Assembly (NCBI GenBank): GCA_050084515.1
Contig: CM114271.1
Coordinates: forward strand, 16,678,001-16,742,000
DNA: 64,000 nt
Direction of reading: 5' to 3'
Source of the DNA: Blasia pusilla
Taxonomy: Eukaryota
Under the pieces are notes generated by a model. It was given only the letters and a program-made list of their open reading frames with translations. It was not told the origin of the DNA and did no database searches. The translations under genes and the position numbers were made by a program. This document shows positions 1-64,000 of this stretch, in pieces. The first letter of the stretch is position 1. The number at the start of each line of letters is the position of its first letter.

Positions 1-206
1 TAATATCTCCAATAAAATAAGGTCAAATCTCTCTCACAACACCATAGCTCTCATATGTGTGCACTCTCACATGTCAAACCAAACTCACTCTCCTAATGAG
101 AGGCTTGGGTTACACTCACAAGGCAAGGGACCATAGCTCCGCAGCCTTGTGGGAGGAGGGCTACGTTTAAGGTATCGTGTGCATACACATCGCTACACAA
201 CGTACA
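1..206 (-). repeat. Fragments of another copy of the A-subfamily terminal module
   Basis: 1-~140 matches 322-~480 with a small deletion. 173-206 matches the start of the B' repeat. Confidence 0.7.
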
Positions 207-973
207 TGTCGTGCGCATACACATCGCTATACAATATACATCGCTGTCACCGAACACACACAAAAACACGCACCATCCCATGCTAACTCATGGCATCCAT
301 ACACAAAGGCGAGAAGTACCAAAATATCTCCAATAAAATAAGATCTAATCTCTCTCACAACACCATAGTTCTCACATGTGTGCACTCTCACATGTCTCTC
401 TCAATGTCAAACCAAACCCACTCTCCTAATGAGAGGCTTGGGTTACACACACAAGCCAAGCAAGACCATAACTCCGCCGCCTCATGCCAAGAGGTTCAAC
501 AAAGAGAGAATGGGCTCTCAAGCTCTCTCCTTGAGATATACTCCTCCCCTCTCCCAAGCTCTCTCCATGGTAACCTATTCTCCCAAGTCACCTCCTTGGC
601 TCTTGACCTAATGTAGGAGGTCAAAGGACACTTACCAAAAATATAAAGTTGATTGTATACTCAAAATGGTACTTATCTAAAATAGTAAGTTTCTCAATAT
701 GGCTCCAAATGAGCCGAAACGAAAAGGAAACCTGCTCTCTCAAGTTTCCCGGGACCTCAGCAGGTTATCCTACTGACTCTGTCCTCTGCTACTCACGAAG
801 GCACTCTACTAGGTCTCACCAATCTATCATAAGAGACGTGATAGTTGTCGTGCGTATACACATCGCTACACAACATACATCGTTGTCACTGAACACACAC
901 ACAAACATGCACGATCCCATGCTAACTCATGGCATCCATACACAAATGCGAGAAGTATCAAAATATCTCCAAT
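207..973 (-). repeat. 3' split-repeat module of copy A: B1' (973-846), AC, A2' plus spacer (843-335), B2' (334-207)
   Basis: 207-334 and 846-973 are near-identical (TGTCGTGCG(C/T)ATACACATCGC...AAATATCTCCAAT). On the element strand the junction reads CACGACA-AC-TATCACG. Confidence 0.85.
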
Positions 974-1146
974 CGCCCTCCTAGCTGGTGGTTAGGTCCC
1001 TCTAACTTTAGATAGCCATCTATCCCTACCTACCACGACGTACATCTCTAGGACACTAAGAGCAGAAAGTCCGGGTGCTCATGTGGCCCCATCGTTAGTC
1101 GCCTTCCTGTCATCCATGTCACAGAAAGATTCGGAATCGAAACCTA

Positions 1147-2560
1147 CTTAGTATCTCCTCTATGTACATCTATATGCCAACCTCTCGAACATCCATCACA
1201 GACTAGCATCGTGGCCGCACCACGGGCAGAACCACACAACATACAACGCAAGCCTGCAAGAACTATTGCTAAGCTCGGATCTACTGTACCATCAATGTTA
1301 GGAAGGTGACATGATGCACAATTACGCACATGGTCCTTCCATACCATACCATACCATATCATCGCGTCCCTCCAGCAAGAGAACACCGCATAGCAAAACG
1401 TCACGCACTCTCAGGATAGTGCACCATGCAGTCACATCCAACGTCGTCGGTGCCGTTTTCTGCAAGTAGACATAATCTCCCTGATGAAACCTCCGGAGAG
1501 TTGGTCGATAACCACCACCCCGAATAGTAGCATACCTCAATGTATCTCGATGATGCGCAATCGCCAAGTTCTCGAATACCATGGCCATCACTCTCCAAAA
1601 GAACTCAGCCCTTTGAGAACATGCTTGCATCCATACATCTGGGTCATCAAGATCCAGGACCTCACCAGCATCTCGACGAATGGCCGCATGTAAATCTAGC
1701 TCTCGGCCATAAAGTAGCAAGTACGGTGAAAAAGATGCTAAGGATGCTTGCCTGCTGAATCTGTATCCCATCGCCAACCAGGGCAACTGGAGGTCCCAAT
1801 CTCCTAGGTGACCTCTCTGCAAGCCAAACTTGCGTAAACTCCTCTTCACCGTCTACACAACTCTCTCTGCTAATCCATCCGCCTCGGGATAATCTCGCGA
1901 AGTTGTGCGGTGGTCGATCAGCGCCTGATCACACAAGGCCTGGAACTCACCGCGAAACTCGGTACCTTAGTCTGTCAACACCTCAGCTGGTGCGCCGTAA
2001 TGACTTAGCATTCAATCTAGGAAGGCATACACTACTCCCTCACTTGCTTTTTTTGCAATGCAAGCAACTCGATCCACTTTGAGAAGTGCTCGACCATCAC
2101 CAACACATAACGACTGTGATGCTCCGTCAAAGGCAAAGGTCCTGCAAAATCCAAACTCTATCTATACCCTAAGCCCATGATCGGTAATGGATGCAATAGT
2201 GGAATCAGAGCATTGAACGATGCTCAGACCCGATCACACACCATGCACATGACAACAAACTGTTGAACATCAGTCTGCTTTTCTCGCCACCAATACTAAA
2301 TCTGGAGCAAGTTGTACGTCCGCTTCATCCCAAAGTGACGAACTCCTCGTGGGCATGCTGCACTAGTCGTGCTCTTTGCAAAGGATTCGACACTACGCGT
2401 ACTCTGCCAACCTCCCAAACCCTCAAAACATGTGTCCCCTCCCAACGGAACCGTCTGGCCGGCTGTAGGATCCGATCCTGCTCTCTAGCACCCACGGTGG
2501 TCGCAACGTTGCCTGTACGAAGGTACTCCAAGACTACTCCATCATCATGAATATCTCGGC
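1147..2560 (-). pseudogene. Copy A integrase (HHCC zinc finger, DDE core) plus truncated C-terminal PHD finger
   Basis: Fragments HAHEE..., LDFAGP, VLTD*G, GLAER, WDLQLPWLAMGYR, FHQGDYVYLQ and CMLCGSARGAATMLVCDGCSRGWH, with frameshifts and stops. Confidence 0.9.
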
Positions 2561-2739
2561 CACTTGTCATCTCCTCACTGGCCTCGGGATCCAAGGACTC
2601 TCCACTAGACCTCGCCATTGAAGTCTCCAAACTCTGGCTCTCCATAGCCAACATGCCTAAATATGCTAACGGATGCCATCCTGGCAGTGACTCCTCATCA
2701 CTGTCTCCATGCCATCGAGCTCCAGTCGCATCTCACTGA

Positions 2740-4130
2740 CTCGGGCATGGGTTACGACTCAACCCATTTGCATCTTGGTTGAGCGTCCCAATTCTATGTA
2801 CCACGTGAAAATCATACTCCTGCAACAACAGAGCCCATCTCGCAAGCTTCCCTGTCAGCTTGTCGGACTCCATCAACCACTTCAGTGGTTGATGATCAGT
2901 AATGATGGTAAAGGGGTTGCCGAATAAGTAACACCTGAAATGCGCGACAGTCCACACCGCAACCAAGAACTCATCCTTATACAAGCTGTACTTTGCCTCT
3001 GCAGCGTTGTTCGAGCGGCTAGCGTAAGCCACCACGAACTCTCTACCCTCATCATCATGCTGGATGAGCACCACTCCAAGCCCCAACATGCTCCAATCTG
3101 TGTGCAACTGGAAAGGACGCCTCTTGATCGGTCTCCTCAAGATGGGCGCGGACGTCAACCCGTCCTTGAGCAACTAAAATGCTCGCTCCTACTCATCCCC
3201 CTATTGCCACTCGTGATCCACCTTGGTCAGCAAGGTCAACGGCGTCGCAATCGAACCGAATCCCTTGACGTACCACCGATAGAAGTTTTCCAATCCCATG
3301 AATGCGCGAACACGACTCACATCTGTAGGGCGTGGAATGCGTGAGATAGCCTCTACCTTCGTCTGCTGAACACCAAGGCCCCCTGGGTATATCGTAGGAC
3401 CCAAGTACTCAATCTGGTCGTAGAAGAACTTGCACTTGCCTGGATTTAGCTTCAGCCCATGTAATTGCAATCTTCGAAACACCTCCTCTAGATGTCACTC
3501 ATGCTCCTCAACCGTGGCGCTAAAGACTATCATGTCATCAATATTACACCTAGCAAAATCCAGACCAGCCAAGATCTTATCCATGACCCTCTAAAACTCA
3601 GCGGGGGCGTTCTTTAACCCAAATGGTAAGAACGGCCACTGATACAAACAATCCTTCCCGTAAGGATCAATGCCCCAAAATGCCGTCTTCTGCCTGTCCT
3701 CCAATCTGATTGGCAACTGATGGTTTCCAACCTGCAAATCCAATGAATTGAAGCCTTTGCGTGACGAATCGTATCAAAGATCTCCTCAGGGATGGGCATG
3801 GCATACCTATCGGACTTCGTCTGCTGATTGATAGGTCGGTAATCCCCATACATCTGCCTATCCGTCCAGTTGCCATGCACATCCTTCTTGGCGGGCATGA
3901 CAGTGGCAGATGCATACTCCCCATGTGACATCTCCACTAGTCCTGCTCCGACCAAGTCCTGGATCCTACTCTGAAGCAGAGCCCTCTCCATATCACTGTA
4001 CTTGTAGGGTCGTCAGAAGATCGGCGTATCACTCGACAACTCAATGCGGATCCCCAGTCCCTTGAGCGTACCCAAATCCTCCATGCTAAATCCAAAGCAG
4101 ATCCTATAACTCTTGAGGATTTGATGTATC
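2740..4130 (-). pseudogene. Copy A reverse transcriptase / RNase H
   Basis: DYRPIN, YAMPIPEEIFD, LPFGLKNAP, (N)IDD, GLKLNPGKC, FQLHTDWS, VVAYASR, TDHQPLKWL, LARWALLLQEYDF. Confidence 0.93.
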
Positions 4131-4536
4131 GGCCTCATATCAACTTAGGGCCCATATTTGGCTCCCAAGTCTCCATCGTGACTATGGTAGGACTCTGTGG
4201 CGCAGGTATTGGTGGTTGCTATGGTGCAACCCCGTCTCAAACAACAACACTCGGCTGCTCTCCTGCAGCCAACTACAAACTCTGATCTCCTCCACATGCA
4301 GTGCCCGAAACCACGCTCAATGTTGTGGCTATCATCTCCGAGCGTACCTGCAAAACATCCCAAGAAGTCCAATGGTGTCTCTCCTGATCTCCCCTGGTGT
4401 GTCGATCTCCTCACGTCTCCCCCCCAACCACTGCCTCCACCGTCTCGGTAGGCATGGGGCTCACCAATGCAACCGCTGTGATATGTCGCGATCTCATCTG
4501 ACGCTGCTCAACCACTCCCAAGTTGAAGATCCATGT

Positions 4537-5466
4537 CAAGCAGTTCAGGTCCATCGCCTGACCCAAGACATAGTGCCGTGATGCCTCTGATATTGACGGT
4601 ACTGCTATCACTCCTATGGGAAATCACATCGCTTGCTCTCTCTTATCGGCGTTGGGCTCCAGGAACCGCTGAACCTGGTCATCCCAAACCAAGCCAAGAC
4701 CGACCTCCTTGTATGCATAGGAAGCAGGAAAACTCACAAACATGGGCAAGGTTGTCCAAGGCCTACCTACCCTATTGACCACAGTCAACGGTGGTCGATC
4801 ATCGTGCCTCACTGCCTGTGATCGACGACCTGGATCCAGAATGGAATCCACTAACAAATGGGAGGGACGCTCCACTCTTGCATACGCCCTCTATAACACC
4901 GCATGGGGCACCAAGTTGGTCCACCATAGACGCGGGCGATGGGCTCTAGAACCTACACTCGCGGCATCCAAGAACACTGTTGGGCCAATCCAGGCATGCA
5001 CTTGATGAGCACTCGTCACCAACCGTGACCTGGAGTCTCCTAAGATCGGCACATTCTCTAGAATGTAGGTTGGAGAACGAGACTAGTGCTCTTGCAATTG
5101 CCGTAAGACCCTCAACATCTCCCAAAACAACCTAGACCGAGTGTCAGCCAACCCGTTGCCTCGTCCAACACTCGATTGGCCCTCACATGGCCAACCAAAA
5201 ATGACCAAATCAATGGTCCCTACCAGCTCTAAGTCCTGCGCCCCCAGCAACAAAATATCCCTCGGTAGGGAAGTCTGGTACCCCTTTACTGCGGACGCAG
5301 ACAATAAGTCGGGAAAATGTAGGTGTAACTGCGCCAAATGTCGTAGTGAGACGCGCCTCGTAACATCATCACTCTCCACATACAGGTATTGCTGTACTCG
5401 CACTCCTGCATGCAAAACAACAGCTAACCCGATGCTAATCCCTCCAAAGAGATCTAACACTCGAAA
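4537..5466 (-). pseudogene. Copy A C5 cytosine DNA methyltransferase domain
   Basis: Motif I VLDLFGG, motif IV GWPCEG (catalytic PC), motif VI ILENV, motif VIII RAHRPRLWW, motif IX REQAM*F and motif X LGQAMD occur in canonical order. Confidence 0.9.
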
Positions 5467-5819
5467 ACCCTCCTCCAGGGTGGATACCACACAATGGGTG
5501 TGGTATCCAAGGGTGTCATCGTAGCACTCCCTGCTACCTTGGGTTTCTCAGACCTGTTACGCTCCGATGCAAACGCCTCGCTCCATGCGGTCTGCACGTG
5601 CTCATCTGCCAATCGTCGAAGCTCCTCAATTGAGCCCCACAACGGCACCTCTCCTCAACGGAATGATGCGGTACCATAACACTCCTCTCCATAGAAATAT
5701 CAGGAACGGGAGTATCCTCTACATGGACATGTCCCTCAATCAAATCACTAGGCCTAGTGATGGCAGTGCTAAATACTGCTAAGGTCACCATCTCTCCTAG
5801 CCGTTGCTCAATCACTGCA

Positions 5820-6300
5820 CGTGTGAATCGAACAGGTAATGAGCTAAGGCACCCATCACCTGACTGCCATCCTCGTCTGTGGGACTCTGACTCCTCCCAG
5901 TAATCCAGGGAAAACCCCATCGGGTATAATACTGCTCCACCAACCAAGACGTCGTAGGACTCTACATCAGTCACAATCGCCTTGGCTCGCACCACGGACT
6001 CATCTGTAGGATGTCCCGGGCGAGTCCTCACCACGACCTTCTGTCGGGTGATATACTGTGTGTTACTTGCTCCACCCAAGGATGTCTCTATGTGGAATGG
6101 ACAACGCTCCACATCGGCTCTCGTCAAGCCCAACCCTCTAAATGACGCTTTCCCCAACATCAGGGGTTGCACTCCTGAATCCAACAAGACGCGCTGTGGA
6201 CTAAAAGCTCTACCTCCGGGACTCACCAACTATAAGACCTCTCCTCGGTTATCCAACAACACAACACCAGGAGAAGCCATGGCACGCTCTAACCGGGTCT
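5820..6300 (-). pseudogene. Copy A retropepsin-type aspartic protease
   Basis: VLLDSG active-site motif and the downstream YDVLVG motif in ORF 5534..6229. Confidence 0.8.
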
Positions 6301-6899
6301 AGCGGGCATCTCCGCCATCCTAGCAGCCGTAGCCTGCCATGAATCTGACGTGGATGGCCCGAGCATCTGCTCCAATCACCTCTGAACGTGAGGCAAGAAC
6401 TCCAACTCCGCGCTCACATAGTGAAGCGGCCAGCCAAAAAGCCTCGACGGGCGTACACCCCAATGTCATAATATCAGAAGTAGAAAATAAAGGAGCGCGA
6501 TACACAATGGTGGCCGCCCCCAACAACGTGCTCGACACATGCCCCTCCTGAGCATCAACAATAGGAGTCGTCGCACTCGCTTCTCCGATCGCCCTCCGTG
6601 CCTACACACCAACAACATCACCAACTCTTTGGGAACTCTGATCACGACCCATCGATGGGGTCCTCATCACCTCGGACAATGTGAAAGAATGAGGAAGCCT
6701 AGTCTGTTTCCTGGCTTCCCCTCGCTGTGCATCCAACTCTGCGGCTGCTCCACGCGTCACAACTGCGGCTGCCTCCATCTAGGCAACCCCGCACATCCAA
6801 CCAGGATCCTCCCTATCTCTGGCTGCGCCATATGATGTCGATGACATGGATTCGGCATCGGGTAATCTCAATGCCATAGCGCCAATATGCTCCTGTAGC

Positions 6900-8400
6900 T
6901 GATGTATCTGAGCAGCCATCCTAGCCTCACACCCGACATCTCCCTGGAAGCGTCTAGGTGGTAGGACTCTACCTCCTCCACGGGCAGCTCCACCATCCTG
7001 TCGGGCAACTCGAGCTCCTCGTCCCCCAACTAGACGACTAGGTGCACGATCTCTAGGCCCACCCGAACTGGATATTGGCTCTAGTATCCTCTCTGGCTCT
7101 CAGTCCGGACGTTACTCAAGATGTAAATTGAAACACCTGGAGCGTGCATGAGCATACCTCTGACAATAGTCACACTGATAACCTCCTGGTGCAACACCAT
7201 CTCCTCCTCCATGATGAGGCACACGTCCATGACCCTGACGAGTGTAATCACGCTGATGATGGGCTCCACCACATGACCAACAAGTAATAGTAGGCAGCTG
7301 CTGCAGAGTCGCATATGAAGGCGTAGGTCTCTGTGGCATGGCCTCTCGGTATCCTCCTTGAGCTCGTGGTGCCACAGTCAACCTATCTCGGAGTCCACGT
7401 TGCTACACAGGTGGTGTAGACAATCGTGAATGCTCTCGCCCAGAACCCATGGTGGCTACGCTCTCCTCCGCCATGTTGCGCTAAATATTCTCGGCGGTCC
7501 TAAAAACATCTCTCAATGTAGGGGAGGTGTTCATAAGAAGCAACCCCTCCCGCACCCGTGTACGTAGGGTCTGGTCCAACATTGCGTACCATGATTGGAT
7601 AGCCTCAGCCTCTATCACCCCCTGAGTGATGTTGATCAACCGGCGCAAGCGAGTGTAAGCCTCATGCAAACTCTCACTCGGGCGCCTCTAGAAGTCGTGG
7701 ATGCTCTGCAACTTCTCCTTCCGTTTCCCTTGGTAGCTCACCCTCAACTCATCAAAGAACTCAACCACGGGATTGAACCTGGGACGAACTCGACTAGACG
7801 GTGCAACTGCTCCAGTGTGAGTGACCCCTCCTAAAACATCACTAGTGCAAGAGGAAGTAGCGTCTCTTGAATCCTCCTCCTCATCAGGGAATGGCTCTGT
7901 CCATGACACATAGTGTGGATCATGGTAGAGTCGCCATGCCTCAATCTCCTAGGTATATCTGTGGGAGAACTCATGGTAATCGTCCATAGGTGCCCCCTCT
8001 AAATGCTGGAACATACCGTTCCATGTTGTAAACGGGTTGAATTATCTAGAGTTCCTAGCCCGTTGTGAGTCACACCAACTCCTAAACTCCGCAATGAAGT
8101 CGTGTAGCTCTATGGTGCTTACAATACCCAAAAACCTACGCGGTCCTCTATCCCGGTCGTCCATCTCGTACGCCCAACTGGTAGGACCACTCATAATGTG
8201 TGGCGATGTGCTCACAAACTCCTCTACACACTCTCCCTTGTCTGAAGACGACACAGAAGGAGATCGAGATGGTCTCTCACGTGGAGGCCCTCAAAACCTC
8301 GCACCACTCCGGGTAAACCCTCCAGAGCTACTCTCAGGTCCACTACCTCACCTCTCAAAATCCTGAAAGGACGCCGTGATGGCCCTCGTGCCCCTCTCAC
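6900..8400 (-). pseudogene. Copy A gag-like region with two zinc-knuckle-like motifs
   Basis: TIELHDFIAEFRSWCD, EAYTRLRRLI, CWSCGGAHH and CDYCQRYAHARSRC; homologous to the gag of copy B. Boundaries approximate. Confidence 0.75.
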
Positions 8401-10234
8401 ACGATCACTCTCAACCTCGCGAGTAATCCCTCAATCACTCATCCCAAACATGTGGCACTCGATCTACACTCTCCCTCCCCGAGACGTGTAACGTGCGGCA
8501 ACAAGTGGCGTGGTGCGGAAAATCGACCACGCTATCATCTCATCAACAACCTACCCTCAACTCTGGACATCCCACATAGGTCTATGTCCCCTAAACCACA
8601 TACATAAATGATGCTCTCAGTATCCAGACAACCCAATATCCCCAAATAAACTACCCAAATCCCAGAATCCCTCACGCGTGCAGGGTTAAGGACAAGAATG
8701 GGTTACCTGAACACATGTCGATGTTGCTCCTCACCAAGTGCAAATTTCAACCCCAACTCGACCGGAGTATGAAGGCTCAAGATTGGTGATCTCCCAAGAA
8801 TGATTTTTTTTTGGATGGGAAGAGATTGACGGAGGGGAATAAATGGTGGAAGTAATCGGGGTGGCAGAATGGAGAGGCAGGTGGTGGTGAAAAATGAGTG
8901 TGATCGTTTCACAGTTTCAAGGATCAAACCAGGCAAGCTCGAGTTGTCTAGCCCCTTAGCTACACCCATAACATCTTCGAGACCAACCAGCTATTGTTGT
9001 TGTTATTGTTGATGCTGCTCAATATCCACCACTTGCTTCAACCCTCCCTCTTCGACGTCTCCAGATTCACCCAATTCTTGCTCATCTACGGTGCTCGCGG
9101 AAATTTTTTAATCAGAGCTCCCAAACTTGTATATAATGCCTCCATCTACACACTCTGACAAATGCAAAGCAAACCATAAGGAGTAAGTGGGCGTTGAAAG
9201 TTCCGGGTTCTCGTTGACTAGATGAGATAGAATGTGTTCTATTCAGATTCACTCACTTAGTTTTGTGGCGCCCTACCTATCACTTTTGTCAAGACCAATC
9301 CTCCAAGTACTCTGGGCTGATGACGTCAAACCGTGACATGACACTCGCTTCACTAATAAGGAATTAACGTATGTGAAAGTGAAAAACGTTTTATGCTACG
9401 TAGGTGGTTATGACTTGGAGGACTCTATGTGATCCAATTCTTCCTTCTCTGCCACAACTATTCCTTTCACATATGCTAAGTATCAGTGGGATGATCCCAG
9501 AATTCCGGGGGTGGACACCTCTGGTCTCCAAGAGCACTGAACCAACGACGTCATATGAAGGGTTTGTCGATGCACACAGCCGCAAAAGTACCAGGTTGGA
9601 ATGATTCCCTCTCAGCACTTTACTCGAGCCTACATGTTGCTTGATGGGTAGATGGAAGGCCGGACAGACTGGATGCAGTGCTGAAAATATCAAAGCGGTG
9701 CTCGCCATGTTCACGCACACTTGTCTATGCCATTGATCTATTAAGCCCCTCCTCAAACCTCTCGTTGCAACCTGCGACATCATACCGTTCTGTACTCTAC
9801 ACTCCACCGCCAAACAATTTCTGCCCTCGAGTAGCATCTCCACCTATGTCTCAGACCTCAAACTGTGTTGTATGTCCCCTTATTGTAGTTATTGGTTCAA
9901 CCATATGATCCAACCCAACCACATCTAAGACTATTCTATCTGCTGCCAGCTAAACCCAACCAAGCAAAGCCCAACCAATCCACACAATTCCCTCACTGCA
10001 TCTCCTTTTCCTTCTCCTTCCTCCTTTATGACCTCCTTCCTTTCCGCCTGTTGACTTTCCTCCACGCTACACTATACACCTAGTAGGAAACATGTCTATT
10101 TTCTTCAACTAACAAATGTGAAACCCCAGAAATCAATTGCAATTTAGACTCCTTGTCGAATAAGACATCATTGGCGCACATAGAAGGGGTCCGAAGGCAT
10201 AATTTTGGCCATGAATCCCGTTGACCATAAAATT

Positions 10235-10238
<4 letters not shown>

Positions 10239-10266
<28 letters not shown>
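10239..10266. repeat. (CT)n microsatellite
   Basis: Direct reading. Confidence 0.95.
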
Positions 10267-10269
<3 letters not shown>

Positions 10270-10385
10270 CATGGTATTCTGGGCTCCGTGTGGACAATAA
10301 ATCGTTCCATTCTCTTGGAAGAGAATTTCGAAAAGCCAAGCCCTTCTCTGTCACTCCTTGCAATTACGTGGTAAAGTTCCTACTT

Positions 10386-10889
10386 CTACCACGTCTTCCG
10401 ACCCAACCCTCCCGTGTATCCAAAAAAATCCCATTCTAAATGAGTTCCACGATCGACTTTGCTGCTCATATTGCTGCATGCTCCTGAGATTCTTACATAG
10501 CCTGGGATCTCCTTGCTGTCCACATCCCTTCCGTAATCATTGTCGGCAACAGAGATTCGTGCGTACCTATCTCTATCTCCACGGTTGCCAAAATCAGTAT
10601 CACTTCCATCAATAGAAAGCCTTGCAAATCTAGTATCAATCTCTGTGAAGTTTCGATGGTCATATTCAATGCGTGACATAGGAACTCTTGCGTACAGCGA
10701 ATAGTCTCTCTCTATGTACCTCCGATGTTCAGATTCAGGCATGTCTGAAACAGATATCCTTGCATATGGTGAAAATGTCCTCTCCATAGGCTTAGTCTTG
10801 GCCTGCTCCCCATGTTCTATGGAGAGGTCCATCATTGGTAGGTCCATCAAACATAAGTAACCGACCTCATGGTTCACTACATCTCCCAA
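10386..10889 (-). CDS. Orphan ORF (167 aa) with five (Y/F)(A/V)R(I/V/L)(S/P) motifs; coding status uncertain
   Basis: Uninterrupted ORF with protein-level periodicity: PYARISV, LYARVPM, RFARLSI, RYARISV, GYVRISG. The start codon is non-ATG (TTG), with in-frame ATGs downstream. Confidence 0.35.
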   Translation of the reverse strand: MGDVVNHEVGYLCLMDLPMMDLSIEHGEQAKTKPMERTFSPYARISVSDMPESEHRRYIERDYSLYARVPMSRIEYDHRNFTEIDTRFARLSIDGSDTDFGNRGDRDRYARISVADNDYGRDVDSKEIPGYVRISGACSNMSSKVDRGTHLEWDFFGYTGGLGRKTW

Positions 10890-10956
10890 CAGCTCAAACG
10901 GCCTACTCCATTATGCGCACTTTTTGTTGTTGTCTCGCGCCAAAGGCATCTTACCC

Positions 10957-13170
10957 ATTTTTTGGCCCTCCTCTTCTTCCTAAAGCCCATAAATCATGAA
11001 ATTTTGTCACAAAATGAAATCTAGTGTCAAGATCCCAATGGAAAAAAATTCTCAAAATTATCACACAAAGAAGGAAAAAAAATTCAAAAACTCTAAGTGT
11101 GGTTTCCAATTTTAATTGAACATGGAGTTTGATTTGGAAGATCCACACCGTCCAATTGCAATAGGGCATTCCCAACCCCACATCCCTAATGTTTCAGCTC
11201 AATCCAACGGTGGGAGCTTGGGGTGCGTGGATAAGAAGACCAAAATTTAAAGAAGACTCGGATCATTACTTGTAAATCATTCATATTCCTTTGCTTCTTT
11301 AATTTTTGGCCATCCTCTTCATACTTATGCCCATAAATTGTGAAATTTGTCTCAGCATTCATTGTAGTATCAAGGTCCCAATCCTAAAAAAATAAAATCT
11401 CAAAATTATTACACATAGAGGGAATAAAAAATATAAAACTCTAAATGTGGTTTTCCAATTTTAAATTGAACATGGAATATGATTTGGAAGATCCACACCG
11501 TCTAAGTCCAAAAGAGCCTTCCTAACCCCACATCCCTCATGTTTCAGCTCAATCCAACGGTGGAAGCTTGGGGTGCATGGGTAAGAAGACCAAAATTCAA
11601 AGAACACTTGAATCATCAGTTGTAAATCAATCTTATTCCTCTTTCTTCTTCATTTTTTGGCCCTTCTCTTCTTCGTAAAGCCTATAAATCATGAAATTTT
11701 GTCACAAAATGAAATTAAGTGTGAGGATTCCAATTGAAAAATAAATTTTCAAATTAACTAGACTGTAAGGGAATAAACAATCAAAAACCCTAAATGTGGT
11801 TATCCTAATTTAAATTGAACATGGAGTATGATATATAAGATCTGCATTGTCTAAGGGCAAGAGGGCATTCCCAAACTCATATTCCCCATGTTTCAGCTCA
11901 ATCCAACGGTGGGATTACGGATTCGGTGATTGAAAGAAGTCTTGGAACATTACTTGTAAATCACTCGTATTCTTCTTTGTTCTTCATTTTTAGGCCCTCC
12001 TCTTCATCCTTAATCTCATAAATCATGAAAGTTTGTCAAAAAAAATGCACTTTAGTCTCTAGATTCCAATAGAAAAAGAAATTCTCCAAATGACCACACA
12101 TAGAGGGAGTTAAAAATAGAAAACCCTAATTGTGGTTTCACAATTGAATTGAACATAGAGTATGATTTGGAAGATCCACACCATACAAGGGCAATTGAGA
12201 ATTCCCAACCCCACATCTCTCATGTTTTAGCTCAATCCAACAATGGGAGTTTGGGGTGCGTTGGTAAGAAGACCAAAATTCAAAGAAAACTTGGAACGTT
12301 ACTCGTAAATCACTCATATTCCTCTCTCTCCCCTCCACCCTCAAGAAGGGGTCCAAAACTCAAGAAAGTTTTCCCATAGGGGCACCCCAACCCCATGATC
12401 ACACATGAAAAGAAACAACTTCAAATGACCACTCACACATGGAATTAAAAATCGTATACCCAAGGTCTTTCATTTTTGGTATTAGCATGGGGGGGGCAAA
12501 AGGCAGATCTGAGCCGTTGAAGTCTTATACAGGTCTAATTCAAAGGCTTGTGCCAAGTTTCATGACCATCCAATGGTTAGAAGAAAATATATGTGTATGT
12601 TAACATGAAATTGACACAACGACTTGGAACAATCCTAATACAAGTCCTCCTTGTCCTTCTTGACCCTCATTTTCTCCCCTCCACCCTCAACCAGGGGTCG
12701 AAATTTTATTTTTTTTTCCAAATGGGCACTTCAATTAGAGTAACACAAGGGACAATAAAAAACTGCAAATGACCACTCACACATGGAACTAAAAATCGTA
12801 AATCCTAAATAAGGTCTTTTATTTTTGGTATGAGAGTGGGGAGCTAAAAAGAAGATCTGAACCGTTCAATTTTTGGACAGACGTGATGAAAAGGCTTGTG
12901 CTAAGTTTTATCACCATCCAATGGTTGTAAGAGACGATAGCTCAATGTTAACATGAAAAGACATGTGCGAAGTTTTATCATCATCCAATGGTTGGAAGTA
13001 AAGATAGCTCCATGTTAATATGAGAATGCCACAAAGACTCGACAAAATTCTACTTGAAGCCCTGCTCTTCCTTCATGACACCTCCTATTCAACACCATCC
13101 AATGGTTGGAAACAAAGATACCTTCCATGTTAACATGAAAATGACATAAATACTTGGAAAAATCCTACTC
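10957..13170. repeat. Tandem array of ~335-350-bp units (4 copies, ~10957-12325) followed by a second set of diverged repeats
   Basis: Units begin near 10957, 11303, 11653 and 11986 and share CAGCTCAATCCAACGGTGGG and TTGAACATGGAGT. CATCCAATGGTTG...TGTTAACATGAAA recurs near 12568, 12915, 12982 and 13096. Confidence 0.9.
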
Positions 13171-13181
13171 TTCGTTTGTGA

Positions 13182-15214
13182 TGTCGTGCGCATACACATC
13201 GCTACACAAGATACATTGTTGTCACCGAACACACACACAAACAAACACGATCCCATGCTAACTCACGGCATCCATACACAGAGGCGAGAAGTACCAAAAT
13301 ATCTCCAATAATCCCTAAACCCTAAACCTCGCGAGTCACCGTCGACGGCCAACCATCACCGTCAACGGTCAACCATCACCGTGAACGGTCAACCGTCACC
13401 ATCAACAGTCCGTTGTCACCATCAACGATCAACCGTCACAGTGAACGGTCCATCGTCCACCCGCCACCGTTGGCCGTTGCCGTTGCCCAGCGTTGCTCAG
13501 AGCCGCATTTGGCCGTTGTCCACCCTTGGGTTGCCATTTCCGTCATTACGAAGTGGAGGGACTTCCATGACCACTGTTGATTCTCTTACTTGCGCCGCCA
13601 CCACGTACTTTAGTTTGGCCACCATTTTCATCGAAGTTTCATCGTCAACTCGTGACGGCATATGACCTCCGGTTATGGTGTTTGAGTTTTGATTTCATGC
13701 TGCTATGTTGTGATTGGTAGCCGCTCGACGACGATCGAGTACCGTGCCGTGATGCCCGTAGCCGCAACGCACCGCCGATTGCCGCGCCGTACCGCTCGTG
13801 GCCGCATAGCACCGTCTCGATCGCGGAGCCGCACCGTCGTTGTGGAGCAGAGTATGTGTTTATTGTTGATTGAGGAGGGTATGCCGCCGAGTGCCGCATC
13901 CCACCATCGAGGGCCGTGCCGTTCGTAGCAGTTCTGTGCCGCCTACAACGCCGCACCGTTCCGCTGGAACTGCACTGTCTATCGAGGAGTTTTGAGCAGC
14001 GTCAGTACAGGAGGAGTATGACATGCTAATTGGAGGAGTTGTCTCCACGACCGAGTTGGGATTGAGATTTGCAGTTTTTGAGGAGCGACATCGACATGTG
14101 TTCAGGTTACCCATTCTTGTCCTTTACCTTGCACGCGTGAGGGATTCTGGCATTTTGGTAGTTTATTTGGGGATATTGGATTGTGTGGATGCTAAGAGCA
14201 TCATTTATGTATGTGGTTTAGGACACATAGACCTGTGTGGGATGTTCGGAGTTGAGGGTAGGTTGTCGAAGAGATGATAGCCTGGTCGATTTGCCGCACC
14301 ATGCCGCTTGTTGCCGCACGTTACACGTCTCGGGGAGGGAGAGTGTAGATCGAGTGCCGTATGTTTGGGATGAGTGATTGAGGGATTACTCGCGAGGTTG
14401 AGAATGATTGTGTGCGAGGGGCACAAGGGCCATCATGGCATCCTTTCAGGATTTTGAGAGGCAAGGTAGTGGACCTGAGAGTAGCTCTGGAGGGTTTACC
14501 CGGAGTGGTGCGAGGGTCTCCACATGAGAGACCACCTCGATCTCCTTCTGTGTCGTCTTCACACAAGGGGGAGCGTGTAGAGGAGTTTGTGAGCACATCG
14601 CCAGACATTGTGAGTGGTCCTACCAGTTGGGCGTACGAGATGGACGACCGGGGTAGAGGACCACGTAGGTTTTCAGGTGCAGTAGGCACGATTGAGTTGC
14701 ACGATTTCATAGCAGAGTTTAGGAGTTGGTGTGACTCCCAGCGGTCCACGAACTCTAGAGAGTTCAACCCGTTTACATGAACTCTAGAGAGTTCAACCCG
14801 CCACGCTCACATAGCGTAGCAGCCAGCCAAAACAGACTAGGCTTCCTCAGTCTTTCACGTTGTCTGAGGCGATGAGGACCCCATTGATGGATCCTGATCA
14901 AAGTTCTTGGAGAGTTTTTGATGTTGTTGGTGTGCAGGCATGGAGGGTGATGATCTTGCTTGCCTTGTGTGTGTAACCCAAGCCTCTCATTAGGAGAGTG
15001 GGTTTGGTTTGACATTGAGAGAGACATGTGAGAGTGCACACATGTGAGAACTATGGTGTTGTGGGAGAGACTGGATCTTATTTTTAATTAAAGATATTTT
15101 GGTACTTCTTGTCTCGTTGTTTGGATGCCATGAGTTAGCATGGGATAATGCATGTTTGTGTGTGTGTTTGGTGATAATGATGTATGTTGTGTAGCGATGT
15201 GTATGCGCACGACA
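13182..15214 (+). mobile_element. Scrambled derivative D of the A subfamily, bounded by B' repeats in inverted orientation
   Basis: 13182-13311 is B' (reverse). ~14050-14775 is an inverted copy of A's 8030-8760 (leader and gag start). 14776-14945 is shuffled gag/linker pieces, and 14948-15214 is spacer plus B' ending GCGCACGACA. No TSD (GTGA vs TCCA). Confidence 0.7.
13337..13460. repeat. GC-rich ~21-bp tandem repeat (CACCGTCAACGGTCAACCAT-like, about 6 copies)
   Basis: Direct reading of repeated units. Confidence 0.85.
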
Positions 15215-15944
15215 TCCACTAGTGGTCACGAGGCATATGATAAGATCGTGAGAGGAGAGAGACCCACACCATCAGCCCGGAGACTAGATGGAGAGGAGGG
15301 CAGTGAGACATGTGATGTGGAAGAGACCTCTCGTGGTAGAGGACCACCCAATTTCAGTCCCACAATGGAGTTCTTCCAACAGTTGGGGAAGAGCTACCAA
15401 GGCGTACGCACCGACAAGCTGAAGAGTCTATAGGATTATCAGCGCTGATCGGGTGAGAGTCTGAGAGAGGCATTCACGTTTTTGAGAAGGTTGATCATTG
15501 CTACATATGGAGTAACTAAGGTGCAGTCGCTCTAGTGTTGGTACGAGATTCTGGACCGAGAACTACGGAGGTGCGGTATTAATTCACACAGCAAAACCCA
15601 CATTGAAGGTGGTCTTTGAGTTGTCTGAGCATATTGAGCTCAATATGAGTGAGGAGCAGGTAGTGACCGCTAGATTTTCTCAAGAGTCGACGGGTCTACG
15701 AGCGACGGTGACCCCACAAGTGCCACAACGAGCACCAGTACCATGGGAGCGGGCTAGTATGCCCAGAGAGTAGGGTGGGTACCATGAGCCTACGAGGCAA
15801 CGACGCGTACCTACATATGTTGCCCAACAAGGACCGATGTTATCTTGTTGGACGTGTGGAGGTAGAGAGACTGCACACAACATGGGAGAGGATCACGAGC
15901 ACCTTCGATTGCTCAAGAGCCACAGCGGATGGACCCACCATAGT
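15215..15944 (+). pseudogene. gag fragment of a third related subfamily
   Basis: PPNFSPTMEFFQQLGKSYQGVRTDKLKSL, ESLREAFTFLRRLI and CWTCGG parallel the gag of copies A and B. Confidence 0.7.
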
Positions 15945-18022
15945 TGTCATGCGAATCCACATCATCATACAACATACATCGCTAACATACCATACTCACA
16001 TACATACATAACATAGACGAGAGCATCCACAAACACAAGTGTACCACAACTGAAATCCGTGAAAGACCTACTGTCATAAAACACGTATAGAATCACATAC
16101 AATCGAGCCAAACCCACTCCACGATGGGAGAATCCAGGTCGAAGCTTGCGGGAACCACCATAGCCAAGAGCTCTCCTCACTACTAAGGCTAAATCCCAAC
16201 GCAATAGGCTCAACTCAAAGAAGTAACTGTTCTTTGAGTGCACTCCACACTATATTCTCCAACCTAAGAGCGGGCCCCACTGGAAAAGTCACCCTCAACT
16301 GAGTAACCCCAATCCTATGTATGAAACCGCATCTCTACTTGGACACTATGACCCTACATAAGATATGGCCTCTACTAGCACACTATACTCTAAAATATAA
16401 TCCGTATGGTCATAACAACTGTCGTGCGAATTCACATCGTCAAACAACATACATCGCTGACATACCATATTCACATACATACATAACATAGACGAGAGCA
16501 TCCACAAACACAAGTGTACCACAACTCGCCCCCCTAACTGGCGGTTAGGTCCCTCTAACTCCCAGGTAGCCCTATACATCTACTACATGCTATACACCTT
16601 CATGGGTGCACGAATCAGAAGGCCGGGTGCTAGGTTGCCCCATCGTTAGTCGCACATCCGTAATCCATATCATGCAAAGATCAAGTCATCTACCTCTCCT
16701 AAGTACATCGAGGACAAATCCACCTTCCAGTAGGAACAACATCCATACGTGGAGTCAAACACATCATGTGCCAACCCCTAGAACACCGATCACACACCAA
16801 CATACGGGTTGCGTTACCAGCACACCCACATAACATGCACCTCAAGCTAGCACGTATCCTGGCTAAGCTTGGGTCAACAGTACCATCCACATTTGGAAGA
16901 TGACATGGCGCATAATTACGCACATGGTCCTTCCAAACAACTCCATCACGATCCTCCAACATGAGAACTCCAGAAGCTAACACCTCGTGCACTCGTAAAA
17001 TAGTGTGGCTTGCCGTCACATCCACCGTTGTTGGTGATATCTGCTGCAAATAGACATAGTCCCCCACATGGAACCTACGAATCGATGGTCGATAACCTCC
17101 ATCCCGAATGGTTGCATACCGCAACGTATCCCTGTTTTGAGCAATGGCAAGATTCTCAAAGGCTGTTGGCATAACTCTCCGAAAGAGCTCTGCTCGTTGA
17201 GAACATACTCTCATCCACATCTCTCGGTCATCAAGGTTCACCACCTCACTAGACTCCCGACGGATTGCTGCTGGCAAGTCTGGATGTCGGCCGTATAACA
17301 GAAAATAAGGTGAGAAGGAAGCCAAGGATGCTTGGCGACTGAACCTATACCCCATGGCTAACCATGGCAACTGAATATCCCAGTCTCCAAGATGCCCCTT
17401 CTATAGGCCATACTTGCACAATGCCCTGTTCACCGTCTGAACCACACGCTCAGCCAAACCATCTGCCTCTGGATGATCTCGAGACGTGGTTCGATGATTA
17501 ATCAATGCCCTGTCACACAAGACTTGAAACTCACCCTAAAACTCTGTACCCTGGTCGGTCAACACTTCAGCTGGTGCACCAAAATGACTAAGCACTCTAT
17601 CAAGAAACGCATATGCCGTTCCCTCACTTGCCTTGTCAGGTAATGCCACCAACTCAATCCACTTGGAGAAGTGCTCCACCATCACCAACACATATCGATG
17701 ATGTCATACCGTCAACGTTAACGGTTCCGCAAAGTCCACACTCCAACGGTAATCCAACCCCATAATAGGCAAGGGGTGTAACTGTGGTGTAGGGGCATTG
17801 AATGATACCCTCACCCGGTCACAAACCATACAACGTGACACCAACTGTTGCACCTGAGTATGCATGCCACGCCACCAATACTGACCAAGGAGTAAGCTAT
17901 ACGTACGCTTTACCCCAAAATGTCCCAACTCCTCATGGGCATGTCGCACAATGCGCTCTCTCTCAGCCAAACGTGGCACTACTTGTACTCTACCATCCTC
18001 CCACACACGGAGAATATGTGTT
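15945..18022 (-). mobile_element. Copy C: 3' part of a B-subfamily element (integrase-PHD plus B1-GT-A2-spacer-B2)
   Basis: Closely similar to the reverse complement of ~53467-56013 without the solo LTR. B2 is 15945-16051, A2 ~16304-16417, B1 16420-16526. Confidence 0.92.
16699..18020 (-). pseudogene. Copy C integrase with intact C4HC3 PHD finger
   Basis: HAHEELGHFG...CMVC, WSVDFAEP, VLTDQG, GLAER, then CMLCGCAGNATRMLVCDRCSRGWHMMCLTPRMDVVPTGRWICPRC*. Confidence 0.92.
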
Positions 18023-20019
18023 GTCTAACCAAACCTAGTTAGGATGTTCGAGGAGGAGGTTCTGAGATGAATTTCGATAAATAATTTTAAAGAAAAAAAC
18101 CAAAAGAAGGGGACTCAAAGAGTCAAGTAAGCAAAGGCCAAGATCGGCTTAGAAAAGAAGAAGGAGGCATTCCTTTATGGATTAAATTCATCAACACCCG
18201 AGATAATATCAGCAATTCCTAGAGAATTATGAATACTACTAAATGGGACGTGGTTGTAGGAGAATTTGGTCTTAGCATCTTCAAGGCAACGGGAGGTACA
18301 AGGGAAAGCATTTAGCTTGAAGAGAGACCCGGCCGCTAAATACGTAGGACTATTGGTGCTCCGAGCACGTATTGTAGAAGCTGCAGCAATGTTGTCTCCA
18401 CGAGGAGACTTGCCTGAGAAAATATGAATATTTTGGACAATGAAAGAGGATCAAATATGTGATTCTTTTTCCATTTGGGTGAATGGTAAGGTCGTGCAAG
18501 TCACATCGAATGAAGCAAGATGATATACATATCTTGCTTGTCCGTTCAAAAGAAATACGCTGAAGGGAAATTGCAATAGGAATGTCTGTTGTTGAATGTG
18601 ACGAGATGAGCATTGACGAGCAAGTTTGTCACATTAAGGCACAATCCACTGGTCTTTGGATGTTTCTCGTTGAGCATAGAGTGGGAGTTGGAGAGAGATT
18701 TTTTTTTATCCTGCCACCCATAACCTCCTCTTGCCCAGAAGATCATTACGGCTTGTGATGAATGTTGGCAATGATCCTTATATGGTTGATAAAGTCACAG
18801 TATCATCAATTGAAGTTGTTTGTACGTCAATTAGAGAACACCATCTTAGTGAAGGTTGGCATGTTGCTCTCCATACTATCCTAGATCAAGTGGAAAGGTT
18901 GCAAAAGAAGCTAGGGGATATTGCGGCCAATATCCATATTCTTCATACCCAGCTCGGAGAAGTTTGAAATGGGTTTGCCTCATCACAAGTGGCTAATAGT
19001 ACCTTGACCAAGAAGCCCTTTGTGGTGAAGGGGGATGTTGTATCACACTAGAAAGTATAAAGTGATGTGTGGTATATACTCAATTTTTTAATAAAATCAC
19101 CTACCGTCTTTTGTCACAATAATTTTCTATCTACTACTGTACTATTGGTTATACATCCTCTTACGGCTAAGCATCCACCTACTTGTGGGCTGAATATAAG
19201 GGATCTTGATGGCTAAATAAGGATTGGTATATATAGAGACAATGCATCTAGACATAAATTGAATGCATGGTTGAAAGTTCTAGCATTCTATGGAGCACTC
19301 GAGCATATTGTAGAAAAGTTTGGACAGTACGTGTAACATGCACTAGTGAACGTGTCGGAATCAAAAAATATTTAGTCAAAAAATGAAAGGAAAAACTTCA
19401 AAAAGTTTCTATACAAGTTTGTAGCCTCATCCAATTTCCTAATGCCGAGGATTTTGAGAAAGTCTCTTCAATCTCTCTATTTCCTTTAGAGCCTTTGCTC
19501 CAGTGGAATCTTTGTCTCCTTCTTCTATAGAAACTCTTAACATGTTAAAGAGTTCACTCTCAAATGCTAAACTCCTAGAAATAGAGTCTTTTATACCGGA
19601 CACCCTTGCTAATACCTCCAGCCACAATCTTGTCGAGTCTTACCTAGATAGTCCTAGGTTTGAGAATAGCTCCTCCCTCTTGCATATCAAAGTCATTTTT
19701 TTATGTTCTAGAATATTTAAATACTTTCCTAATCAAGCCAAGGTTGTTTCCTTTTGATCTATTTTTTCCTCCCGGTAGTATAGATGTGAGGAATTTTTTG
19801 GCTTTGGCCCTACATACTCCATGCATAATCCAAAGATCCGCTCATCAACAACCAATGGTTCACTCCGCTATAAGCGTGAAGTTGGAAAATTACTCTCCCC
19901 TTGCATCTTGCACAACAAAGCCCATTTGAGGAAGACTTGAGAAGACAAGGGAGGATTGCAAATAGTTTCAATTAGAGTGGTTGCTAGTTGTAATTAGCTA
20001 CTAACTATGTCCACAAAAC

Positions 20020-20960
20020 TACTATAAATACCCGTCGTTGCACTCTACACAACCACTATGAATTTTTACTTGTCCACAATGTAAATTGTACTAAACATCT
20101 CTATCTAAGCCACCATAACGTAGCCATAAGCCACTTGGAAATATCCATAAGCCAATTCGAATGTGCAATTTGTAAATAGCCGCCACCACACTCTACAAGT
20201 GAGCAAGCAAGCACGCACACAAGCAAGGCAAGGCAAAGCAAAGCAATCCACAACAACCACCATCTAGCTGTTAATAACCACCAGTAGATTCCACATGAGT
20301 CCCAAATAAGCTCGACACCAACCACCATGTAGATTTATCTTGCCACCAGCTCACTTCTCATAAATATTGTAAAATCTTCCATTGCGCTCTATGCAATCAC
20401 TATGAATATGTACTTATCCGCCACCACACGATTTACATTGAATTAAACACGTCTATCTAAGCCACCATAACGTAGCCATAAGCCACTTGGAAATATCCAC
20501 AAGCCCATTTGGATGTGCTATTTGTAAACAACCACCACCATACTCTATAAGTGAGCAAGCAAGCAAAGCAAAGAAATCCACAAAATCTCCACAACAACCA
20601 CCATCTAGCTATTCATAACCACTAGTAGATTCCACATGAGTTCAAAATAAACTCAGCATCAACCATCATGTAGCTATGTATAGTTTCCAACTCACTTCTC
20701 AAAACTACCATTAATATCTACCACTCCACTCTACATAGCCACTATGTACCTATTCATATCCGCAAGCATACAATGTACAATCTATATACTAAACATGTCT
20801 ACCTAAGCCACTATAACATAGCCATAAGTCATTTGGATGCTATTTGTAAATAACCGCCACTACAAGCAAAGATATGCAAGCAAATCAAAGTGTAAAGTCC
20901 ACAAAATCTCAACAAGAACCATAGTGCAATTGTTAATAGCCACAAGTAGACTCCACATCA
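20020..20960. repeat. ~343-bp tandem repeat, about 3 diverged copies
   Basis: CTAAGCCACCATAACGTAGCCATAAGCCACTTGG recurs near 20105, 20457 and 20803. Confidence 0.85.
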
Positions 20961-21899
20961 CGCAGAAATAAGCCATTAGAGAATTGTAAATAGTTGCCAT
21001 ATAAGGATCGAGCTTAATGAAGCCAAACCTTATTGGTTGATGGGTCATGTGAATCTTCTCCACTAGCTTGCACGTGTCAAGAGCATTTTCTGAAGAATTA
21101 TCTCGAACTCTCTTGGCATATATCTTTTCAGATGGTACATACACTCCTTTAACATAAGATGGATGCATGAATATTTTCTGGTATTGAAAGATTTTCCTTT
21201 CACCACAAATTAATCAACCTCCATTCTCCTCAATCCCCTCTCATGAATACCAATACTCCTCACTTAATAGAGGTGGTCTACGTTTCACACCACCAACATC
21301 ATCATAATATGAGAAGTAACGATCCTTGGTTTGAGCAAATCCAACTACTATGATTGGATGTATATTTGCACCTTTTGATCAATCGCAAAGATTTTTTCTT
21401 TTTGGCAAAGCTGAGTGACCACCTACACTGGATCATATTGACAACCCGGGTGACCATGAATGTTCTCCACTCCCTTTGTGAGTCTCCATGTGCACTTGTT
21501 GATCCAACGTTAGAACAATTTTCGTTTGGCATAATCTATTGATGAGGTGTGGCTCATTTTTTTAGAACCCCTTGTGATGAGCAAAGCATCAAAGGTCTCC
21601 ACATCTTGATGGATCATGAGAGGATTGGTTGTTTGAGAACCCCTATCGATAAGCATCTTCTCCATTTTCTGGAAATCTCGGTCCATAAAGGATGTTTTGA
21701 TATTTGGCAGCCTTGCAATTGGCACTTTTCCATTGCTATATGGGATTCCTTCCTCTCCTTTTCCCTTTATTGTAACGTCTATTTCATTTTCTCTTCCAAG
21801 TTTTCCATTGTCTTATTTCCTGCCACCCTCTCTAGCTACTTGGGGGTAGGATGAAAATATTTTGATCCTACCAATCCGTGCATATTCCAATCGAACGTG

Positions 21900-23900
21900 G
21901 CAATACTTGCAAATTCCTAGGATGGCCACACCAAATTGTCAATAAGATACTCTTGCCGGTTGTTCCATTGGTGGTGACAACTGTGAACTCTATCCTCTCC
22001 TAAAGGTGAAAGTGGTATAGAATGGCAATACATAGCCAAACTTGCATCCTTCCCATTGACTTCATCTGCATCATTGCCATGAAGATTTATCACATGCGGC
22101 GTCATCTTTTGCCTACATGCTCTATTCTCCTTCAATTCATATCTTAATTGATGAAGCACTTCAACTATTGCATCATGTGTTTCTACCACATTCTCTTCAT
22201 GAGTTTGAAGTGGCCTTTCAAGTACATTCCTAGCATCACCATTTTTAGGTGTTCTTTCCTTCTTCACCTTTGTGGCAATCTTCTTATCATAAGTCTTTTG
22301 CCTTGAAGGAAAAGGTGGAGTTTCTACTGCTTCAAGGCAATTATCACCTTGTTATGGTAACCTTTCTAAAGGTGATAACAAGGAAACGTACCATAACAAG
22401 GAAATAAATCTACGTGCATTTCTGATATATTCAAACTATGGATTCCCTTGTACACTGTAGCGGTGGTTTCACGTGCTAAAGCTTGTGGAAAGAAAAATAT
22501 TCAGTCTCAAAAGTGGATAAGTGGCAAAAATAACAAACTACCACTTTTACTATATTTTATTCCTAAGTCAAAGAGAGAAGGATCTTACCTTGCATGAAGT
22601 AGATCGAGGTTGGAGTGTGTTGATGAGCTCATTTTCTTTATGTGCCTTCTTCTTTCTCCTTGCTTTGCACAGAGGTGAGACAAAGTTTTAGCTTTCCCTT
22701 TCAATTGCTACAAATCTTGCTTACTAACACAAACCTCGGCCACCAAAGATGGGCTATCATGTTGTGTCCCATTGGGGAGGGTGATGAGCTTTGCAACTGC
22801 AATGGTTACGCAATCCGATGGTTTTTCTCCATGGTTGAACATTATGGTCAACAACTCCCCCCGTCCACTTTCTCTCTATTTTTCCTTCTTGGCTCGAGGT
22901 TGCAATACCTTCTTGATATCAAGCATTAGCTTGCGGTAGACATATGTGTCCCAATCTATTGAATTCCCTTCCCAAGCATGACATGCCATGGATAGCATGC
23001 TGGCTGGAACACACTCAGGATTTGCTTTCATGTGAAAGCAACGGTTCACCTGGGTCATAATAAGCCTAAAAGATTGTGGCACAACAAAGCAATGTCTATA
23101 CCCATGGAAGTTTTCTCTATCTTAATAAGATACTTATGATACAAAGTTGGCTCTTCTTGATCCATATGTTGTCTCTCCATTGATAAATAGAACCTCATAT
23201 TTCTGAATCCAAATGTTTTTGCAATGAGCTTAAGCGATGCACAAAAATAGTACTCTTGTACATTTTCATTGTACTTCCATCAAAGTACCCCTTCACATGT
23301 ATTGGGATTGAATGTGCTCAAGAAATAATTTACCATTTCTTTACCCGATTTCGCCTAAGACACCCTTCCTTCGTACCCATCACATAAATCTTCTCTTTGT
23401 CTACATTCTCGTCTAGCTTTGCAAAATCTAACATCCTCGAGTGGATAGTCTTTGGTCATAAAACTCCTACAACAAAATCCACAACAACCATGTAAATCAC
23501 AGTACTCTAAGGCAAAAAAAAATATTCATAGTGGAAGACAAGGAAGCGGTGGAGTTGTGCACCTTCTTTGTAATGCCAAGCTTCAAATATAATGTGTTTT
23601 TTTTTTCCAATTCCCACCAGAATTGTACTCTTTTTCAACCCACCATTTTGCAAAAAATAAACATTCAAAAGTTGTGCATATTTAGAGAGGCATTTATAGC
23701 CTCTATAAATAGGCACAAATGAATGGAAATAGATTGATGTTGGAATCAGATGATAATAAGGAGGATCCATACGCCCTACATTTCTTTTCTTCTTCTTGAT
23801 GCCAATTTATTAGGTCCTTCTCATCCACCACATAATGTTGTTTGCTTAGATCAGGACCATCAACCGGATCTCTGCATTGCTCATATCCATCCATTTTGAG
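21900..23900 (-). pseudogene. Heavily decayed, probably transposon-associated ORF
   Basis: Protein-like fragments (e.g. HAWEGNSIDWDTYVYRKL) interrupted by stops. No family could be assigned by eye. Confidence 0.25.
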
Positions 23901-24244
23901 GCATGTATGAAAGATGATTAATCTGAGAACAAACAGTGCCAGGGAATAATCATCCCTCTATCATAGATAAGACCAAAGTAAACTTTGTGGCACACTATCA
24001 AATATTCTTACGTTATAAAACCAACATAGAAGAGAAAGATATGGAACACGCTACAAATCCTACATGGCACGATAATGGAACACGCTACAAATCCTACATG
24101 GCACGATAATGGAGCTTGTTGAGTCATGATCGATATGATGGGGCCTTTGTAGGGACAATAGTTCCGTCGAGGGCCTCTTAAGAAAAAAATTTATAATCAT
24201 GTTTCTACTTGCCTACCATCGAGGATTCCATTGTGAGCTATATC

Positions 24245-24525
24245 CAAGGTTTCATGTGGACAAAGTCTACGTCCGTCCTATAGAAGGACCTATTTAGGTG
24301 GGCCCCATCTCCCCCAAACTTGCCTATGTAATCCGCATTTTCTTGTTTCTTCCTCCCCCACCTCCACTCCCTCCCCTCTTATTACCCCGTCCGCCCTTGC
24401 CTTGCCTTCCACCATGAACTATAAGTGTGGGCCCAATATTTTGCAATCTTTGTCGGTGGACATGTCCAAACTTTTCTGTCCATATCCGTCTTAGTGACCA
24501 ACTTGTCCATTTTTGTGCAACCATA
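24245..24525 (+). mobile_element. hAT-type MITE copy 1
   Basis: TIR CAAGGTTTCA...TGCAACCATA; degenerate 8-bp TSD GCTATATC/GTTACATC; shares internal sequence with copies 2-4. Confidence 0.8.
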
Positions 24526-27374
24526 GTTACATCATCTTAATTTTTACACTTGTCATTTTGATCATGTGTAGATTCAAGTTTCTCCACACATGTGATTTTT
24601 ATATGTTTGATTTGAAATCTATGTTATTATGGGAGAGTGCCCTTATGTTCTCAACCACCGGTCTAGCCAATACTTGACAATCAAATCAAACATTAGCAAG
24701 TATCGTTTAGATAGGGTGGCTAAAATGGGATATGCAAAACACTAGGAGTTCAACCGTTTAGGCTTTCAGCCTTCAGGGGTGTAGGTCTGTCCTCTTCAAC
24801 TATTTTAAAAAAAATTTTAAACCACGGAAACGTCTTATTATTGTCTTTGTGACAATTATAATCTTTTCCAAGAGAGCTGTCAATCTAGACGTTGGCCTGC
24901 CTTTTGGGGTCTTTTTGCCTTTGAAGAAAATATGGAATCTACAGTATTAATTCCATATAGCAAATACATTCCTCCCAAACGAGATATTATAGGGTTCACA
25001 TTCAGGTAACTCCATTTTACTTCCATTCATTCAATACTCAGCTATTGATGTTTTCAAAGTCAGATCTATATTCATGTTTACACATGTATCCATGGTTTTT
25101 CATGTCCCTACTCTCTGTAGGTTGTGAGAGAGTTTTATTGGTCTATAGACATCTAACTTGCTTTGGTAGAGTAGAAACAAACTATTAACGACGTTGCTCT
25201 ACTCTTTTCATTCTATTGCAAGGTATCCCAATCACATGTTTCCCACTTTGGTGTAACTTTAAGCTTTGCTTCTCAATTCACCCCCTGCTAACTTCAAACA
25301 TTTCCTCAATCCCGCGCATTAAGCTTCATCAACCACTTCAAGTGCTTGACTCTTCCGTCTGGTTCAGCTCCAAAATCTGCTTCTCCCCTTCTCCTATTTT
25401 TGACTATGTGCTATCATCTTCACAAGGCGAGTGCAAAAAAATAAATTACACATGGCGACTAGGCAAACGACAATGAAGTCAATGCAAGGGAAGGGAAAGA
25501 GTGTATTGAAGAAAAGTGGACAGCCGGATATCTAGTGTGAAGGTAGTAGATAGTGAGCCTTTGGAGAGTTCTATATAGATATGCATACGATGGATGTATC
25601 ATAGATGTGTATAAAGTAGTGGATTACATTGGGTTAAGAGGAAGAAGATCCAATTTCCAATTGGGGGAGTGGTTGTGTGGTTTGGGTGTACGTGTGGCAT
25701 ACTTTTGTATGTATATGCATCTTCCCTATATGTTGGGAAAATTGATGGTGTTGATTTGAATACTAACATAGATTGTGTATGGATCTTTACAATGATTATT
25801 AATTGATAAAATTTATGTATAGATTATGTTTTGACCCTCTCTTTGGATGGAAGGGGAAGCTATTTTGGCTCTTCCCGAGGGTACATAAGGTGAGGATATA
25901 GCTCTCAAGAGCCATCTTTTTCATGTTGACCCTTTGCAATACTTCCTCTTATAGAATTTGGTAGCATGTAGTCTTAGATTCCAAATTAACCCATAATAGA
26001 GGATGGATATGACTTGATGATAAGCTTTAAATGTATGATGTTAGTTGCACGGGCTTGAAAAAAGACATAGATTGTAACGCATTCATATTTATGCACATGA
26101 AAACTCCTTTTAATTTTTTATTGCACTTTTCGCCAACTCTTCTTTGCTTTTCACCCTTTCTTTTCATTTGGAAAACTTTGAACTACCATCTACTTTTTGT
26201 AGTTTCAAAAGGAATTTTCTTTACTTTATAAGAGAGAAATTTCACCTTTTTAATTATTCTTTAAAAGATAAAAAATAAAATAAGATTTTCATCCCATCTA
26301 TTGCACTTAATTTTTTTTAAACAAGACAATATCCCCATTTTCTTCTATTCCAATCTTCCCCAAACATGCTCATAAAAACATAAATGCTTTCATCCTACAT
26401 GAGTATTTATCGTAATGCAATTAGACTATGAGGATCTTAATAGAATGGAATGAGCTGAAATACTTCTTTTTATTTTTTAATAAAATTTTAGGTTGAGTAT
26501 ATTGCCCAATGATTACTAATTTATGTCTCAAATATATTTTCTGAAAAATTTGCAATTTTCTTAACCTATGAAATTACAAGATTAAACTCCGGGAATATGC
26601 ATGATGAAAACTAATAAAAGAAAAAATTGAAAGTAAATTGAAAATTTGGAAGAGAAAAGAAAAGAAAAGAAAAAATTGACACGACGAATGATTGTAAACA
26701 AGCCCCACACAAACACATAAACGCACTACTTTTTGGCCAGGACTTATCATGAGATCTCATTAGAATCCTCCTCCAAAAGAAAACAAACTAGTCAAGTGCC
26801 CTGAAAAAAATAGTTGAGAGTTACACAAATTCAAAAAAAATTGTACATGTGAAATATTATAAGAAAGGAGGTTTTGCAAATCAAGAAGGCATAACGGTAA
26901 CATAACAATTTCCATGCACGCAAATTCTCCATCGGTCGTCATGTGCGGCATAGCTGTGACATGACCGTTTCCATGCATGCAAGTTCTCCATCAGTCGTCA
27001 TGTGCGGAGTAGACTACAGTGGAAGCGACAATTCTTGCATTTATGAAACAGATCGTGTACATGGTAACTATGTCCTCATCGTAGATGTGATAACTACCTC
27101 TCATCTATGCTTTCCGACTGAGTTCTTTTCAAATTTTCGTCGTCGAAGATTTCGAAATTCATTGCTGCCGACAGACGCGCGTCATTTCAAAGCGTCTATT
27201 TGCAAGTGTTCTGGCTACTGGTTTCAGGACTGGAAGGATTTATGAACAATTAGTGAGCGTGTCTTGACTGAACCATCGGAGGATCCGATCATATGAGGTT
27301 GCGACTGACAATTTGTTCTTTCATAGGTGCAGGTCGAAGTCAAATTTGTGTAATCGGTGAGACGCTGCAGGTGC

Positions 27375-30300
27375 TTAGAGAACAAGGCGACGCGACAGGT
27401 GCCACAGATGCCACGTCTCCCCAAGCAAACCGAGCAAATTCACAATCGAAGAATATCCATGCATTACGCTGAAATTGCGGTTGATGTTTTTCAATCGCAG
27501 CTTTGCGCCTTCATCCAATGTTGTTCCCTCTGTCGCACCGGCGGTATCTTGTCCTCTGCCTTCTTCCTTCTCCATTTTCAGCTTCTCAAACATAATCTGA
27601 CAATTGGTTGACAGTTAATGTTAGGTCAGGTGGGGGAACTCGAGACTACGCGTCGAAAACAACAACCGCACACGTTTATTTAGCTAGTCAGAGTCTCCGG
27701 AATTGAAACAACTCACGTCATTTACAATTTTTCTTACGTTTTCAACATTCAGATTTACACCCGCATCATAGAGGAGACCGCATTCATTCACGATGCACAA
27801 ACTCGTAAGTATTATGTAATCTAACTATCGAGAACAAGTCTCGAGCTCAATCAGAGTAAGACGCGATGAATTTTTTGTGGAAAGACGACCAGCGAGGAAC
27901 CGCGCGTACCTTTGTAGCTCGAGGTTCCAAGAAGAACAGGTTCACGAGCGTGGACACGAGAGATCCCCAAAGATTAACGTGCTGCAGTCTCTCCGATGTG
28001 TCGGCTTCCACCCAAGGATGCAGAACCATGTACAAGACAAGGCAGATGGCCTGACCGGATGCGATGAATCTAAGGTACATGGGGAACATCTTGCTCTGAA
28101 CGTATCCAAATTGTTGTCTCGGAATGGCACGCGATAGCAAATAACCAGAGATGAAAGTGACCCACAGAGAGGATCCATAAACAGATGAGAATGAAAAGAG
28201 GTGTGCCGTTCTGACGGAAGACAGAAGCCACGCTGTAGTAACCGAGACAAATCTTTTCCAAAAGTTAGAGTCTTTCATCCTTTCGATATTCTGCGCTGCA
28301 CCTTCAGTGATGTTTGAATAGGTGTTGTCCAGATGGGATTTGCTTTTGGCGATTTTGTCAGTTACACTCTTACCTGCCGACTCTGCGTACCTGCCAGCTT
28401 TACCCATGGCCTCGACAACTCCTACTTTCGCACTCTCTGTAGTGTCATGGGTTGCTTCAGAAGCTGCATCAGTTACGTGTTTCGTCTTGTCTACCACGAC
28501 ATCTTTTGTCGCTCGGAGGTTCTCACCTCCCTCTCGCACCAATTTTGAAGCCTGCAATTGAAACTCAACAGCATATGTCACTCTATACCAAATGCGTTTG
28601 GGACCTAGCATTAATAAAACAGTAAGGTACGCCCTTCTAATACTGAGTAAGCGCATCGTGATGTTTTAGACAAGCGCGATGATGATTTCGAAGCAGATGT
28701 TAGTTGACGATCAGGTTGGACAAAAGAATGCTCTACCTTTTCTCGTAAGCTTTTGCCGATATCGTGGGCTCGATCGTGGGTTGCTGCTGTTGCGGAGTTC
28801 AGGGCTTCTCCTGCTTTACGAAGCACCCCAGGCCCTTGCCAATAGCCTTTGAAATTTCCAACAACGATGTCATATTTGGACACATCGGCTTCCTCCCTGA
28901 TTCCCACCTTGTTCAGAAAATCCTCCCTCCAGTTGGAGCCTGATTTGTGCGTCGCCTGAGCCGGCCCCATGAGAGTCTCTTTTGCATTCTCATGGTAATT
29001 TCCAGCTGAGTCTTTTGCAGATTCCACATACTGGCCTACACTGCCTGTTATACCAGCCGGTTCATTTTCTTCTCTCTCGCCTGAAAGGCCTAACCACTCT
29101 CCAGCTTTCGCTGCATAGCCGTCTACAGAATTCTCACGAGCACCTCCATTGATAGTGGGAATAGACAAACCTTGTCCGACGCTGGGCATGTGGCTCACAG
29201 CGTCCTTTCCTTTGCGCTTTAACCGATCTCCTGCTTCTTCGGTTGCCAATTTCATCTTCTCCAGGTACGTTTGATCCTCAACCTGTGCACCTGGTACAAC
29301 AAATTCTGACGTCTTGGTTGCCGCATCTTTCAAAGCATCCCCGGCATACTCGTAGGCAGCTCCCATATTCTCTCCCAACTTGCCAACGGTGCTGTAGGTA
29401 GAGTCCCTCGCAGACTCGGCTGTTCCGGAAATTTGCGATCCAGCAGTATTGATGTTCTCCTGCACAGATTTTGCAATTCTCGAAGCCAAGTCACCGACAG
29501 AGTCTTCAGTGTCTCTCCCATTTTCTTTCCCACCAAAAACGGTATCTTTCACAGTTCCTACATTACCATTCAGCTTTGCTTTCGCCGCCGCTGCGGCTTC
29601 TTCTGCGGTTTTGAAAGTGGAATGCGCTCCATCTTGAATCGTGTCCCCTGTAGTCACCATGCCGTCCTTAATTCCTTGTGCAGCCGTCGCTGCCCTGTCT
29701 CGCACTGCTGTCACGCTATCACCTGGAGTGCATGAAAACCAACCTCGTCAGGAAGAGGGAGGATTAGGAAATTTCCAAGTTACCATCCACCTAAAATTGG
29801 AACAGAAAATTATGTGGTTTACGGTGCAATGTGACAATCGAATCATTCCTGGAAACAAAAACTCGTCACCATTGTTAACAACAACAGCAAAAATCCGTTT
29901 CCAAACTCGACCAAACGCAGTGCCGACCTTGCTTCCCGAGTCGGTTTTTCCCCCTAAAAGTCCTCACTAATAGGTCTAACAGTGAAAATAAATATGAAAT
30001 CATCCGACTGGAGTTCTCGTAGCCTGAATGATGTTCTTCTGGTAGTGCAAATGATTTACTAGCGACCATTTGTAACGAGAATTCTTAGTATAATCATAAC
30101 TTCGTCAAATCCTCTGCAGCGACTCCTACAGTGAAGGCTGACGAACAATTAGCCAGCATATGTGGAAAGTCATCAACAAGAGCTTAGATCGCCTATGCGG
30201 AATGTTGGATGAAAGATCACTTGGAGTCTAGTGATTACAATCGCATTCATTCTCAAGGTTCCTGAGAGCGCGTGAGTAAAGACGAATGTCTTTCTCGTAT

Positions 30301-31028
30301 GATAGTGCGAGTTGCCAATTAGAAACTATTGAAGTGCAAACAAACGGAATCGCAGTACGAAGGAATGATGGTAGAATGTCGTCTACTACTCTCTCGTTAC
30401 CTGCTGCGCTCTTAGTCGCTTCATATGCGCCTACCACACTGTCCTTGACGACATCGGCGGTGGTTGGAGGTTGCGGCTTCACGTCATGCATCCTCAAATT
30501 CTCGAGCTTCTCGCGCGCATTCCCCGCTGCATCTTTGCTCGCATCGTAAGCGCCATGCGTGTTCTCCTTCAACACCTCCTCCATACCGCTGGCACTTTTT
30601 TCCCACTTACCCTTTGAACTCCCGTCATCGCGAATGCTCTGCTCCGCATTCGGCGCGGTGGTGTCGCTCGGTCGCGCCCCGGCAATTTTGGCCTTGGCAG
30701 CGTGCAAACCGTCCTGCCATTGCTCGTAGCGGCTTGGTTCGGGTGCGCTAGCGGCCAGACCGAGCTTCTCTAGCCCCGCTTGAGATGTTTCTTTCACCGT
30801 ACCCGCAACCGAAGAATGCAGCCCTGCGCTCACGGTGCGCTTGATGGCCTCGCCCGTGCGGCGACCAGCTTCAGCCGCCATGTGAATCGAGTCTCGAGTT
30901 GCTTCCCTCGCCGGGTCTAGCGAAATCACGCCATCATCGCCGTTCTTCACGAGCAGCGGCTCCGGGGACAGCAGCATCGCTCCTCCCAATGACGAGAGCA
31001 CCAGCCACATCGCCACCACATTAATCAT
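27375..31028 (-). CDS. LEA-like protein with N-terminal signal peptide and C-terminal TMEM205/DUF4149 membrane domain; 4 exons (31028-30401, 29722-28737, 28551-27910, 27596-27375), about 825 aa
   Basis: GT-AG introns keep the frame (628+986+642+222 nt = 826 codons including stop). Hydrophobic N-terminus MINVVAMWLVLSSLGG; Ala/Lys/Glu/Asp-rich LEA-like repeats; HLFSFSSVYGSSLWVTFISG...PRQQFGYVQSKMFPMY...NLFFLEPRATK...FSVMHGYSSIVNL. Confidence 0.88.
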
Positions 31029-31489
31029 CTTCGCGGAAACAACAATCCTGCTCCGATTCCACGCCTCACAGGAAATCTACCAACCCCCGGATTCGAAATC
31101 GCACTTTCCAAGGACGCCTCTATCAACCAATCGACCTGCGACTGAAGCAGCCCGTCTCCAAATGAAGGTTTGAATCCGAGTCCCGCCAACTCCGTTAAGA
31201 CGATGCGAATCGGATTCAAGTTTCTCCCCTACAGCAACAGCAGCAGCAGCAGCAGCTTCCCGAGCTAGAAGGAGTGCGCTAGGGGAGATCGAAGAGAGAA
31301 CAAGATGGTAGATTGATTGAGATGAATTACGGGTTAACAAGGAAGAATGTAAACTGCATCGCGAGATAAAGGCGTCATGTAGAGGTGAAGAAATGGGAGT
31401 TTGATGTCCAACACTAACTAGTCCGCGGAGTTTCTTGAGGACGAGTTGGCGTCGGTGGCAGACGGATATAGAAATCCACGCGCCGCCAC

Positions 31490-31650
31490 CACGCCGCGCC
31501 AACTGGTGGCGATGGACGTCATCGGTCCTACGTGTCGCTGCGCACCGGAGGCACGTTAGTTTTGAGAACATCTGCGTGTCAGCCATACGGGTAGGGTGGT
31601 ATGGGAAGTGGATGGACACGGGGAGTAGCTTCGTGCGTGGCGTCCCCGAC
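31490..31650 (-). promoter_or_regulatory. ABRE/coupling-element-like cluster upstream of the LEA-like gene
   Basis: TACGTGTC at 31529-31536, plus nearby GCACGT, TGCGTGTC, GACACG and GCGTGGC motifs in a GC-rich patch about 0.5 kb upstream of the ATG. Confidence 0.55.
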
Positions 31651-31960
31651 CGTGGGATTGAACGGATAGATTCATCTGGCTCGTCTAAGATGGACCGCGA
31701 CCATATTCGTAACATTTTTGTGTGGATGAATTTTTATGAGTAATAACTTTTAATTGATACAACTTTAATTCTTAATTTATTTTATACTAATTAAATACAC
31801 TGAATCTCAAAATATAGAATTGTAAATGAAATTTACACCAGTATGGTAGGATTACCTCCCCCTTAACACTTGGTCTCCAAAAATTTGAAAACACTACTTA
31901 ATTTTGTATCTTCTATTTTCTTCAAATTATATACCATACATACATTGCATATTATATGTA

Positions 31961-33960
31961 CTAGTAAAATGCATGTGGGAAAATCCGAAAAGATGCACAT
32001 GTGCAAGAGTTTAAATGTTTTTTTTATTGAAGTATTTCTGTATACATTATAATTCACGTGTAATCATCTTTCTCATTTGAATGTTCATTCCTTCCAATTG
32101 TAATGTGGATGGAACTCCTCTTCACTACTCTAGACAATGTTACGTACAATTGACCATGAGAGAAAATGGGAGTAGGAAAGTAAATCCCTACCTTTTGCAA
32201 AGTTTGACCTTAAGATTTATTATTAATTGTCATTGCAAAAATTGGACGAATATGGAATTGGAACCTACGTAGATCAAATGGCAAACCAGAATCGGATGCA
32301 ATCAATGGGATGCGTGGAATAAAAACTCGGTCTCCAATATTCTTTCCAATGATGATTTCAGCATCTACACAATGTTGCATAGATCCACAAATTACCAATT
32401 TCGTCTCATTTGCTTGTCTCTATGATCCATTCATGTTTTGTAGCAACATGATTGGTGCACCAATGTTCAAACACAAACGATGTGGAGGTAGCCCTGAAGG
32501 CTAATCTCCTCATTCGGAATAGATTCGACACTGAGGTATATATTTTCCTATACCAATTTATAACAAATAAATGAGAAGTAAAGTTTTATTAGTATCCAAA
32601 AGTATATAAACAAAGTACATTCTTAAAAAAATATGCAAAATTAGTATTACTTGTCCAGAAAATCGTGACATGACATCTGCATTTATGTCATGAACATCTC
32701 CATTCCTTGGTATCAAAATAATTGTATCTCTCAAGAGTGTCAGTATCATGGAATCAGTTGGGAGATATTCCATAGATAGCAATCAGATTGCATATTTTAT
32801 TATCCTTCGTAACCATTTCAGACAGTAGTTTTATATAGTCTTCTCCCAAATGAGGCTACAAAGGTATACGACCCTCTTCCATCTCTAATAACCAATCAGC
32901 AAAAGCTTGTTGTTCATCACGCAAATGACCTTCCAACCTTTGAACTCGCATGTTTTCCGTCAATTTCATCATCTTTACATAAGGCCATAGAGATGACCTC
33001 TTTATAGTGGCTTGGATGATTTATGGATGATCCCCATCACAAACAACACACAAGACTTTACGAAAGTCACCACCAAATACTATGAGTTTACCGTCGAATG
33101 GTATTTATCGTAGATCATGAGAGACATCACCCATGATATCTTATAAAGTGCGGTTCACTGCCTCAAATGCATGATGATGAGCCATATGTGGTTTGTCCCA
33201 TATAATGAGCATTGCATCATAGATTATGCACGCTCCATCACTATTGACTGATAAACTACAAATGACACATGAAACTATATTAAAAACTTGTAACACTTGG
33301 AGGCCGATATTAACATTTATGTATTGACACACTTGTGATTTGACATTAACTGTATAAGGCACTTACTTGCAAGTAGAGCTCTCACTAAGATTGATGGGAA
33401 TCTTGAAATGTGAATGTGCAATACGTCCTTCATCTAACAATAGAGCAATTATTCTAAAAGATGCTATAGCCAAAGCTATACTTCTTGCACTCCTTACATT
33501 CGCAAAGAGAAGATTGTATAAAAGTGTCTTTCGTGTTCCACCTGGCCCATCGATGAAAAATATTTTTGGAGATGGTGGAGCATTCAAACATATTTGATGA
33601 AGTTCATCATAAATAGCATTCCAAATAACACATTGTCCTTCATTCAAACCTGCTTCTCCCAATAGTATTTGTTCATACAACTCCTCGATATCATTTAATA
33701 ACTCTTGTTCCTCCAAATATGAATATGAGTGAAGGTTTTTGAAATTAGCTTGAGGCATGTCTGAAAAATCATACAATCTCTTTCCTTGATCTTGCAAATA
33801 ATAATGCACTTCCAGCAATGCATTATTAATGATAGCATCATCAACATGAAGATTAGAAATTTGTGTTTTCTGCAATGGAAAAGTCCCAACATATATAGAA
33901 ATCATGAGTAGTTTGTTTAATGCTCAATAGAAGATACATTGGTACGATTCAAGCTCCTTG
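31961..33960 (-). mobile_element. Helitron remnant with decayed PIF1-like helicase
   Basis: FFIDGPGGTRKT (Walker A), GRIAHSHFKIP, IIWDK..MAH..AFEAVNRTL, IPRIPL...QF.IR..FAMTIN.S*GQTL and FSHGQLYVTLSR. A possible CTAG 3' end lies at 31961. The 5' limit is unknown. Confidence 0.85.
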
Positions 33961-36900
33961 GTAATCACAACTTCCCAATATCACTTTCTTGGAAGTTTGG
34001 TCTCCTTACAACATTAAGTAATGTATTGACTCTAATAACCCTATCAATATTAGAGAAAGGACGAATTGTAGAAGCATTTGGTGCAGTGGCAGTTTGAGTT
34101 GGTAACACAACTCCATTAATTGTAAACACTAGACTGTCCACTCTTTACAGCATACCATCTTCAAGATTGGGAAGTATTGAAGAATTATCGACGACTTCAA
34201 GTAGTTCATCTAAATTAGGAAAGTGGTGGGTAATTGAACTCTTGGTGTTATAAAAGTAGCTAGACCAATCATAGATGTATTCTCCAAAACTTCATGGAAT
34301 GCATTGTTGGGTAACTCAATTCTCGATGAGATATAAGTGGCAACTTTTAGCACACGAATTGGATCATCTTTTTGAACCAATTCATCTTCTCAGTCTTCAA
34401 GATGAGCTTCTTTCTTTGCTCCTACCAGAACTCCATCCTCATTGGAAAGCCTCAAAAAATAGAGTAACTTTAATAAGGTGAATATTAAAATAAAATATAG
34501 AAAAATATGAAAGAAAATATAGAAAAGACTAAACATCTAAAAGGCATTATGATTACGACTTTATGAATGAACTTCCAACTGTCATAATCTACATATTTAT
34601 AATAGTTGGACTAGTCTCAACTACCAAAGTAGGCTCAATTTGAAGTTGAAGCCTTTCTTTCTTTTTTTGCACTCTCGATAGTAGGCCTTTTTTTCTTTTC
34701 TTTGAAAGCTTCCATTTTTTCAGTGCTAACGGCTCATTTTTGTTTTTGGGCTTCACCACATAGAACCTTCCGAATATCACGTACATGTGTAGGATTTGAT
34801 GGAACTATAAGTCTGAAACAACAGGAGAATTTTGGAAATTGAGAAATATTAAATTAGTGAACAACAATATGAAGTGTGGAGAATTCAACGTGTTGAATGA
34901 TCTTGAATAGAGTGGACTTACGTTGGAGAATTTTCGTTGATGACTCCAACTCCCGTGTTTCTTTGTTGTGCTAAAATTCTCTTGCGATGGGCACGCAATT
35001 TTTATTGTGTCTTTGCAAGCATCAATTTTCTTGAAGTCACACAAATATGTAGGATTCGATTGAACAAGAAGTCTGCCAACAAATTGTAGGGGGGTTCAAC
35101 ATTAAAGCTTGTGAACAAATAGTCATAGAAGTTGTCGTAATGTAATTGAACTCTACAGTCTCATCAAAGAAATGCGAAGTTCAAAGATATGGCAAAAGTG
35201 AATTGGGCTTACATCGGAGACGTGTGTTTCAATACACCAATTTGTCCTTTTGCACTATGTGTTGGAACTCTTGTATTTGTAATAACAACGAGTCCACAAA
35301 TAGGCATCTTGCACTCGCCATCTATATAACACTCTAAAATAAGACAAGTGGAAAAAGTGGTGTGAAAAAAACAAAAAATGGTAAAATTGAATGGTTAAAA
35401 GTTGAAAGGAGAGTAGAACTTTGTTAGAAATAAAAAAAAGGAAAAAAAAACCTATAAAAATTCTCTTGGAGAAAAATATTTTAAGATTTTATGTAATTTC
35501 TTAAATTTAGCAGAGATTTAAGAAGAGGATTTAAACTGTGAAAAAAAAGATAAAATTGAAAGGAGGATTAAAAAAGATAAAAACGAAATAATTAAAATTA
35601 GGAAGTGAGAAAATTAGTAAAAGTAATTATTAAATACTTATTTTTTATTTTTAATAAGTAATTAAATAATTTTCAGGTTAGGATCGCTCGACCCTAACCC
35701 TAACCTACTGGCCCCCTCCCTAACCTAAAGATCCCGGGCACCCTTGATGGGACAGCGAAGGTGCGTCTAGCGTCTCCGTTGCCCCCTTCCCATTAACCCC
35801 CCCTCTCTCACGCCATTCTCACTTACTCTCCTGTTCACTCTCAATTCCGCTTTGCTCGGTCTGTTTGCTCTCATCTTGTCTCTTCTCTTTCTTCTTTGCT
35901 TGGCGCTTCTTGCCAGACCGTGGTCGGATTCATTTGTGGCTTCGCTTCGCCATGCTCTTGTTGAGGTGCTCAAAAGTGATCTGGGTCCTTTTCAGTACTC
36001 GCCCTTTAGGAGCTCGTGAGTTTCCAAGAGCTCATGAGCTTGCAGCGAGAGAGCGGCGCCTTCTCTACTAGAATTTCTCTCAACTTGCTTGTTGTCCTAT
36101 TCGTCCTATGTGCCTCTGCCCGCTACTCCAATATTCTTGAGTTTTCCCTCTCGTGTTCAGCTCCCGGGTTGTGTAGTCCGCTTCAAGCGTGCTATTTTCC
36201 AGCAATGGGTGAGAGGGAATTAGGGAGGTTTTTCATAGTAGTGTTAGGATTTTTGGAGCGAGAAGGCATTCTTGCGGAGCGTGAGATGCATCACGGCGAG
36301 AGTTGCCTTGCTCTCATGGTTCTCCAGGTCTGATGGGTTTCTACAGTGTGGTCATACATAGTTTTTGCAGCATTGTTGACTTGCAAGGGCGGGTGGATGC
36401 CTACTCGGGGTTTGCAGTACTCGAGTTAAGAACTTCTAGACAAGACTTTCAAACACATGCTTCCACACATAACGTTCATGACAGTAAATTTCCACAAAAC
36501 ATTTTATATTGCAAGGTAATCTTACAATGTGTAGACTAGACTTCTCTGTGTTCGGTCTACACGATAGAGTTAGAGCTCAAGACTATCTGTACATTTACTA
36601 CCATACCTTCACGCTTGTTCGCTTTTCGACCTTTAGGCGCATGTGTGACAGGCTTGGCTTCCAAACCCCTTGAGACTGGGGATTCATTTTTGGACGGCTG
36701 TATAGGTGTTTAGAGACACTTCTTTGCAGATGAGCCTTCACCATTGCACTCTTTTTTGGTGTTGGGTCTCTTGAGTTGATACTGTGGGCACCCTTGCAAT
36801 TCTATTTTAACATCCATGGTTTCCCGGAGCCCTCGACAGGCCTCGAGAAATAATCTCCGTCTGATCTTGTAGCCTCTCCTTCAATGGGAAGAGAATCCAT

Positions 36901-38716
36901 GCGTGCGTCCCTGAGGATTGTATTTAGTCCCCCAAGGAGGGCAAATGTCTAGTGAAAATTTCTCCTAGCACTCAAGCGGATGCAGTCCTCTTGAGATATC
37001 AGGGACATAGGGGAGTTTCTAAAATCAACGTATGGCGCCTTAACACCATAATGTTTTTGCGATGAAACAAAAGCATTCCCAAGGAAAGGGGGAGATACTC
37101 TTCCCCTTTCCTTGGGTCAATTTTTTTGTTGTTCTTGTAGTGGCCATGGTTTGCTTTACTACCCTTGACTTGTGTGCATAGATGTGATGGGAGCAAACTT
37201 GGAGTCGCCTCATATTGGACCCGCCTAAGGGCCGTCTTGCAGAGCTATGATGGGAGTCAAATCCTGAGTCGCCTCAACCGTTGGAAGTCGGACCGAGAAC
37301 CTATTGGAGATCCAAGCGACAATGGAGACCTTCGAAAGCAAGAAGAGACTCAATCCGAAGGTAACTTGGGAGTCGTTGGAGGATGCCGGGAGTTTCAAAG
37401 AAATTGTTGCAACTCAGCTAGATTGCACCACTTATAGACGTGCTAGTAAATCTTGCGATACACAATGCATCTTAGCTGGAAAGTATAAGTCTATTCTATT
37501 GGCATGCGTTGTATTACTGTATCAATTATGTTGAACACATCATGTAGAACTTACCAACATACAATAGCAAAGAGCTTCTACATCTGTGAGTTGAAGGAAG
37601 CTAAATAAAGCTGTCACATTACGTGTCACTGCCTGCTACTGTAAATAAAGGTTTGAAATCACGCATCATTTCTTGCTACTTTACAGAATGTAAAATTGAA
37701 GTGCTTATTTGGAGATCTAAACCTCGCATTCAACTCCTTCGGCAACAAAATGCATGCAATAAATATTGTGCAACCCTCAAAGGTGGAAAACTCTAGAAGC
37801 CGCCGAAAACCCTCAGAACGACCCCCCCAGAAAGAACTAAGACGTTCATCAACGGACCTCCTTGAAGAGATCCTTCAGCAACACATCCAAATCTTTTCCA
37901 TGAACGGTAGTCGTTTAAAACAAAGTATCGGTTTTTCGATACCAAATTTGAAATGCAATGCAGCCCAGGATGCAAAGCCTTAACCTACGTCAAGAGAACA
38001 AAGCAAAGCAACAGACCACTAACGCATGGTAGAATATTATTAACAAAAACTACCAGGTATCATAACGTGGAGTGGTCCTCTAGGAGAAGGCAATCTCCCG
38101 TAATAGTATAGATATATACTATTTTTGGAAATATGAGTTTATTTTTTATTTTTTATTCCATGCATGATATATGATATACCTATTATATATGGCACCGGTA
38201 TTTTTATTAGTGGTTTGAATGTACAAAACATAAGAGCTACTATAGATCATCTCTACTTTAGTCCACCAACATAGAAGCAACAAATGCCTTAGATGTTGAG
38301 ATGATAAGAGGCAAATGAATGAGTGATTAAGGAGTAAAGCCTTAATTATCACTAGTATTCAACCCATGCTTTCCACCATATCAATAATATGTTGAAAAAA
38401 AATCTAATGTTATGAAAAATTTAATTACTACTATTGTTAAGCACGTGCTATGGAATAGATCAATTTATTTTTTTAAATGTGTGTCGTGAACTTGTTATCC
38501 CAATGTCAAAGTTAATAAATAAAAAAACTCGTCTCCTTTAATGATATAAAAGAAAAGTAATTTGAATTTTTGAACATTTGTGAACATCTTGTATAAGGTC
38601 CGCACACAACATGTTCATACACTTAAAATGGAATCTAGTTATGCTACCAATATGTAATTTCGTTTGGAATGCTATAATAAGTTAGAAGGATGTGCCTTTT
38701 TTGCCATTATTCTCTC

Positions 38717-38990
38717 CAAGGTTGCATGTAGACAAAGTGCGTACTATGGAAGGACTTGTCCATATAGACCCCACCTTCATTCCCTCCACTTGCCTTCATG
38801 TTGCATACTTTCCTATTTCTGCCTCCCTCCACTTCCTTCCCCCTTTGTGCCCCACTAGCCCTTGCCTTACCTTCCATCATAACCTATAAGTGTGGGCCCC
38901 ATATTTTGCAATCCATATTTGTGGACATCTCCAAACTTGTGTGTTCATGTGTGTCATAAAGACCGACTTGTCCACTTTTGTGCAACCATG
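38717..38990 (+). mobile_element. hAT-type MITE copy 2
   Basis: TIR CAAGGTTGCA...TGCAACCATG; perfect 8-bp TSD ATTCTCTC. Confidence 0.9.
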
Positions 38991-41900
38991 ATTCTCTCTA
39001 GGTCGAGAACATGGGTTGTTGCATTTGTGAATCAGAGTAAATTTTAGGTGATAATCATGTCAATGTTTCCTTCTTGTCACTCTTGAAAGAAATTGGTGAT
39101 CTTGAGATCATAGTGGAACACTAGATCCCCTAGAGATTTCTTATGGTGCTATGATATTATCTTGTAATTATAACTAGTTGACACATATCATTCAAGAATT
39201 GCCTTGATATTCTCGTGTAATCATAACTAGTTGAGACATAATCATACATTTCTTGTGGTGCCATGATATTCTCGTGTAATCATATCAGTGCTTGCGTAAT
39301 CCATGGTCCCTCTTTTAGAAACTCTGAACGATTTTTTTACACAAAAATAGCCCACTAATGTCAAGATGTATTTTTTAAGTAGACATGTGTTAGAGTGAGG
39401 CAAAACTCCCAAAGAAATCAATCCTCCTAAATAGTTATCCGTTGAAACTTTTACAATGTGGATTTTTCTTCTATGGACCTTGTGGTCTGGAGACCTATAT
39501 TGCTAATGTGGACCAATTCTTGTTGAGACATCATTGGTAGCAACGACCACCGTAGAGGTAAATTGGAGCTAGCCTTCATTTTACTTTCAAACAACCAATC
39601 AAAAGGAAAAACTTTTCAGGTCAAGGGGAGGTATTTTATCATTTATTTGGATACACTATATGAGGAAAAAAAAACACTCCAAGACAACCATTTGAAATAC
39701 TAGAAGAAATCTTGGTGATAGAAGAAATACTTTTGTAAATAGAAGTAGACAATTGCAATTTTCCCATAAATAATAACCCTCTTCCCTTCTCCCTTTCTAA
39801 TATTATAATGTAAATTTCAATGTGTGCATGAGATTCGAATAGCGAGTGGGCAAGCATGACTTCCTTCTAATTCCACCATGGGATTAACGGCCAAAAAGCC
39901 CACATGGGACTGAATTGACTAGTGGCAAGAATGCATGTAGAGACAAATTCCACATGGAGGTTAGATCTAGATGGATGATACCACAATCCCCCACCTTTCA
40001 TTGGAGGTCGTTCTTAACCATACATATCAATATTTCACATGGACTTTCATTAAGGATCCAAGAAAACTTCTTGTATCTAGAGCTTGCTTTGGATAACGTT
40101 ATGCGACAATGGCTGCTCCTTCAAAACTACATCCATGGAGATTTTTCCCTAATATTCATAATAACATGGGATAAATTTTGAAGTTCTTTGAGTTCTTTGA
40201 CACAAAGTACAATCGTCCAAGTATATATGTTCAAAAGGAGGTGGAAGTATTTATACAATCTTCCACTAGAGGCATATCATATTGCAATGAAGATCTCTCT
40301 CGCAATTCTCCGAGGGAATGGCTAAGGTGGTGACGGCATATCTTATAAAAGCATTTATATTATTAAGACAATAAGACTCTTCCTTCTAAGATCGTTCACA
40401 CTTACTAGAAGAAATGAGGACTTCTGAAATAAAATAAAAGAAGGTTTAATGAGTTTTCTACACATCCAGCCCAGTGCATCAATGTAGTACCTATTAACCG
40501 CCATCCAAGGTCATGCTACCTCTACAGCAGTAAAGTTGTATTGAGATAGATACAATGGAGACATTTGGCTGTCTCCACTCACAAATTTCAGGCTCCAAAA
40601 TGCTGAGGGAGTGTGGGCTGTGTGGGTGTCCATCTCTGTACAGTGATTAACTCAATGCCAACCTCCAATAAGTGATTGCTATGCCACTTTGGAGGGCACA
40701 AGAAAAAGCAACTTTCTTTAAAGTCCTTGCAGTATCATCTTAAGTTAACCTTCAACTGAAAGGTCCACTTGAGAAGAGAACTGAACTACTAGTGATATAA
40801 CCGAGTTGGTCCATTAGTGATGAGGGAATTCTTTATACTTGGTGACTCCTTTTTCTTCACTGGGGCTCTGTTTCCACTCTGGGGACTGATATTATGTCCC
40901 TTTGGACTCAAAAAAGAGCTCCATATCTACCTCAAAGTTGGCTCATAGGTTGGCTTATAGGTTCTACATTTACCCCAAAGATCCCTGCCCGGTTGCACAC
41001 GTTGCAATCCACATTCAAGCATAGTGCAGAGGTTTTGGTTCAAGCAGATATGGAGGACTCAATTGCGTCGACATGTCAGGCAATCGACTGATGGTACAGC
41101 AATTCAGAGAGGATGTCCTGTGAATAAAATTGGAGTAGGGATTTTAGTTTTCAGGTTCCGTAAGAGAAGTGGCAGGGGTAGAAACAGGGAAGAAACACAA
41201 TTTTCAGAGATGCATGAGAACCCTTTACAAATGCTAGGTCAACATCCATCTCTCAACCTCAGAGAATCACGAGGGCTGATTTGACACACCCTGCTACAAT
41301 GATATCATAGGAAAGGAGACAGGAAAAGTGATTTGTTTTACGACCTCTTTGCTCAGCCACATTTTGAAGTGAAAAAAGCTGACAGGGACCACCAAGTTGA
41401 TGTTATTTGAGAAGTAATCCTATTCATGCTTTCCAAGCTAGTTATAAACATCCAAGGGTAAACAATGAAACTGCAGTAACAGCAACAAAGGAGTCCATCC
41501 AGCTAGTTATTGAAGATGATAAGATTGTCACACGCTTCCTATCTCAACAGGAAGACAGCTGCACCTAAGAGTAAAAATTTGGAAGTTGCATGATGTTGAT
41601 TCTTCCAACCTTGCATTGTCAATTTTCAGGCGTCCTTGGGATACCTAGAGATTTCAGAATGACCATCATTTGTAGGCCACTCTTCCTTCTCACAAGGCTA
41701 CAGACACATCTTCCATATACAATGCTCATGCTGCTTGGACATTTACAATGGCATTTCAAAAGGAGAAGCAAGTTGGGTTCTTTGACATTAAAAGCTTTGG
41801 AGGGTAGTCTATGAACATTCCTTATGAGTTCATCACACATGTGAAGTACTGACATGGAACAGGCTACTGATGGCATTCTGTTATAACTAAATAAGCTCCA

Positions 41901-42336
41901 CTTCCAAGTGCGGAATTGTGTGGCCCGATTACTCCAACCTAGCCAAGTCTTCACTCAAAGCTACAGAGACATCTTCCCATACAACACTGCTTGGTTTGAT
42001 AAGGCCAGAGCTTCAAAGGGAAAGAAATGTGAACTCTCTAGCATTAAAGCTTTGAGGTTAGGCACTGGGCATTCCTTCCAAGTCGTCACAAACATGAACA
42101 TGGCAAGAAACGGGCTGCTGATGTAATTCTGTTGTAATGTAACCAGTTCAGCCTTGCTTCCAAGAACGGAATTGTGTTGTCTAATTTCCACAAGTGCCAC
42201 TACCTTTACTGCAACAATCCGAAAGCAAACGCTGCTATGCGTATCTCATCTCAGTGCTACTCCGCGGCCATGGGATCTGAATTGCAGAAAAGTATGAAGG
42301 TTACCAAGATGCGATTCATTGGATTCAACAAGTAAT

Positions 42337-43212
42337 TCAGGCTCTTCTCCAGACAGTTTCGGGCTTGTCAAGCTTCATGGCCGTGTATCTCGCTGCAGTG
42401 AACAAGAAATCACTCAGACGGTTCAAATACTGAGCTACCGATTGCTCCACCAAATGCTCTGCCACCAACGCAACCACTTTCCTCTCTGCACGCCTGCACA
42501 CTGATCTCGCCGTGTGAAGAGCAGCTGCAGGCAATCCGCCAGACGGAAGTATAAAGCTCGTCAGGGGAGGAAGTTCCTCGTCCATCTTGTCGATCCACCT
42601 CTCCAACGATACCACCCATTCGGGGTCGAACCTGACTTTAGCAACCTTCTTCGAGGAGAAGCTATTCAGAGGCGTGGCTACGGCCGATCCAACATCAAGA
42701 AGCCTCGACTGAATCTCCTCGATCTGCTCCAGCGTGGAAGCCAGCTGGGCTTGTAGGCAGTACTCGTGTGCCAAACCTAGAGCACTATTCAGCTCATCCA
42801 CGTCTCCAAGTGCTTCAAACGTTGCATCGTCCTTTCTTCGTCTCTGCCCATCGTACAGAGACGACTGGCCCTTGTCTCCAGTCCTGGTATAGATCTTCAA
42901 CGCTCCGCTTCCGTCTGATGAGAAGCATCGGGGGAGAATAGGAAGGGATTGAGCAGATAAGTAGACAGCGGATGCCGAAGTTCTCGAGGATGGTAAACCC
43001 AGGAAGCATGGTCTATACCGACCTGATGGAGAAGCTATGAACGCAAACGAGCGCGCAGAAGGCCCTGAAGCTAGTCGTGAGTCCGTGCAGGAGCCTGATA
43101 TCAATGCGCCTTCGCTGCTGCACTGTCCGAGCCATGGCCAAAAATTGACCAATGTGCGAAAATTGCGTGCCTGTTCATGAAGAGACCGCACACAATTCCT
43201 CGCTGAAGGCAT
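42337..43212 (-). CDS. MMAB: PduO-type ATP:cob(I)alamin adenosyltransferase (MMAB/CblB homologue) with probable organellar transit peptide
   Basis: KIYTRTGDKG, GDVDELNS, IQSRLLDVG, LPPLTSFILPSG, LHTARSVCRRAER and YLNRLSDFLF in an intact single-exon 291-aa ORF with a ~105-aa Ser/Arg-rich N-terminal extension. Confidence 0.95.
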   Translation of the reverse strand: MPSARNCVRSLHEQARNFRTLVNFWPWLGQCSSEGALISGSCTDSRLASGPSARSFAFIASPSGRYRPCFLGLPSSRTSASAVYLSAQSLPILPRCFSSDGSGALKIYTRTGDKGQSSLYDGQRRRKDDATFEALGDVDELNSALGLAHEYCLQAQLASTLEQIEEIQSRLLDVGSAVATPLNSFSSKKVAKVRFDPEWVVSLERWIDKMDEELPPLTSFILPSGGLPAAALHTARSVCRRAERKVVALVAEHLVEQSVAQYLNRLSDFLFTAARYTAMKLDKPETVWRRA

Positions 43213-44420
43213 GTTCAGAACACCTTTTCCGAGACAAAGAAATCAACGCTGCTCTTCCCACTGACCAACTAATTCAACCAGCGACTCGCTGAGGCTCGCC
43301 CATATATCACTAAGAAACCAAGCTTCATTATTTCACAGCTGCCACTCTCGCCGAACCTCCGGCCTCCGCTTCAATTCTTTTCTGTCAAGGCGCAGTGCCA
43401 GACGCCCATGATACTCCCATCGCCTCCTCCTGCCGGTTCGATTTAATAAGACTCCCCATGCCGCCTGTGAGGTCCAAGGGTTTTGGGTCCTTTCACAACC
43501 GCCCCCATCGGTACTTGCATCATATCACCATATACTCATTCTATCATCATCATATTATCAAGGGCGTTACCCCCAACCGGCGCACAGGACCGGCATCCTT
43601 TGTAAAGCAAGCCGGCAGAAATCGAGAATTTCCGATAGGAGCAGTCATGCATTGGGAGGTTTGCCGACCTGAAAAAGTAAAACGTCGGTTTTCTGCCGAG
43701 ACCCCTTCACCACAACCGGTAGAACACCGACACGTCGTGGAAAAGAATCGGCAGTTTTACCGGGGCACCACTAGGATTGTCAGCACTAGGTATGTTGGGG
43801 GGAACACCGGGAAACCACCGGACTCATAAGGACCCGGTCCCATGCGGCCGGCTTGCAGTCGGGGTCGCCACGATCTCCTTCTCGTAGGTTGGAAATAGGT
43901 GGTAATACGGTCGCAATCTTTTCGCCTTGTGTTTTGACTGCGCGAAGAAGGTTCGGGTCTCATGAATGCTATCTGTCGGATCAAGAATGATCCAGAACCC
44001 TCGGGCCAGGTCTTGGCGACCTCGGCCGCATGGAACCGAGTCCTAAGTGGCGTGCCGAAGAAATCTCCATACATCTGTGACCTAGATCTGTGGCCTGTCA
44101 AATTGTGACCGACTATGGTAGGATAGGGAAGGGTCGGGTCACTTGATCACCAAATGCAACTTAGCCACGTTGCCGTAGGAGGCGGCATGGCGGGCTCGAA
44201 TGCTCGAGCGAGTCGAGCCTCAGCCCTCGGGGCGATAGGGACTCTTTGGGAGTCGGGGTCTCAAGGAGTAGGCTTATTTCACTCGTTTTGACTCAAGACT
44301 CACTCAGGAATTGATACTCAGGATTTGGATTGCGGAGTCGGGACTCTAGTGTATTCTCAATTTCCAGAGGGGGAGAAGCAAATCTCACAGCTTCGTGCTT
44401 GGGTCTCGCCATCGCTAGGA

Positions 44421-44534
44421 TGTCATGACCATACCGATTATGTCGTAGAGTATAGTGTGCTAGTAAAGGCCATACCTTATGTAGGGCCGTAGTGTCTAGG
44501 TAGGGATGCGGTTTCATACATGGGGTTGGGGGTT
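44421..44534 (+). repeat. Repeat A1 (5' terminus of copy B)
   Basis: Matches 55540-55653 ungapped (about 5 mismatches in 114 bp), then diverges completely. Confidence 0.93.
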
Positions 44535-45803
44535 TCTAATGTGGAGAGCTTGGAGTGCGGAAGCTCTGTTGAAGTTCATCCAGATCGGGTGAGAGGTTCC
44601 TGTTGCTACTTGTATTATGATCTCATGTGAAGCTATCTGCTTGAGTGTGTGGAGCGTTGCGGATTTCTGCGTGCATGAATCTGGGCGGAAGCGCTGTCGG
44701 ATTTGCGATTCTGGAGGTGTATGGACATCAAGTTTGTCTGATTTTTAGCTCGGAGTACAGAACTCGGTTGTAGCTGATTTTTTGTGGAGAGATAGCTATG
44801 GTGTTCAATTGAATTCTGGTCGAAATAGATTCAATTTTGGTTGAGGATTTGTGGAGTAATTGCTGATCGAAATTTCACGGACTAGCTCAAGGTCTGGCTG
44901 TGGTGGACAGCAGATCGGAGGGGCTGGTTGGTTGGTGATTCGTCCGTTGTTGGAGACGCCTATCCCGTTGGGGGCGCCCTGGTTGGGCCTCTCTCCATAG
45001 CGAAGCATGGCAAAGCATGGCGAATGGGGCGATAGGGGCAAGTCTCAAGCATTTCTCGGCTTCGAGGCAACTCATGGTAGCTTGAGGCGAGTGGGTGTGA
45101 GAGGCAAAGTAAGGAGCAAGGAGCAAGCAAGCAAGCTTGCTTGCTTGGGCATGAGGCAGTTTTTGCATGATTTGTGAGTTGAGTGTTGCATAACTGGTCA
45201 CCCATCTTTGGGCTATTCTGCCTGGAAGAGGCTTAACTACTGAGATCTTAACTATGCCAGTGTACACACTGGTGTAGCTCATTTGGTGTTGTTCGGAGAT
45301 GTGTTAGGCGCTTTATGCATCTCAGGTTTTTGGTTGATGGACCTCTAGCACATAGTATGATGTAGCCTCTCCATGCAGGTGATATTTTCAGGTGCTGCGA
45401 GTGCAACTAGCACATCATCGACCAGCGGCAGAGTAGCTATTGCGTTAGAATTGTATGGTGGGTTCTGTGGATTCAGGGGGCGCCACGTTTGGTGGATTGT
45501 GTTACCTTGATTTCCATTTGCGATTGGAGGGTTGTTGTTGGACTTCTTGTGTTTGGATCCCCTCCATCGTTGCTTCTTGCTTGCGCGCCCATTATTATGG
45601 TTGACGCTGATTTCCACAGTAGTGTTACTCCTGTGTGCTACCTATAGTGAGGTTGGAGTGATGACCAGAAGACCGTGGGAGGCTTTTTGTGGTGATGACA
45701 GGTTAGGTTGCCTACACCCATAGCTAGTAGAGCTAGAATAGTATAGCGACATCGGCGTCACTTGGTTACTTAGTGGTGGTAATTTGGTGGTGGTGCGGCA
45801 TCG

Positions 45804-48650
45804 GTGTTGGTCATCACGGAGCTGTCTGGTGGTCTGGTTGGGGACCATGGTGCGGACAGTGGTGGTTTTACACGGAGTGGATTGAGGTATCGGCTACCTT
45901 TTCCACTTCCGACGGTTGATGAAGAGAAGGACGTGGGTGTTCCAAACACCGAGTCTTCTACGTTGTTATCGAGTGTTGCAGCTCCATTGATTTGGGACAT
46001 GGATGGGATATATGGGGTCATGAAGGGCCCAAGACAATACTCGGGTGCAGTGGGCACCATTGAGTTGGAGGACTTCATTCAAGAGTTTGATACGTGGTGT
46101 GATATGCAGATGTTGCAGAACGCCACGTTGTTTACACCCTTCTTGGCTTGGAAGGGGTTGTTTCAACACTTGGAGGGACCACCCATGGATGATTACCATG
46201 AGTTTAGGAAGGACCATGTTGCTGAGATTAAGGCGTGGAGACAATATTGGTCTCCATGCTATGTGTCAGTCACCCATGGTGATATTGGTAGTAGTGCTCC
46301 TACTATGCCAGCCAGCCCGACGTTGAGTGGTACGAGTACGAGCCGGAGTGGGGGTACTAGTGGAGGTACCCATGGAAGTACCACTGGGGATACTATTGGG
46401 GATACTAGTGCCCCACCATCGTTCACCCCGATTGCAGAGTTCTTCAAGAGGTTGAAGAAGAACTATCAGGGAGTGAAGACAAAGAAGTTGAGGAGTCTCC
46501 ACGAATTTGAGCGAAAGACTGGTGAGAGTCTTCGTGAGGCATACACTCGTATACGACGCTTGATTTCAGTAACCTAGGGTGTGATTGAGGCTCAGGCAGT
46601 CCAATTTTGGTATGGGATCTTGTACAGAGAGTTGCGTTGCAGGGTACGTTGTCGTGTCGAGAGCCTTTCTTCGAGCAAGGGCGGGCCTTCTAGCTGCGGT
46701 AGATGGGGTCGATGCAAGGTGAACTCTCTAAGAAGTTCTCCTTTTTCAATACAAAATTATGATGTACACTCTCCATTCTTTCACGACAGGTATCACAAAT
46801 GGAAATGCCGAGGCGATCACTTCTTCGTAACATCGGACCCCAAAATTCCTAACTATAAAATCCCTATAAACTATTTTACGCTTGTACACGAGGAAGATAG
46901 CACAACTAGTGTTAAACCCTACTTGAGCAGGCCTATTGACATCCATGGGTCGCTATATAAAGACATACAAAGTACAATCCCATGTCCTTCCATATGTGAC
47001 GATAGGAAGAATCACCGGAGTTGGAGATTGCATGACCTGGTTCATGAACGTCTCCCCAAAGTGATAAACTAAATATCGAGTGAACGAGTGTCTATCTACA
47101 AAGAATACCTTGACATGGTATGGATTGAGGAAAGGAAAGTCGGGCACAACTCGTGCTCCACCCCTATCCATGCTTGATAGACATTCTTTTCTCTCCTCAA
47201 GAATGGATTTTGGCAGAATTATTCTCCCAAGAGGGGTAATCCACTCTCATTGGGGAAGTAACAAGCCAAAACATTCACTATTTTAGTATGACTAAACCCC
47301 TCTAAGGTGACAAACCTCTCATCTCCATACACACACACACCACACTCTAAAAACCTCTCGAAGAATAGACCATGATCAAGTTACTCTCCCAAGAGGGGTG
47401 ATCCACTCTCATTGGAAGAGCAAGCAATCCCAAACCATACACTCAAGAGAGACACGAGAGACTCAAGATGTGGAATAGAAGGTGATGAATTCTTGAAGGT
47501 CCCTCCTCTTTATATACTCACAAGGGATCCACAAGAGTACGAAATAGAGCTTATCTTAACTTGTGCCACATGGCTTCCTCTCAAGGCTTAGCCAATCACA
47601 TTTTGACACAAGTAGATTTCCTCTTATCTCTTCCAAAATATCATCTTTTACCCACTTGATATTTTCCAAATTACCCCAACTAACCTAGCCACCAACCAAG
47701 ACTACTTTTGCTTTTCATTAAAGCAACTACTTTGCTTTTATAAATTCATCTTTTATTTATTACCTCCTTTTCTAAAGTTGGGCCCGCATAAAAGAGGCAT
47801 CATAAAGAGGTTTAAACATAAGAATTTCCTTTTTCTAAGTCAATTTACTTAATACTAATGAAACTCTATCTAACACTTAATGACGAAGGAATTTACATAT
47901 TGGTTGATTTTACTATACGACAACGTGATGCTACTCTTATGAGTGATGATTCACCCACATTGACCCATGTGTTTGCTCTGTATGAGAAGATTGAGCTTAA
48001 CATGGTCGAGGAGAGAGTGGTGACATCCGCATTCAGTAGGGATACAACTACTACTTCTCGTGTTCAAGAGTCCACCTCAGAGTCTCGTAGTGGTGGTGGT
48101 GGTAGTAGTAGTGGGAGTCGTGGGGGGTACACACGACCTCAATCAGGTCCTAGAGGGACACTTGCGCAGAGACCATTGCCTTCATTTGCTGCCCCGCAGC
48201 AAGGACAATCATATTGGACATGAGGAGGTGATCATGTTAGGAGGTTTTGTCTCCAAGAGGATGAGAGACGGAATTTGGAGGATGGGCCTCTGTCGGCCCC
48301 AACTCAGTGTGATCATTGTGGGAGACTAGGTCATCCTCGAGAGCCTTGCTTTGATCTTCATCCAGAGTTGAGATCAGGCCGCGGCCGTGGAGTAGCTCCG
48401 AGAGGCCGAGGTGGTAGAGGTGGTAGGGGTGGTAGAGGTGGACTTGTGGTTGGAGAGCCTACAGTGTCTACCCCTACCACTACGACAGAGTTAGCTATGG
48501 CTACCAGGATTGAGCAGTTGGAGCAGAAGTTGGCTACTATGGTTAGTATCCAGCATAGAGCAGGTTCGGGAGCAAGGGCTTCCACCTCTTATGGAGGGGA
48601 TGATCTCTCTTATATGGCGAGTGCAAAGACGAGGTTGAGGCATCGCCTGG
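45804..48650 (+). pseudogene. Copy B gag (interrupted by the 46650-47922 insertion)
   Basis: GTIELEDFIQEFDTWCD, WKGLFQHLEGPPMDDYHEF, ESLREAYTRIRRLI, CDHCGRLGHPREPC and an RGG-rich tract. Confidence 0.8.
46650..47922. mobile_element. 1273-bp non-coding insertion (solo LTR or non-autonomous element), TGTCGT...ACGACA, 4-bp TSD ACGT
   Basis: ACGT at 46646-46649 and 47923-47926. Removing the insert restores the gag frame RVR-DATLMSDDSPTL. Confidence 0.9.
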
Positions 48651-49778
48651 GCGATTTAGAGGAGCCACTCGAGCGTCAGAGCCACGTGGTGCTACTGTGG
48701 AGTTGGACCCACAGAGGGGTGAGGCTGGGAGGCACGCTAGGCTTTCCCAGTCATTCTTGTTGTCTGAGGTACTTAGGACTCCATCCATGGTTCCTACGCA
48801 GCCTATTGAGCCTATAGTCGGGACTAAGGCATCTACATTACGTGTAGTAGACACGGATGCAGCATCCAGTGCAGTATTGTGGATGGCAACTTCAGTGTTG
48901 GGATCCCCATTGTTTTCGGCCACGGAGCTCATGGCTTTAGGAGTTGACTTAGCTCCTGTATTTCAGCTAGCAGCCATGTTGTGTGAACGTGGGGATGTTA
49001 CTGCTACACGTGCTGGTCTATACACATGTCGTGTAGGACTCACCAATCGGAATATCCCACTCCGGTTGTCCAACATACATACACCATGTGTAAGCCTTTC
49101 ACGATCAATGGTTGGCCGGGCTGGTAATGCATCCATCTTCGCCGCTGCTGCCTGTCAAGTAGCACTGGTACTCAATGCTACACCTCACATTGAGGGTTGC
49201 TCCACCGCAACACCCTCATCCACTTCAGCACTGCTAGACGGTTGGGAGTACTTGCAGTGGTCACATCGGCCGAGTTGTATGATGTACTAGTTGGAGGAGC
49301 AATATTGTACCCGATGGGTTTTCAGATGGACTACTGGACTTAAACAGTGTCTTATAGATCTAGTAGGCAGTTTGGGGATGGACGTATGAGCCAGGTTCCT
49401 ATGAGATTTATTTATGGGGCTCAACCAGGAGGGTCTTCCCCAACGGTGTTAGCATCTGTGGCTGGTTTTAGTGGAGTAGTCACTTGGCCAGGAGACTTTT
49501 TGGAGGGTAATCTTTCTGCTATGGATTCTCCTGTGCATGAGGAGGTAGAGGAGGTCCCTAGTTTTGCAGCAGTGGCATCCTCTTCGTTGGATGTGCCACT
49601 TTGGAGTTCATGCGGTGCACTACGGCAAGAGGCTGATCGCCTAGTGCAGGAGGCTTGGTGTGAGGCTGTTACACCTCACGAGGAAGAGGAGGCCCCACAA
49701 CGGACTCCTACTTCTGGTCCAGTTGGGTTATCCCCTTTGGATACTACACCCATTGTATGGCAGTATCCGCCGGAGGGC

Positions 49779-50720
49779 ATTTGTGTGTTAGATCTCTTTG
49801 GTGGGATTAGCACCGGTTTGGTTTGGCTGATGTTGCGGCACCGGTATTCTGTCTTGCGGAGATACGTGTATGTGGAGCGAGATGAGACAGCCCAAAGAGT
49901 CTCATCCCGACATATCGGTCAGTTGATGCGGAGATATCCTGAGTTGTTGCCGCCATCATGTATTCGTGAGTACCAGCGTGCTTTGCCGTCACACATTGCA
50001 TTGTTGGGGGCGCAAGAGCTTGAGAGTGTTGGTCCTGTGGATTTGGTGATTGCCGAATGGCCATGTGAGGGTCATACACGTGCTGGTCATGGTGAGGGAT
50101 TACACGACCCTAGATCTCGATTATTTTGGGAGATGTTACGGGTCTTACGACATCTTCAGGTTTATCACGCACGTGCTACAACTTACACTCTGGAGAATAT
50201 TGTTGGGTGACACTCGGACCCAAATGATGGCGAGTGTTCATGAGGTGCGGTCTTCGATTGGACCAGCAGTGTTGTTGGATGCAGCGCGAGTTGGCTCGCG
50301 TGCACATCGTCCACGCTTGTGGTGGACAAACTTGTTGCCTAGGGAGGTTCTACGTCGAGCATATGATGTAGTGCAGCGGGATCCTTGCCTCACAGTGGAT
50401 AGTATCTTGGATACTGGGTGACTTTCTCAGGTGGTGAGGGTTATTGATCGGTCATCCATGGCAGTGGTGAACCGTGTGGGCTAGCCTAGGATGGCACTAC
50501 CCACATTTGTGAGTTTTCCCTCGTCACATGCCTACAGGGAAGGTGGTCCCGGGCTTGTATGGGATTCTCATGTGCGACAGTTGGTGGAGCCTAACGCTGA
50601 TGAGAGAGAGCGTGCGATGGGATTTGCTACTGGTGTGACAGCGGTTGCTTCCATTTTTTAGGCTTCACGACATCATGTGTTGGGTCAAGCCATGGACCTG
50701 AATTTTTTGACCTGGATTTT
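49779..50720 (+). pseudogene. Copy B C5 cytosine DNA methyltransferase domain
   Basis: ICVLDLFGG, YVYVERD, DLVIAEWPCEG, RSRLFWE, TLENI, RAHRPRLWWTNL, ERERAMGF, LGQAMD. Confidence 0.9.
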
Positions 50721-51099
50721 GAGTCTTGGGATGGCTGAGCAGCGTCGACTTCGGACTATGTCTATGGGTCTTCCATCCCTTGTGATGAGCTCGATGGCTA
50801 CTGGGACGGTAGAGACATCGATTGGGGGCGAGGAGAATAGTATTTTGCATCCTTGGAGTAAATAGGATGTAATGGTTGGGCATGTGGAGTTGGTTGCTCA
50901 TGCTGATGGAGGAGTTATTTGCTCAGATGATGGTGTAACCAAGGTTGTACCATCTTGTGAGAGGGTTGCCTAGCAGCCAATGGCGTCGTCCTCTCCCTCT
51001 ATTGTGCCAGTGGAGGAGATTTGGGAGCCATTACTTGGGCCCAAGCTTAGGGGAGGTGAGAAACGACGCTTGACACAATTCCTACGTGCTTATAGGATT

Positions 51100-53150
51100 T
51101 GTCTTGCCTTTAGCATGAAGGAGTTGGGTGCTTTGGTAAGACCCGGTATACGGATTGATTTGGCTAGTGATTCGCCAATCTTCCGTCGTCCCTACCGATA
51201 TAGTGATATGGAGAGGGACCTGATTCAGAGTAGGACGTTGGACCTTTTGGAGGCTGGATTAGTGGAGTTGTCACATGGAGAGTATGCATCAGCCACTATC
51301 ATGCCTACTAAAAAGGATGTGCATGGCAACTACACGGATAGGCGGATGTGTGGAGATTACCGTCTTATCAATCGATAGACCAAAGCCGATAGGTATGCCA
51401 TGCCTACACCTGAGGAGATCTTTGATGTGGTGGGACAGGCAAAGATTTTTAGTACTTTGGATCTTCGGGCAGGATACCATCAGTTGCCAATCCGAGAGAG
51501 TGACAAGGCCAAGACAACATTTTGGGGTGTCAACTCTCATGGCAAGGATTGTTTGTACCAGTGGAAATTCTTACCCTTTGGGTTGAAGAATGCACCTGCC
51601 GAGTTTCAGAGAGTGATGGACAGGATCCTAGCAGGGTTTGATTTTTTTCGATGTTACATTGATGATATCTTGGTGTTCAGTAACACGGTGGAGGAGCATC
51701 AGATACATTTGCAAATTGTGTTTGAGCGGTTGAAAGCTCATGGTCTACGTTTGCGTCCAGGAAAGTGTAAGTTCTTCCATGAGGATGTTGAGTACTTGGG
51801 TCATGTGATCTATCTAGGTGGTTTGGGAGTTCACCAAGCAAAGGTGGAGGCTATTGCACTTATTCCTCGTTCGATAGATGTGAGTAGAGTTCGGGCATTC
51901 ATGGGATTAGCAAACTACTATCAGAGGTATGTGAAGGGATTTAGTGTTATGGAAAAGCCTTTGAACCAATTGTTGAAATCAGATCGGGAGTGGCACTGGG
52001 GAGATGATCAGGAGAGAGCTTTTGTGGAGCTCAAGGCCCAGTTGGTGATTGCGCCTATCTTGAGGAAACTATCAGAGGGCGCCCATTTCAGTTACACACT
52101 GATTGGAGTAGGTTGGGACTTGGAGTGGTGTTGACACAACATGATGATGAGCACATGGAGTTTATGGTGGCCTATGCAAGTCGTTCGAATATTGCAGCGG
52201 AGTCGTGCTACAGTTCATATGAGGGAGAGTGCTAGACAGTAGTGTGGGTTGTGGCACACTTTAGATGTTACTTGTTTGGCATACAATTTACCCTTGTTAC
52301 TGATCACCAACCGCTCAAGTGGTTGATGGAGTCTGACAAGCTTCAGGAACCTAAAACGGCACTTGCGCGCCTAGCGATCCCAATTGTTCAACGGATCTCA
52401 TGCGAGTTCCAAACCGAGACCCAAGTAATTGAGTCGCGGGGTGAAATCCAAGAGGGACGTCTAAAATCACCTCCGTAGACTTGGTTCAGGTTTTCCAACC
52501 CAACCCCAAACTCTCGATCCGTTCCATGCCCTTGAGCCGTCCCATGGCGCCCAAAGTGGGGTTCAAGTTCCAAGCACTCTCGGAGACCTTCCCCCTTAAT
52601 AGTACTTTTGGGGTTCTCCAATAACACCCCCCCTTTTGGCCCTCAACCCGACTCTACTTACAGTCGTATCTGAGTTGTTTCTCAACCGTTGCGTACGCGT
52701 TTGCAGAGATCCTTAGTGCGTTTGAACTCACTTTCCATAAGCCTTCCAACGCACCCTTGTTTAATCCAAACGCATCTAGGCGCTAAAAGTTATGGTTATA
52801 AATACATTTGGAAACTCTCGAACGCTAGTGGCGTTCCAAATCCGGATTCCTTCCTTTGGCAACCCACTTTCTAGTCTTATTCCGCGTTTGGTCCAGGTTT
52901 CTCGGTCGCGACCACAACATCTCAAACACGAAGCCTCGCTTGCGTCTCGTATCTTGTCTCTTCTTCGAGACTACTCCAACGCGCAAACCATCTTAGCGTG
53001 AGCCCGCTAATGTTTTGATGTTCCGCTTTGGCACTCGTTTGGTCATGAGGATCGCGACACTTATCTTATAGGAGTATGACTTCCAGGTGGTACATAGACC
53101 TGGAGTTGCCAACCTTGATGCTGATGGGTTGAGTAGGAACCCATGTACTA
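51100..53150 (+). pseudogene. Copy B reverse transcriptase / RNase H
   Basis: RMCGDYR, LDLRAGYHQ, LPFGLKNAPAEFQR, CYIDDILVFS, LHTDW, TDHQPLKWL; interrupted at 52344-53059. Confidence 0.95.
52344..53059. mobile_element. Truncated LTR-like insertion in RNase H ending in CGCGACA
   Basis: Host reads MESDKL then resumes at LIL*EYDF. About 8 codons (TGKLARWA) and the insert's left end are missing, so no TSD is visible. Confidence 0.65.
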
Positions 53151-53349
53151 GCCAAGAGGATGCAAGTGGGGCTAGATGGCATGGCGAGGTTGATGAGGAG
53201 ATGGTGCCAGGTTGGCATGCATCCGCCTTTTTATGTTGGTTAAGGATGGACTCTAGTATGGAGGACCACATGACATCTTACTCTAGTCAGAGGGTAGATG
53301 GCCAGCCTTCAGATCCTAAGGTTGGAGATGGTTGTACGGATCAACGTGA

Positions 53350-55258
53350 TATTCATGATCATGCGTTGGTGTTGGAGTTCCTACGGACCAGTAGGGTGCC
53401 AAGCATAGTGAGTGCCAAGGAGCGAGACCATGTTCTTCAACGTGCTAAGAGGTATCGATTGGAGGGAACACATATTCTCCGTATGTGGGAGGTGTGAGAA
53501 AAAAAAAAGTGACAAAATCACTGAAATCTTTACAAAACTTAGAGATACAAAGTGGCCTAGTCCGTCCGTGCTCTCACAGAAGAGCTTCGATGGAACCTGA
53601 ACTGGGAGATAACTCGACATACGAGAATGCGCTACCGCTGCGGCTCCCGACTATTTGACTACTCGGGAAAACTAGGGTTTTTATACCTATTTTTCTTTGT
53701 TTCTATTAATAGAAAAATTTTGCCCTATATATTTTGCCCTAGGTTTATCTAACCCTATATTGCATCAGTGTGCCTCGCACCCTGATGCAATATAGGGTTA
53801 GATAAACCTAGTAACGCTACTCCTAAAACCACCTACGTCATATTACTATGACTCCTTCGACGTTTAAGTCGGAACCATCAATCTAGGCTTCTCCTCATAC
53901 AAGGGGGCCGATCAGATTAATGGTGCTTAGAGAAGTGGATGTTGAGAATCCAACAGGAGGATGGTAGAGTACGAGTAGTGCCGCATTTGGCTCAGAGAGA
54001 GCACATTGTGCGACATGCCCATGAGGAGTTGGGACATTTTGGGGTAAAGCGTACGTATAGCTTACTCCTGGGTCAGTATTGGTGGCGTGGCATGCATACT
54101 CAGGTGTAGCAGTTGGTGTCATGTTGTATGGTTTGTGACTGGGTGAGGGCATCATTCAATGCCCCTACACTACAATTACACCCCTTGCCTATTATGGGAT
54201 TGGGTTACCGTTGGAGTGTGGACTTTGCGGGACCGTTACCGTTGACTATATGACATCATCGATATGTGTTGGTGATGGTGGAGCACTTCTCCAAGTGGAT
54301 TGAGTTGGTGGCATTACCTGATAAGGCAAGTGAGGGAACGGCGTATGCATTTCTTGATAGAGTGCTTAGTCATTTTGGTGCACCAGCTGAAGTGCTGACC
54401 GACCAGGGTACAGAGTTTCGGGGTGAGTTTCAGGTCTTGTGTGACAAGGCGTTGATTGATCATCGGACCACGTCTCGAGATCATCCAGAGGCGGATGGTT
54501 TGGCTGAGCGTGCGGTTCAGATGGTGAAGAGGGCATTGCGCAAGTATGGCCTACAGAAGGGGCATCTTGGAGACTGGGATATTCAATTACCATGGTTAGC
54601 CATGGGGTATAGGTTCAATCGCCAAGCATCCTTGGCTTCCTTCTCACCTTATTTTCTGTTATACGGCCGAGATCCAGACTTACCAGCACCAATTCGTCAG
54701 GAGTCTAATGTGGTGGTGAACCTTGATGACCCAGAGATGTGGATGAGAGTGTGTATTCAGCGGGCAGAGCTCTTTCGGAGAGTTATGCCAACAGCCTTTG
54801 AGAATCTTGCCATTGCTCAACACAGGGATACGCTGTGGTATGCAACCATTCGGGGTGGAGGTTATTGACCATCGATTTGTAGGTTCCATGTGGGGGACTA
54901 TGTCTATTTGCAACAGATTGCACCGACAACGTTGGATGTGACGGCAGGCCGCACTATTTTACGAGTGCGAGAGGTGTTAGCTTCTGGAGTTCTCATGTCG
55001 GAGGGTCGTGATGGAGTTGTTTGGAAGGACCATGTGCGTAATTGTGCGCCATGTCATCTTCCAAATGTGGATGGTACTGTTGACCCAAGCTTAGCCATGA
55101 TACGTGCTAGCTTGAGGTGCATGTTGTGTGGGTCTACTGGTAACGCAGCCCGTATGTTGGTGTGTGATCGGTATTCTAGGGGTTGGCACATGATGTGTTT
55201 GACCCCACATATGGATGTTGTTCCTATTGGAAGGTGGGTTTGTCCTCGATGTACTTAG
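53350..55258 (+). pseudogene. Copy B integrase plus C-terminal PHD finger (55118-55255)
   Basis: HAHEELGHFG, WSVDFAGP, VLTDQG, GLAER; CMLCGSTGNAARMLVCDRYSRGWHMMCLTPHMDVVPIGRWVCPRC. Confidence 0.93.
53493..53955. mobile_element. 463-bp solo LTR (TG...CA) with 5-bp TSD GGAGG
   Basis: GGAGG at 53488-53492 and 53956-53960. Removal restores LRMWEDGRVRVVP. Confidence 0.9.
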
Positions 55259-55430
55259 GAGAGGTAGATGACTTGATCTTTGCATGATATGGATTACAGA
55301 TGTGCAACTAACGATGGGGCAACCTAGCATCCGGCCTTCTGATTCGTGCACCCACGAAGGTGTATAGCATGTAGTAGATGTATAGGGCTACCGGGGAGTT
55401 AGAGGGACCTAACCGCCGGTTAGGGAGGCG

Positions 55431-56013
55431 AGTTGTGGTACACTTGTGGTTGTGTATGCTCTCGTCTATGTTATGTATGTATGTGAGTATGGTATGTTAG
55501 CGATGTATGTTGTATGACGATGTGGATTTTCACGACAGTTGTCATGACCATACGGATTATGTCGTAGAGTATAGTGTGCTAGTAGAGGCCATACCTTATG
55601 TAGGGCCATAGTGTCTAGGTAGGGATGCGGTTTCATACATAGGGTTTGGGGTTACTCCGTTGAGGGTGACTTTTCCAGTAGGGCCCGCCCTTAGGTTGGA
55701 GGATATAGTGTGGAGTGTACTCAAAGAACAGTTAGTTCTTTGAGTTGAGCCTGTTGCGTTGGGAGTTAGCCTTGGTAGTAAGTAGAGCTCTTGGCTATGG
55801 TGGTTTCCGCAAGCTTCGACCTGGATTCTCTCATCGTGGAGTGGGTTTGGCTCGATTGTATGTGATTCTATACATGTTTTATGACAGTAGGTCTTTCACG
55901 GATTTCAGTTGTGGTACACTTGTGTTTGTGTATGCTCTCGTCTATGTTATGTATGTATATGAGTATGGTATGTCAATGATGTATGTTGTATGACGATGTG
56001 GATTTGCACGACA
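55431..56013 (+). repeat. 3' split-repeat module of copy B: B1 55431-55537, GT, A2 55540-55653, unique spacer 55654-55906, B2 55907-56013
   Basis: B1 and B2 are both 107 bp and near-identical; A2 matches A1. Confidence 0.93.
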
Positions 56014-57229
56014 AGGGAGTCGTGGCTCACTCAAAGTGCTATTCACTTAGTAACACTTGCTTGATTTCAGTTCCCAACTACAAAGTTCGCATTTGCCATA
56101 GAATCGTGCGATCCGCTTGCTGCCACATAGTCCAGACTTGGGCTTTGTGGCTATGAAGATTCGTGGAAGTGCCTTATAGATTATTGTCGTTGCTCTCTCC
56201 TTGCCACGCTGTCATTGCAAAGTGTGGAGTTGTGGATATTGCCACATAGCTCTGGAGTGATGTCTCTTTAGACTTTAGCTTGTGTCTTCGTGGAAGTGTC
56301 TCTCTCTCATTGTAGTTGAGATTCGAATCATGTGTCTTTTTGTCTAGTGAAGTCAGTATCCTGGTGTGCCTCATTGTGTGTTGAGTAAGGCTACCCATGA
56401 GCTTGCACGCATGGAATAGCAATAACATGTCGATCTCCCTTTGTGACTACAATAAATGTCACCCTCCCCTCTAGCGACTTTCTTGGGCCCTTATTGGAGG
56501 TTTCTTGATATTCTTGGATTAAATTAGTAATTAACTTACTATGCAAGTTGGGAGGACTTGTGTGTACGAGTCGTGCTCTTGGAGCCTTTGGATTTAGACA
56601 AGGATATATCCCCAAGAAAAGGTTTGAAAGACTCATCTTTTTAAAATTGAGTCTTCTAAACATAAGCAAGTTTAGGATGTTATCCATGGTGTATTTAATA
56701 TATATTCCTTCAATAAACATGCGGGTTTGGTTCGATTGTTATCCAATAATTCCGAGAGCAGTGTATTTCCCATTGATTTTCATTGTATTGCCTCTTAATG
56801 TGATGGTGAATATTACCATGTAATATATTATGTCTATGGGCACTTGGTTGAAGGTGTAAGGAGGGTAATGGGAGAGGCAGAGAATTCTTAGTCATAGGTA
56901 GATTAAGATAGTTAGTTATCTTGATTATGGGAATGTGGAAATTTCTTGGTGTGGATATATTCACATGTGGCACGGACTTAAGTCTGCATATAATTCCATC
57001 TATCAATATATGTGATTTCGTGGGAAAAAGCGTCATCCTAAACTTATAAGATATTAAGGATATTTTTTCATCCTTATAGTATTTTTTTTATCCCTCGTCA
57101 AATGGTACAAAATTCAAAAAAATTACGTTTTATTATAGAATTTGTATATTTGAATATGTGTTATGATTAAATTTAGAACACCATGTCAAATTATCATGTT
57201 TCAAATAAAATTATGTCGTGTACGTTGAG

Positions 57230-57567
57230 CATGGTTGCACAAAAATGGACAAATCCATCCCTAAGACATACATGGACGCACAAGTTCGGGTATGTCCACA
57301 AGCATGAATTGCAAGAGGAGGGGCCCATACTTATAGTTCATGACGGAAGGTAAGGCAAGGGCGAGTGGAGCAATAAGGGGGGAGGAAGTGGGGGTTGCTA
57401 GAGGAAAAAACATGAAAGTATGGAACACATAAGAGAGTGGGGGGATTGATAAAGAAGAGGAAAATGGGGCCCACATGGACCACTCCTTCCATAAAACGGA
57501 CGTGAGTCCACACACATGGATATATCCGCGGACACGGACTTCGTCCATGACTCCATATGTAACCTTG
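57230..57567 (-). mobile_element. hAT-type MITE copy 3
   Basis: CATGGTTGCA...TGTAACCTTG; TSD ACGTTGAG/ACGTTGGG. Confidence 0.85.
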
Positions 57568-57826
57568 ACGTTGGGCTTACGAGTTGAACTCTCATTTATA
57601 AATAGTTTTTACATAGCTAGTTTTCTTGAGCGAAAAAAATGGATCATGATTCAAATAGTACATTGTATCATCTCATATTAAACCAAGATTCATAGGAATT
57701 CATTTTTAATGAATAGACCGACAACGTCAAGGAGTTAAGACACGTGCCCCTATTGTTCAAACCAAGCATCATTTTGGGGTTTAAATATTTGTGACTATGC
57801 ATATTTATGCCAATTTTTCACTTATT

Positions 57827-57829
<3 letters not shown>

Positions 57830-57882
<53 letters not shown>
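57830..57882. repeat. (TA)n microsatellite
   Basis: Direct reading. Confidence 0.95.
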
Positions 57883-57886
<4 letters not shown>

Positions 57887-57920
57887 TCTAGTCAAGAAGG
57901 TGCTTTCTAATATATTTCAA

Positions 57921-58350
57921 CTAGTTAGCATGCTGGTGCTAGGCACGGAAAGGGATATTATTCTAAAGAATTATTAGAAAAAAAAATTTAAAATTAAAGA
58001 TTGGACATTCTTTTTTAATACACTCCTCACATACATAAAATCACCACTAAACCACTCCCCCCATAAATATAACCCCCACCAATCAAACTAAACCCCGCTA
58101 CTTCGTGCAATAATTATTACCCAAGTTTTAACCCACTCTTCACATACATAAAATCACCACTAAACCACTCCCCCATAAATATAACCCTCACCAATCAAAT
58201 TAAATCCCATTACTTCCTAGAATAATTATTACTAAGTTTTAACCCACTCCTCACATACATAAAATCACCAGTAAAACACTCTTCCATAAATATAACTCCC
58301 ACCAATTAAATTAAACCCCACTACTTCCTACAATAATTATAACCCAAATA
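57921..58350 (-). mobile_element. Probable Helitron 3' end followed by a ~112-bp tandem repeat (3 copies, 58021-58345)
   Basis: The minus strand reads CCGTGCCTAGCACCAGCATGCTAACTAG|T (short hairpin plus CTAG before T). Repeat units start at 58021, 58134 and 58245. Confidence 0.6.
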
Positions 58351-59357
58351 TTTTCATTTTTTCTCAAATCCATAGCAAGTTAAAAAGGAATACATAAAGA
58401 AAAAATAGTAACATGTTACCATTTTATTTTATTATGGTTGCTATCTTTTCGTATTCTACTTATGGGGTTGCTCATTATAATATGGATATACATGGATTGC
58501 ATTGATTTCCCTATGATGAAACATCGATTTCATACAGTATCCCAACATGTACAAGACTCATGCATCTCCAAGGAAACTTGGGAGAAGGTATTTTTATATG
58601 TGGATAAGCTACTAAATAATTTGATGCATGAAATTGTCATTTTATCAATCTTCATCTTCTATCAAACATACCTTTCCCATATTGGAATATAATCTATTTT
58701 TTTGTTCTAAAATTTCTATAACATTTTCCTATAACAAAATATATGCTCCACCCAACTTGATTATCAAAGGATCGTATCCCAATCGAGTAAGGGGACATCG
58801 CACGACATGAGATGTTGATCTTATTGGATAGGCACCCGTATCTCTTTGAGGATTGATATAAAGAGTTACAAAGGGAGCCAAAAAAATTGAGGTCATGACA
58901 ATAAGTGGACATAGACCACTTGGAGAATGGGAACCATACAATAACCATCTCATGTGATTGACGTATGTACACTCCGTCACCTCACAATGTTAACCAAACT
59001 AGATTCGATCTCAAATGCTCCATCACCTTAACACGGCCAAACTTTTGGGCCATGATAGTAAAAGTAGGAGACAACATCCCTCTTGAGTGGCATGCTTAGG
59101 GATCCCATTGGTAAATCCTTAGGCGGACCGCAAGACCTAATTGGTAGATAGGATACAAGAATTTTCTTCTATCATATAAGCCTCCTCTGTAGAGCATCAT
59201 TTTTGCAACTTTTTGTTGATGAAAAATCAAATACATTACAAAATATCAAAAGTTTCATATTTGAACTAGTGTAAAAAATTTAGATACATGTTTTTATCTA
59301 ATTTTTAAATATATGGATAAAATCCATAGCAAAAATTTTCATGCAAGGACAAAGCAT

Positions 59358-59360
<3 letters not shown>

Positions 59361-59401
<41 letters not shown>
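59361..59401. repeat. (GA)n microsatellite
   Basis: Direct reading. Confidence 0.95.
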
Positions 59402-59407
<6 letters not shown>

Positions 59408-61792
59408 CTTGTTGATAAATTTGCAAAATATCCTTAGCGAACATCTTTATGAAGGAATGTTTTTATATATGATTTTTTTGGGGTTCAATTTAATAGTAGA
59501 GAATGTAGGGTTGAGAGCGAGGGAAATTATCTATGAAAGCTAAAGTTAACTCTTTTCATGTAGTGCAATGGCATTTAGAGTGATACTTGTAGATTGATTG
59601 AAGTAACCTATGTACATAGGTTACCATATATGATAAGATAGTATGCCTTTTATCACTTTTAGAGCAAGAAATATTTCTTCCTCCCTTATATAGAAAATGG
59701 GGAATAAGACTATCTCATTCTGTTTCTGCGCATTCGATTTCTCAATCCTCCTACATATGCAAGAGAGTGTTTATGCACATTGACTCTCAATCCTCAAAAA
59801 TCTAGCCGCAATCCCATATTGCTAGCAACCTCTTGACCTTGTGAAACTTGATCCACTACCCAACATCTCGATCATATTTTTGATATTAAATGACACATAT
59901 AGAAGTGGCCCTTACTTGTTATGAAATTCCATATGAAGTGATACAATTTTGCTGCAAAATCTTATTTTCAACTTATGCAATTTTCTTAAGGAGACTCAAA
60001 GAAATCGTGACAATATTTTTTTTTAAAGATCTCTATTGATTTTAATATCGTGATTTTTTCCTTGTAAGGTTTGAATAAGTCCATAGAAAACTTTAAGAAA
60101 TCCAAATTATCTGTCAAATTTCCAAACATACCAATTGTAGTTATAAAATAAACCATGGTCTCAACGTTATTTATCCCTTTAGAAATTTATTCCCTCAAGT
60201 AGAGGATGGATTTACTAAATTGTTTTCAAATTGATGAATCATAAAATGGTATGTTATCCATATGATTTTCATTATGTGGCATCTTGATATGATTGTGTTT
60301 ATTCAAATGTTATATTGTGGATGTTAATGTATATACATGTGTGTTTATGACATTGATATATGTTGTGTAATGATTTATTTTTGTATGGCACAAGGGAAAA
60401 AGTTTTGTAGAACATCTTCTCTAGTCATGGAACAAAAGAAGCCTTAGCTTTTAAAGAAAGATTGCAAGATTTATACTCTTTTAGCCATTTCATATGTGGA
60501 ATATTGGAACAAATCTAGTGACAAATCCCTTTGAAGAGTTTCGTCATGATTCCTCACTAATGCAAAGAAAACAATTCTTGATGCCCTAGTCCTTGATACT
60601 CATAGGTAGATTTCAAAAAACCTATGAATGTGTTAGTGGATACCAATGATCATAAGTGTCTCAAAAAATCCGATTTCAAAAATATCACAAATATCCCAGA
60701 GTTCAAACATATAATTGGTTCAAAAATCACTTGCTCTTCAAATCACAAAAAAATCAAGTCTTGTTCTTTAAGATTCGATACTGTTAAAATAATTTTTTTG
60801 GGTCACAACTTTGTTTTTGGATAGTCTCAAATAAGCCCTTGTGTGGAAAAAAAATTCATTTTCATCAGACATCCCACTAATGGCTTTAAATTTTTTAATT
60901 TATAAGAAGTAAATTCTAACAATAAGAAAACCATAAGGGATTACGACTACAAATAGATATGCTAACAACCCAAATTAGAAATCCAATTAGTCAATCAAAC
61001 ATCTCAATAGTTGGTTGTGGTCACTACCATAACTGCATCTTACGACCATGGTCATAGCCAAGAATAATGAAAAATAATATGATTCTCACTAGTGAGAATT
61101 GAATTATCATTATTTAACTTTTTGGATGGTTGGAGCCTAGATGTTTTATAGGTAGAAGATCTAGATTTAGAATTCAAAGTTTTACTTGACTTTTATGCAT
61201 GAGTTTCCAATTATAAGTCACCTCTAGGTAGTATTATTCATGAAAATAAATTATCTCTTTACTCTAGATTTGGTGCTCCCGAACATGATTTTAAAAGTCA
61301 AATAATAGGTCCAGGTTATAATGGTTTGTCTTTGAGGATTTCATGGCCAAGAGTCTAAATTTAGCCATGTGGACACACTTCAATGCCTTGCACCACAATC
61401 ATTAATGTTCCAATAGTCCACCCTTTCTCAAATTCTTATGAAAATTTGAGGTATTTTTTGTACAAATAGACATCGCTATCAACATACATTGGACATTATG
61501 CTCAAAACAAATGAATGACGGGTCTACGCTGCAGGCAGAGCGAGCTCAGGTGCAGGTCATGGGTATCCAAGCCCACATAGAAGAGATATCCATAGACAAG
61601 GACTTTGTCCATGTGCAACTTTTACTCAATGATACATTGTGCAGTACCAGCAAGAGACAAGTTACAATGAATTCTCAATGTGTGATCTCCGATCAATTCT
61701 ATCGAACTCTACAAGGGAGAATCCATGCTAAACATATGCAAAGTTGCACTGTATCACAGATCATGATATGGGTTTGATATAAGGAAGATGAG

Positions 61793-62094
61793 GAAGGTTA
61801 CATGTGGACAAAGGCCATGCGTGTGGACTCAAGTCTGTCCTACGGAAGGACTTGTCCATGTGGGGCCCACCTCCCCTTGTTTCTCATTCTACCCACTTGC
61901 CTGTGTGTTCCACACTTTCTTGTTTCATCCTCCCTCCACCTCCCATTATATTGCCCCGCTCATCCTTCCCTTCCCTTCCACCATAAACTATAAGTGTGGG
62001 CCCCATCTCTTGCAATCCATGTCCGTGGACATATCCAAACTTGTCCCTCCATGTCCATCTTAGGGACGGATTTGTTCTTTTTTGTGCAACCATG
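61793..62094 (+). mobile_element. hAT-type MITE copy 4
   Basis: GAAGGTTACA...TGCAACCATG; perfect 8-bp TSD AAGATGAG. Confidence 0.9.
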
Positions 62095-63108
62095 AAGATG
62101 AGCTCCCATCATAAGTAGCTAAGTCTGTGATGCCCACGCCATTAGACACATGGTAAGTTGAGTCATGATTGTGGGTCCAAGGAGGAAAGACCTTGATGTG
62201 ATCCACCAAAGTCAAAACCTAGAGTAGCTAGTCACGAGACTAAAAAGGGTGACAGAACAAGTCGTGAGAGTAACATCAGGCGAGGTGTGGACGTGTTTTG
62301 TGATTGTCCTTAGGTGAGAAAAGGGTGTAACTACTTGCGAGGATAAAATCAATGCAAGCAAGGTTTGAGACCTTGGAGCCAAGCACCAAATCAAGGGCGA
62401 AAAGAAAGGAACATATGAGTAGTCAAGATGGTCGAGACGCCATGCTACTAGTCATGAAACGCAAAGGACAGCAAGACAACCATGAGACGAGGGGAAGTTA
62501 AGATGGGCCGTGAGACACATGAAACGCGGGTCCAACCTCCAAGATGCATTTGGAGAACCAAGAGTTGCATAATGTGCAAGAAGCCTTCGCCAAGCCATCT
62601 TGATGGATAACTAGTCTATTATCAGTCTACGGATCACAAACCACATTTGGGTTGAGGATCAAAATCAACTGAGGTCTGAGGGGAACAATAGAGAAGGTGA
62701 AGTTTCCCGGAGAACCCCAAGAGTACCCAAGGGATGGAAAGGGGGCACTCTCATTCCCTGCCTACACAAGTCCTTGAACTAGGAAGTAACCTTGTGTACT
62801 CTAGATTGTTGGTGACCGATTAGGCTAGATGAAGTAGAAGTCGGACTCTACGATGACTCCAAATGAGCATCATTCAATGTATATCCCTCTAGGCATTTCC
62901 ATGGGTGATCTGTATACGCAAGTAACATCTTCCTTATAGATCACCAACAACTTGTCCACAAGGTACTAACTCTCTATCAACTATACACATGGTCCTCTTA
63001 CAAGATCAGCTACTATCGAACAACCAACTAACCCTCAAACCCTATGGCCCCAAATAGATCCACACAAAGGACGAGAGGGTTAACCTCTAGGTGACTAGAG
63101 AAGTGGAG

Positions 63109-63248
63109 GATAGTATCAAGGCCTTAGTGGGGTATTTTACTTCTCTATTTTGAGAGGTCATACGTGACCTGCATCCTCCTAAGTGCAGGTCACGTATGAC
63201 CTCTCAAAATAGAGAAGTACAATACCCCACTAAGGCCTTGATACTATC
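63109..63248. repeat. Near-perfect inverted repeat, 65-bp arms, 10-nt loop
   Basis: 63109-63173 is the reverse complement of 63184-63248 with one mismatch. Confidence 0.93.
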
Positions 63249-64000
63249 TCGCCCTATGTCTCATATTTCATGACACATTACATAAGGAAAGAAACGACTA
63301 GTTTATACACTAATACTCGGTATGAGGTCTCGAAAACTTACAAAAAGGCTCTAGAACCCATGGAAAGAAGTCATCTCCTTACCACTCCTATAGTTTTTTC
63401 AACTAGTTTTCGCCCCTCATGAAAGAAGATTAAAATGATTTTTAAGGAAAAATTATAGGAAAGTGTACCGTGCTCTTGATATCCATAGTCTAATAAGATT
63501 TACTATGCATGATTTTAAATGATACTAGTAAGGGACTGTGAGATGCATCGATCCTTTATTAATAACTAATGTTTAAACATAACTCTCCTTACCAATTTTT
63601 ATACGACCCCCTTAGAATGACCAAAAGTATTTCTGAAAGACACCTGTCAAAAGCAACAGCGACAGAAAATCGCATCCTCCAATTAGTATATAGTTGTTAG
63701 GAGGTGCTACAAAAAACTACATCCTCCAATAAGTATCTCATGCCTATTTGTCCTCGGGTTTGCTAACCCGAGGTCGAGTTAGTTTACCCTAGCTTCTCCT
63801 TGGAATTATGCTTGAAAGAAAAAGAAAATCTTTGTGTTCCCCATTCTATTGAGCATGAAGCTATAGCACAGTGGACACATCCTTCCATGTGGAACAGCTG
63901 GTTGTGGGTTTGAATCCAGCTGCGCGCACTACATTTTGTCCTTGTGTTGCTCCCCATTTTACCAAAACTCTTACCCTCCTTGACCTAACCCGAGGATGAA

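Follow-up and report, generated by a model that had tools for sequence, protein, structure and literature searches.

Split direct repeats with the layout A1...B1-A2-B2 are described as defining the PAT and Ngaro retroelements (PMC4157794). For KnitGypsy-Dnmt3 of the green alga Klebsormidium nitens, the legend to Fig. 4c of de Mendoza et al. (2018, PMC5890265) gives a DIRS-type repeat structure together with a Gypsy domain composition, and a 2026 preprint (10.64898/2026.05.21.726589) names the KnitGypsy-Dnmt3 group 'streptophytes (Gypsy-DNMT3)'. The combination of Gypsy enzymes, DNMT3 and split repeats is thus already published, and the suggestion in the initial annotation of the DNA analysed here that it had not been described does not hold.

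The element studied here occupies positions 44421-56013 of a 64-kb stretch of DNA, referred to as the window. By the description available for KnitGypsy-Dnmt3, the two have in common Gypsy domains, a DNMT3-type methyltransferase in the polyprotein, the arrangement A-coding-B-A-B and a streptophyte host. The hosts differ: the MMAB protein of the host studied here, which has its nearest counterpart in a liverwort, shares 59% identity with that of K. nitens and 70% with that of Riccia fluitans. Among the matches listed for the element, the closest named relatives are Marchantia polymorpha and Sphagnum proteins, and none of these 45 matches is a K. nitens protein. Whereas the text of PMC5890265 gives no primer-binding site (PBS), polypurine tract (PPT), target-site duplication (TSD) or mechanism for KnitGypsy-Dnmt3, signatures of PBS, PPT and TSD are seen here.

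Elements of the PAT, Ngaro and TOC type (DIRS order) share the split A1...B1-A2-B2 direct repeats with the element, which differs from them in a DDE integrase in place of a tyrosine recombinase, in 4-bp TSDs, in a reverse transcriptase nearest to that of Ty3, and in repeats whose edges fall on a PPT and a putative self-priming PBS. DIRS-type elements are not known to form TSDs. Ty3/Gypsy elements (Metaviridae) resemble it in the type of reverse transcriptase and RNase H, in the order PR-RT-RH-IN, in the HHCC-DDE integrase and, as far as sequence signatures can tell, in PBS, PPT and short TSD, but not in their pair of complete identical LTRs.

Repeat layout of the three copies in the window

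The window contains three family members, termed copies A, B and C. A repeat search placed A1, B1, GT, A2 and B2 of copy B, the element at 44421-56013, where the initial annotation had put them. On the plus strand, A1 (44421-44537) matches 55540-55656 in A2 over 117 nt with 95% identity, and B1 (55431-55537) matches B2 (55907-56013) over 107 nt with 94% identity; the TG...CA units of B1 and B2 span 55434-55537 and 55910-56013, respectively. Two bases, GT at 55538-55539, separate B1 from A2 within a near-palindromic junction of B-end and A-start, CACGACA-GT-TGTCATG, and the same GT precedes B1 and B2. The polypurine tract AGGGAGGCGA (55422-55431, plus strand), which is kept in relatives, lies immediately 5' of GT-B1. 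Direct reading confirmed TG...CA as the termini of the copy and showed AGGA on the left (44417-44420) and AGGG on the right (56014-56017), a putative 4-bp TSD matching at three of four positions.

Copy C and related loci show A as a single unit of about 335-368 bp that runs from TGTCATGACC to ...TTTCA. By this comparison, A2 of copy B is the full A repeat (55540-55907, plus strand) and includes the 253-bp 'spacer' that the initial annotation had set apart from a 114-bp A; it also contains a TATA-like box (55702-55708) and a hairpin, CTCAAAGAAC-AGTTA-GTTCTTTGAG (55720-55744). The match between A1 and A2 stands, at 117 nt; the spacer is part of A, and A1 of copy B, which starts with TGTCATGACC and comprises the first 117 bp of a repeat that measures about 367 bp elsewhere, is therefore a truncated A. 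The normal continuation of A1 was seen at the loose end at 55907 and is not present in the window. Copy B also lacks the PBS. The initial annotation noted no recognisable tRNA primer-binding site after A1; the family does carry putative priming sites next to its repeats (see below).

Copy C (15945-18021, minus strand) represents the 3' 2 kb of the family of copy B and ends with PPT-GT-B1-GT-A2-GT-B2; over 2058 bp (18001 to 15945) it shares 93.8% identity with copy B, and its module is identical in layout. Copy A (206-8203, minus strand) is a diverged member with remnants of ORF1 and ORF2 and about 73% identity to copy B in the coding parts. Its 3' end reads B1 (973-846)-AC-A2-B2 (336-206), and no A1 of this copy was detected within the window. 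The B1-NN-A2-B2 module is thus present in copies C and A, as initially stated, and B.A.B forms the 3' end of all three copies.

Coding remnants, damage and transcription

In intact relatives, ORF1 encodes Gag (CCHC), protease and a DNMT3-like cytosine methyltransferase, and ORF2 encodes a Ty3/Gypsy-type reverse transcriptase, RNase H, an HHCC-DDE integrase and a PHD finger. Mapping by tblastn, by which the two ORFs account for the full coding length, and Pfam gave the domain order Gag-PR-DNMT-RT-RH-IN-PHD, with the methyltransferase between protease and reverse transcriptase. Across the ORFs of copy B and the relatives, Pfam matches were obtained to zf-CCHC, DNA_methylase, RVT_1, RT_RNaseH, RT_RNaseH_2, Integrase_H2C2, rve and PHD. 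The best PDB matches of the reverse transcriptase were Ty3 Gag-Pol (7q5b, 3.1e-86) and Ty3 reverse transcriptase (4ol8, 3.8e-75), with caulimovirus and retroviral enzymes ranking lower. By Pfam and best PDB matches, reverse transcriptase/RNase H and integrase are of the Ty3/Gypsy type as judged from sequence, and the Gypsy-order HHCC-DDE integrase of the initial annotation is borne out by Integrase_H2C2, rve and the Ty3 matches. The methyltransferase found its best PDB match in DNMT3A (5e-11), followed by 3B and 3C, while plant DRM and bacterial enzymes ranked lower; the motifs DLFGG, PC and ENV are visible in the translations. Neither the DNMT3-like nor the PHD domain appeared in the initial annotation. 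No Phage_integrase match indicative of a tyrosine recombinase was found by Pfam in the 10 ORFs of copy B and seven proteins scanned, and no chromo match was obtained at the integrase C-terminus, where a PHD finger is located instead.

Copy B is a decayed member of a bryophyte retrotransposon family that is both highly repeated and transcribed. In run X2, summed contig depth was 2181-7585 inside the element and 2.5-3.9 in the flanks, and reads of one direction span 44417-56092 in two RNA runs. The only cluster of RNA starts reported, at 55701, falls where copy B differs from its relatives by a 5-nt indel; as a possible clipping artefact, it is unusable as an RNA start. A 5' untranslated region without long ORFs (44538-45851, plus strand), repeated in the host genome and transcribed according to depth and RNA reads, precedes the ORF1 remnants assigned by tblastn. 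The N-terminal part of Gag (45852-46645, plus strand; residues 14-260 of relative P0012) is separated by a private nested insertion of another repeat (1277 bp, 46646-47922, minus strand), which is skipped in other copies by a joint from 46645 to 47923 and across which reads run in the opposite direction, from the C-terminal part with CCHC knuckles and linker (47923-49014, plus strand; zf-CCHC in relative L011). A small inversion (48993-49238), evident from tblastn and an opposite-strands joint at 49012/49228, places ORF1 residues 611-692, the start of the protease, on the minus strand. The C-terminal part of the protease and the frameshifted DNMT3-like methyltransferase follow (49221-50967, plus strand, tblastn; methyltransferase at about 49785-50720, Pfam DNA_methylase).

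The ORF2 remnants, likewise on the plus strand and mapped by tblastn, begin with reverse transcriptase and the first part of RNase H (50974-52343; RVT_1, E 3.9e-31). RNase H is interrupted by a private 716-bp insertion or replacement (52344-53059; the joint from 52343 to 53060 occurs in 44 and 47 RNA reads) and continues with its end and a linker (53060-53487). Next comes a private 468-bp insertion (53488-53955) with a 73-bp palindrome (53739-53811), recognized by joints from 53487 to 53956 in DNA contigs and RNA reads. The zinc domain and DDE core of the integrase lie at 53939-54868 (rve, E 1.9e-12; Integrase_H2C2 in relatives), and the PHD finger at the integrase C-terminus at 55118-55255 (plus strand; Pfam PHD, E 2.5e-8). 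Compared with other family members, copy B thus carries three private insertions and one small inversion.

Ends and priming-site signatures in related loci

The layout was compared with that of related metagenome loci, where all 27 full-length 5' A repeats upstream of ORF1 lacked a B within 150 bp on either side; since the loci share descent, this and the following locus counts measure conservation and not independent events. The A1...B1-A2-B2 layout is therefore supported as characteristic of the lineage, as opposed to a single rearrangement event, in line with what had been proposed. Two complete identical LTRs were not found: the 5' end consists of A only in 27/27 cases, and the 3' end is B-A-B or B. 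No full A-spacer-B LTR on the 5' side, the feature of intact copies named beforehand as speaking against a split-repeat lineage, was found in the 27 loci. The A1 of copy B is a deletion derivative of an A of about 367 bp.

Among 24 loci with a B after ORF1, five carry B.A.B modules, two end in B.A at the end of the contig and 16 have a single B. A-start and B-end form the outer limits of integrated copies and bear the inverted repeat TGTCRTG, and the 4-bp TSD first suggested for copy B is perfect in seven of nine evaluable copies. Inside the element, the same two ends abut at the B1|A2 junction, where they form a near-palindrome; in L019 this palindrome is perfect over 16 nt. In its canonical form, the integrated element reads TSD-A1 (about 340-367 bp)-PBS-coding-PPT-GT-B1-NN-A2-GT-B2-TSD, with a B1 of about 105-113 bp. 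B1 and B2 share the G/GT in front of them in five of seven modules, and the other two differ by G>A. Stop codons are present in all B.A.B copies examined.

Polypurine tracts resembling AGGGGGGCGA adjoin B1 in 18 of the 22 B1/B-only rows listed as well as in copies A and C; the four exceptions (L013, L038, L064 and L075) have internal deletions reaching B. At the opposite edge, 9-16 nt just 3' of A1 are the complement of a site within A, 23-34 nt beyond its TATA box. Exact complementarity of at least 9 nt between the 16 nt after A1 and A positions 160-170 occurs in 18 of 27 loci and reaches 16 nt in L019 and L052, compared with 0 of 162 control 16-mers. The complementarity is strong and suitably placed with respect to the TATA box: the site within A is the predicted 5' end of the element RNA, and in the minimum-energy fold of L052 14 of the 16 5'-terminal bases are paired with the putative PBS. 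At the level of sequence, the complement after A1 is shown to be a signature of predicted Tf1-type self-priming, and moss Tcn1 elements are likewise predicted to self-prime (PMC6317226). As in Tf1/sushi-Tcn1 elements, the putative PBS directly follows the 5' repeat and could pair with the bases predicted to come first in the element's own RNA; those elements have two complete LTRs and a chromodomain, whereas the present one combines split repeats with a PHD finger and a DNMT.

A predicted permuted LTR and possible routes to the split repeats

A PBS at the right edge of A and a PPT at the left edge of B predict a cDNA with an LTR of the order B.A, whose termini are B-start and A-end. A permuted LTR (B.A) describes the element better than the 'non-LTR' end strategy initially proposed. 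The predicted cDNA ends differ from the ends used for integration, A-start and B-end, from which we infer head-to-tail joining. In the reading that we favour, with a probability of roughly 55%, a head-to-tail joined cDNA is opened by the integrase at the palindromic B|A junction. The cDNA ends would first be joined, as a 2-LTR circle or by equivalent end joining, and the join would be kept as the A2-GT-B2 junction; the integrase would then open the left LTR at its att-att junction, B|A, and the product, A-int-B.A.B, would be a circular permutation of B.A-int-B.A. The att sites would lie inside U3. Only A2 has the GT-rich B downstream, which could, as a side benefit, restrict polyadenylation to the 3' copy. 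For copies with a single B at the end, B1 x B2 deletion is the simplest explanation.

Insertion sequences of the IS3/IS30 type form circle junctions of abutted ends. By analogy with these and with retroviral 2-LTR circles, the palindromic junction of both ends, 2 bp apart, would be cut by the DDE enzyme. Retroviral integrases are reported to cleave palindromic LTR-LTR junctions (PMC1180852, PMC1905944). Such cleavage is a side reaction in retroviruses, while here each element contains its own copy of the junction, which would be put to use. A further step, which we propose only tentatively and consider somewhat improbable, is that a Ty3/Gypsy lineage with att sites in U3 has made head-to-tail cDNA (a 2-LTR circle, or ends joined post-integration) its obligatory integration substrate, so that every copy is a circular permutation. 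If true, a DDE-integrase retrotransposon would act like an IS circle junction and would have reached the split direct repeats of tyrosine-recombinase elements by a convergent route.

Several observations speak against the favoured reading. A 2-LTR circle has two identical B|A junctions, and opening of the other would give A.B.A-int-B, seen in 0 of 27 cases; the model thus needs an added bias towards the left junction, possibly provided by a left LTR that becomes double-stranded first. The Tf1 self-primer is reported as not removed, according to a title cited in PMC6317226, and PBS bases would be expected in the A2-GT-B2 junction if the self-primer stays and the ends are ligated, but none are present. 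The single B at 16 of 24 loci also counts against it, as these copies could have arisen directly if linear cDNA was cut at both att sites. Conversion between the single-B and B.A.B states is documented by one locus pair only (L028 and L056, see below), in which B is not a clean single-crossover chimera, and the stop codons in all B.A.B copies examined are a further point against it.

An alternative that we regard as unlikely is end regeneration of the kind initially suggested, as in DIRS, PAT and Ngaro elements, in which RNA would run from inside A1 to inside B2, B1-NN-A2 would act as template or splint restoring the outer A1 and B2, and the integrase would use the restored ends, the PBS- and PPT-like sequences being incidental. 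The layout matches the A1-B1-A2-B2 scheme given for PAT and Ngaro (PMC4157794), the internal junction holds exactly both integration ends, abutted, and the internal complementary region of DIRS-1 is reported to be experimentally required (PMC7192593). This account nevertheless offers no reason for a polypurine tract at the left edge of B in two diverged families or for a 9-16-nt complement of the predicted RNA start at the right edge of A, and it sits poorly with the TSDs and with scanned ORFs free of tyrosine recombinase matches. The drop in RNA depth in the last bin (37-53 versus 111-166) slightly favours an RNA end near the end of A2 over read-through into B2.

Even less probable, in our view, is that A-int-B is the primary product, formed when the integrase nicks the internal att sites of linear B.A-int-B.A cDNA with loss of B0 and A2. 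It makes a circle unnecessary and agrees with the prevalence of single-B loci and with their perfect 4-bp TSDs (five of six single-B copies with both ends present). B.A.B would then be rarer or secondary, yet the sole propagating form because A-int-B lacks a 3' R, and a separate route to B2 would still be needed; moreover, the three 3' ends in the window are all B.A.B. Loci L028 (single B) and L056 (B.A.B) share the same flank and the same TSD, with 0.34% divergence in the far flank, and at least one single-B copy must therefore be secondary. A last alternative, an ordinary LTR retrotransposon in which rearrangement of the 474-bp A-B LTR of copy B left A1 as a truncated 5' LTR and B1 as a tandem-LTR remnant, would suit the heavy damage and truncated A1 of this copy but is rejected as highly improbable, being contradicted by the B-free 5' A repeats, by PPT-B1 adjacency in copies A, B and C and most B1/B-only rows, and by TSDs that flank A-start and B-end.

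Repeat structure of the copies inside the window

The decayed Gypsy-like retrotransposon at 44421–56013 (+), termed copy B, carries split direct repeats of the order A1...B1-A2-B2 in place of LTRs. A repeat search reproduced exactly the coordinates that the initial annotation had claimed for these units: A1 (44421–44537) matches A2 at 95%, with the matching stretch of A2 located at 55540–55656, and B1 (55431–55537), separated from A2 by the dinucleotide GT, matches its partner B2 (55907–56013) at 94%. The same module had been claimed for two further copies, and both, located on the minus strand, were recovered when the window was compared with itself. Copy C (18001→15945) is a 3' fragment that shares 93.8% identity with copy B across 2058 bp and contains a module identical in layout. 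In copy A, whose coding parts are about 73% identical to those of copy B, the end reads B1 (973–846), AC, A2, B2 (336–206).

Mapping of relatives together with read joints revealed that copy B has suffered three private insertions (46646–47922, 52344–53059 and 53488–53955), a small inversion (48993–49238), frameshifts and stop codons. The insertion at 46646–47922, a 1277-bp repeat nested in gag, is deeply covered in the DNA runs, and RNA reads from it run opposite to those of the host element.

Further remnants surround copies A and C. Beyond B2 of copy A (1–205, minus strand), the module is extended in a tandem or nested fashion, in turn by an incomplete B-end duplicate of 33 nt, the 3' portion of a second A and, at the window edge, the start of a next B. 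Directly upstream of the copy A coding region (minus strand), a satellite array occupies 10950–13100, with units of about 345 bp that are 74–88% alike. A third B-like unit of family A stands isolated, without an adjoining A, at 13181–13311 (minus strand); before it come two telomere repeats of the plant type, (TTTAGGG)2, at 13313–13326 (minus strand) and a 20-bp minisatellite (13340–13450). A family-A fragment with an internal deletion (14052–15216, plus strand) ends in the 3' part of A followed by B; before the end of copy C is reached, a separate Gag fragment follows (15326–15863, plus strand).

Layout, putative priming sites and termini across related loci

Metagenome contigs were scanned with an ORF1 alignment, and A and B units were then mapped onto the 80 loci obtained; all structural counts thus refer to degenerate copies on metagenome contigs. 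A full-length A is present upstream of ORF1 in 27 loci, 26 of them with at least 150 bp of sequence upstream, and in none of the 27 does a B occur within 150 bp on either side. Intact copies with a complete A-B LTR at their 5' end, the result that according to the initial annotation would have refuted its reading, were not encountered. Downstream of ORF1, B was found in 24 loci. The complete end B-NN-A-NN-B is seen in five of these (L019, L022, L050, L056 and L072), B-A that is partial or cut by the contig end in two (L001 and L046), and a single B in 16, while the remaining 3' end coincides with a contig end (L068).

In the metagenome loci, the A repeat forms a single block of about 335–340 bp that contains no spacer. 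The 253-bp 'spacer' proposed between A2 and B2 does not hold as a separate segment, as alignment of the 3' modules makes it the 3' two-thirds of A. The loose end of host DNA contigs at 55907 runs on as CTCAAAGAACTAGAG..., so other copies in the host contain a full A followed by the same sequence of primer-binding site (PBS) type as the metagenome relatives. This canonical continuation has no match in the window when up to three mismatches are allowed; therefore, A1 of copy B is truncated and its PBS is lost. Inspection by eye likewise agreed with the earlier statement that no recognisable tRNA PBS follows A1 of copy B. Two contigs that share one flank hold a minimal derivative that retains the 3' half of A and 9 nt of PBS and, after 7 nt, continues directly into B (L012, 5531–5819; L023, 15892–16180).

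Both repeat edges that face the internal region coincide with sequence features of priming. At the left edge of B, a polypurine tract (PPT), AGGGGGGCGA, followed by GT and then TGTGG..., is conserved in copies B and C and in 18 of the 22 B1 or B-only rows listed, and the tract is placed identically in copy A despite its different B sequence. The four exceptions (L013, L038, L064 and L075) have internal deletions extending into B. The G/GT before B1 recurs before B2 in five of seven modules, with a G>A change in the other two. Directly beyond its right edge, A is followed by CTCAAAGAAC(TAT...), of which the reverse complement lies within A and begins 23–34 nt past a TATA(A)A box. At this site, exact complementarity reaches at least 9 nt in 18 of 27 loci and 16 nt in L019 and L052, counts that speak for conservation and not for independent origins because the loci are kin by descent. 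None of 162 control 16-mers from further downstream reached 9 nt. For L052, the one locus folded, the minimum-energy structure predicted for the 5' leader has 14 of the 16 terminal bases paired with the post-A site. Judged by its sequence, the complementarity is the signature of a putative self-priming of the Tf1 type, a mode of priming that has been predicted for moss Tcn1 elements (Neumann et al., PMC6317226).

The ends used for integration lie elsewhere. Integrated copies start with TGTCATGACC, the start of A, and finish with ...CACGACA, the end of B, and the two form the inverted repeat TGTCRTG. The 4-bp target site duplication suggested earlier was confirmed by perfect duplications in seven of nine evaluable copies: AAGG (L019), AATC (L022), TGTT (L005), ACTA (L010), TGTG (L028), ATTA (L037) and TACA (L062). 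Three of four positions match in L013 and in copy B, which is flanked by AGGA on the left and AGGG on the right; in L050 the 5' end is damaged. At the internal B1|A2 junction, both integration ends abut at a distance of 2 nt, and in L019 the junction, CATGACA-GC-TGTCATG, is perfectly palindromic over 16 nt. Depending on the copy, the dinucleotide is GT, GC, AT or AC, variants that differ from each other by transitions only.

A proposed route to the integrated form

The positions of the PBS after A1 and the PPT before B1 lead to a predicted cDNA of the structure [GT-B-NN-A]-PBS-int-PPT-[GT-B-NN-A], where int is the internal coding region. The LTR of this cDNA would be B.A, and its termini would be the start of B and the end of A. 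The integrated form A-int-B.A.B has the content of the predicted cDNA with one B shifted from the left to the right end. Such a shift could arise in two steps, a head-to-tail joining of the cDNA ends and an opening, by integrase, of the palindrome of integrase-recognised ends at B|A in the left LTR, which together would be the equivalent of opening a 2-LTR circle within U3. The A2-GT-B2 junction matches a blunt joining of the predicted termini, i.e., the end of A plus GT and the start of B, and an extra base on the A side is not expected because the PBS abuts CA. The same junction is free of PBS bases, which would count against joining if the self-primer is retained, as is reported for Tf1. 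Retroviral integrases reportedly cut palindromic LTR-LTR junctions (PMC1180852, PMC1905944). The model also requires that the left junction alone is opened; 5' ends of the form A.B.A were seen in 0 of the 27 loci.

The frequent single-B ends bear on what the primary product is. L028 (single B, 13370–19142) and L056 (B-A-B, 7606–13417) share both flank and target site duplication, and we read them as two states of one insertion. The simplest explanation of the single B is then a deletion between B1 and B2, analogous to the formation of solo LTRs. Compared with B1 and B2, the single B of L028 is a mosaic of transition differences and not a clean chimera, so that this explanation rests on parsimony, and A-int-B with a single B as the primary product is kept as its rival. 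The two loci diverge by 0.34% in the far flank and by 8.4% in the element (569 transitions, 67 transversions). The element is thus about 25 times more diverged, nearly all by transitions, an excess that fits methylation-driven decay.

Templating in the manner of DIRS elements is a possible alternative to joining and opening, but it leaves the coincidence of the repeat edges with both priming sites unexplained. Template-switch models, in which A-GT-B would form in the course of reverse transcription, were considered on paper in several versions and rejected, as none fits both priming sites. With repeat edges at the priming sites and integration ends elsewhere, the joining-and-opening model offers a concrete, testable scheme for split direct repeats combined with a DDE integrase, and may aid the understanding of the unsolved PAT/Ngaro cycle.

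Coding content, abundance and relatives

Pfam matches in copy B comprise RVT_1, rve and, at borderline significance, DNA_methylase. A DNMT3-like cytosine methyltransferase is encoded between protease and RT (49785–50720; 5547–4894 on the minus strand in copy A), and a PHD finger was detected by Pfam at the integrase C-terminus (55118–55255); the initial annotation had mentioned neither. The motifs DLFGG, PC and ENV are visible in the methyltransferase translations of copy A and the relatives, whose Pfam set consists of zf-CCHC, DNA_methylase, RVT_1, RT_RNaseH_2/RT_RNaseH, Integrase_H2C2 and rve. Tyrosine recombinase families gave no match in the ORFs scanned by Pfam. Among solved structures, Ty3 is nearest to RT-RH (7q5b, 3.1e-86) and DNMT3A, 3B and 3C are nearest to the methylase (5e-11), for which the nearest clusters in an Atlas search are streptophyte and phage methylases. 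Public data hold intact ORF1 proteins of about 1330 aa with Gag, protease and DNMT. A search for intact ORF2 in the 80 loci yielded a single ORF of at least 700 aa with RT motifs, running off the contig end in L011, and every B.A.B copy is degenerate. L011 (321–6809), a distant relative, encodes Gag-PR, DNMT and RT-IN in one frame with single stops after 3191 and 4508, which may reflect stop-codon readthrough or decay. In a sensitive comparison with three relatives, the 5' region of copy B was alignable only at the start of Gag, the UTR being otherwise without match.

In two host DNA runs, summed contig depth, which does not equal copy number, rises from 1.6–3.9 in the flanks to thousands within 44417–56092, i.e., about a thousand-fold for the family. 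Unidirectional reads from two RNA-seq runs span 44417–56092 and end at the edges of this interval. As depth is no copy number, we take this solely to mean that the element family is highly repeated and transcribed. A cluster of read starts at 55701 was rejected as a transcription start because copy B and the relatives differ by an indel at this position, and A1/A2 and B1/B2 joints in DNA contigs were set aside since short contigs cannot span these repeats.

Among named relatives, many proteins of Marchantia polymorpha come closest to the DNMT region (65–82%), followed by Sphagnum fallax (57%) and, distantly, Cymbomonas (34%); relatives of the element also exist in Sphagnum troendelagicum and S. 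jensenii. A Klebsormidium nitens element with DIRS-type repeat structure and Gypsy domain composition, KnitGypsy-Dnmt3, is described in a figure legend by De Mendoza et al. (2018; PMC5890265, Fig. 4c), and 'streptophytes (Gypsy-DNMT3)' are briefly named in a preprint of 2026. The name KnitGypsy appeared in no other paper of the open-access literature searched. In these open-access papers, we found no account of the PBS, PPT, target site duplication or replication of such elements, nor of their presence in bryophytes. The element therefore belongs to an already known kind, here in a new host group and at high abundance.

LTR-finding programs seek two matching terminal repeats. Since the element does not offer them, is abundant, and has Marchantia and Sphagnum relatives annotated merely as 'hypothetical protein', annotations of bryophyte genomes are likely to overlook, fragment or misdate the family. 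The usual LTR-pair method of dating insertions is inapplicable and has to be replaced by comparison of A1 with A2 and B1 with B2. The pairing of a DNMT3 domain with a PHD finger, carried by a plant element that is abundant and transcribed, also bears on the interplay of transposons and host methylation.

Apart from these elements, the window contains a dispersed repeat of about 280 bp in four copies on both strands (24243–24524, 38715–38991, 57230–57519 and 61815–62095; 73–79% identity), a series of long ORFs rich in alanine, glycine and lysine (27847–31076, minus strand) and a helicase-like ORF with the P-loop motif GPGGTRKT (33363–33923, minus strand). An intronless gene for an MMAB-type corrinoid adenosyltransferase (PF01923) lies at 42337–43242 (minus strand); its product is 70% identical to the protein from Riccia fluitans and 59% to that from Klebsormidium nitens.

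Follow-up and report, generated by a model that had tools for sequence, protein, structure and literature searches.

We identified a DNMT3-like C5 cytosine methyltransferase (DNMT) domain in two diverged retrotransposon copies, A and B, within a 64,000-nucleotide stretch of Blasia pusilla DNA (hereafter, the window). Both copies probably belong to a decayed Ty3/gypsy-type family of the KnitGypsy-Dnmt3 kind, in which the methyltransferase would be produced at the level of Gag, and reverse transcriptase (RT), RNase H (RH), integrase (INT) and a PHD finger by readthrough of a stop codon. The order of the element is A1, Gag(CCHC), protease (PR), DNMT3-like C5-methyltransferase, TAG, RT, RNase H, integrase, PHD and B1-A2-B2. 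Its Pol order, PR-RT-RNase H-INT, is of the gypsy type, and both copies match RVT_1, RT_RNaseH, RT_RNaseH_2 and rve. Copies A and B share 66-73% DNA identity, and no intact copy was found within the 64-kb window. The features are as follows.

44421-44537, forward strand: 5' terminal repeat A1 of copy B, which begins TGTCATGACC and has 95% identity with A2
45999-48625, forward strand: gag of copy B including the CCHC region, split by a private 1277-bp insertion (46646-47922)
48993-49238, forward strand: inverted segment of copy B, with opposite-strand read joints at 49009-49231
49779-50720, forward strand: DNMT3-like C5 cytosine methyltransferase of copy B, motifs I-X, pseudogene
50971-50979, forward strand: in-frame TAG CAG CCA of copy B, putative ORF1/ORF2 boundary
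51022-52343, forward strand: reverse transcriptase and RNase H of copy B (RVT_1, E 5.7e-33)
52344-53059, forward strand: private 716-bp replacement after RNase H in copy B
53060-55012, forward strand: integrase of copy B (rve, E 4e-12), with a private 468-bp insertion (53488-53955)
55118-55252, forward strand: PHD finger at the C-terminal end of the copy B integrase (PF00628, E 1.3e-7)
55256-55258, forward strand: stop codon of the copy B polyprotein
55431-56013, forward strand: 3' repeat block of copy B (B1 55431-55537, GT, A2 55540-55656, B2 55907-56013)
6827-8332, reverse strand: gag of copy A, with CCHC-like CWSCGG and CDYC motifs
5534-6229, reverse strand: protease region of copy A (VLLDSG...), an open ORF of 231 amino acids with homology to P0193 (Marchantia) and P0346 (K. 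nitens)
4537-5466, reverse strand: DNMT3-like domain of copy A in one frame, with stops at 5085-5083, 4893-4891 and 4626-4624
4219-4221, reverse strand: in-frame TAG of copy A with CAA CCA directly after it; the homologous site in copy B is 50971
1147-4141, reverse strand: RT, RNase H and integrase of copy A (RT_RNaseH, E 5.6e-34)
1245-1147, reverse strand: PHD remnant of copy A, truncated past the His
207-973, reverse strand: 3' repeat block of copy A (B1 973-846, B2 334-207; 92% identity; both end GCGCACGACA)
15944-18021, reverse strand: copy C, a 3' fragment with the integrase C-terminus, an intact PHD and B1-A2-B2, 94% identical to copy B 53956-56014
14052-15215, forward strand: internally deleted A-type derivative with the 5' region, a small internal piece and the A2-B2 end

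Both methyltransferase domains lie at the coordinates that the earlier note had given for them. Alignment of the two copies bore out its list of motifs I, IV (PC), VI (EN), VIII (RxR), IX and X and additionally revealed motif II. The copies share motif I (DLFGGIS), motif II (YVE[S/R]D), motif IV (WPCEG, with the catalytic cysteine retained), motif VI (LENV/LENI), motif VIII (GSRAHRPRLWWTN), motif IX (EPNAD[K/E]RE) and motif X (LGQAMDLN). The domain had also been called complete, which holds for the motif set; as reading frames, neither is intact and both are pseudogenes, A with three stops and B with three stops and a frameshift. In copy A, positions 4411-5547 of the reverse strand form a single frame with the three internal stops, and a fourth stop (4413-4411) ends the translated stretch. 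The 5' half of the copy B domain lies inside the ORF 49344-50210, the frame changes at about 50200, and the 3' half (50200-50865) contains in-frame stops at 50419-50421, 50482-50484 and 50659-50661. Copy B also carries an extra base at 49830 compared to most related reads.

The profile search that had been proposed as a check gave a clear match of the copy A domain to PF00145 when stops were read through as X (39.2 bits, E 7e-10, cut-off 22). The 5' piece of copy B alone scored 21 bits (E 2.5e-4), slightly below that cut-off. A chance match was rejected, given homologues with E-values down to 1e-139 and the presence of the catalytic cysteine in 137 of 138 aligned family rows. The E-N pair of motif VI occurs in 130 of the 138 rows, the RxR arginines in 97-100% of rows within each architecture group, and the residues of the SAM-binding FxGxG in 55-97% of rows, depending on position and architecture group. 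Motifs VIII and IX are about 100 amino acids apart, far more than in DNMT3A, and the intervening region has a pLDDT below 50 in the structural model. In a protein atlas, the domain is labelled 'DNA methylase, Streptophyta'.

With respect to class, the designation as a C5-methyltransferase was correct in that the domain is real; it was too generic, since the profile comparison with the PDB and Foldseek both point to a DNMT3-like enzyme. The family profile matched DNMT3A (6e-19) and DNMT3B (4e-16) best, followed more weakly by tobacco DRM (1.5e-9), DRM2 (9e-6), bacterial HaeIII (1e-5) and DNMT2 (8e-4), and neither DNMT1 nor CMT was matched at E<=1. For the AF2 model (pTM 0.74), the best Foldseek match was DNMT3A (E 7e-14, TM 0.69 normalised to the target), and the top 47 ranks among the matches listed were all DNMT3A/B/C. 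Judged by these ranked matches to solved structures, the domain is closest to DNMT3A/B in sequence and predicted fold, and its placement as DNMT3 within the DNMT classes relies on what PMC5890265 reports for the K. nitens relatives. The motifs run from I to X in canonical order, colinear with DNMT3A, and a rearranged domain of the DRM type was rejected on these grounds. The element domain thus shares fold and motif order with cellular DNMT3A/3B and differs from DRM in its unrearranged motifs. Unlike cellular DNMT3A/3B and plant DNMT3/DRM, it has no PWWP/ADD or plant DNMT3 companion domain, carries the insert of about 100 amino acids between motifs VIII and IX, and sits inside a Gag-PR precursor.

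The position between protease and RT, as described in the earlier note, is directly visible in copy A, where the open VLLDSG frame (5534-6229) precedes the domain and RT extends from about 4141 downwards; this protease frame gave no Pfam match at E<=0.01. In copy B, the protease core itself, corresponding to residues 640-694 of the Marchantia homologue P0193, was lost through a small inversion and a deletion. The insertion in the copy B gag is bridged by 212+245 reads across the DNA joint 46645>47923. A zinc ligand of the copy B PHD finger is mutated (CDRY versus CDRC in copy C).

Downstream of the domain, copies A and B have TAG CAR CCA at the homologous boundary, in frame with RT, and eight homologues, including those of Marchantia, Calypogeia and Closterium, terminate 86-108 amino acids past motif X. 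The sequence TAG CAG CCA in copy B fits the type I leaky-stop context UAG-CAR-YYA (PMC3542737). According to this layout, which together with the readthrough is deduced from two pseudogenes and from gene models of other species, the DNMT is the C-terminal part of ORF1 (Gag-PR-DNMT), and the TAG parts ORF1 from RT-RNase H-integrase-PHD. We therefore depart from the earlier suggestion that the enzyme goes with RT: as the C-terminal part of ORF1, it would be made with Gag. In the mechanism that we propose, ORF1 would end at the UAG in a TMV-type leaky context, and the methyltransferase would be produced in Gag-like amounts within a Gag-PR-DNMT precursor. It would enter the particle and be freed there by the protease, and RT-RH-INT-PHD would be made by readthrough alone.

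The terminal repeats of copy B are split-direct, in the arrangement A1-internal-B1-A2-B2 (A1/A2 117 bp, B1/B2 107 bp). Two full-length identical LTRs are absent, and A1/A2 and B1/B2 are the only repeats present. The termini are TG..CA-like (TGTC...GACA), with B2 ending in CACGACA. The complete split-repeat pattern occurs in copy B only, and B1-A2-B2 is also found in copies A and C; at the 5' side of copy A, a sequence search for A1 yielded nothing convincing. At 44533 and 55907, about 600-700 related DNA reads cease to follow copy B, which implies that many relatives have a different terminal sequence; neither of the 30-base consensi that these reads show instead occurs in the window. The split-repeat model may therefore be valid for one subfamily only. 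No tRNA genes were found in the window, and no primer-binding site was recognised.

DNA read depth over the DNMT was 820-940, compared to about 0.9 at the single-copy flanks, and from read depth we estimate roughly 1000 copies at >=90% identity in the source organism. In three stranded RNA runs, depth over the DNMT was 35-58 in sense and at most 2.8 in antisense. The family is thus transcribed in sense; RNA reads at >=90% identity speak for transcription and not for translation of an intact DNMT.

Comparison of copy A with copy B gave a pN/pS of 0.34 for the DNMT (95% bootstrap 0.29-0.41), compared to 0.38 for RT-RH, 0.26 for INT, 0.52 for gag and 0.61 for the linker. The JC-corrected dN/dS of the domain was about 0.18-0.21; wrong-frame control alignments ranged from 0.66 to 5.2 and reached at least 0.88 in 15 of 18 cases. 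We conclude that the DNMT evolved under purifying selection between A and B, comparable to RT-RNase H. The selection assumed in the earlier note is confirmed by these values, and PF00145 match, catalytic cysteine and non-neutral evolution are all found.

The methyltransferase is no oddity of this locus: besides the roughly 1000 copies here, family members are present in Marchantia, Calypogeia, Riccia and Sphagnum. In these four genera and in Closterium, relatives have about 60% identity, and colinear homologues exist in at least four bryophyte genera. Marchantia polymorpha has a dozen related proteins annotated as 'hypothetical proteins', and apparently intact Gag-PR-DNMT ORFs are present in this species. 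In a DNMT tree confined to 138 family rows, a branch with SH-aLRT 99 splits all 20 PR-DNMT-RT rows from all 79 RH-DNMT-INT rows. The PR-DNMT-RT side contains K. nitens KFL_013780020, five Closterium proteins, Marchantia, Calypogeia and copy A of the window. From the protease through the whole DNMT, Mp_4g09160 of Marchantia aligns colinearly with KFL_013780020 (29% identity over 569 amino acids, E 1e-54), a Gag-CCHC-PR-DNMT protein that presumably belongs to the published KnitGypsy-Dnmt3 copies.

The link to the elements of de Mendoza et al. 2018 drawn in the earlier note was right and can now be narrowed to the KnitGypsy-Dnmt3 kind by clade, colinearity and, for copy B, the legend on split repeats. 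As described in PMC5890265, KnitGypsy-Dnmt3 shares the gypsy-type set of domains and, within the polyprotein, a DNMT3-like domain whose motifs are not rearranged; it has DIRS-like split repeats (Fig. 4c legend) as in copy B, and a Ka/Ks of its DNMT below 0.2, close to the dN/dS given above. The host is different, a charophyte instead of bryophytes, and K. nitens has few copies (PMC5890265) compared to about 1000 here. SymbioDIRS-Dnmt3 of Symbiodinium likewise combines a DNMT3-type domain in Pol with split direct repeats and purifying selection; unlike the window family, it is of the DIRS class with a tyrosine recombinase and resides in a dinoflagellate, and it methylates CG in yeast (PMC5890265), whereas activity of the present clade is putative. 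A sister DNMT clade is formed by RT-RNase H-DNMT-integrase-PHD elements (Haematococcus lacustris QJQ45_005505, P0207, and many metagenome proteins). These share the catalytic motifs, the long VIII-IX region and the PHD at the integrase C-terminus, but carry the DNMT between RNase H and integrase, at about 31% identity; our literature search found no printed description of them. EpiLTRs (Cymbomonas, Euglena) are likewise LTR elements that pair a cytosine methyltransferase with a chromatin-reading domain; theirs is DNMT4-like and located at the 3' end of pol, accompanied by a Dam-type adenine methyltransferase and a chromodomain (bioRxiv 10.64898/2026.05.21.726589). Our search of full-text literature, including PMC5890265, PMC12344493, PMC11982613, PMC10952607, PMC6453930 and bioRxiv preprints, retrieved neither a report of a DNMT-carrying retrotransposon from land plants, bryophytes included, although supplementary lists could name some, nor a description of a PHD-tailed gypsy integrase.

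Could these observations be explained otherwise? That a retrotransposon landed in a host DNMT3 gene, or captured part of one, solely at this locus is favoured by nothing except that such elements are rarely reported; the same domain position in two diverged copies, the 820-940-fold depth and the colinear homologues in bryophytes led us to reject it as next to impossible. Descent from a charophyte element might be questioned as well. The identity to the K. nitens protein is just 29%, recurrent independent DNMT captures by retrotransposons have been documented (de Mendoza 2018, PMC5890265), and the copy B integrase has higher identity to a Sphagnum protein (79%) than to copy A (72%), as might be expected under convergent gain in bryophyte elements or horizontal transfer. 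Both, however, seem quite improbable to us in light of the common Gag-PR-DNMT order, the grouping of K. nitens, Closterium and bryophyte PR-DNMT-RT rows beyond the SH-aLRT 99 branch, and the unusual repeat layout held in common, even if the full layout is present in copy B only.

A decayed family of the KnitGypsy-Dnmt3 kind thus remains our preferred reading, and within it the likeliest function of the enzyme, which we put forward at somewhat less than an even chance, is de novo methylation of the element's own new cDNA or fresh insertion. Through such self-methylation, the element would set its own chromatin state, whether a mark like that of gene bodies or a form of self-limitation, and histone tails at the target would be read by the PHD-tailed integrase. 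An active enzyme with another substrate, be it host DNA near the target, host genes in trans or RNA (m5C on genomic RNA or tRNA), is unlikely. In its favour, about 1000 transcribed copies could conceivably influence the host methylome in trans, the RNA methyltransferase DNMT2 has the same fold, and the PHD finger suggests contact with chromatin. On the other hand, DNMT3A/B match 15 orders of magnitude better than DNMT2, SymbioDIRS-Dnmt3 domains methylate CG in DNA, and K. nitens, which carries such elements, is described as having an ordinary, plant-like methylome (PMC5890265). Less probable still is a pseudo-enzyme that kept fold and motifs and would serve the Gag-PR precursor by binding DNA or as a structural module. 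It would agree with the long, poorly modelled VIII-IX region and with the yeast assay of the KnitGypsy-Dnmt3 domain, in which no methylation was detected and which its authors themselves judged inconclusive (PMC5890265). A dead domain, however, would lose its catalytic cysteine, RxR, E-N and FxGxG residues, which are kept at the frequencies given above.

Taking a broader view, we tentatively consider an ancient streptophyte lineage of gypsy-type elements that extends from Klebsormidium and Closterium into liverworts and mosses and marks its new DNA with an epigenetic kit of its own, a possibility we hold to be doubtful at present. This kit would consist of the DNMT3-like enzyme made at Gag level via a leaky UAG and of the PHD-tailed integrase. 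If true, such elements could supply bryophytes with a substantial and so far overlooked share of their de novo methyltransferase, and the genetically tractable Marchantia would make the role of a transposon-encoded DNMT testable for the first time.

Retrotransposons that carry a methyltransferase invert the usual picture of a host silencing its transposons. To our knowledge, such elements have been documented so far only in Symbiodinium and Klebsormidium, which lack good genetics. The same kind of element is now found in land plants, abundant and transcribed here and with apparently intact Gag-PR-DNMT ORFs in a model liverwort, which opens the question to experiment. Since the enzyme is placed in ORF1 before the leaky stop, it is predicted to be made and packaged with Gag, and this prediction provides a concrete, testable step toward the self-methylation hypothesis.

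Several related Ty3/gypsy-type retrotransposon copies are clustered in the window, and in them Pfam recognised RVT_1, RT_RNaseH, RT_RNaseH_2 and rve besides the methyltransferase (DNMT) domain.

Copies of the element family in the window
about 207-8760, minus strand: copy A, retrotransposon copy (DNMT domain 4537-5466)
44421-56013, plus strand: copy B, retrotransposon copy (DNMT domain 49779-50720)
15944-18021, minus strand: copy C, 3' fragment with 94% identity to copy B
14052-15215: A-type derivative, internally deleted

Copies A and B share 66% DNA identity across the methyltransferase region and 73% across the RT and integrase. An alignment with 16 homologues showed that both copies follow the canonical motif order, with I, II, IV (PC), VI (ENV), VIII (RxR), IX and X all present, so the coordinates and motif list of the earlier note are correct for both. 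Its description of the methyltransferase as complete applies to the motif set and not to the reading frames. Copy A can be read in a single frame over 4411-5547, which three stops interrupt and a fourth closes, while in copy B a frame change near 50200 splits the domain, which also has three in-frame stops. The base at 49830 of copy B is absent in 151 of 165 related DNA reads and in all 31 covering RNA reads. The proposed position between protease and RT was borne out in copy A, where the order is protease (VLLDSG, ORF 5534-6229), DNMT and RT; copy B has lost its protease core through an inversion and deletion at 48993-49238.

The proposed family assignment was confirmed by PF00145, which matched the translation of copy A, with stops read as X, at 39.2 bits (cut-off 22). 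The best solved relative found from the single sequence was DNMT3A (5.9e-12). A family profile of 29 rows retrieved DNMT3A (6e-19), DNMT3B (4e-16) and DNMT3C (9e-16), followed by tobacco DRM (1.5e-9), Arabidopsis DRM2 (9e-6), M.HaeIII (1e-5), M.HhaI (2e-4) and DNMT2 (8e-4); among solved structures it gave no match to DNMT1 or the chromomethylases at E<=1. In the AlphaFold2 model of the domain (mean pLDDT 69, pTM 0.74), low confidence is confined to the termini, a pair of short loops and residues 231-285, which lie between motifs VIII and IX. In Foldseek the model retrieved DNMT3A, 3B and 3C chains at every rank among the matches listed, with 8te4_A on top (E 7e-14, target-relative TM 0.69). 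The motif order is colinear with that of DNMT3A and lacks the circular rearrangement of DRM. The stretch of about 100 residues that separates motifs VIII and IX is conserved among family members; DNMT3A has nothing equivalent.

Copies A and B were compared in protein-guided codon alignments from which stop and gap codons had been removed.

pN/pS between copies A and B
DNMT domain: 0.34 (306 codons, bootstrap 0.29-0.41)
RT-RNase H: 0.38, slightly inflated because some off-frame codons near the copy B frameshift are included
Integrase: 0.26
PHD end: 0.29
Gag: 0.52
Linker after the DNMT domain: 0.61

Synonymous sites are close to saturation (pS about 0.70); after Jukes-Cantor correction, one half of the DNMT domain gave a ratio of 0.21 and the other 0.18. 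Internal controls, consisting of 18 wrong-frame alignments run with the same script, gave corrected ratios of 0.66-5.2, with at least 0.88 in 15 of them. All A versus B ratios overestimate those of the active lineages, since both copies also decayed neutrally after insertion. The lower ratio of the DNMT domain compared to gag and the linker, and to the wrong-frame controls, upholds the claim of selection. Altogether, these results show that a DNMT3-like catalytic domain, conserved and kept by selection, forms the end of ORF1, the Gag-protease(PR)-DNMT frame; its catalysis is predicted from the sequence.

Regarding the end of ORF1, eight homologues (two Marchantia models, proteins from Calypogeia and Closterium, and four unnamed proteins) terminate 86-108 residues past motif X, and the tblastn match of the Marchantia homologue Mp_4g09160 extends to the final residue of that protein, at 50970. 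A stop codon occupies the homologous place in both copies:

50971-50979, plus strand: copy B boundary, TAG CAG CCA
4221-4213, minus strand: copy A boundary, TAG CAA CCA (TAG at 4221-4219)

After the TAG, the RT-bearing part starts in the same frame in both copies (QP...SP.IV..E.WEP..GPKL). Firth and Brierley (2012, PMC3542737) describe UAG-CAR-YYA as the type I context for readthrough in plant viruses, tobamoviruses among them; a chance match of the six bases after UAG is expected once in 512. TAG CAR CCA in both copies thus suggests Gag-PR-DNMT and readthrough-Pol expression in a plant retrotransposon. From two pseudogenes and the gene models, we infer that ORF1 would encode Gag-PR-DNMT and that RT-RNase H-integrase-PHD would be reached via readthrough.

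At the very end of the integrase we found a PHD finger, which is intact in only one of the three copies:

55118-55252, plus strand: copy B, Pfam E 1.3e-7, one zinc ligand changed
16700-16860, minus strand: copy C, intact
1147-1245, minus strand: copy A, truncated

The finger has the same C-terminal position in sister chlorophyte-type elements (P0207, which is Haematococcus lacustris QJQ45_005505, P0208 and P0215). By analogy with chromodomain integrases, it may serve as a reader of histone H3 tails at the target.

The ends of copy B differ from ordinary LTRs and consist of two short repeat pairs:

44421-44537: A1, 117-bp repeat opening the element, starting TGTCATGACC
55540-55656: A2, recurrence of the 117-bp repeat near the 3' end, 95%
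55431-55537: B1, 107-bp repeat immediately 5' of A2
55907-56013: B2, closing the element with ...CACGACA, 94%

A GT lies between B1 and A2, resembling a joined end-to-start junction, and the B1...B2 arrangement also occurs in copies A and C. The full layout, seen in copy B only, corresponds to the DIRS-like split direct repeats that de Mendoza et al. (2018, PMC5890265) give in the legend to their Fig. 4c. DNA reads of relatives enter other sequence at 44533 (614 reads) and 55907 (684 reads), and therefore the ends differ in much of the family; most members seem to have terminal repeats different from those of copy B. The replacing sequence is consistent among these reads and has no match within the 64-kb window.

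Reads from one genomic run and from three stranded RNA runs, all of the same organism, were mapped to 42000-58000 at >=90% identity. DNA depth was 820-940 over the DNMT bins compared to 0.26-1.67 (mean about 0.9) in six single-copy flank bins. This puts the family on the order of 1000 copies, a rough figure because only about 1% of the genomic run was read. By identity, 53,342 DNA reads fell at 90-95%, 24,567 at 95-99% and 460 at >=99%. For first mates on the minus strand, the RNA depth over the DNMT was 35-58, compared to <=2.8 on the plus strand; the minus-strand host gene at 42337-43242 showed, in the same runs, the opposite bias (44-105 versus <=3.8), and the element RNA is therefore sense and not DNA carry-over. 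The per-copy RNA level, from family-level reads at >=90% identity, is low. Overall, these data show that a gypsy-type family carrying a DNMT domain is abundant and transcribed.

Three insertions or replacements are private to copy B (46646-47922, 52344-53059 and 53488-53955), and hundreds of DNA reads from other copies jump over them. The first, a 1277-bp insertion in gag, has a DNA abundance about equal to that of the element and is transcribed from the opposite strand (depth 65-150); as reads pass from it at 47922 into other flanking sequence, it is a short high-copy element in its own right. A joint 53309>54786 (1476 bases skipped, nine other letters between) appeared in the RNA runs only (16, 31 and 47 reads), while no mapped DNA read had it; it may come from a deleted copy that is transcribed or from transcript processing.

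The CpG observed/expected ratio of the copies (0.58-0.71) lies between that of intergenic DNA (about 0.5) and that of host genes (0.84-1.0), and composition offers no clear signature. The sense strand of copies A, B and C is rich in G (0.30 versus C 0.18-0.20) and T (0.26-0.30 versus A 0.22), which appears in the profile of the window as a GC skew of plus or minus 0.25. Intergenic DNA (18100-42300 and 56100-64000) is strongly depleted in CWG (observed/expected 0.17-0.67) and in CpG (about 0.5), in contrast to host genes (CWG 1.1-1.5, CpG 0.84-1.0). This depletion outside genes is consistent with non-genic DNA having long been methylated at CG and CHG. The surroundings include the following:

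42337-43242, minus strand: host corrinoid adenosyltransferase (MMAB-type) gene
27847-31076 and 33363-33923, both minus strand: two long Ala/Gly/Lys-rich ORFs with a membrane-like C-terminal part
10950-13100 and 58011-58343: tandemly repeated units, about 350 bp and about 111 bp in length

The adenosyltransferase gene is expressed in all three RNA runs and contains an intron of 108 bases (joint 42914>43023); Riccia fluitans provides its best named match (70%), and its other relatives are mainly from algae, fungi and protists. This match and the grouping of the element with liverwort copies point to a liverwort or some other bryophyte as the probable source of the window. Judged by sequence, the Ala/Gly/Lys-rich ORFs are taken to be LEA/seed-maturation-like. 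Another ORF looks PIF1-helicase-like, as is typical of Helitrons.

A word-indexed search for relatives returned 67 proteins of comparable length (identity 62-64% for the best, E down to 1e-139) and 21 longer ones, with Calypogeia fissa, Riccia sorocarpa, four Sphagnum species, Closterium, Haematococcus lacustris and Marchantia polymorpha as named sources. The Marchantia models (three near-length, 12 longer) are without exception annotated as 'hypothetical' or 'unnamed'. An exhaustive profile search against 50%-identity representatives gave 7947 matches at E<=1e-3, 1782 at 1e-10 and 502 at 1e-30; the best 150 of the 7947 all have E<=3e-70. Scanning 157 proteins by phmmer with pieces of the Marchantia and Haematococcus proteins assigned 23 to PR-DNMT-RT (or part of it), 82 to RT/RNase H-DNMT-integrase and 52 to DNMT alone. 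In a quick IQ-TREE phylogeny of 138 domains (LG+G4), which leaves out 20 proteins with matches <270 residues, including Closterium P0061, one branch (SH-aLRT 99) separates all 20 PR-DNMT-RT and eight DNMT-only rows from all 79 RT/RNase H-DNMT-integrase and 31 DNMT-only rows. Copy A groups with Calypogeia and Marchantia (SH-aLRT 100).

Exact look-up identified members of the PR-DNMT-RT side as KFL_013780020 (GAQ93235.1) of Klebsormidium nitens and five Closterium proteins. KFL_013780020 contains zf-CCHC, an aspartyl protease (just under the cut-off) and DNA_methylase, is colinear with Mp_4g09160 from the protease to the DNMT end (29% over 569 residues, E 1e-54), and is taken to be a copy of KnitGypsy-Dnmt3, the DNMT-bearing element of K. 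nitens. Recent papers of the field speak of 'streptophytes (Gypsy-DNMT3)' and cite the 2018 work as sole source. In the full-text literature we found no report of DNMT-bearing elements in bryophytes or any land plant, and no description of the sister RT-RNase H-DNMT-integrase-PHD group, of a PHD-tailed gypsy integrase or of the leaky-stop boundary, although supplements may list some.

The DNMT would be made together with Gag and protease, enter the particle within the precursor, be freed by the protease and carry out de novo methylation of the double-stranded cDNA or of the new insertion. Such self-methylation is an idea put forward by de Mendoza et al. (2018, PMC5890265), according to whom two SymbioDIRS-Dnmt3 domains, from Symbiodinium, methylated CG in yeast; the K. 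nitens domain gave no signal, a result graded there as inconclusive. Overall, this kind of element is already known as KnitGypsy-Dnmt3, to which anatomical detail is added here, and in practical terms Marchantia provides a tractable host.
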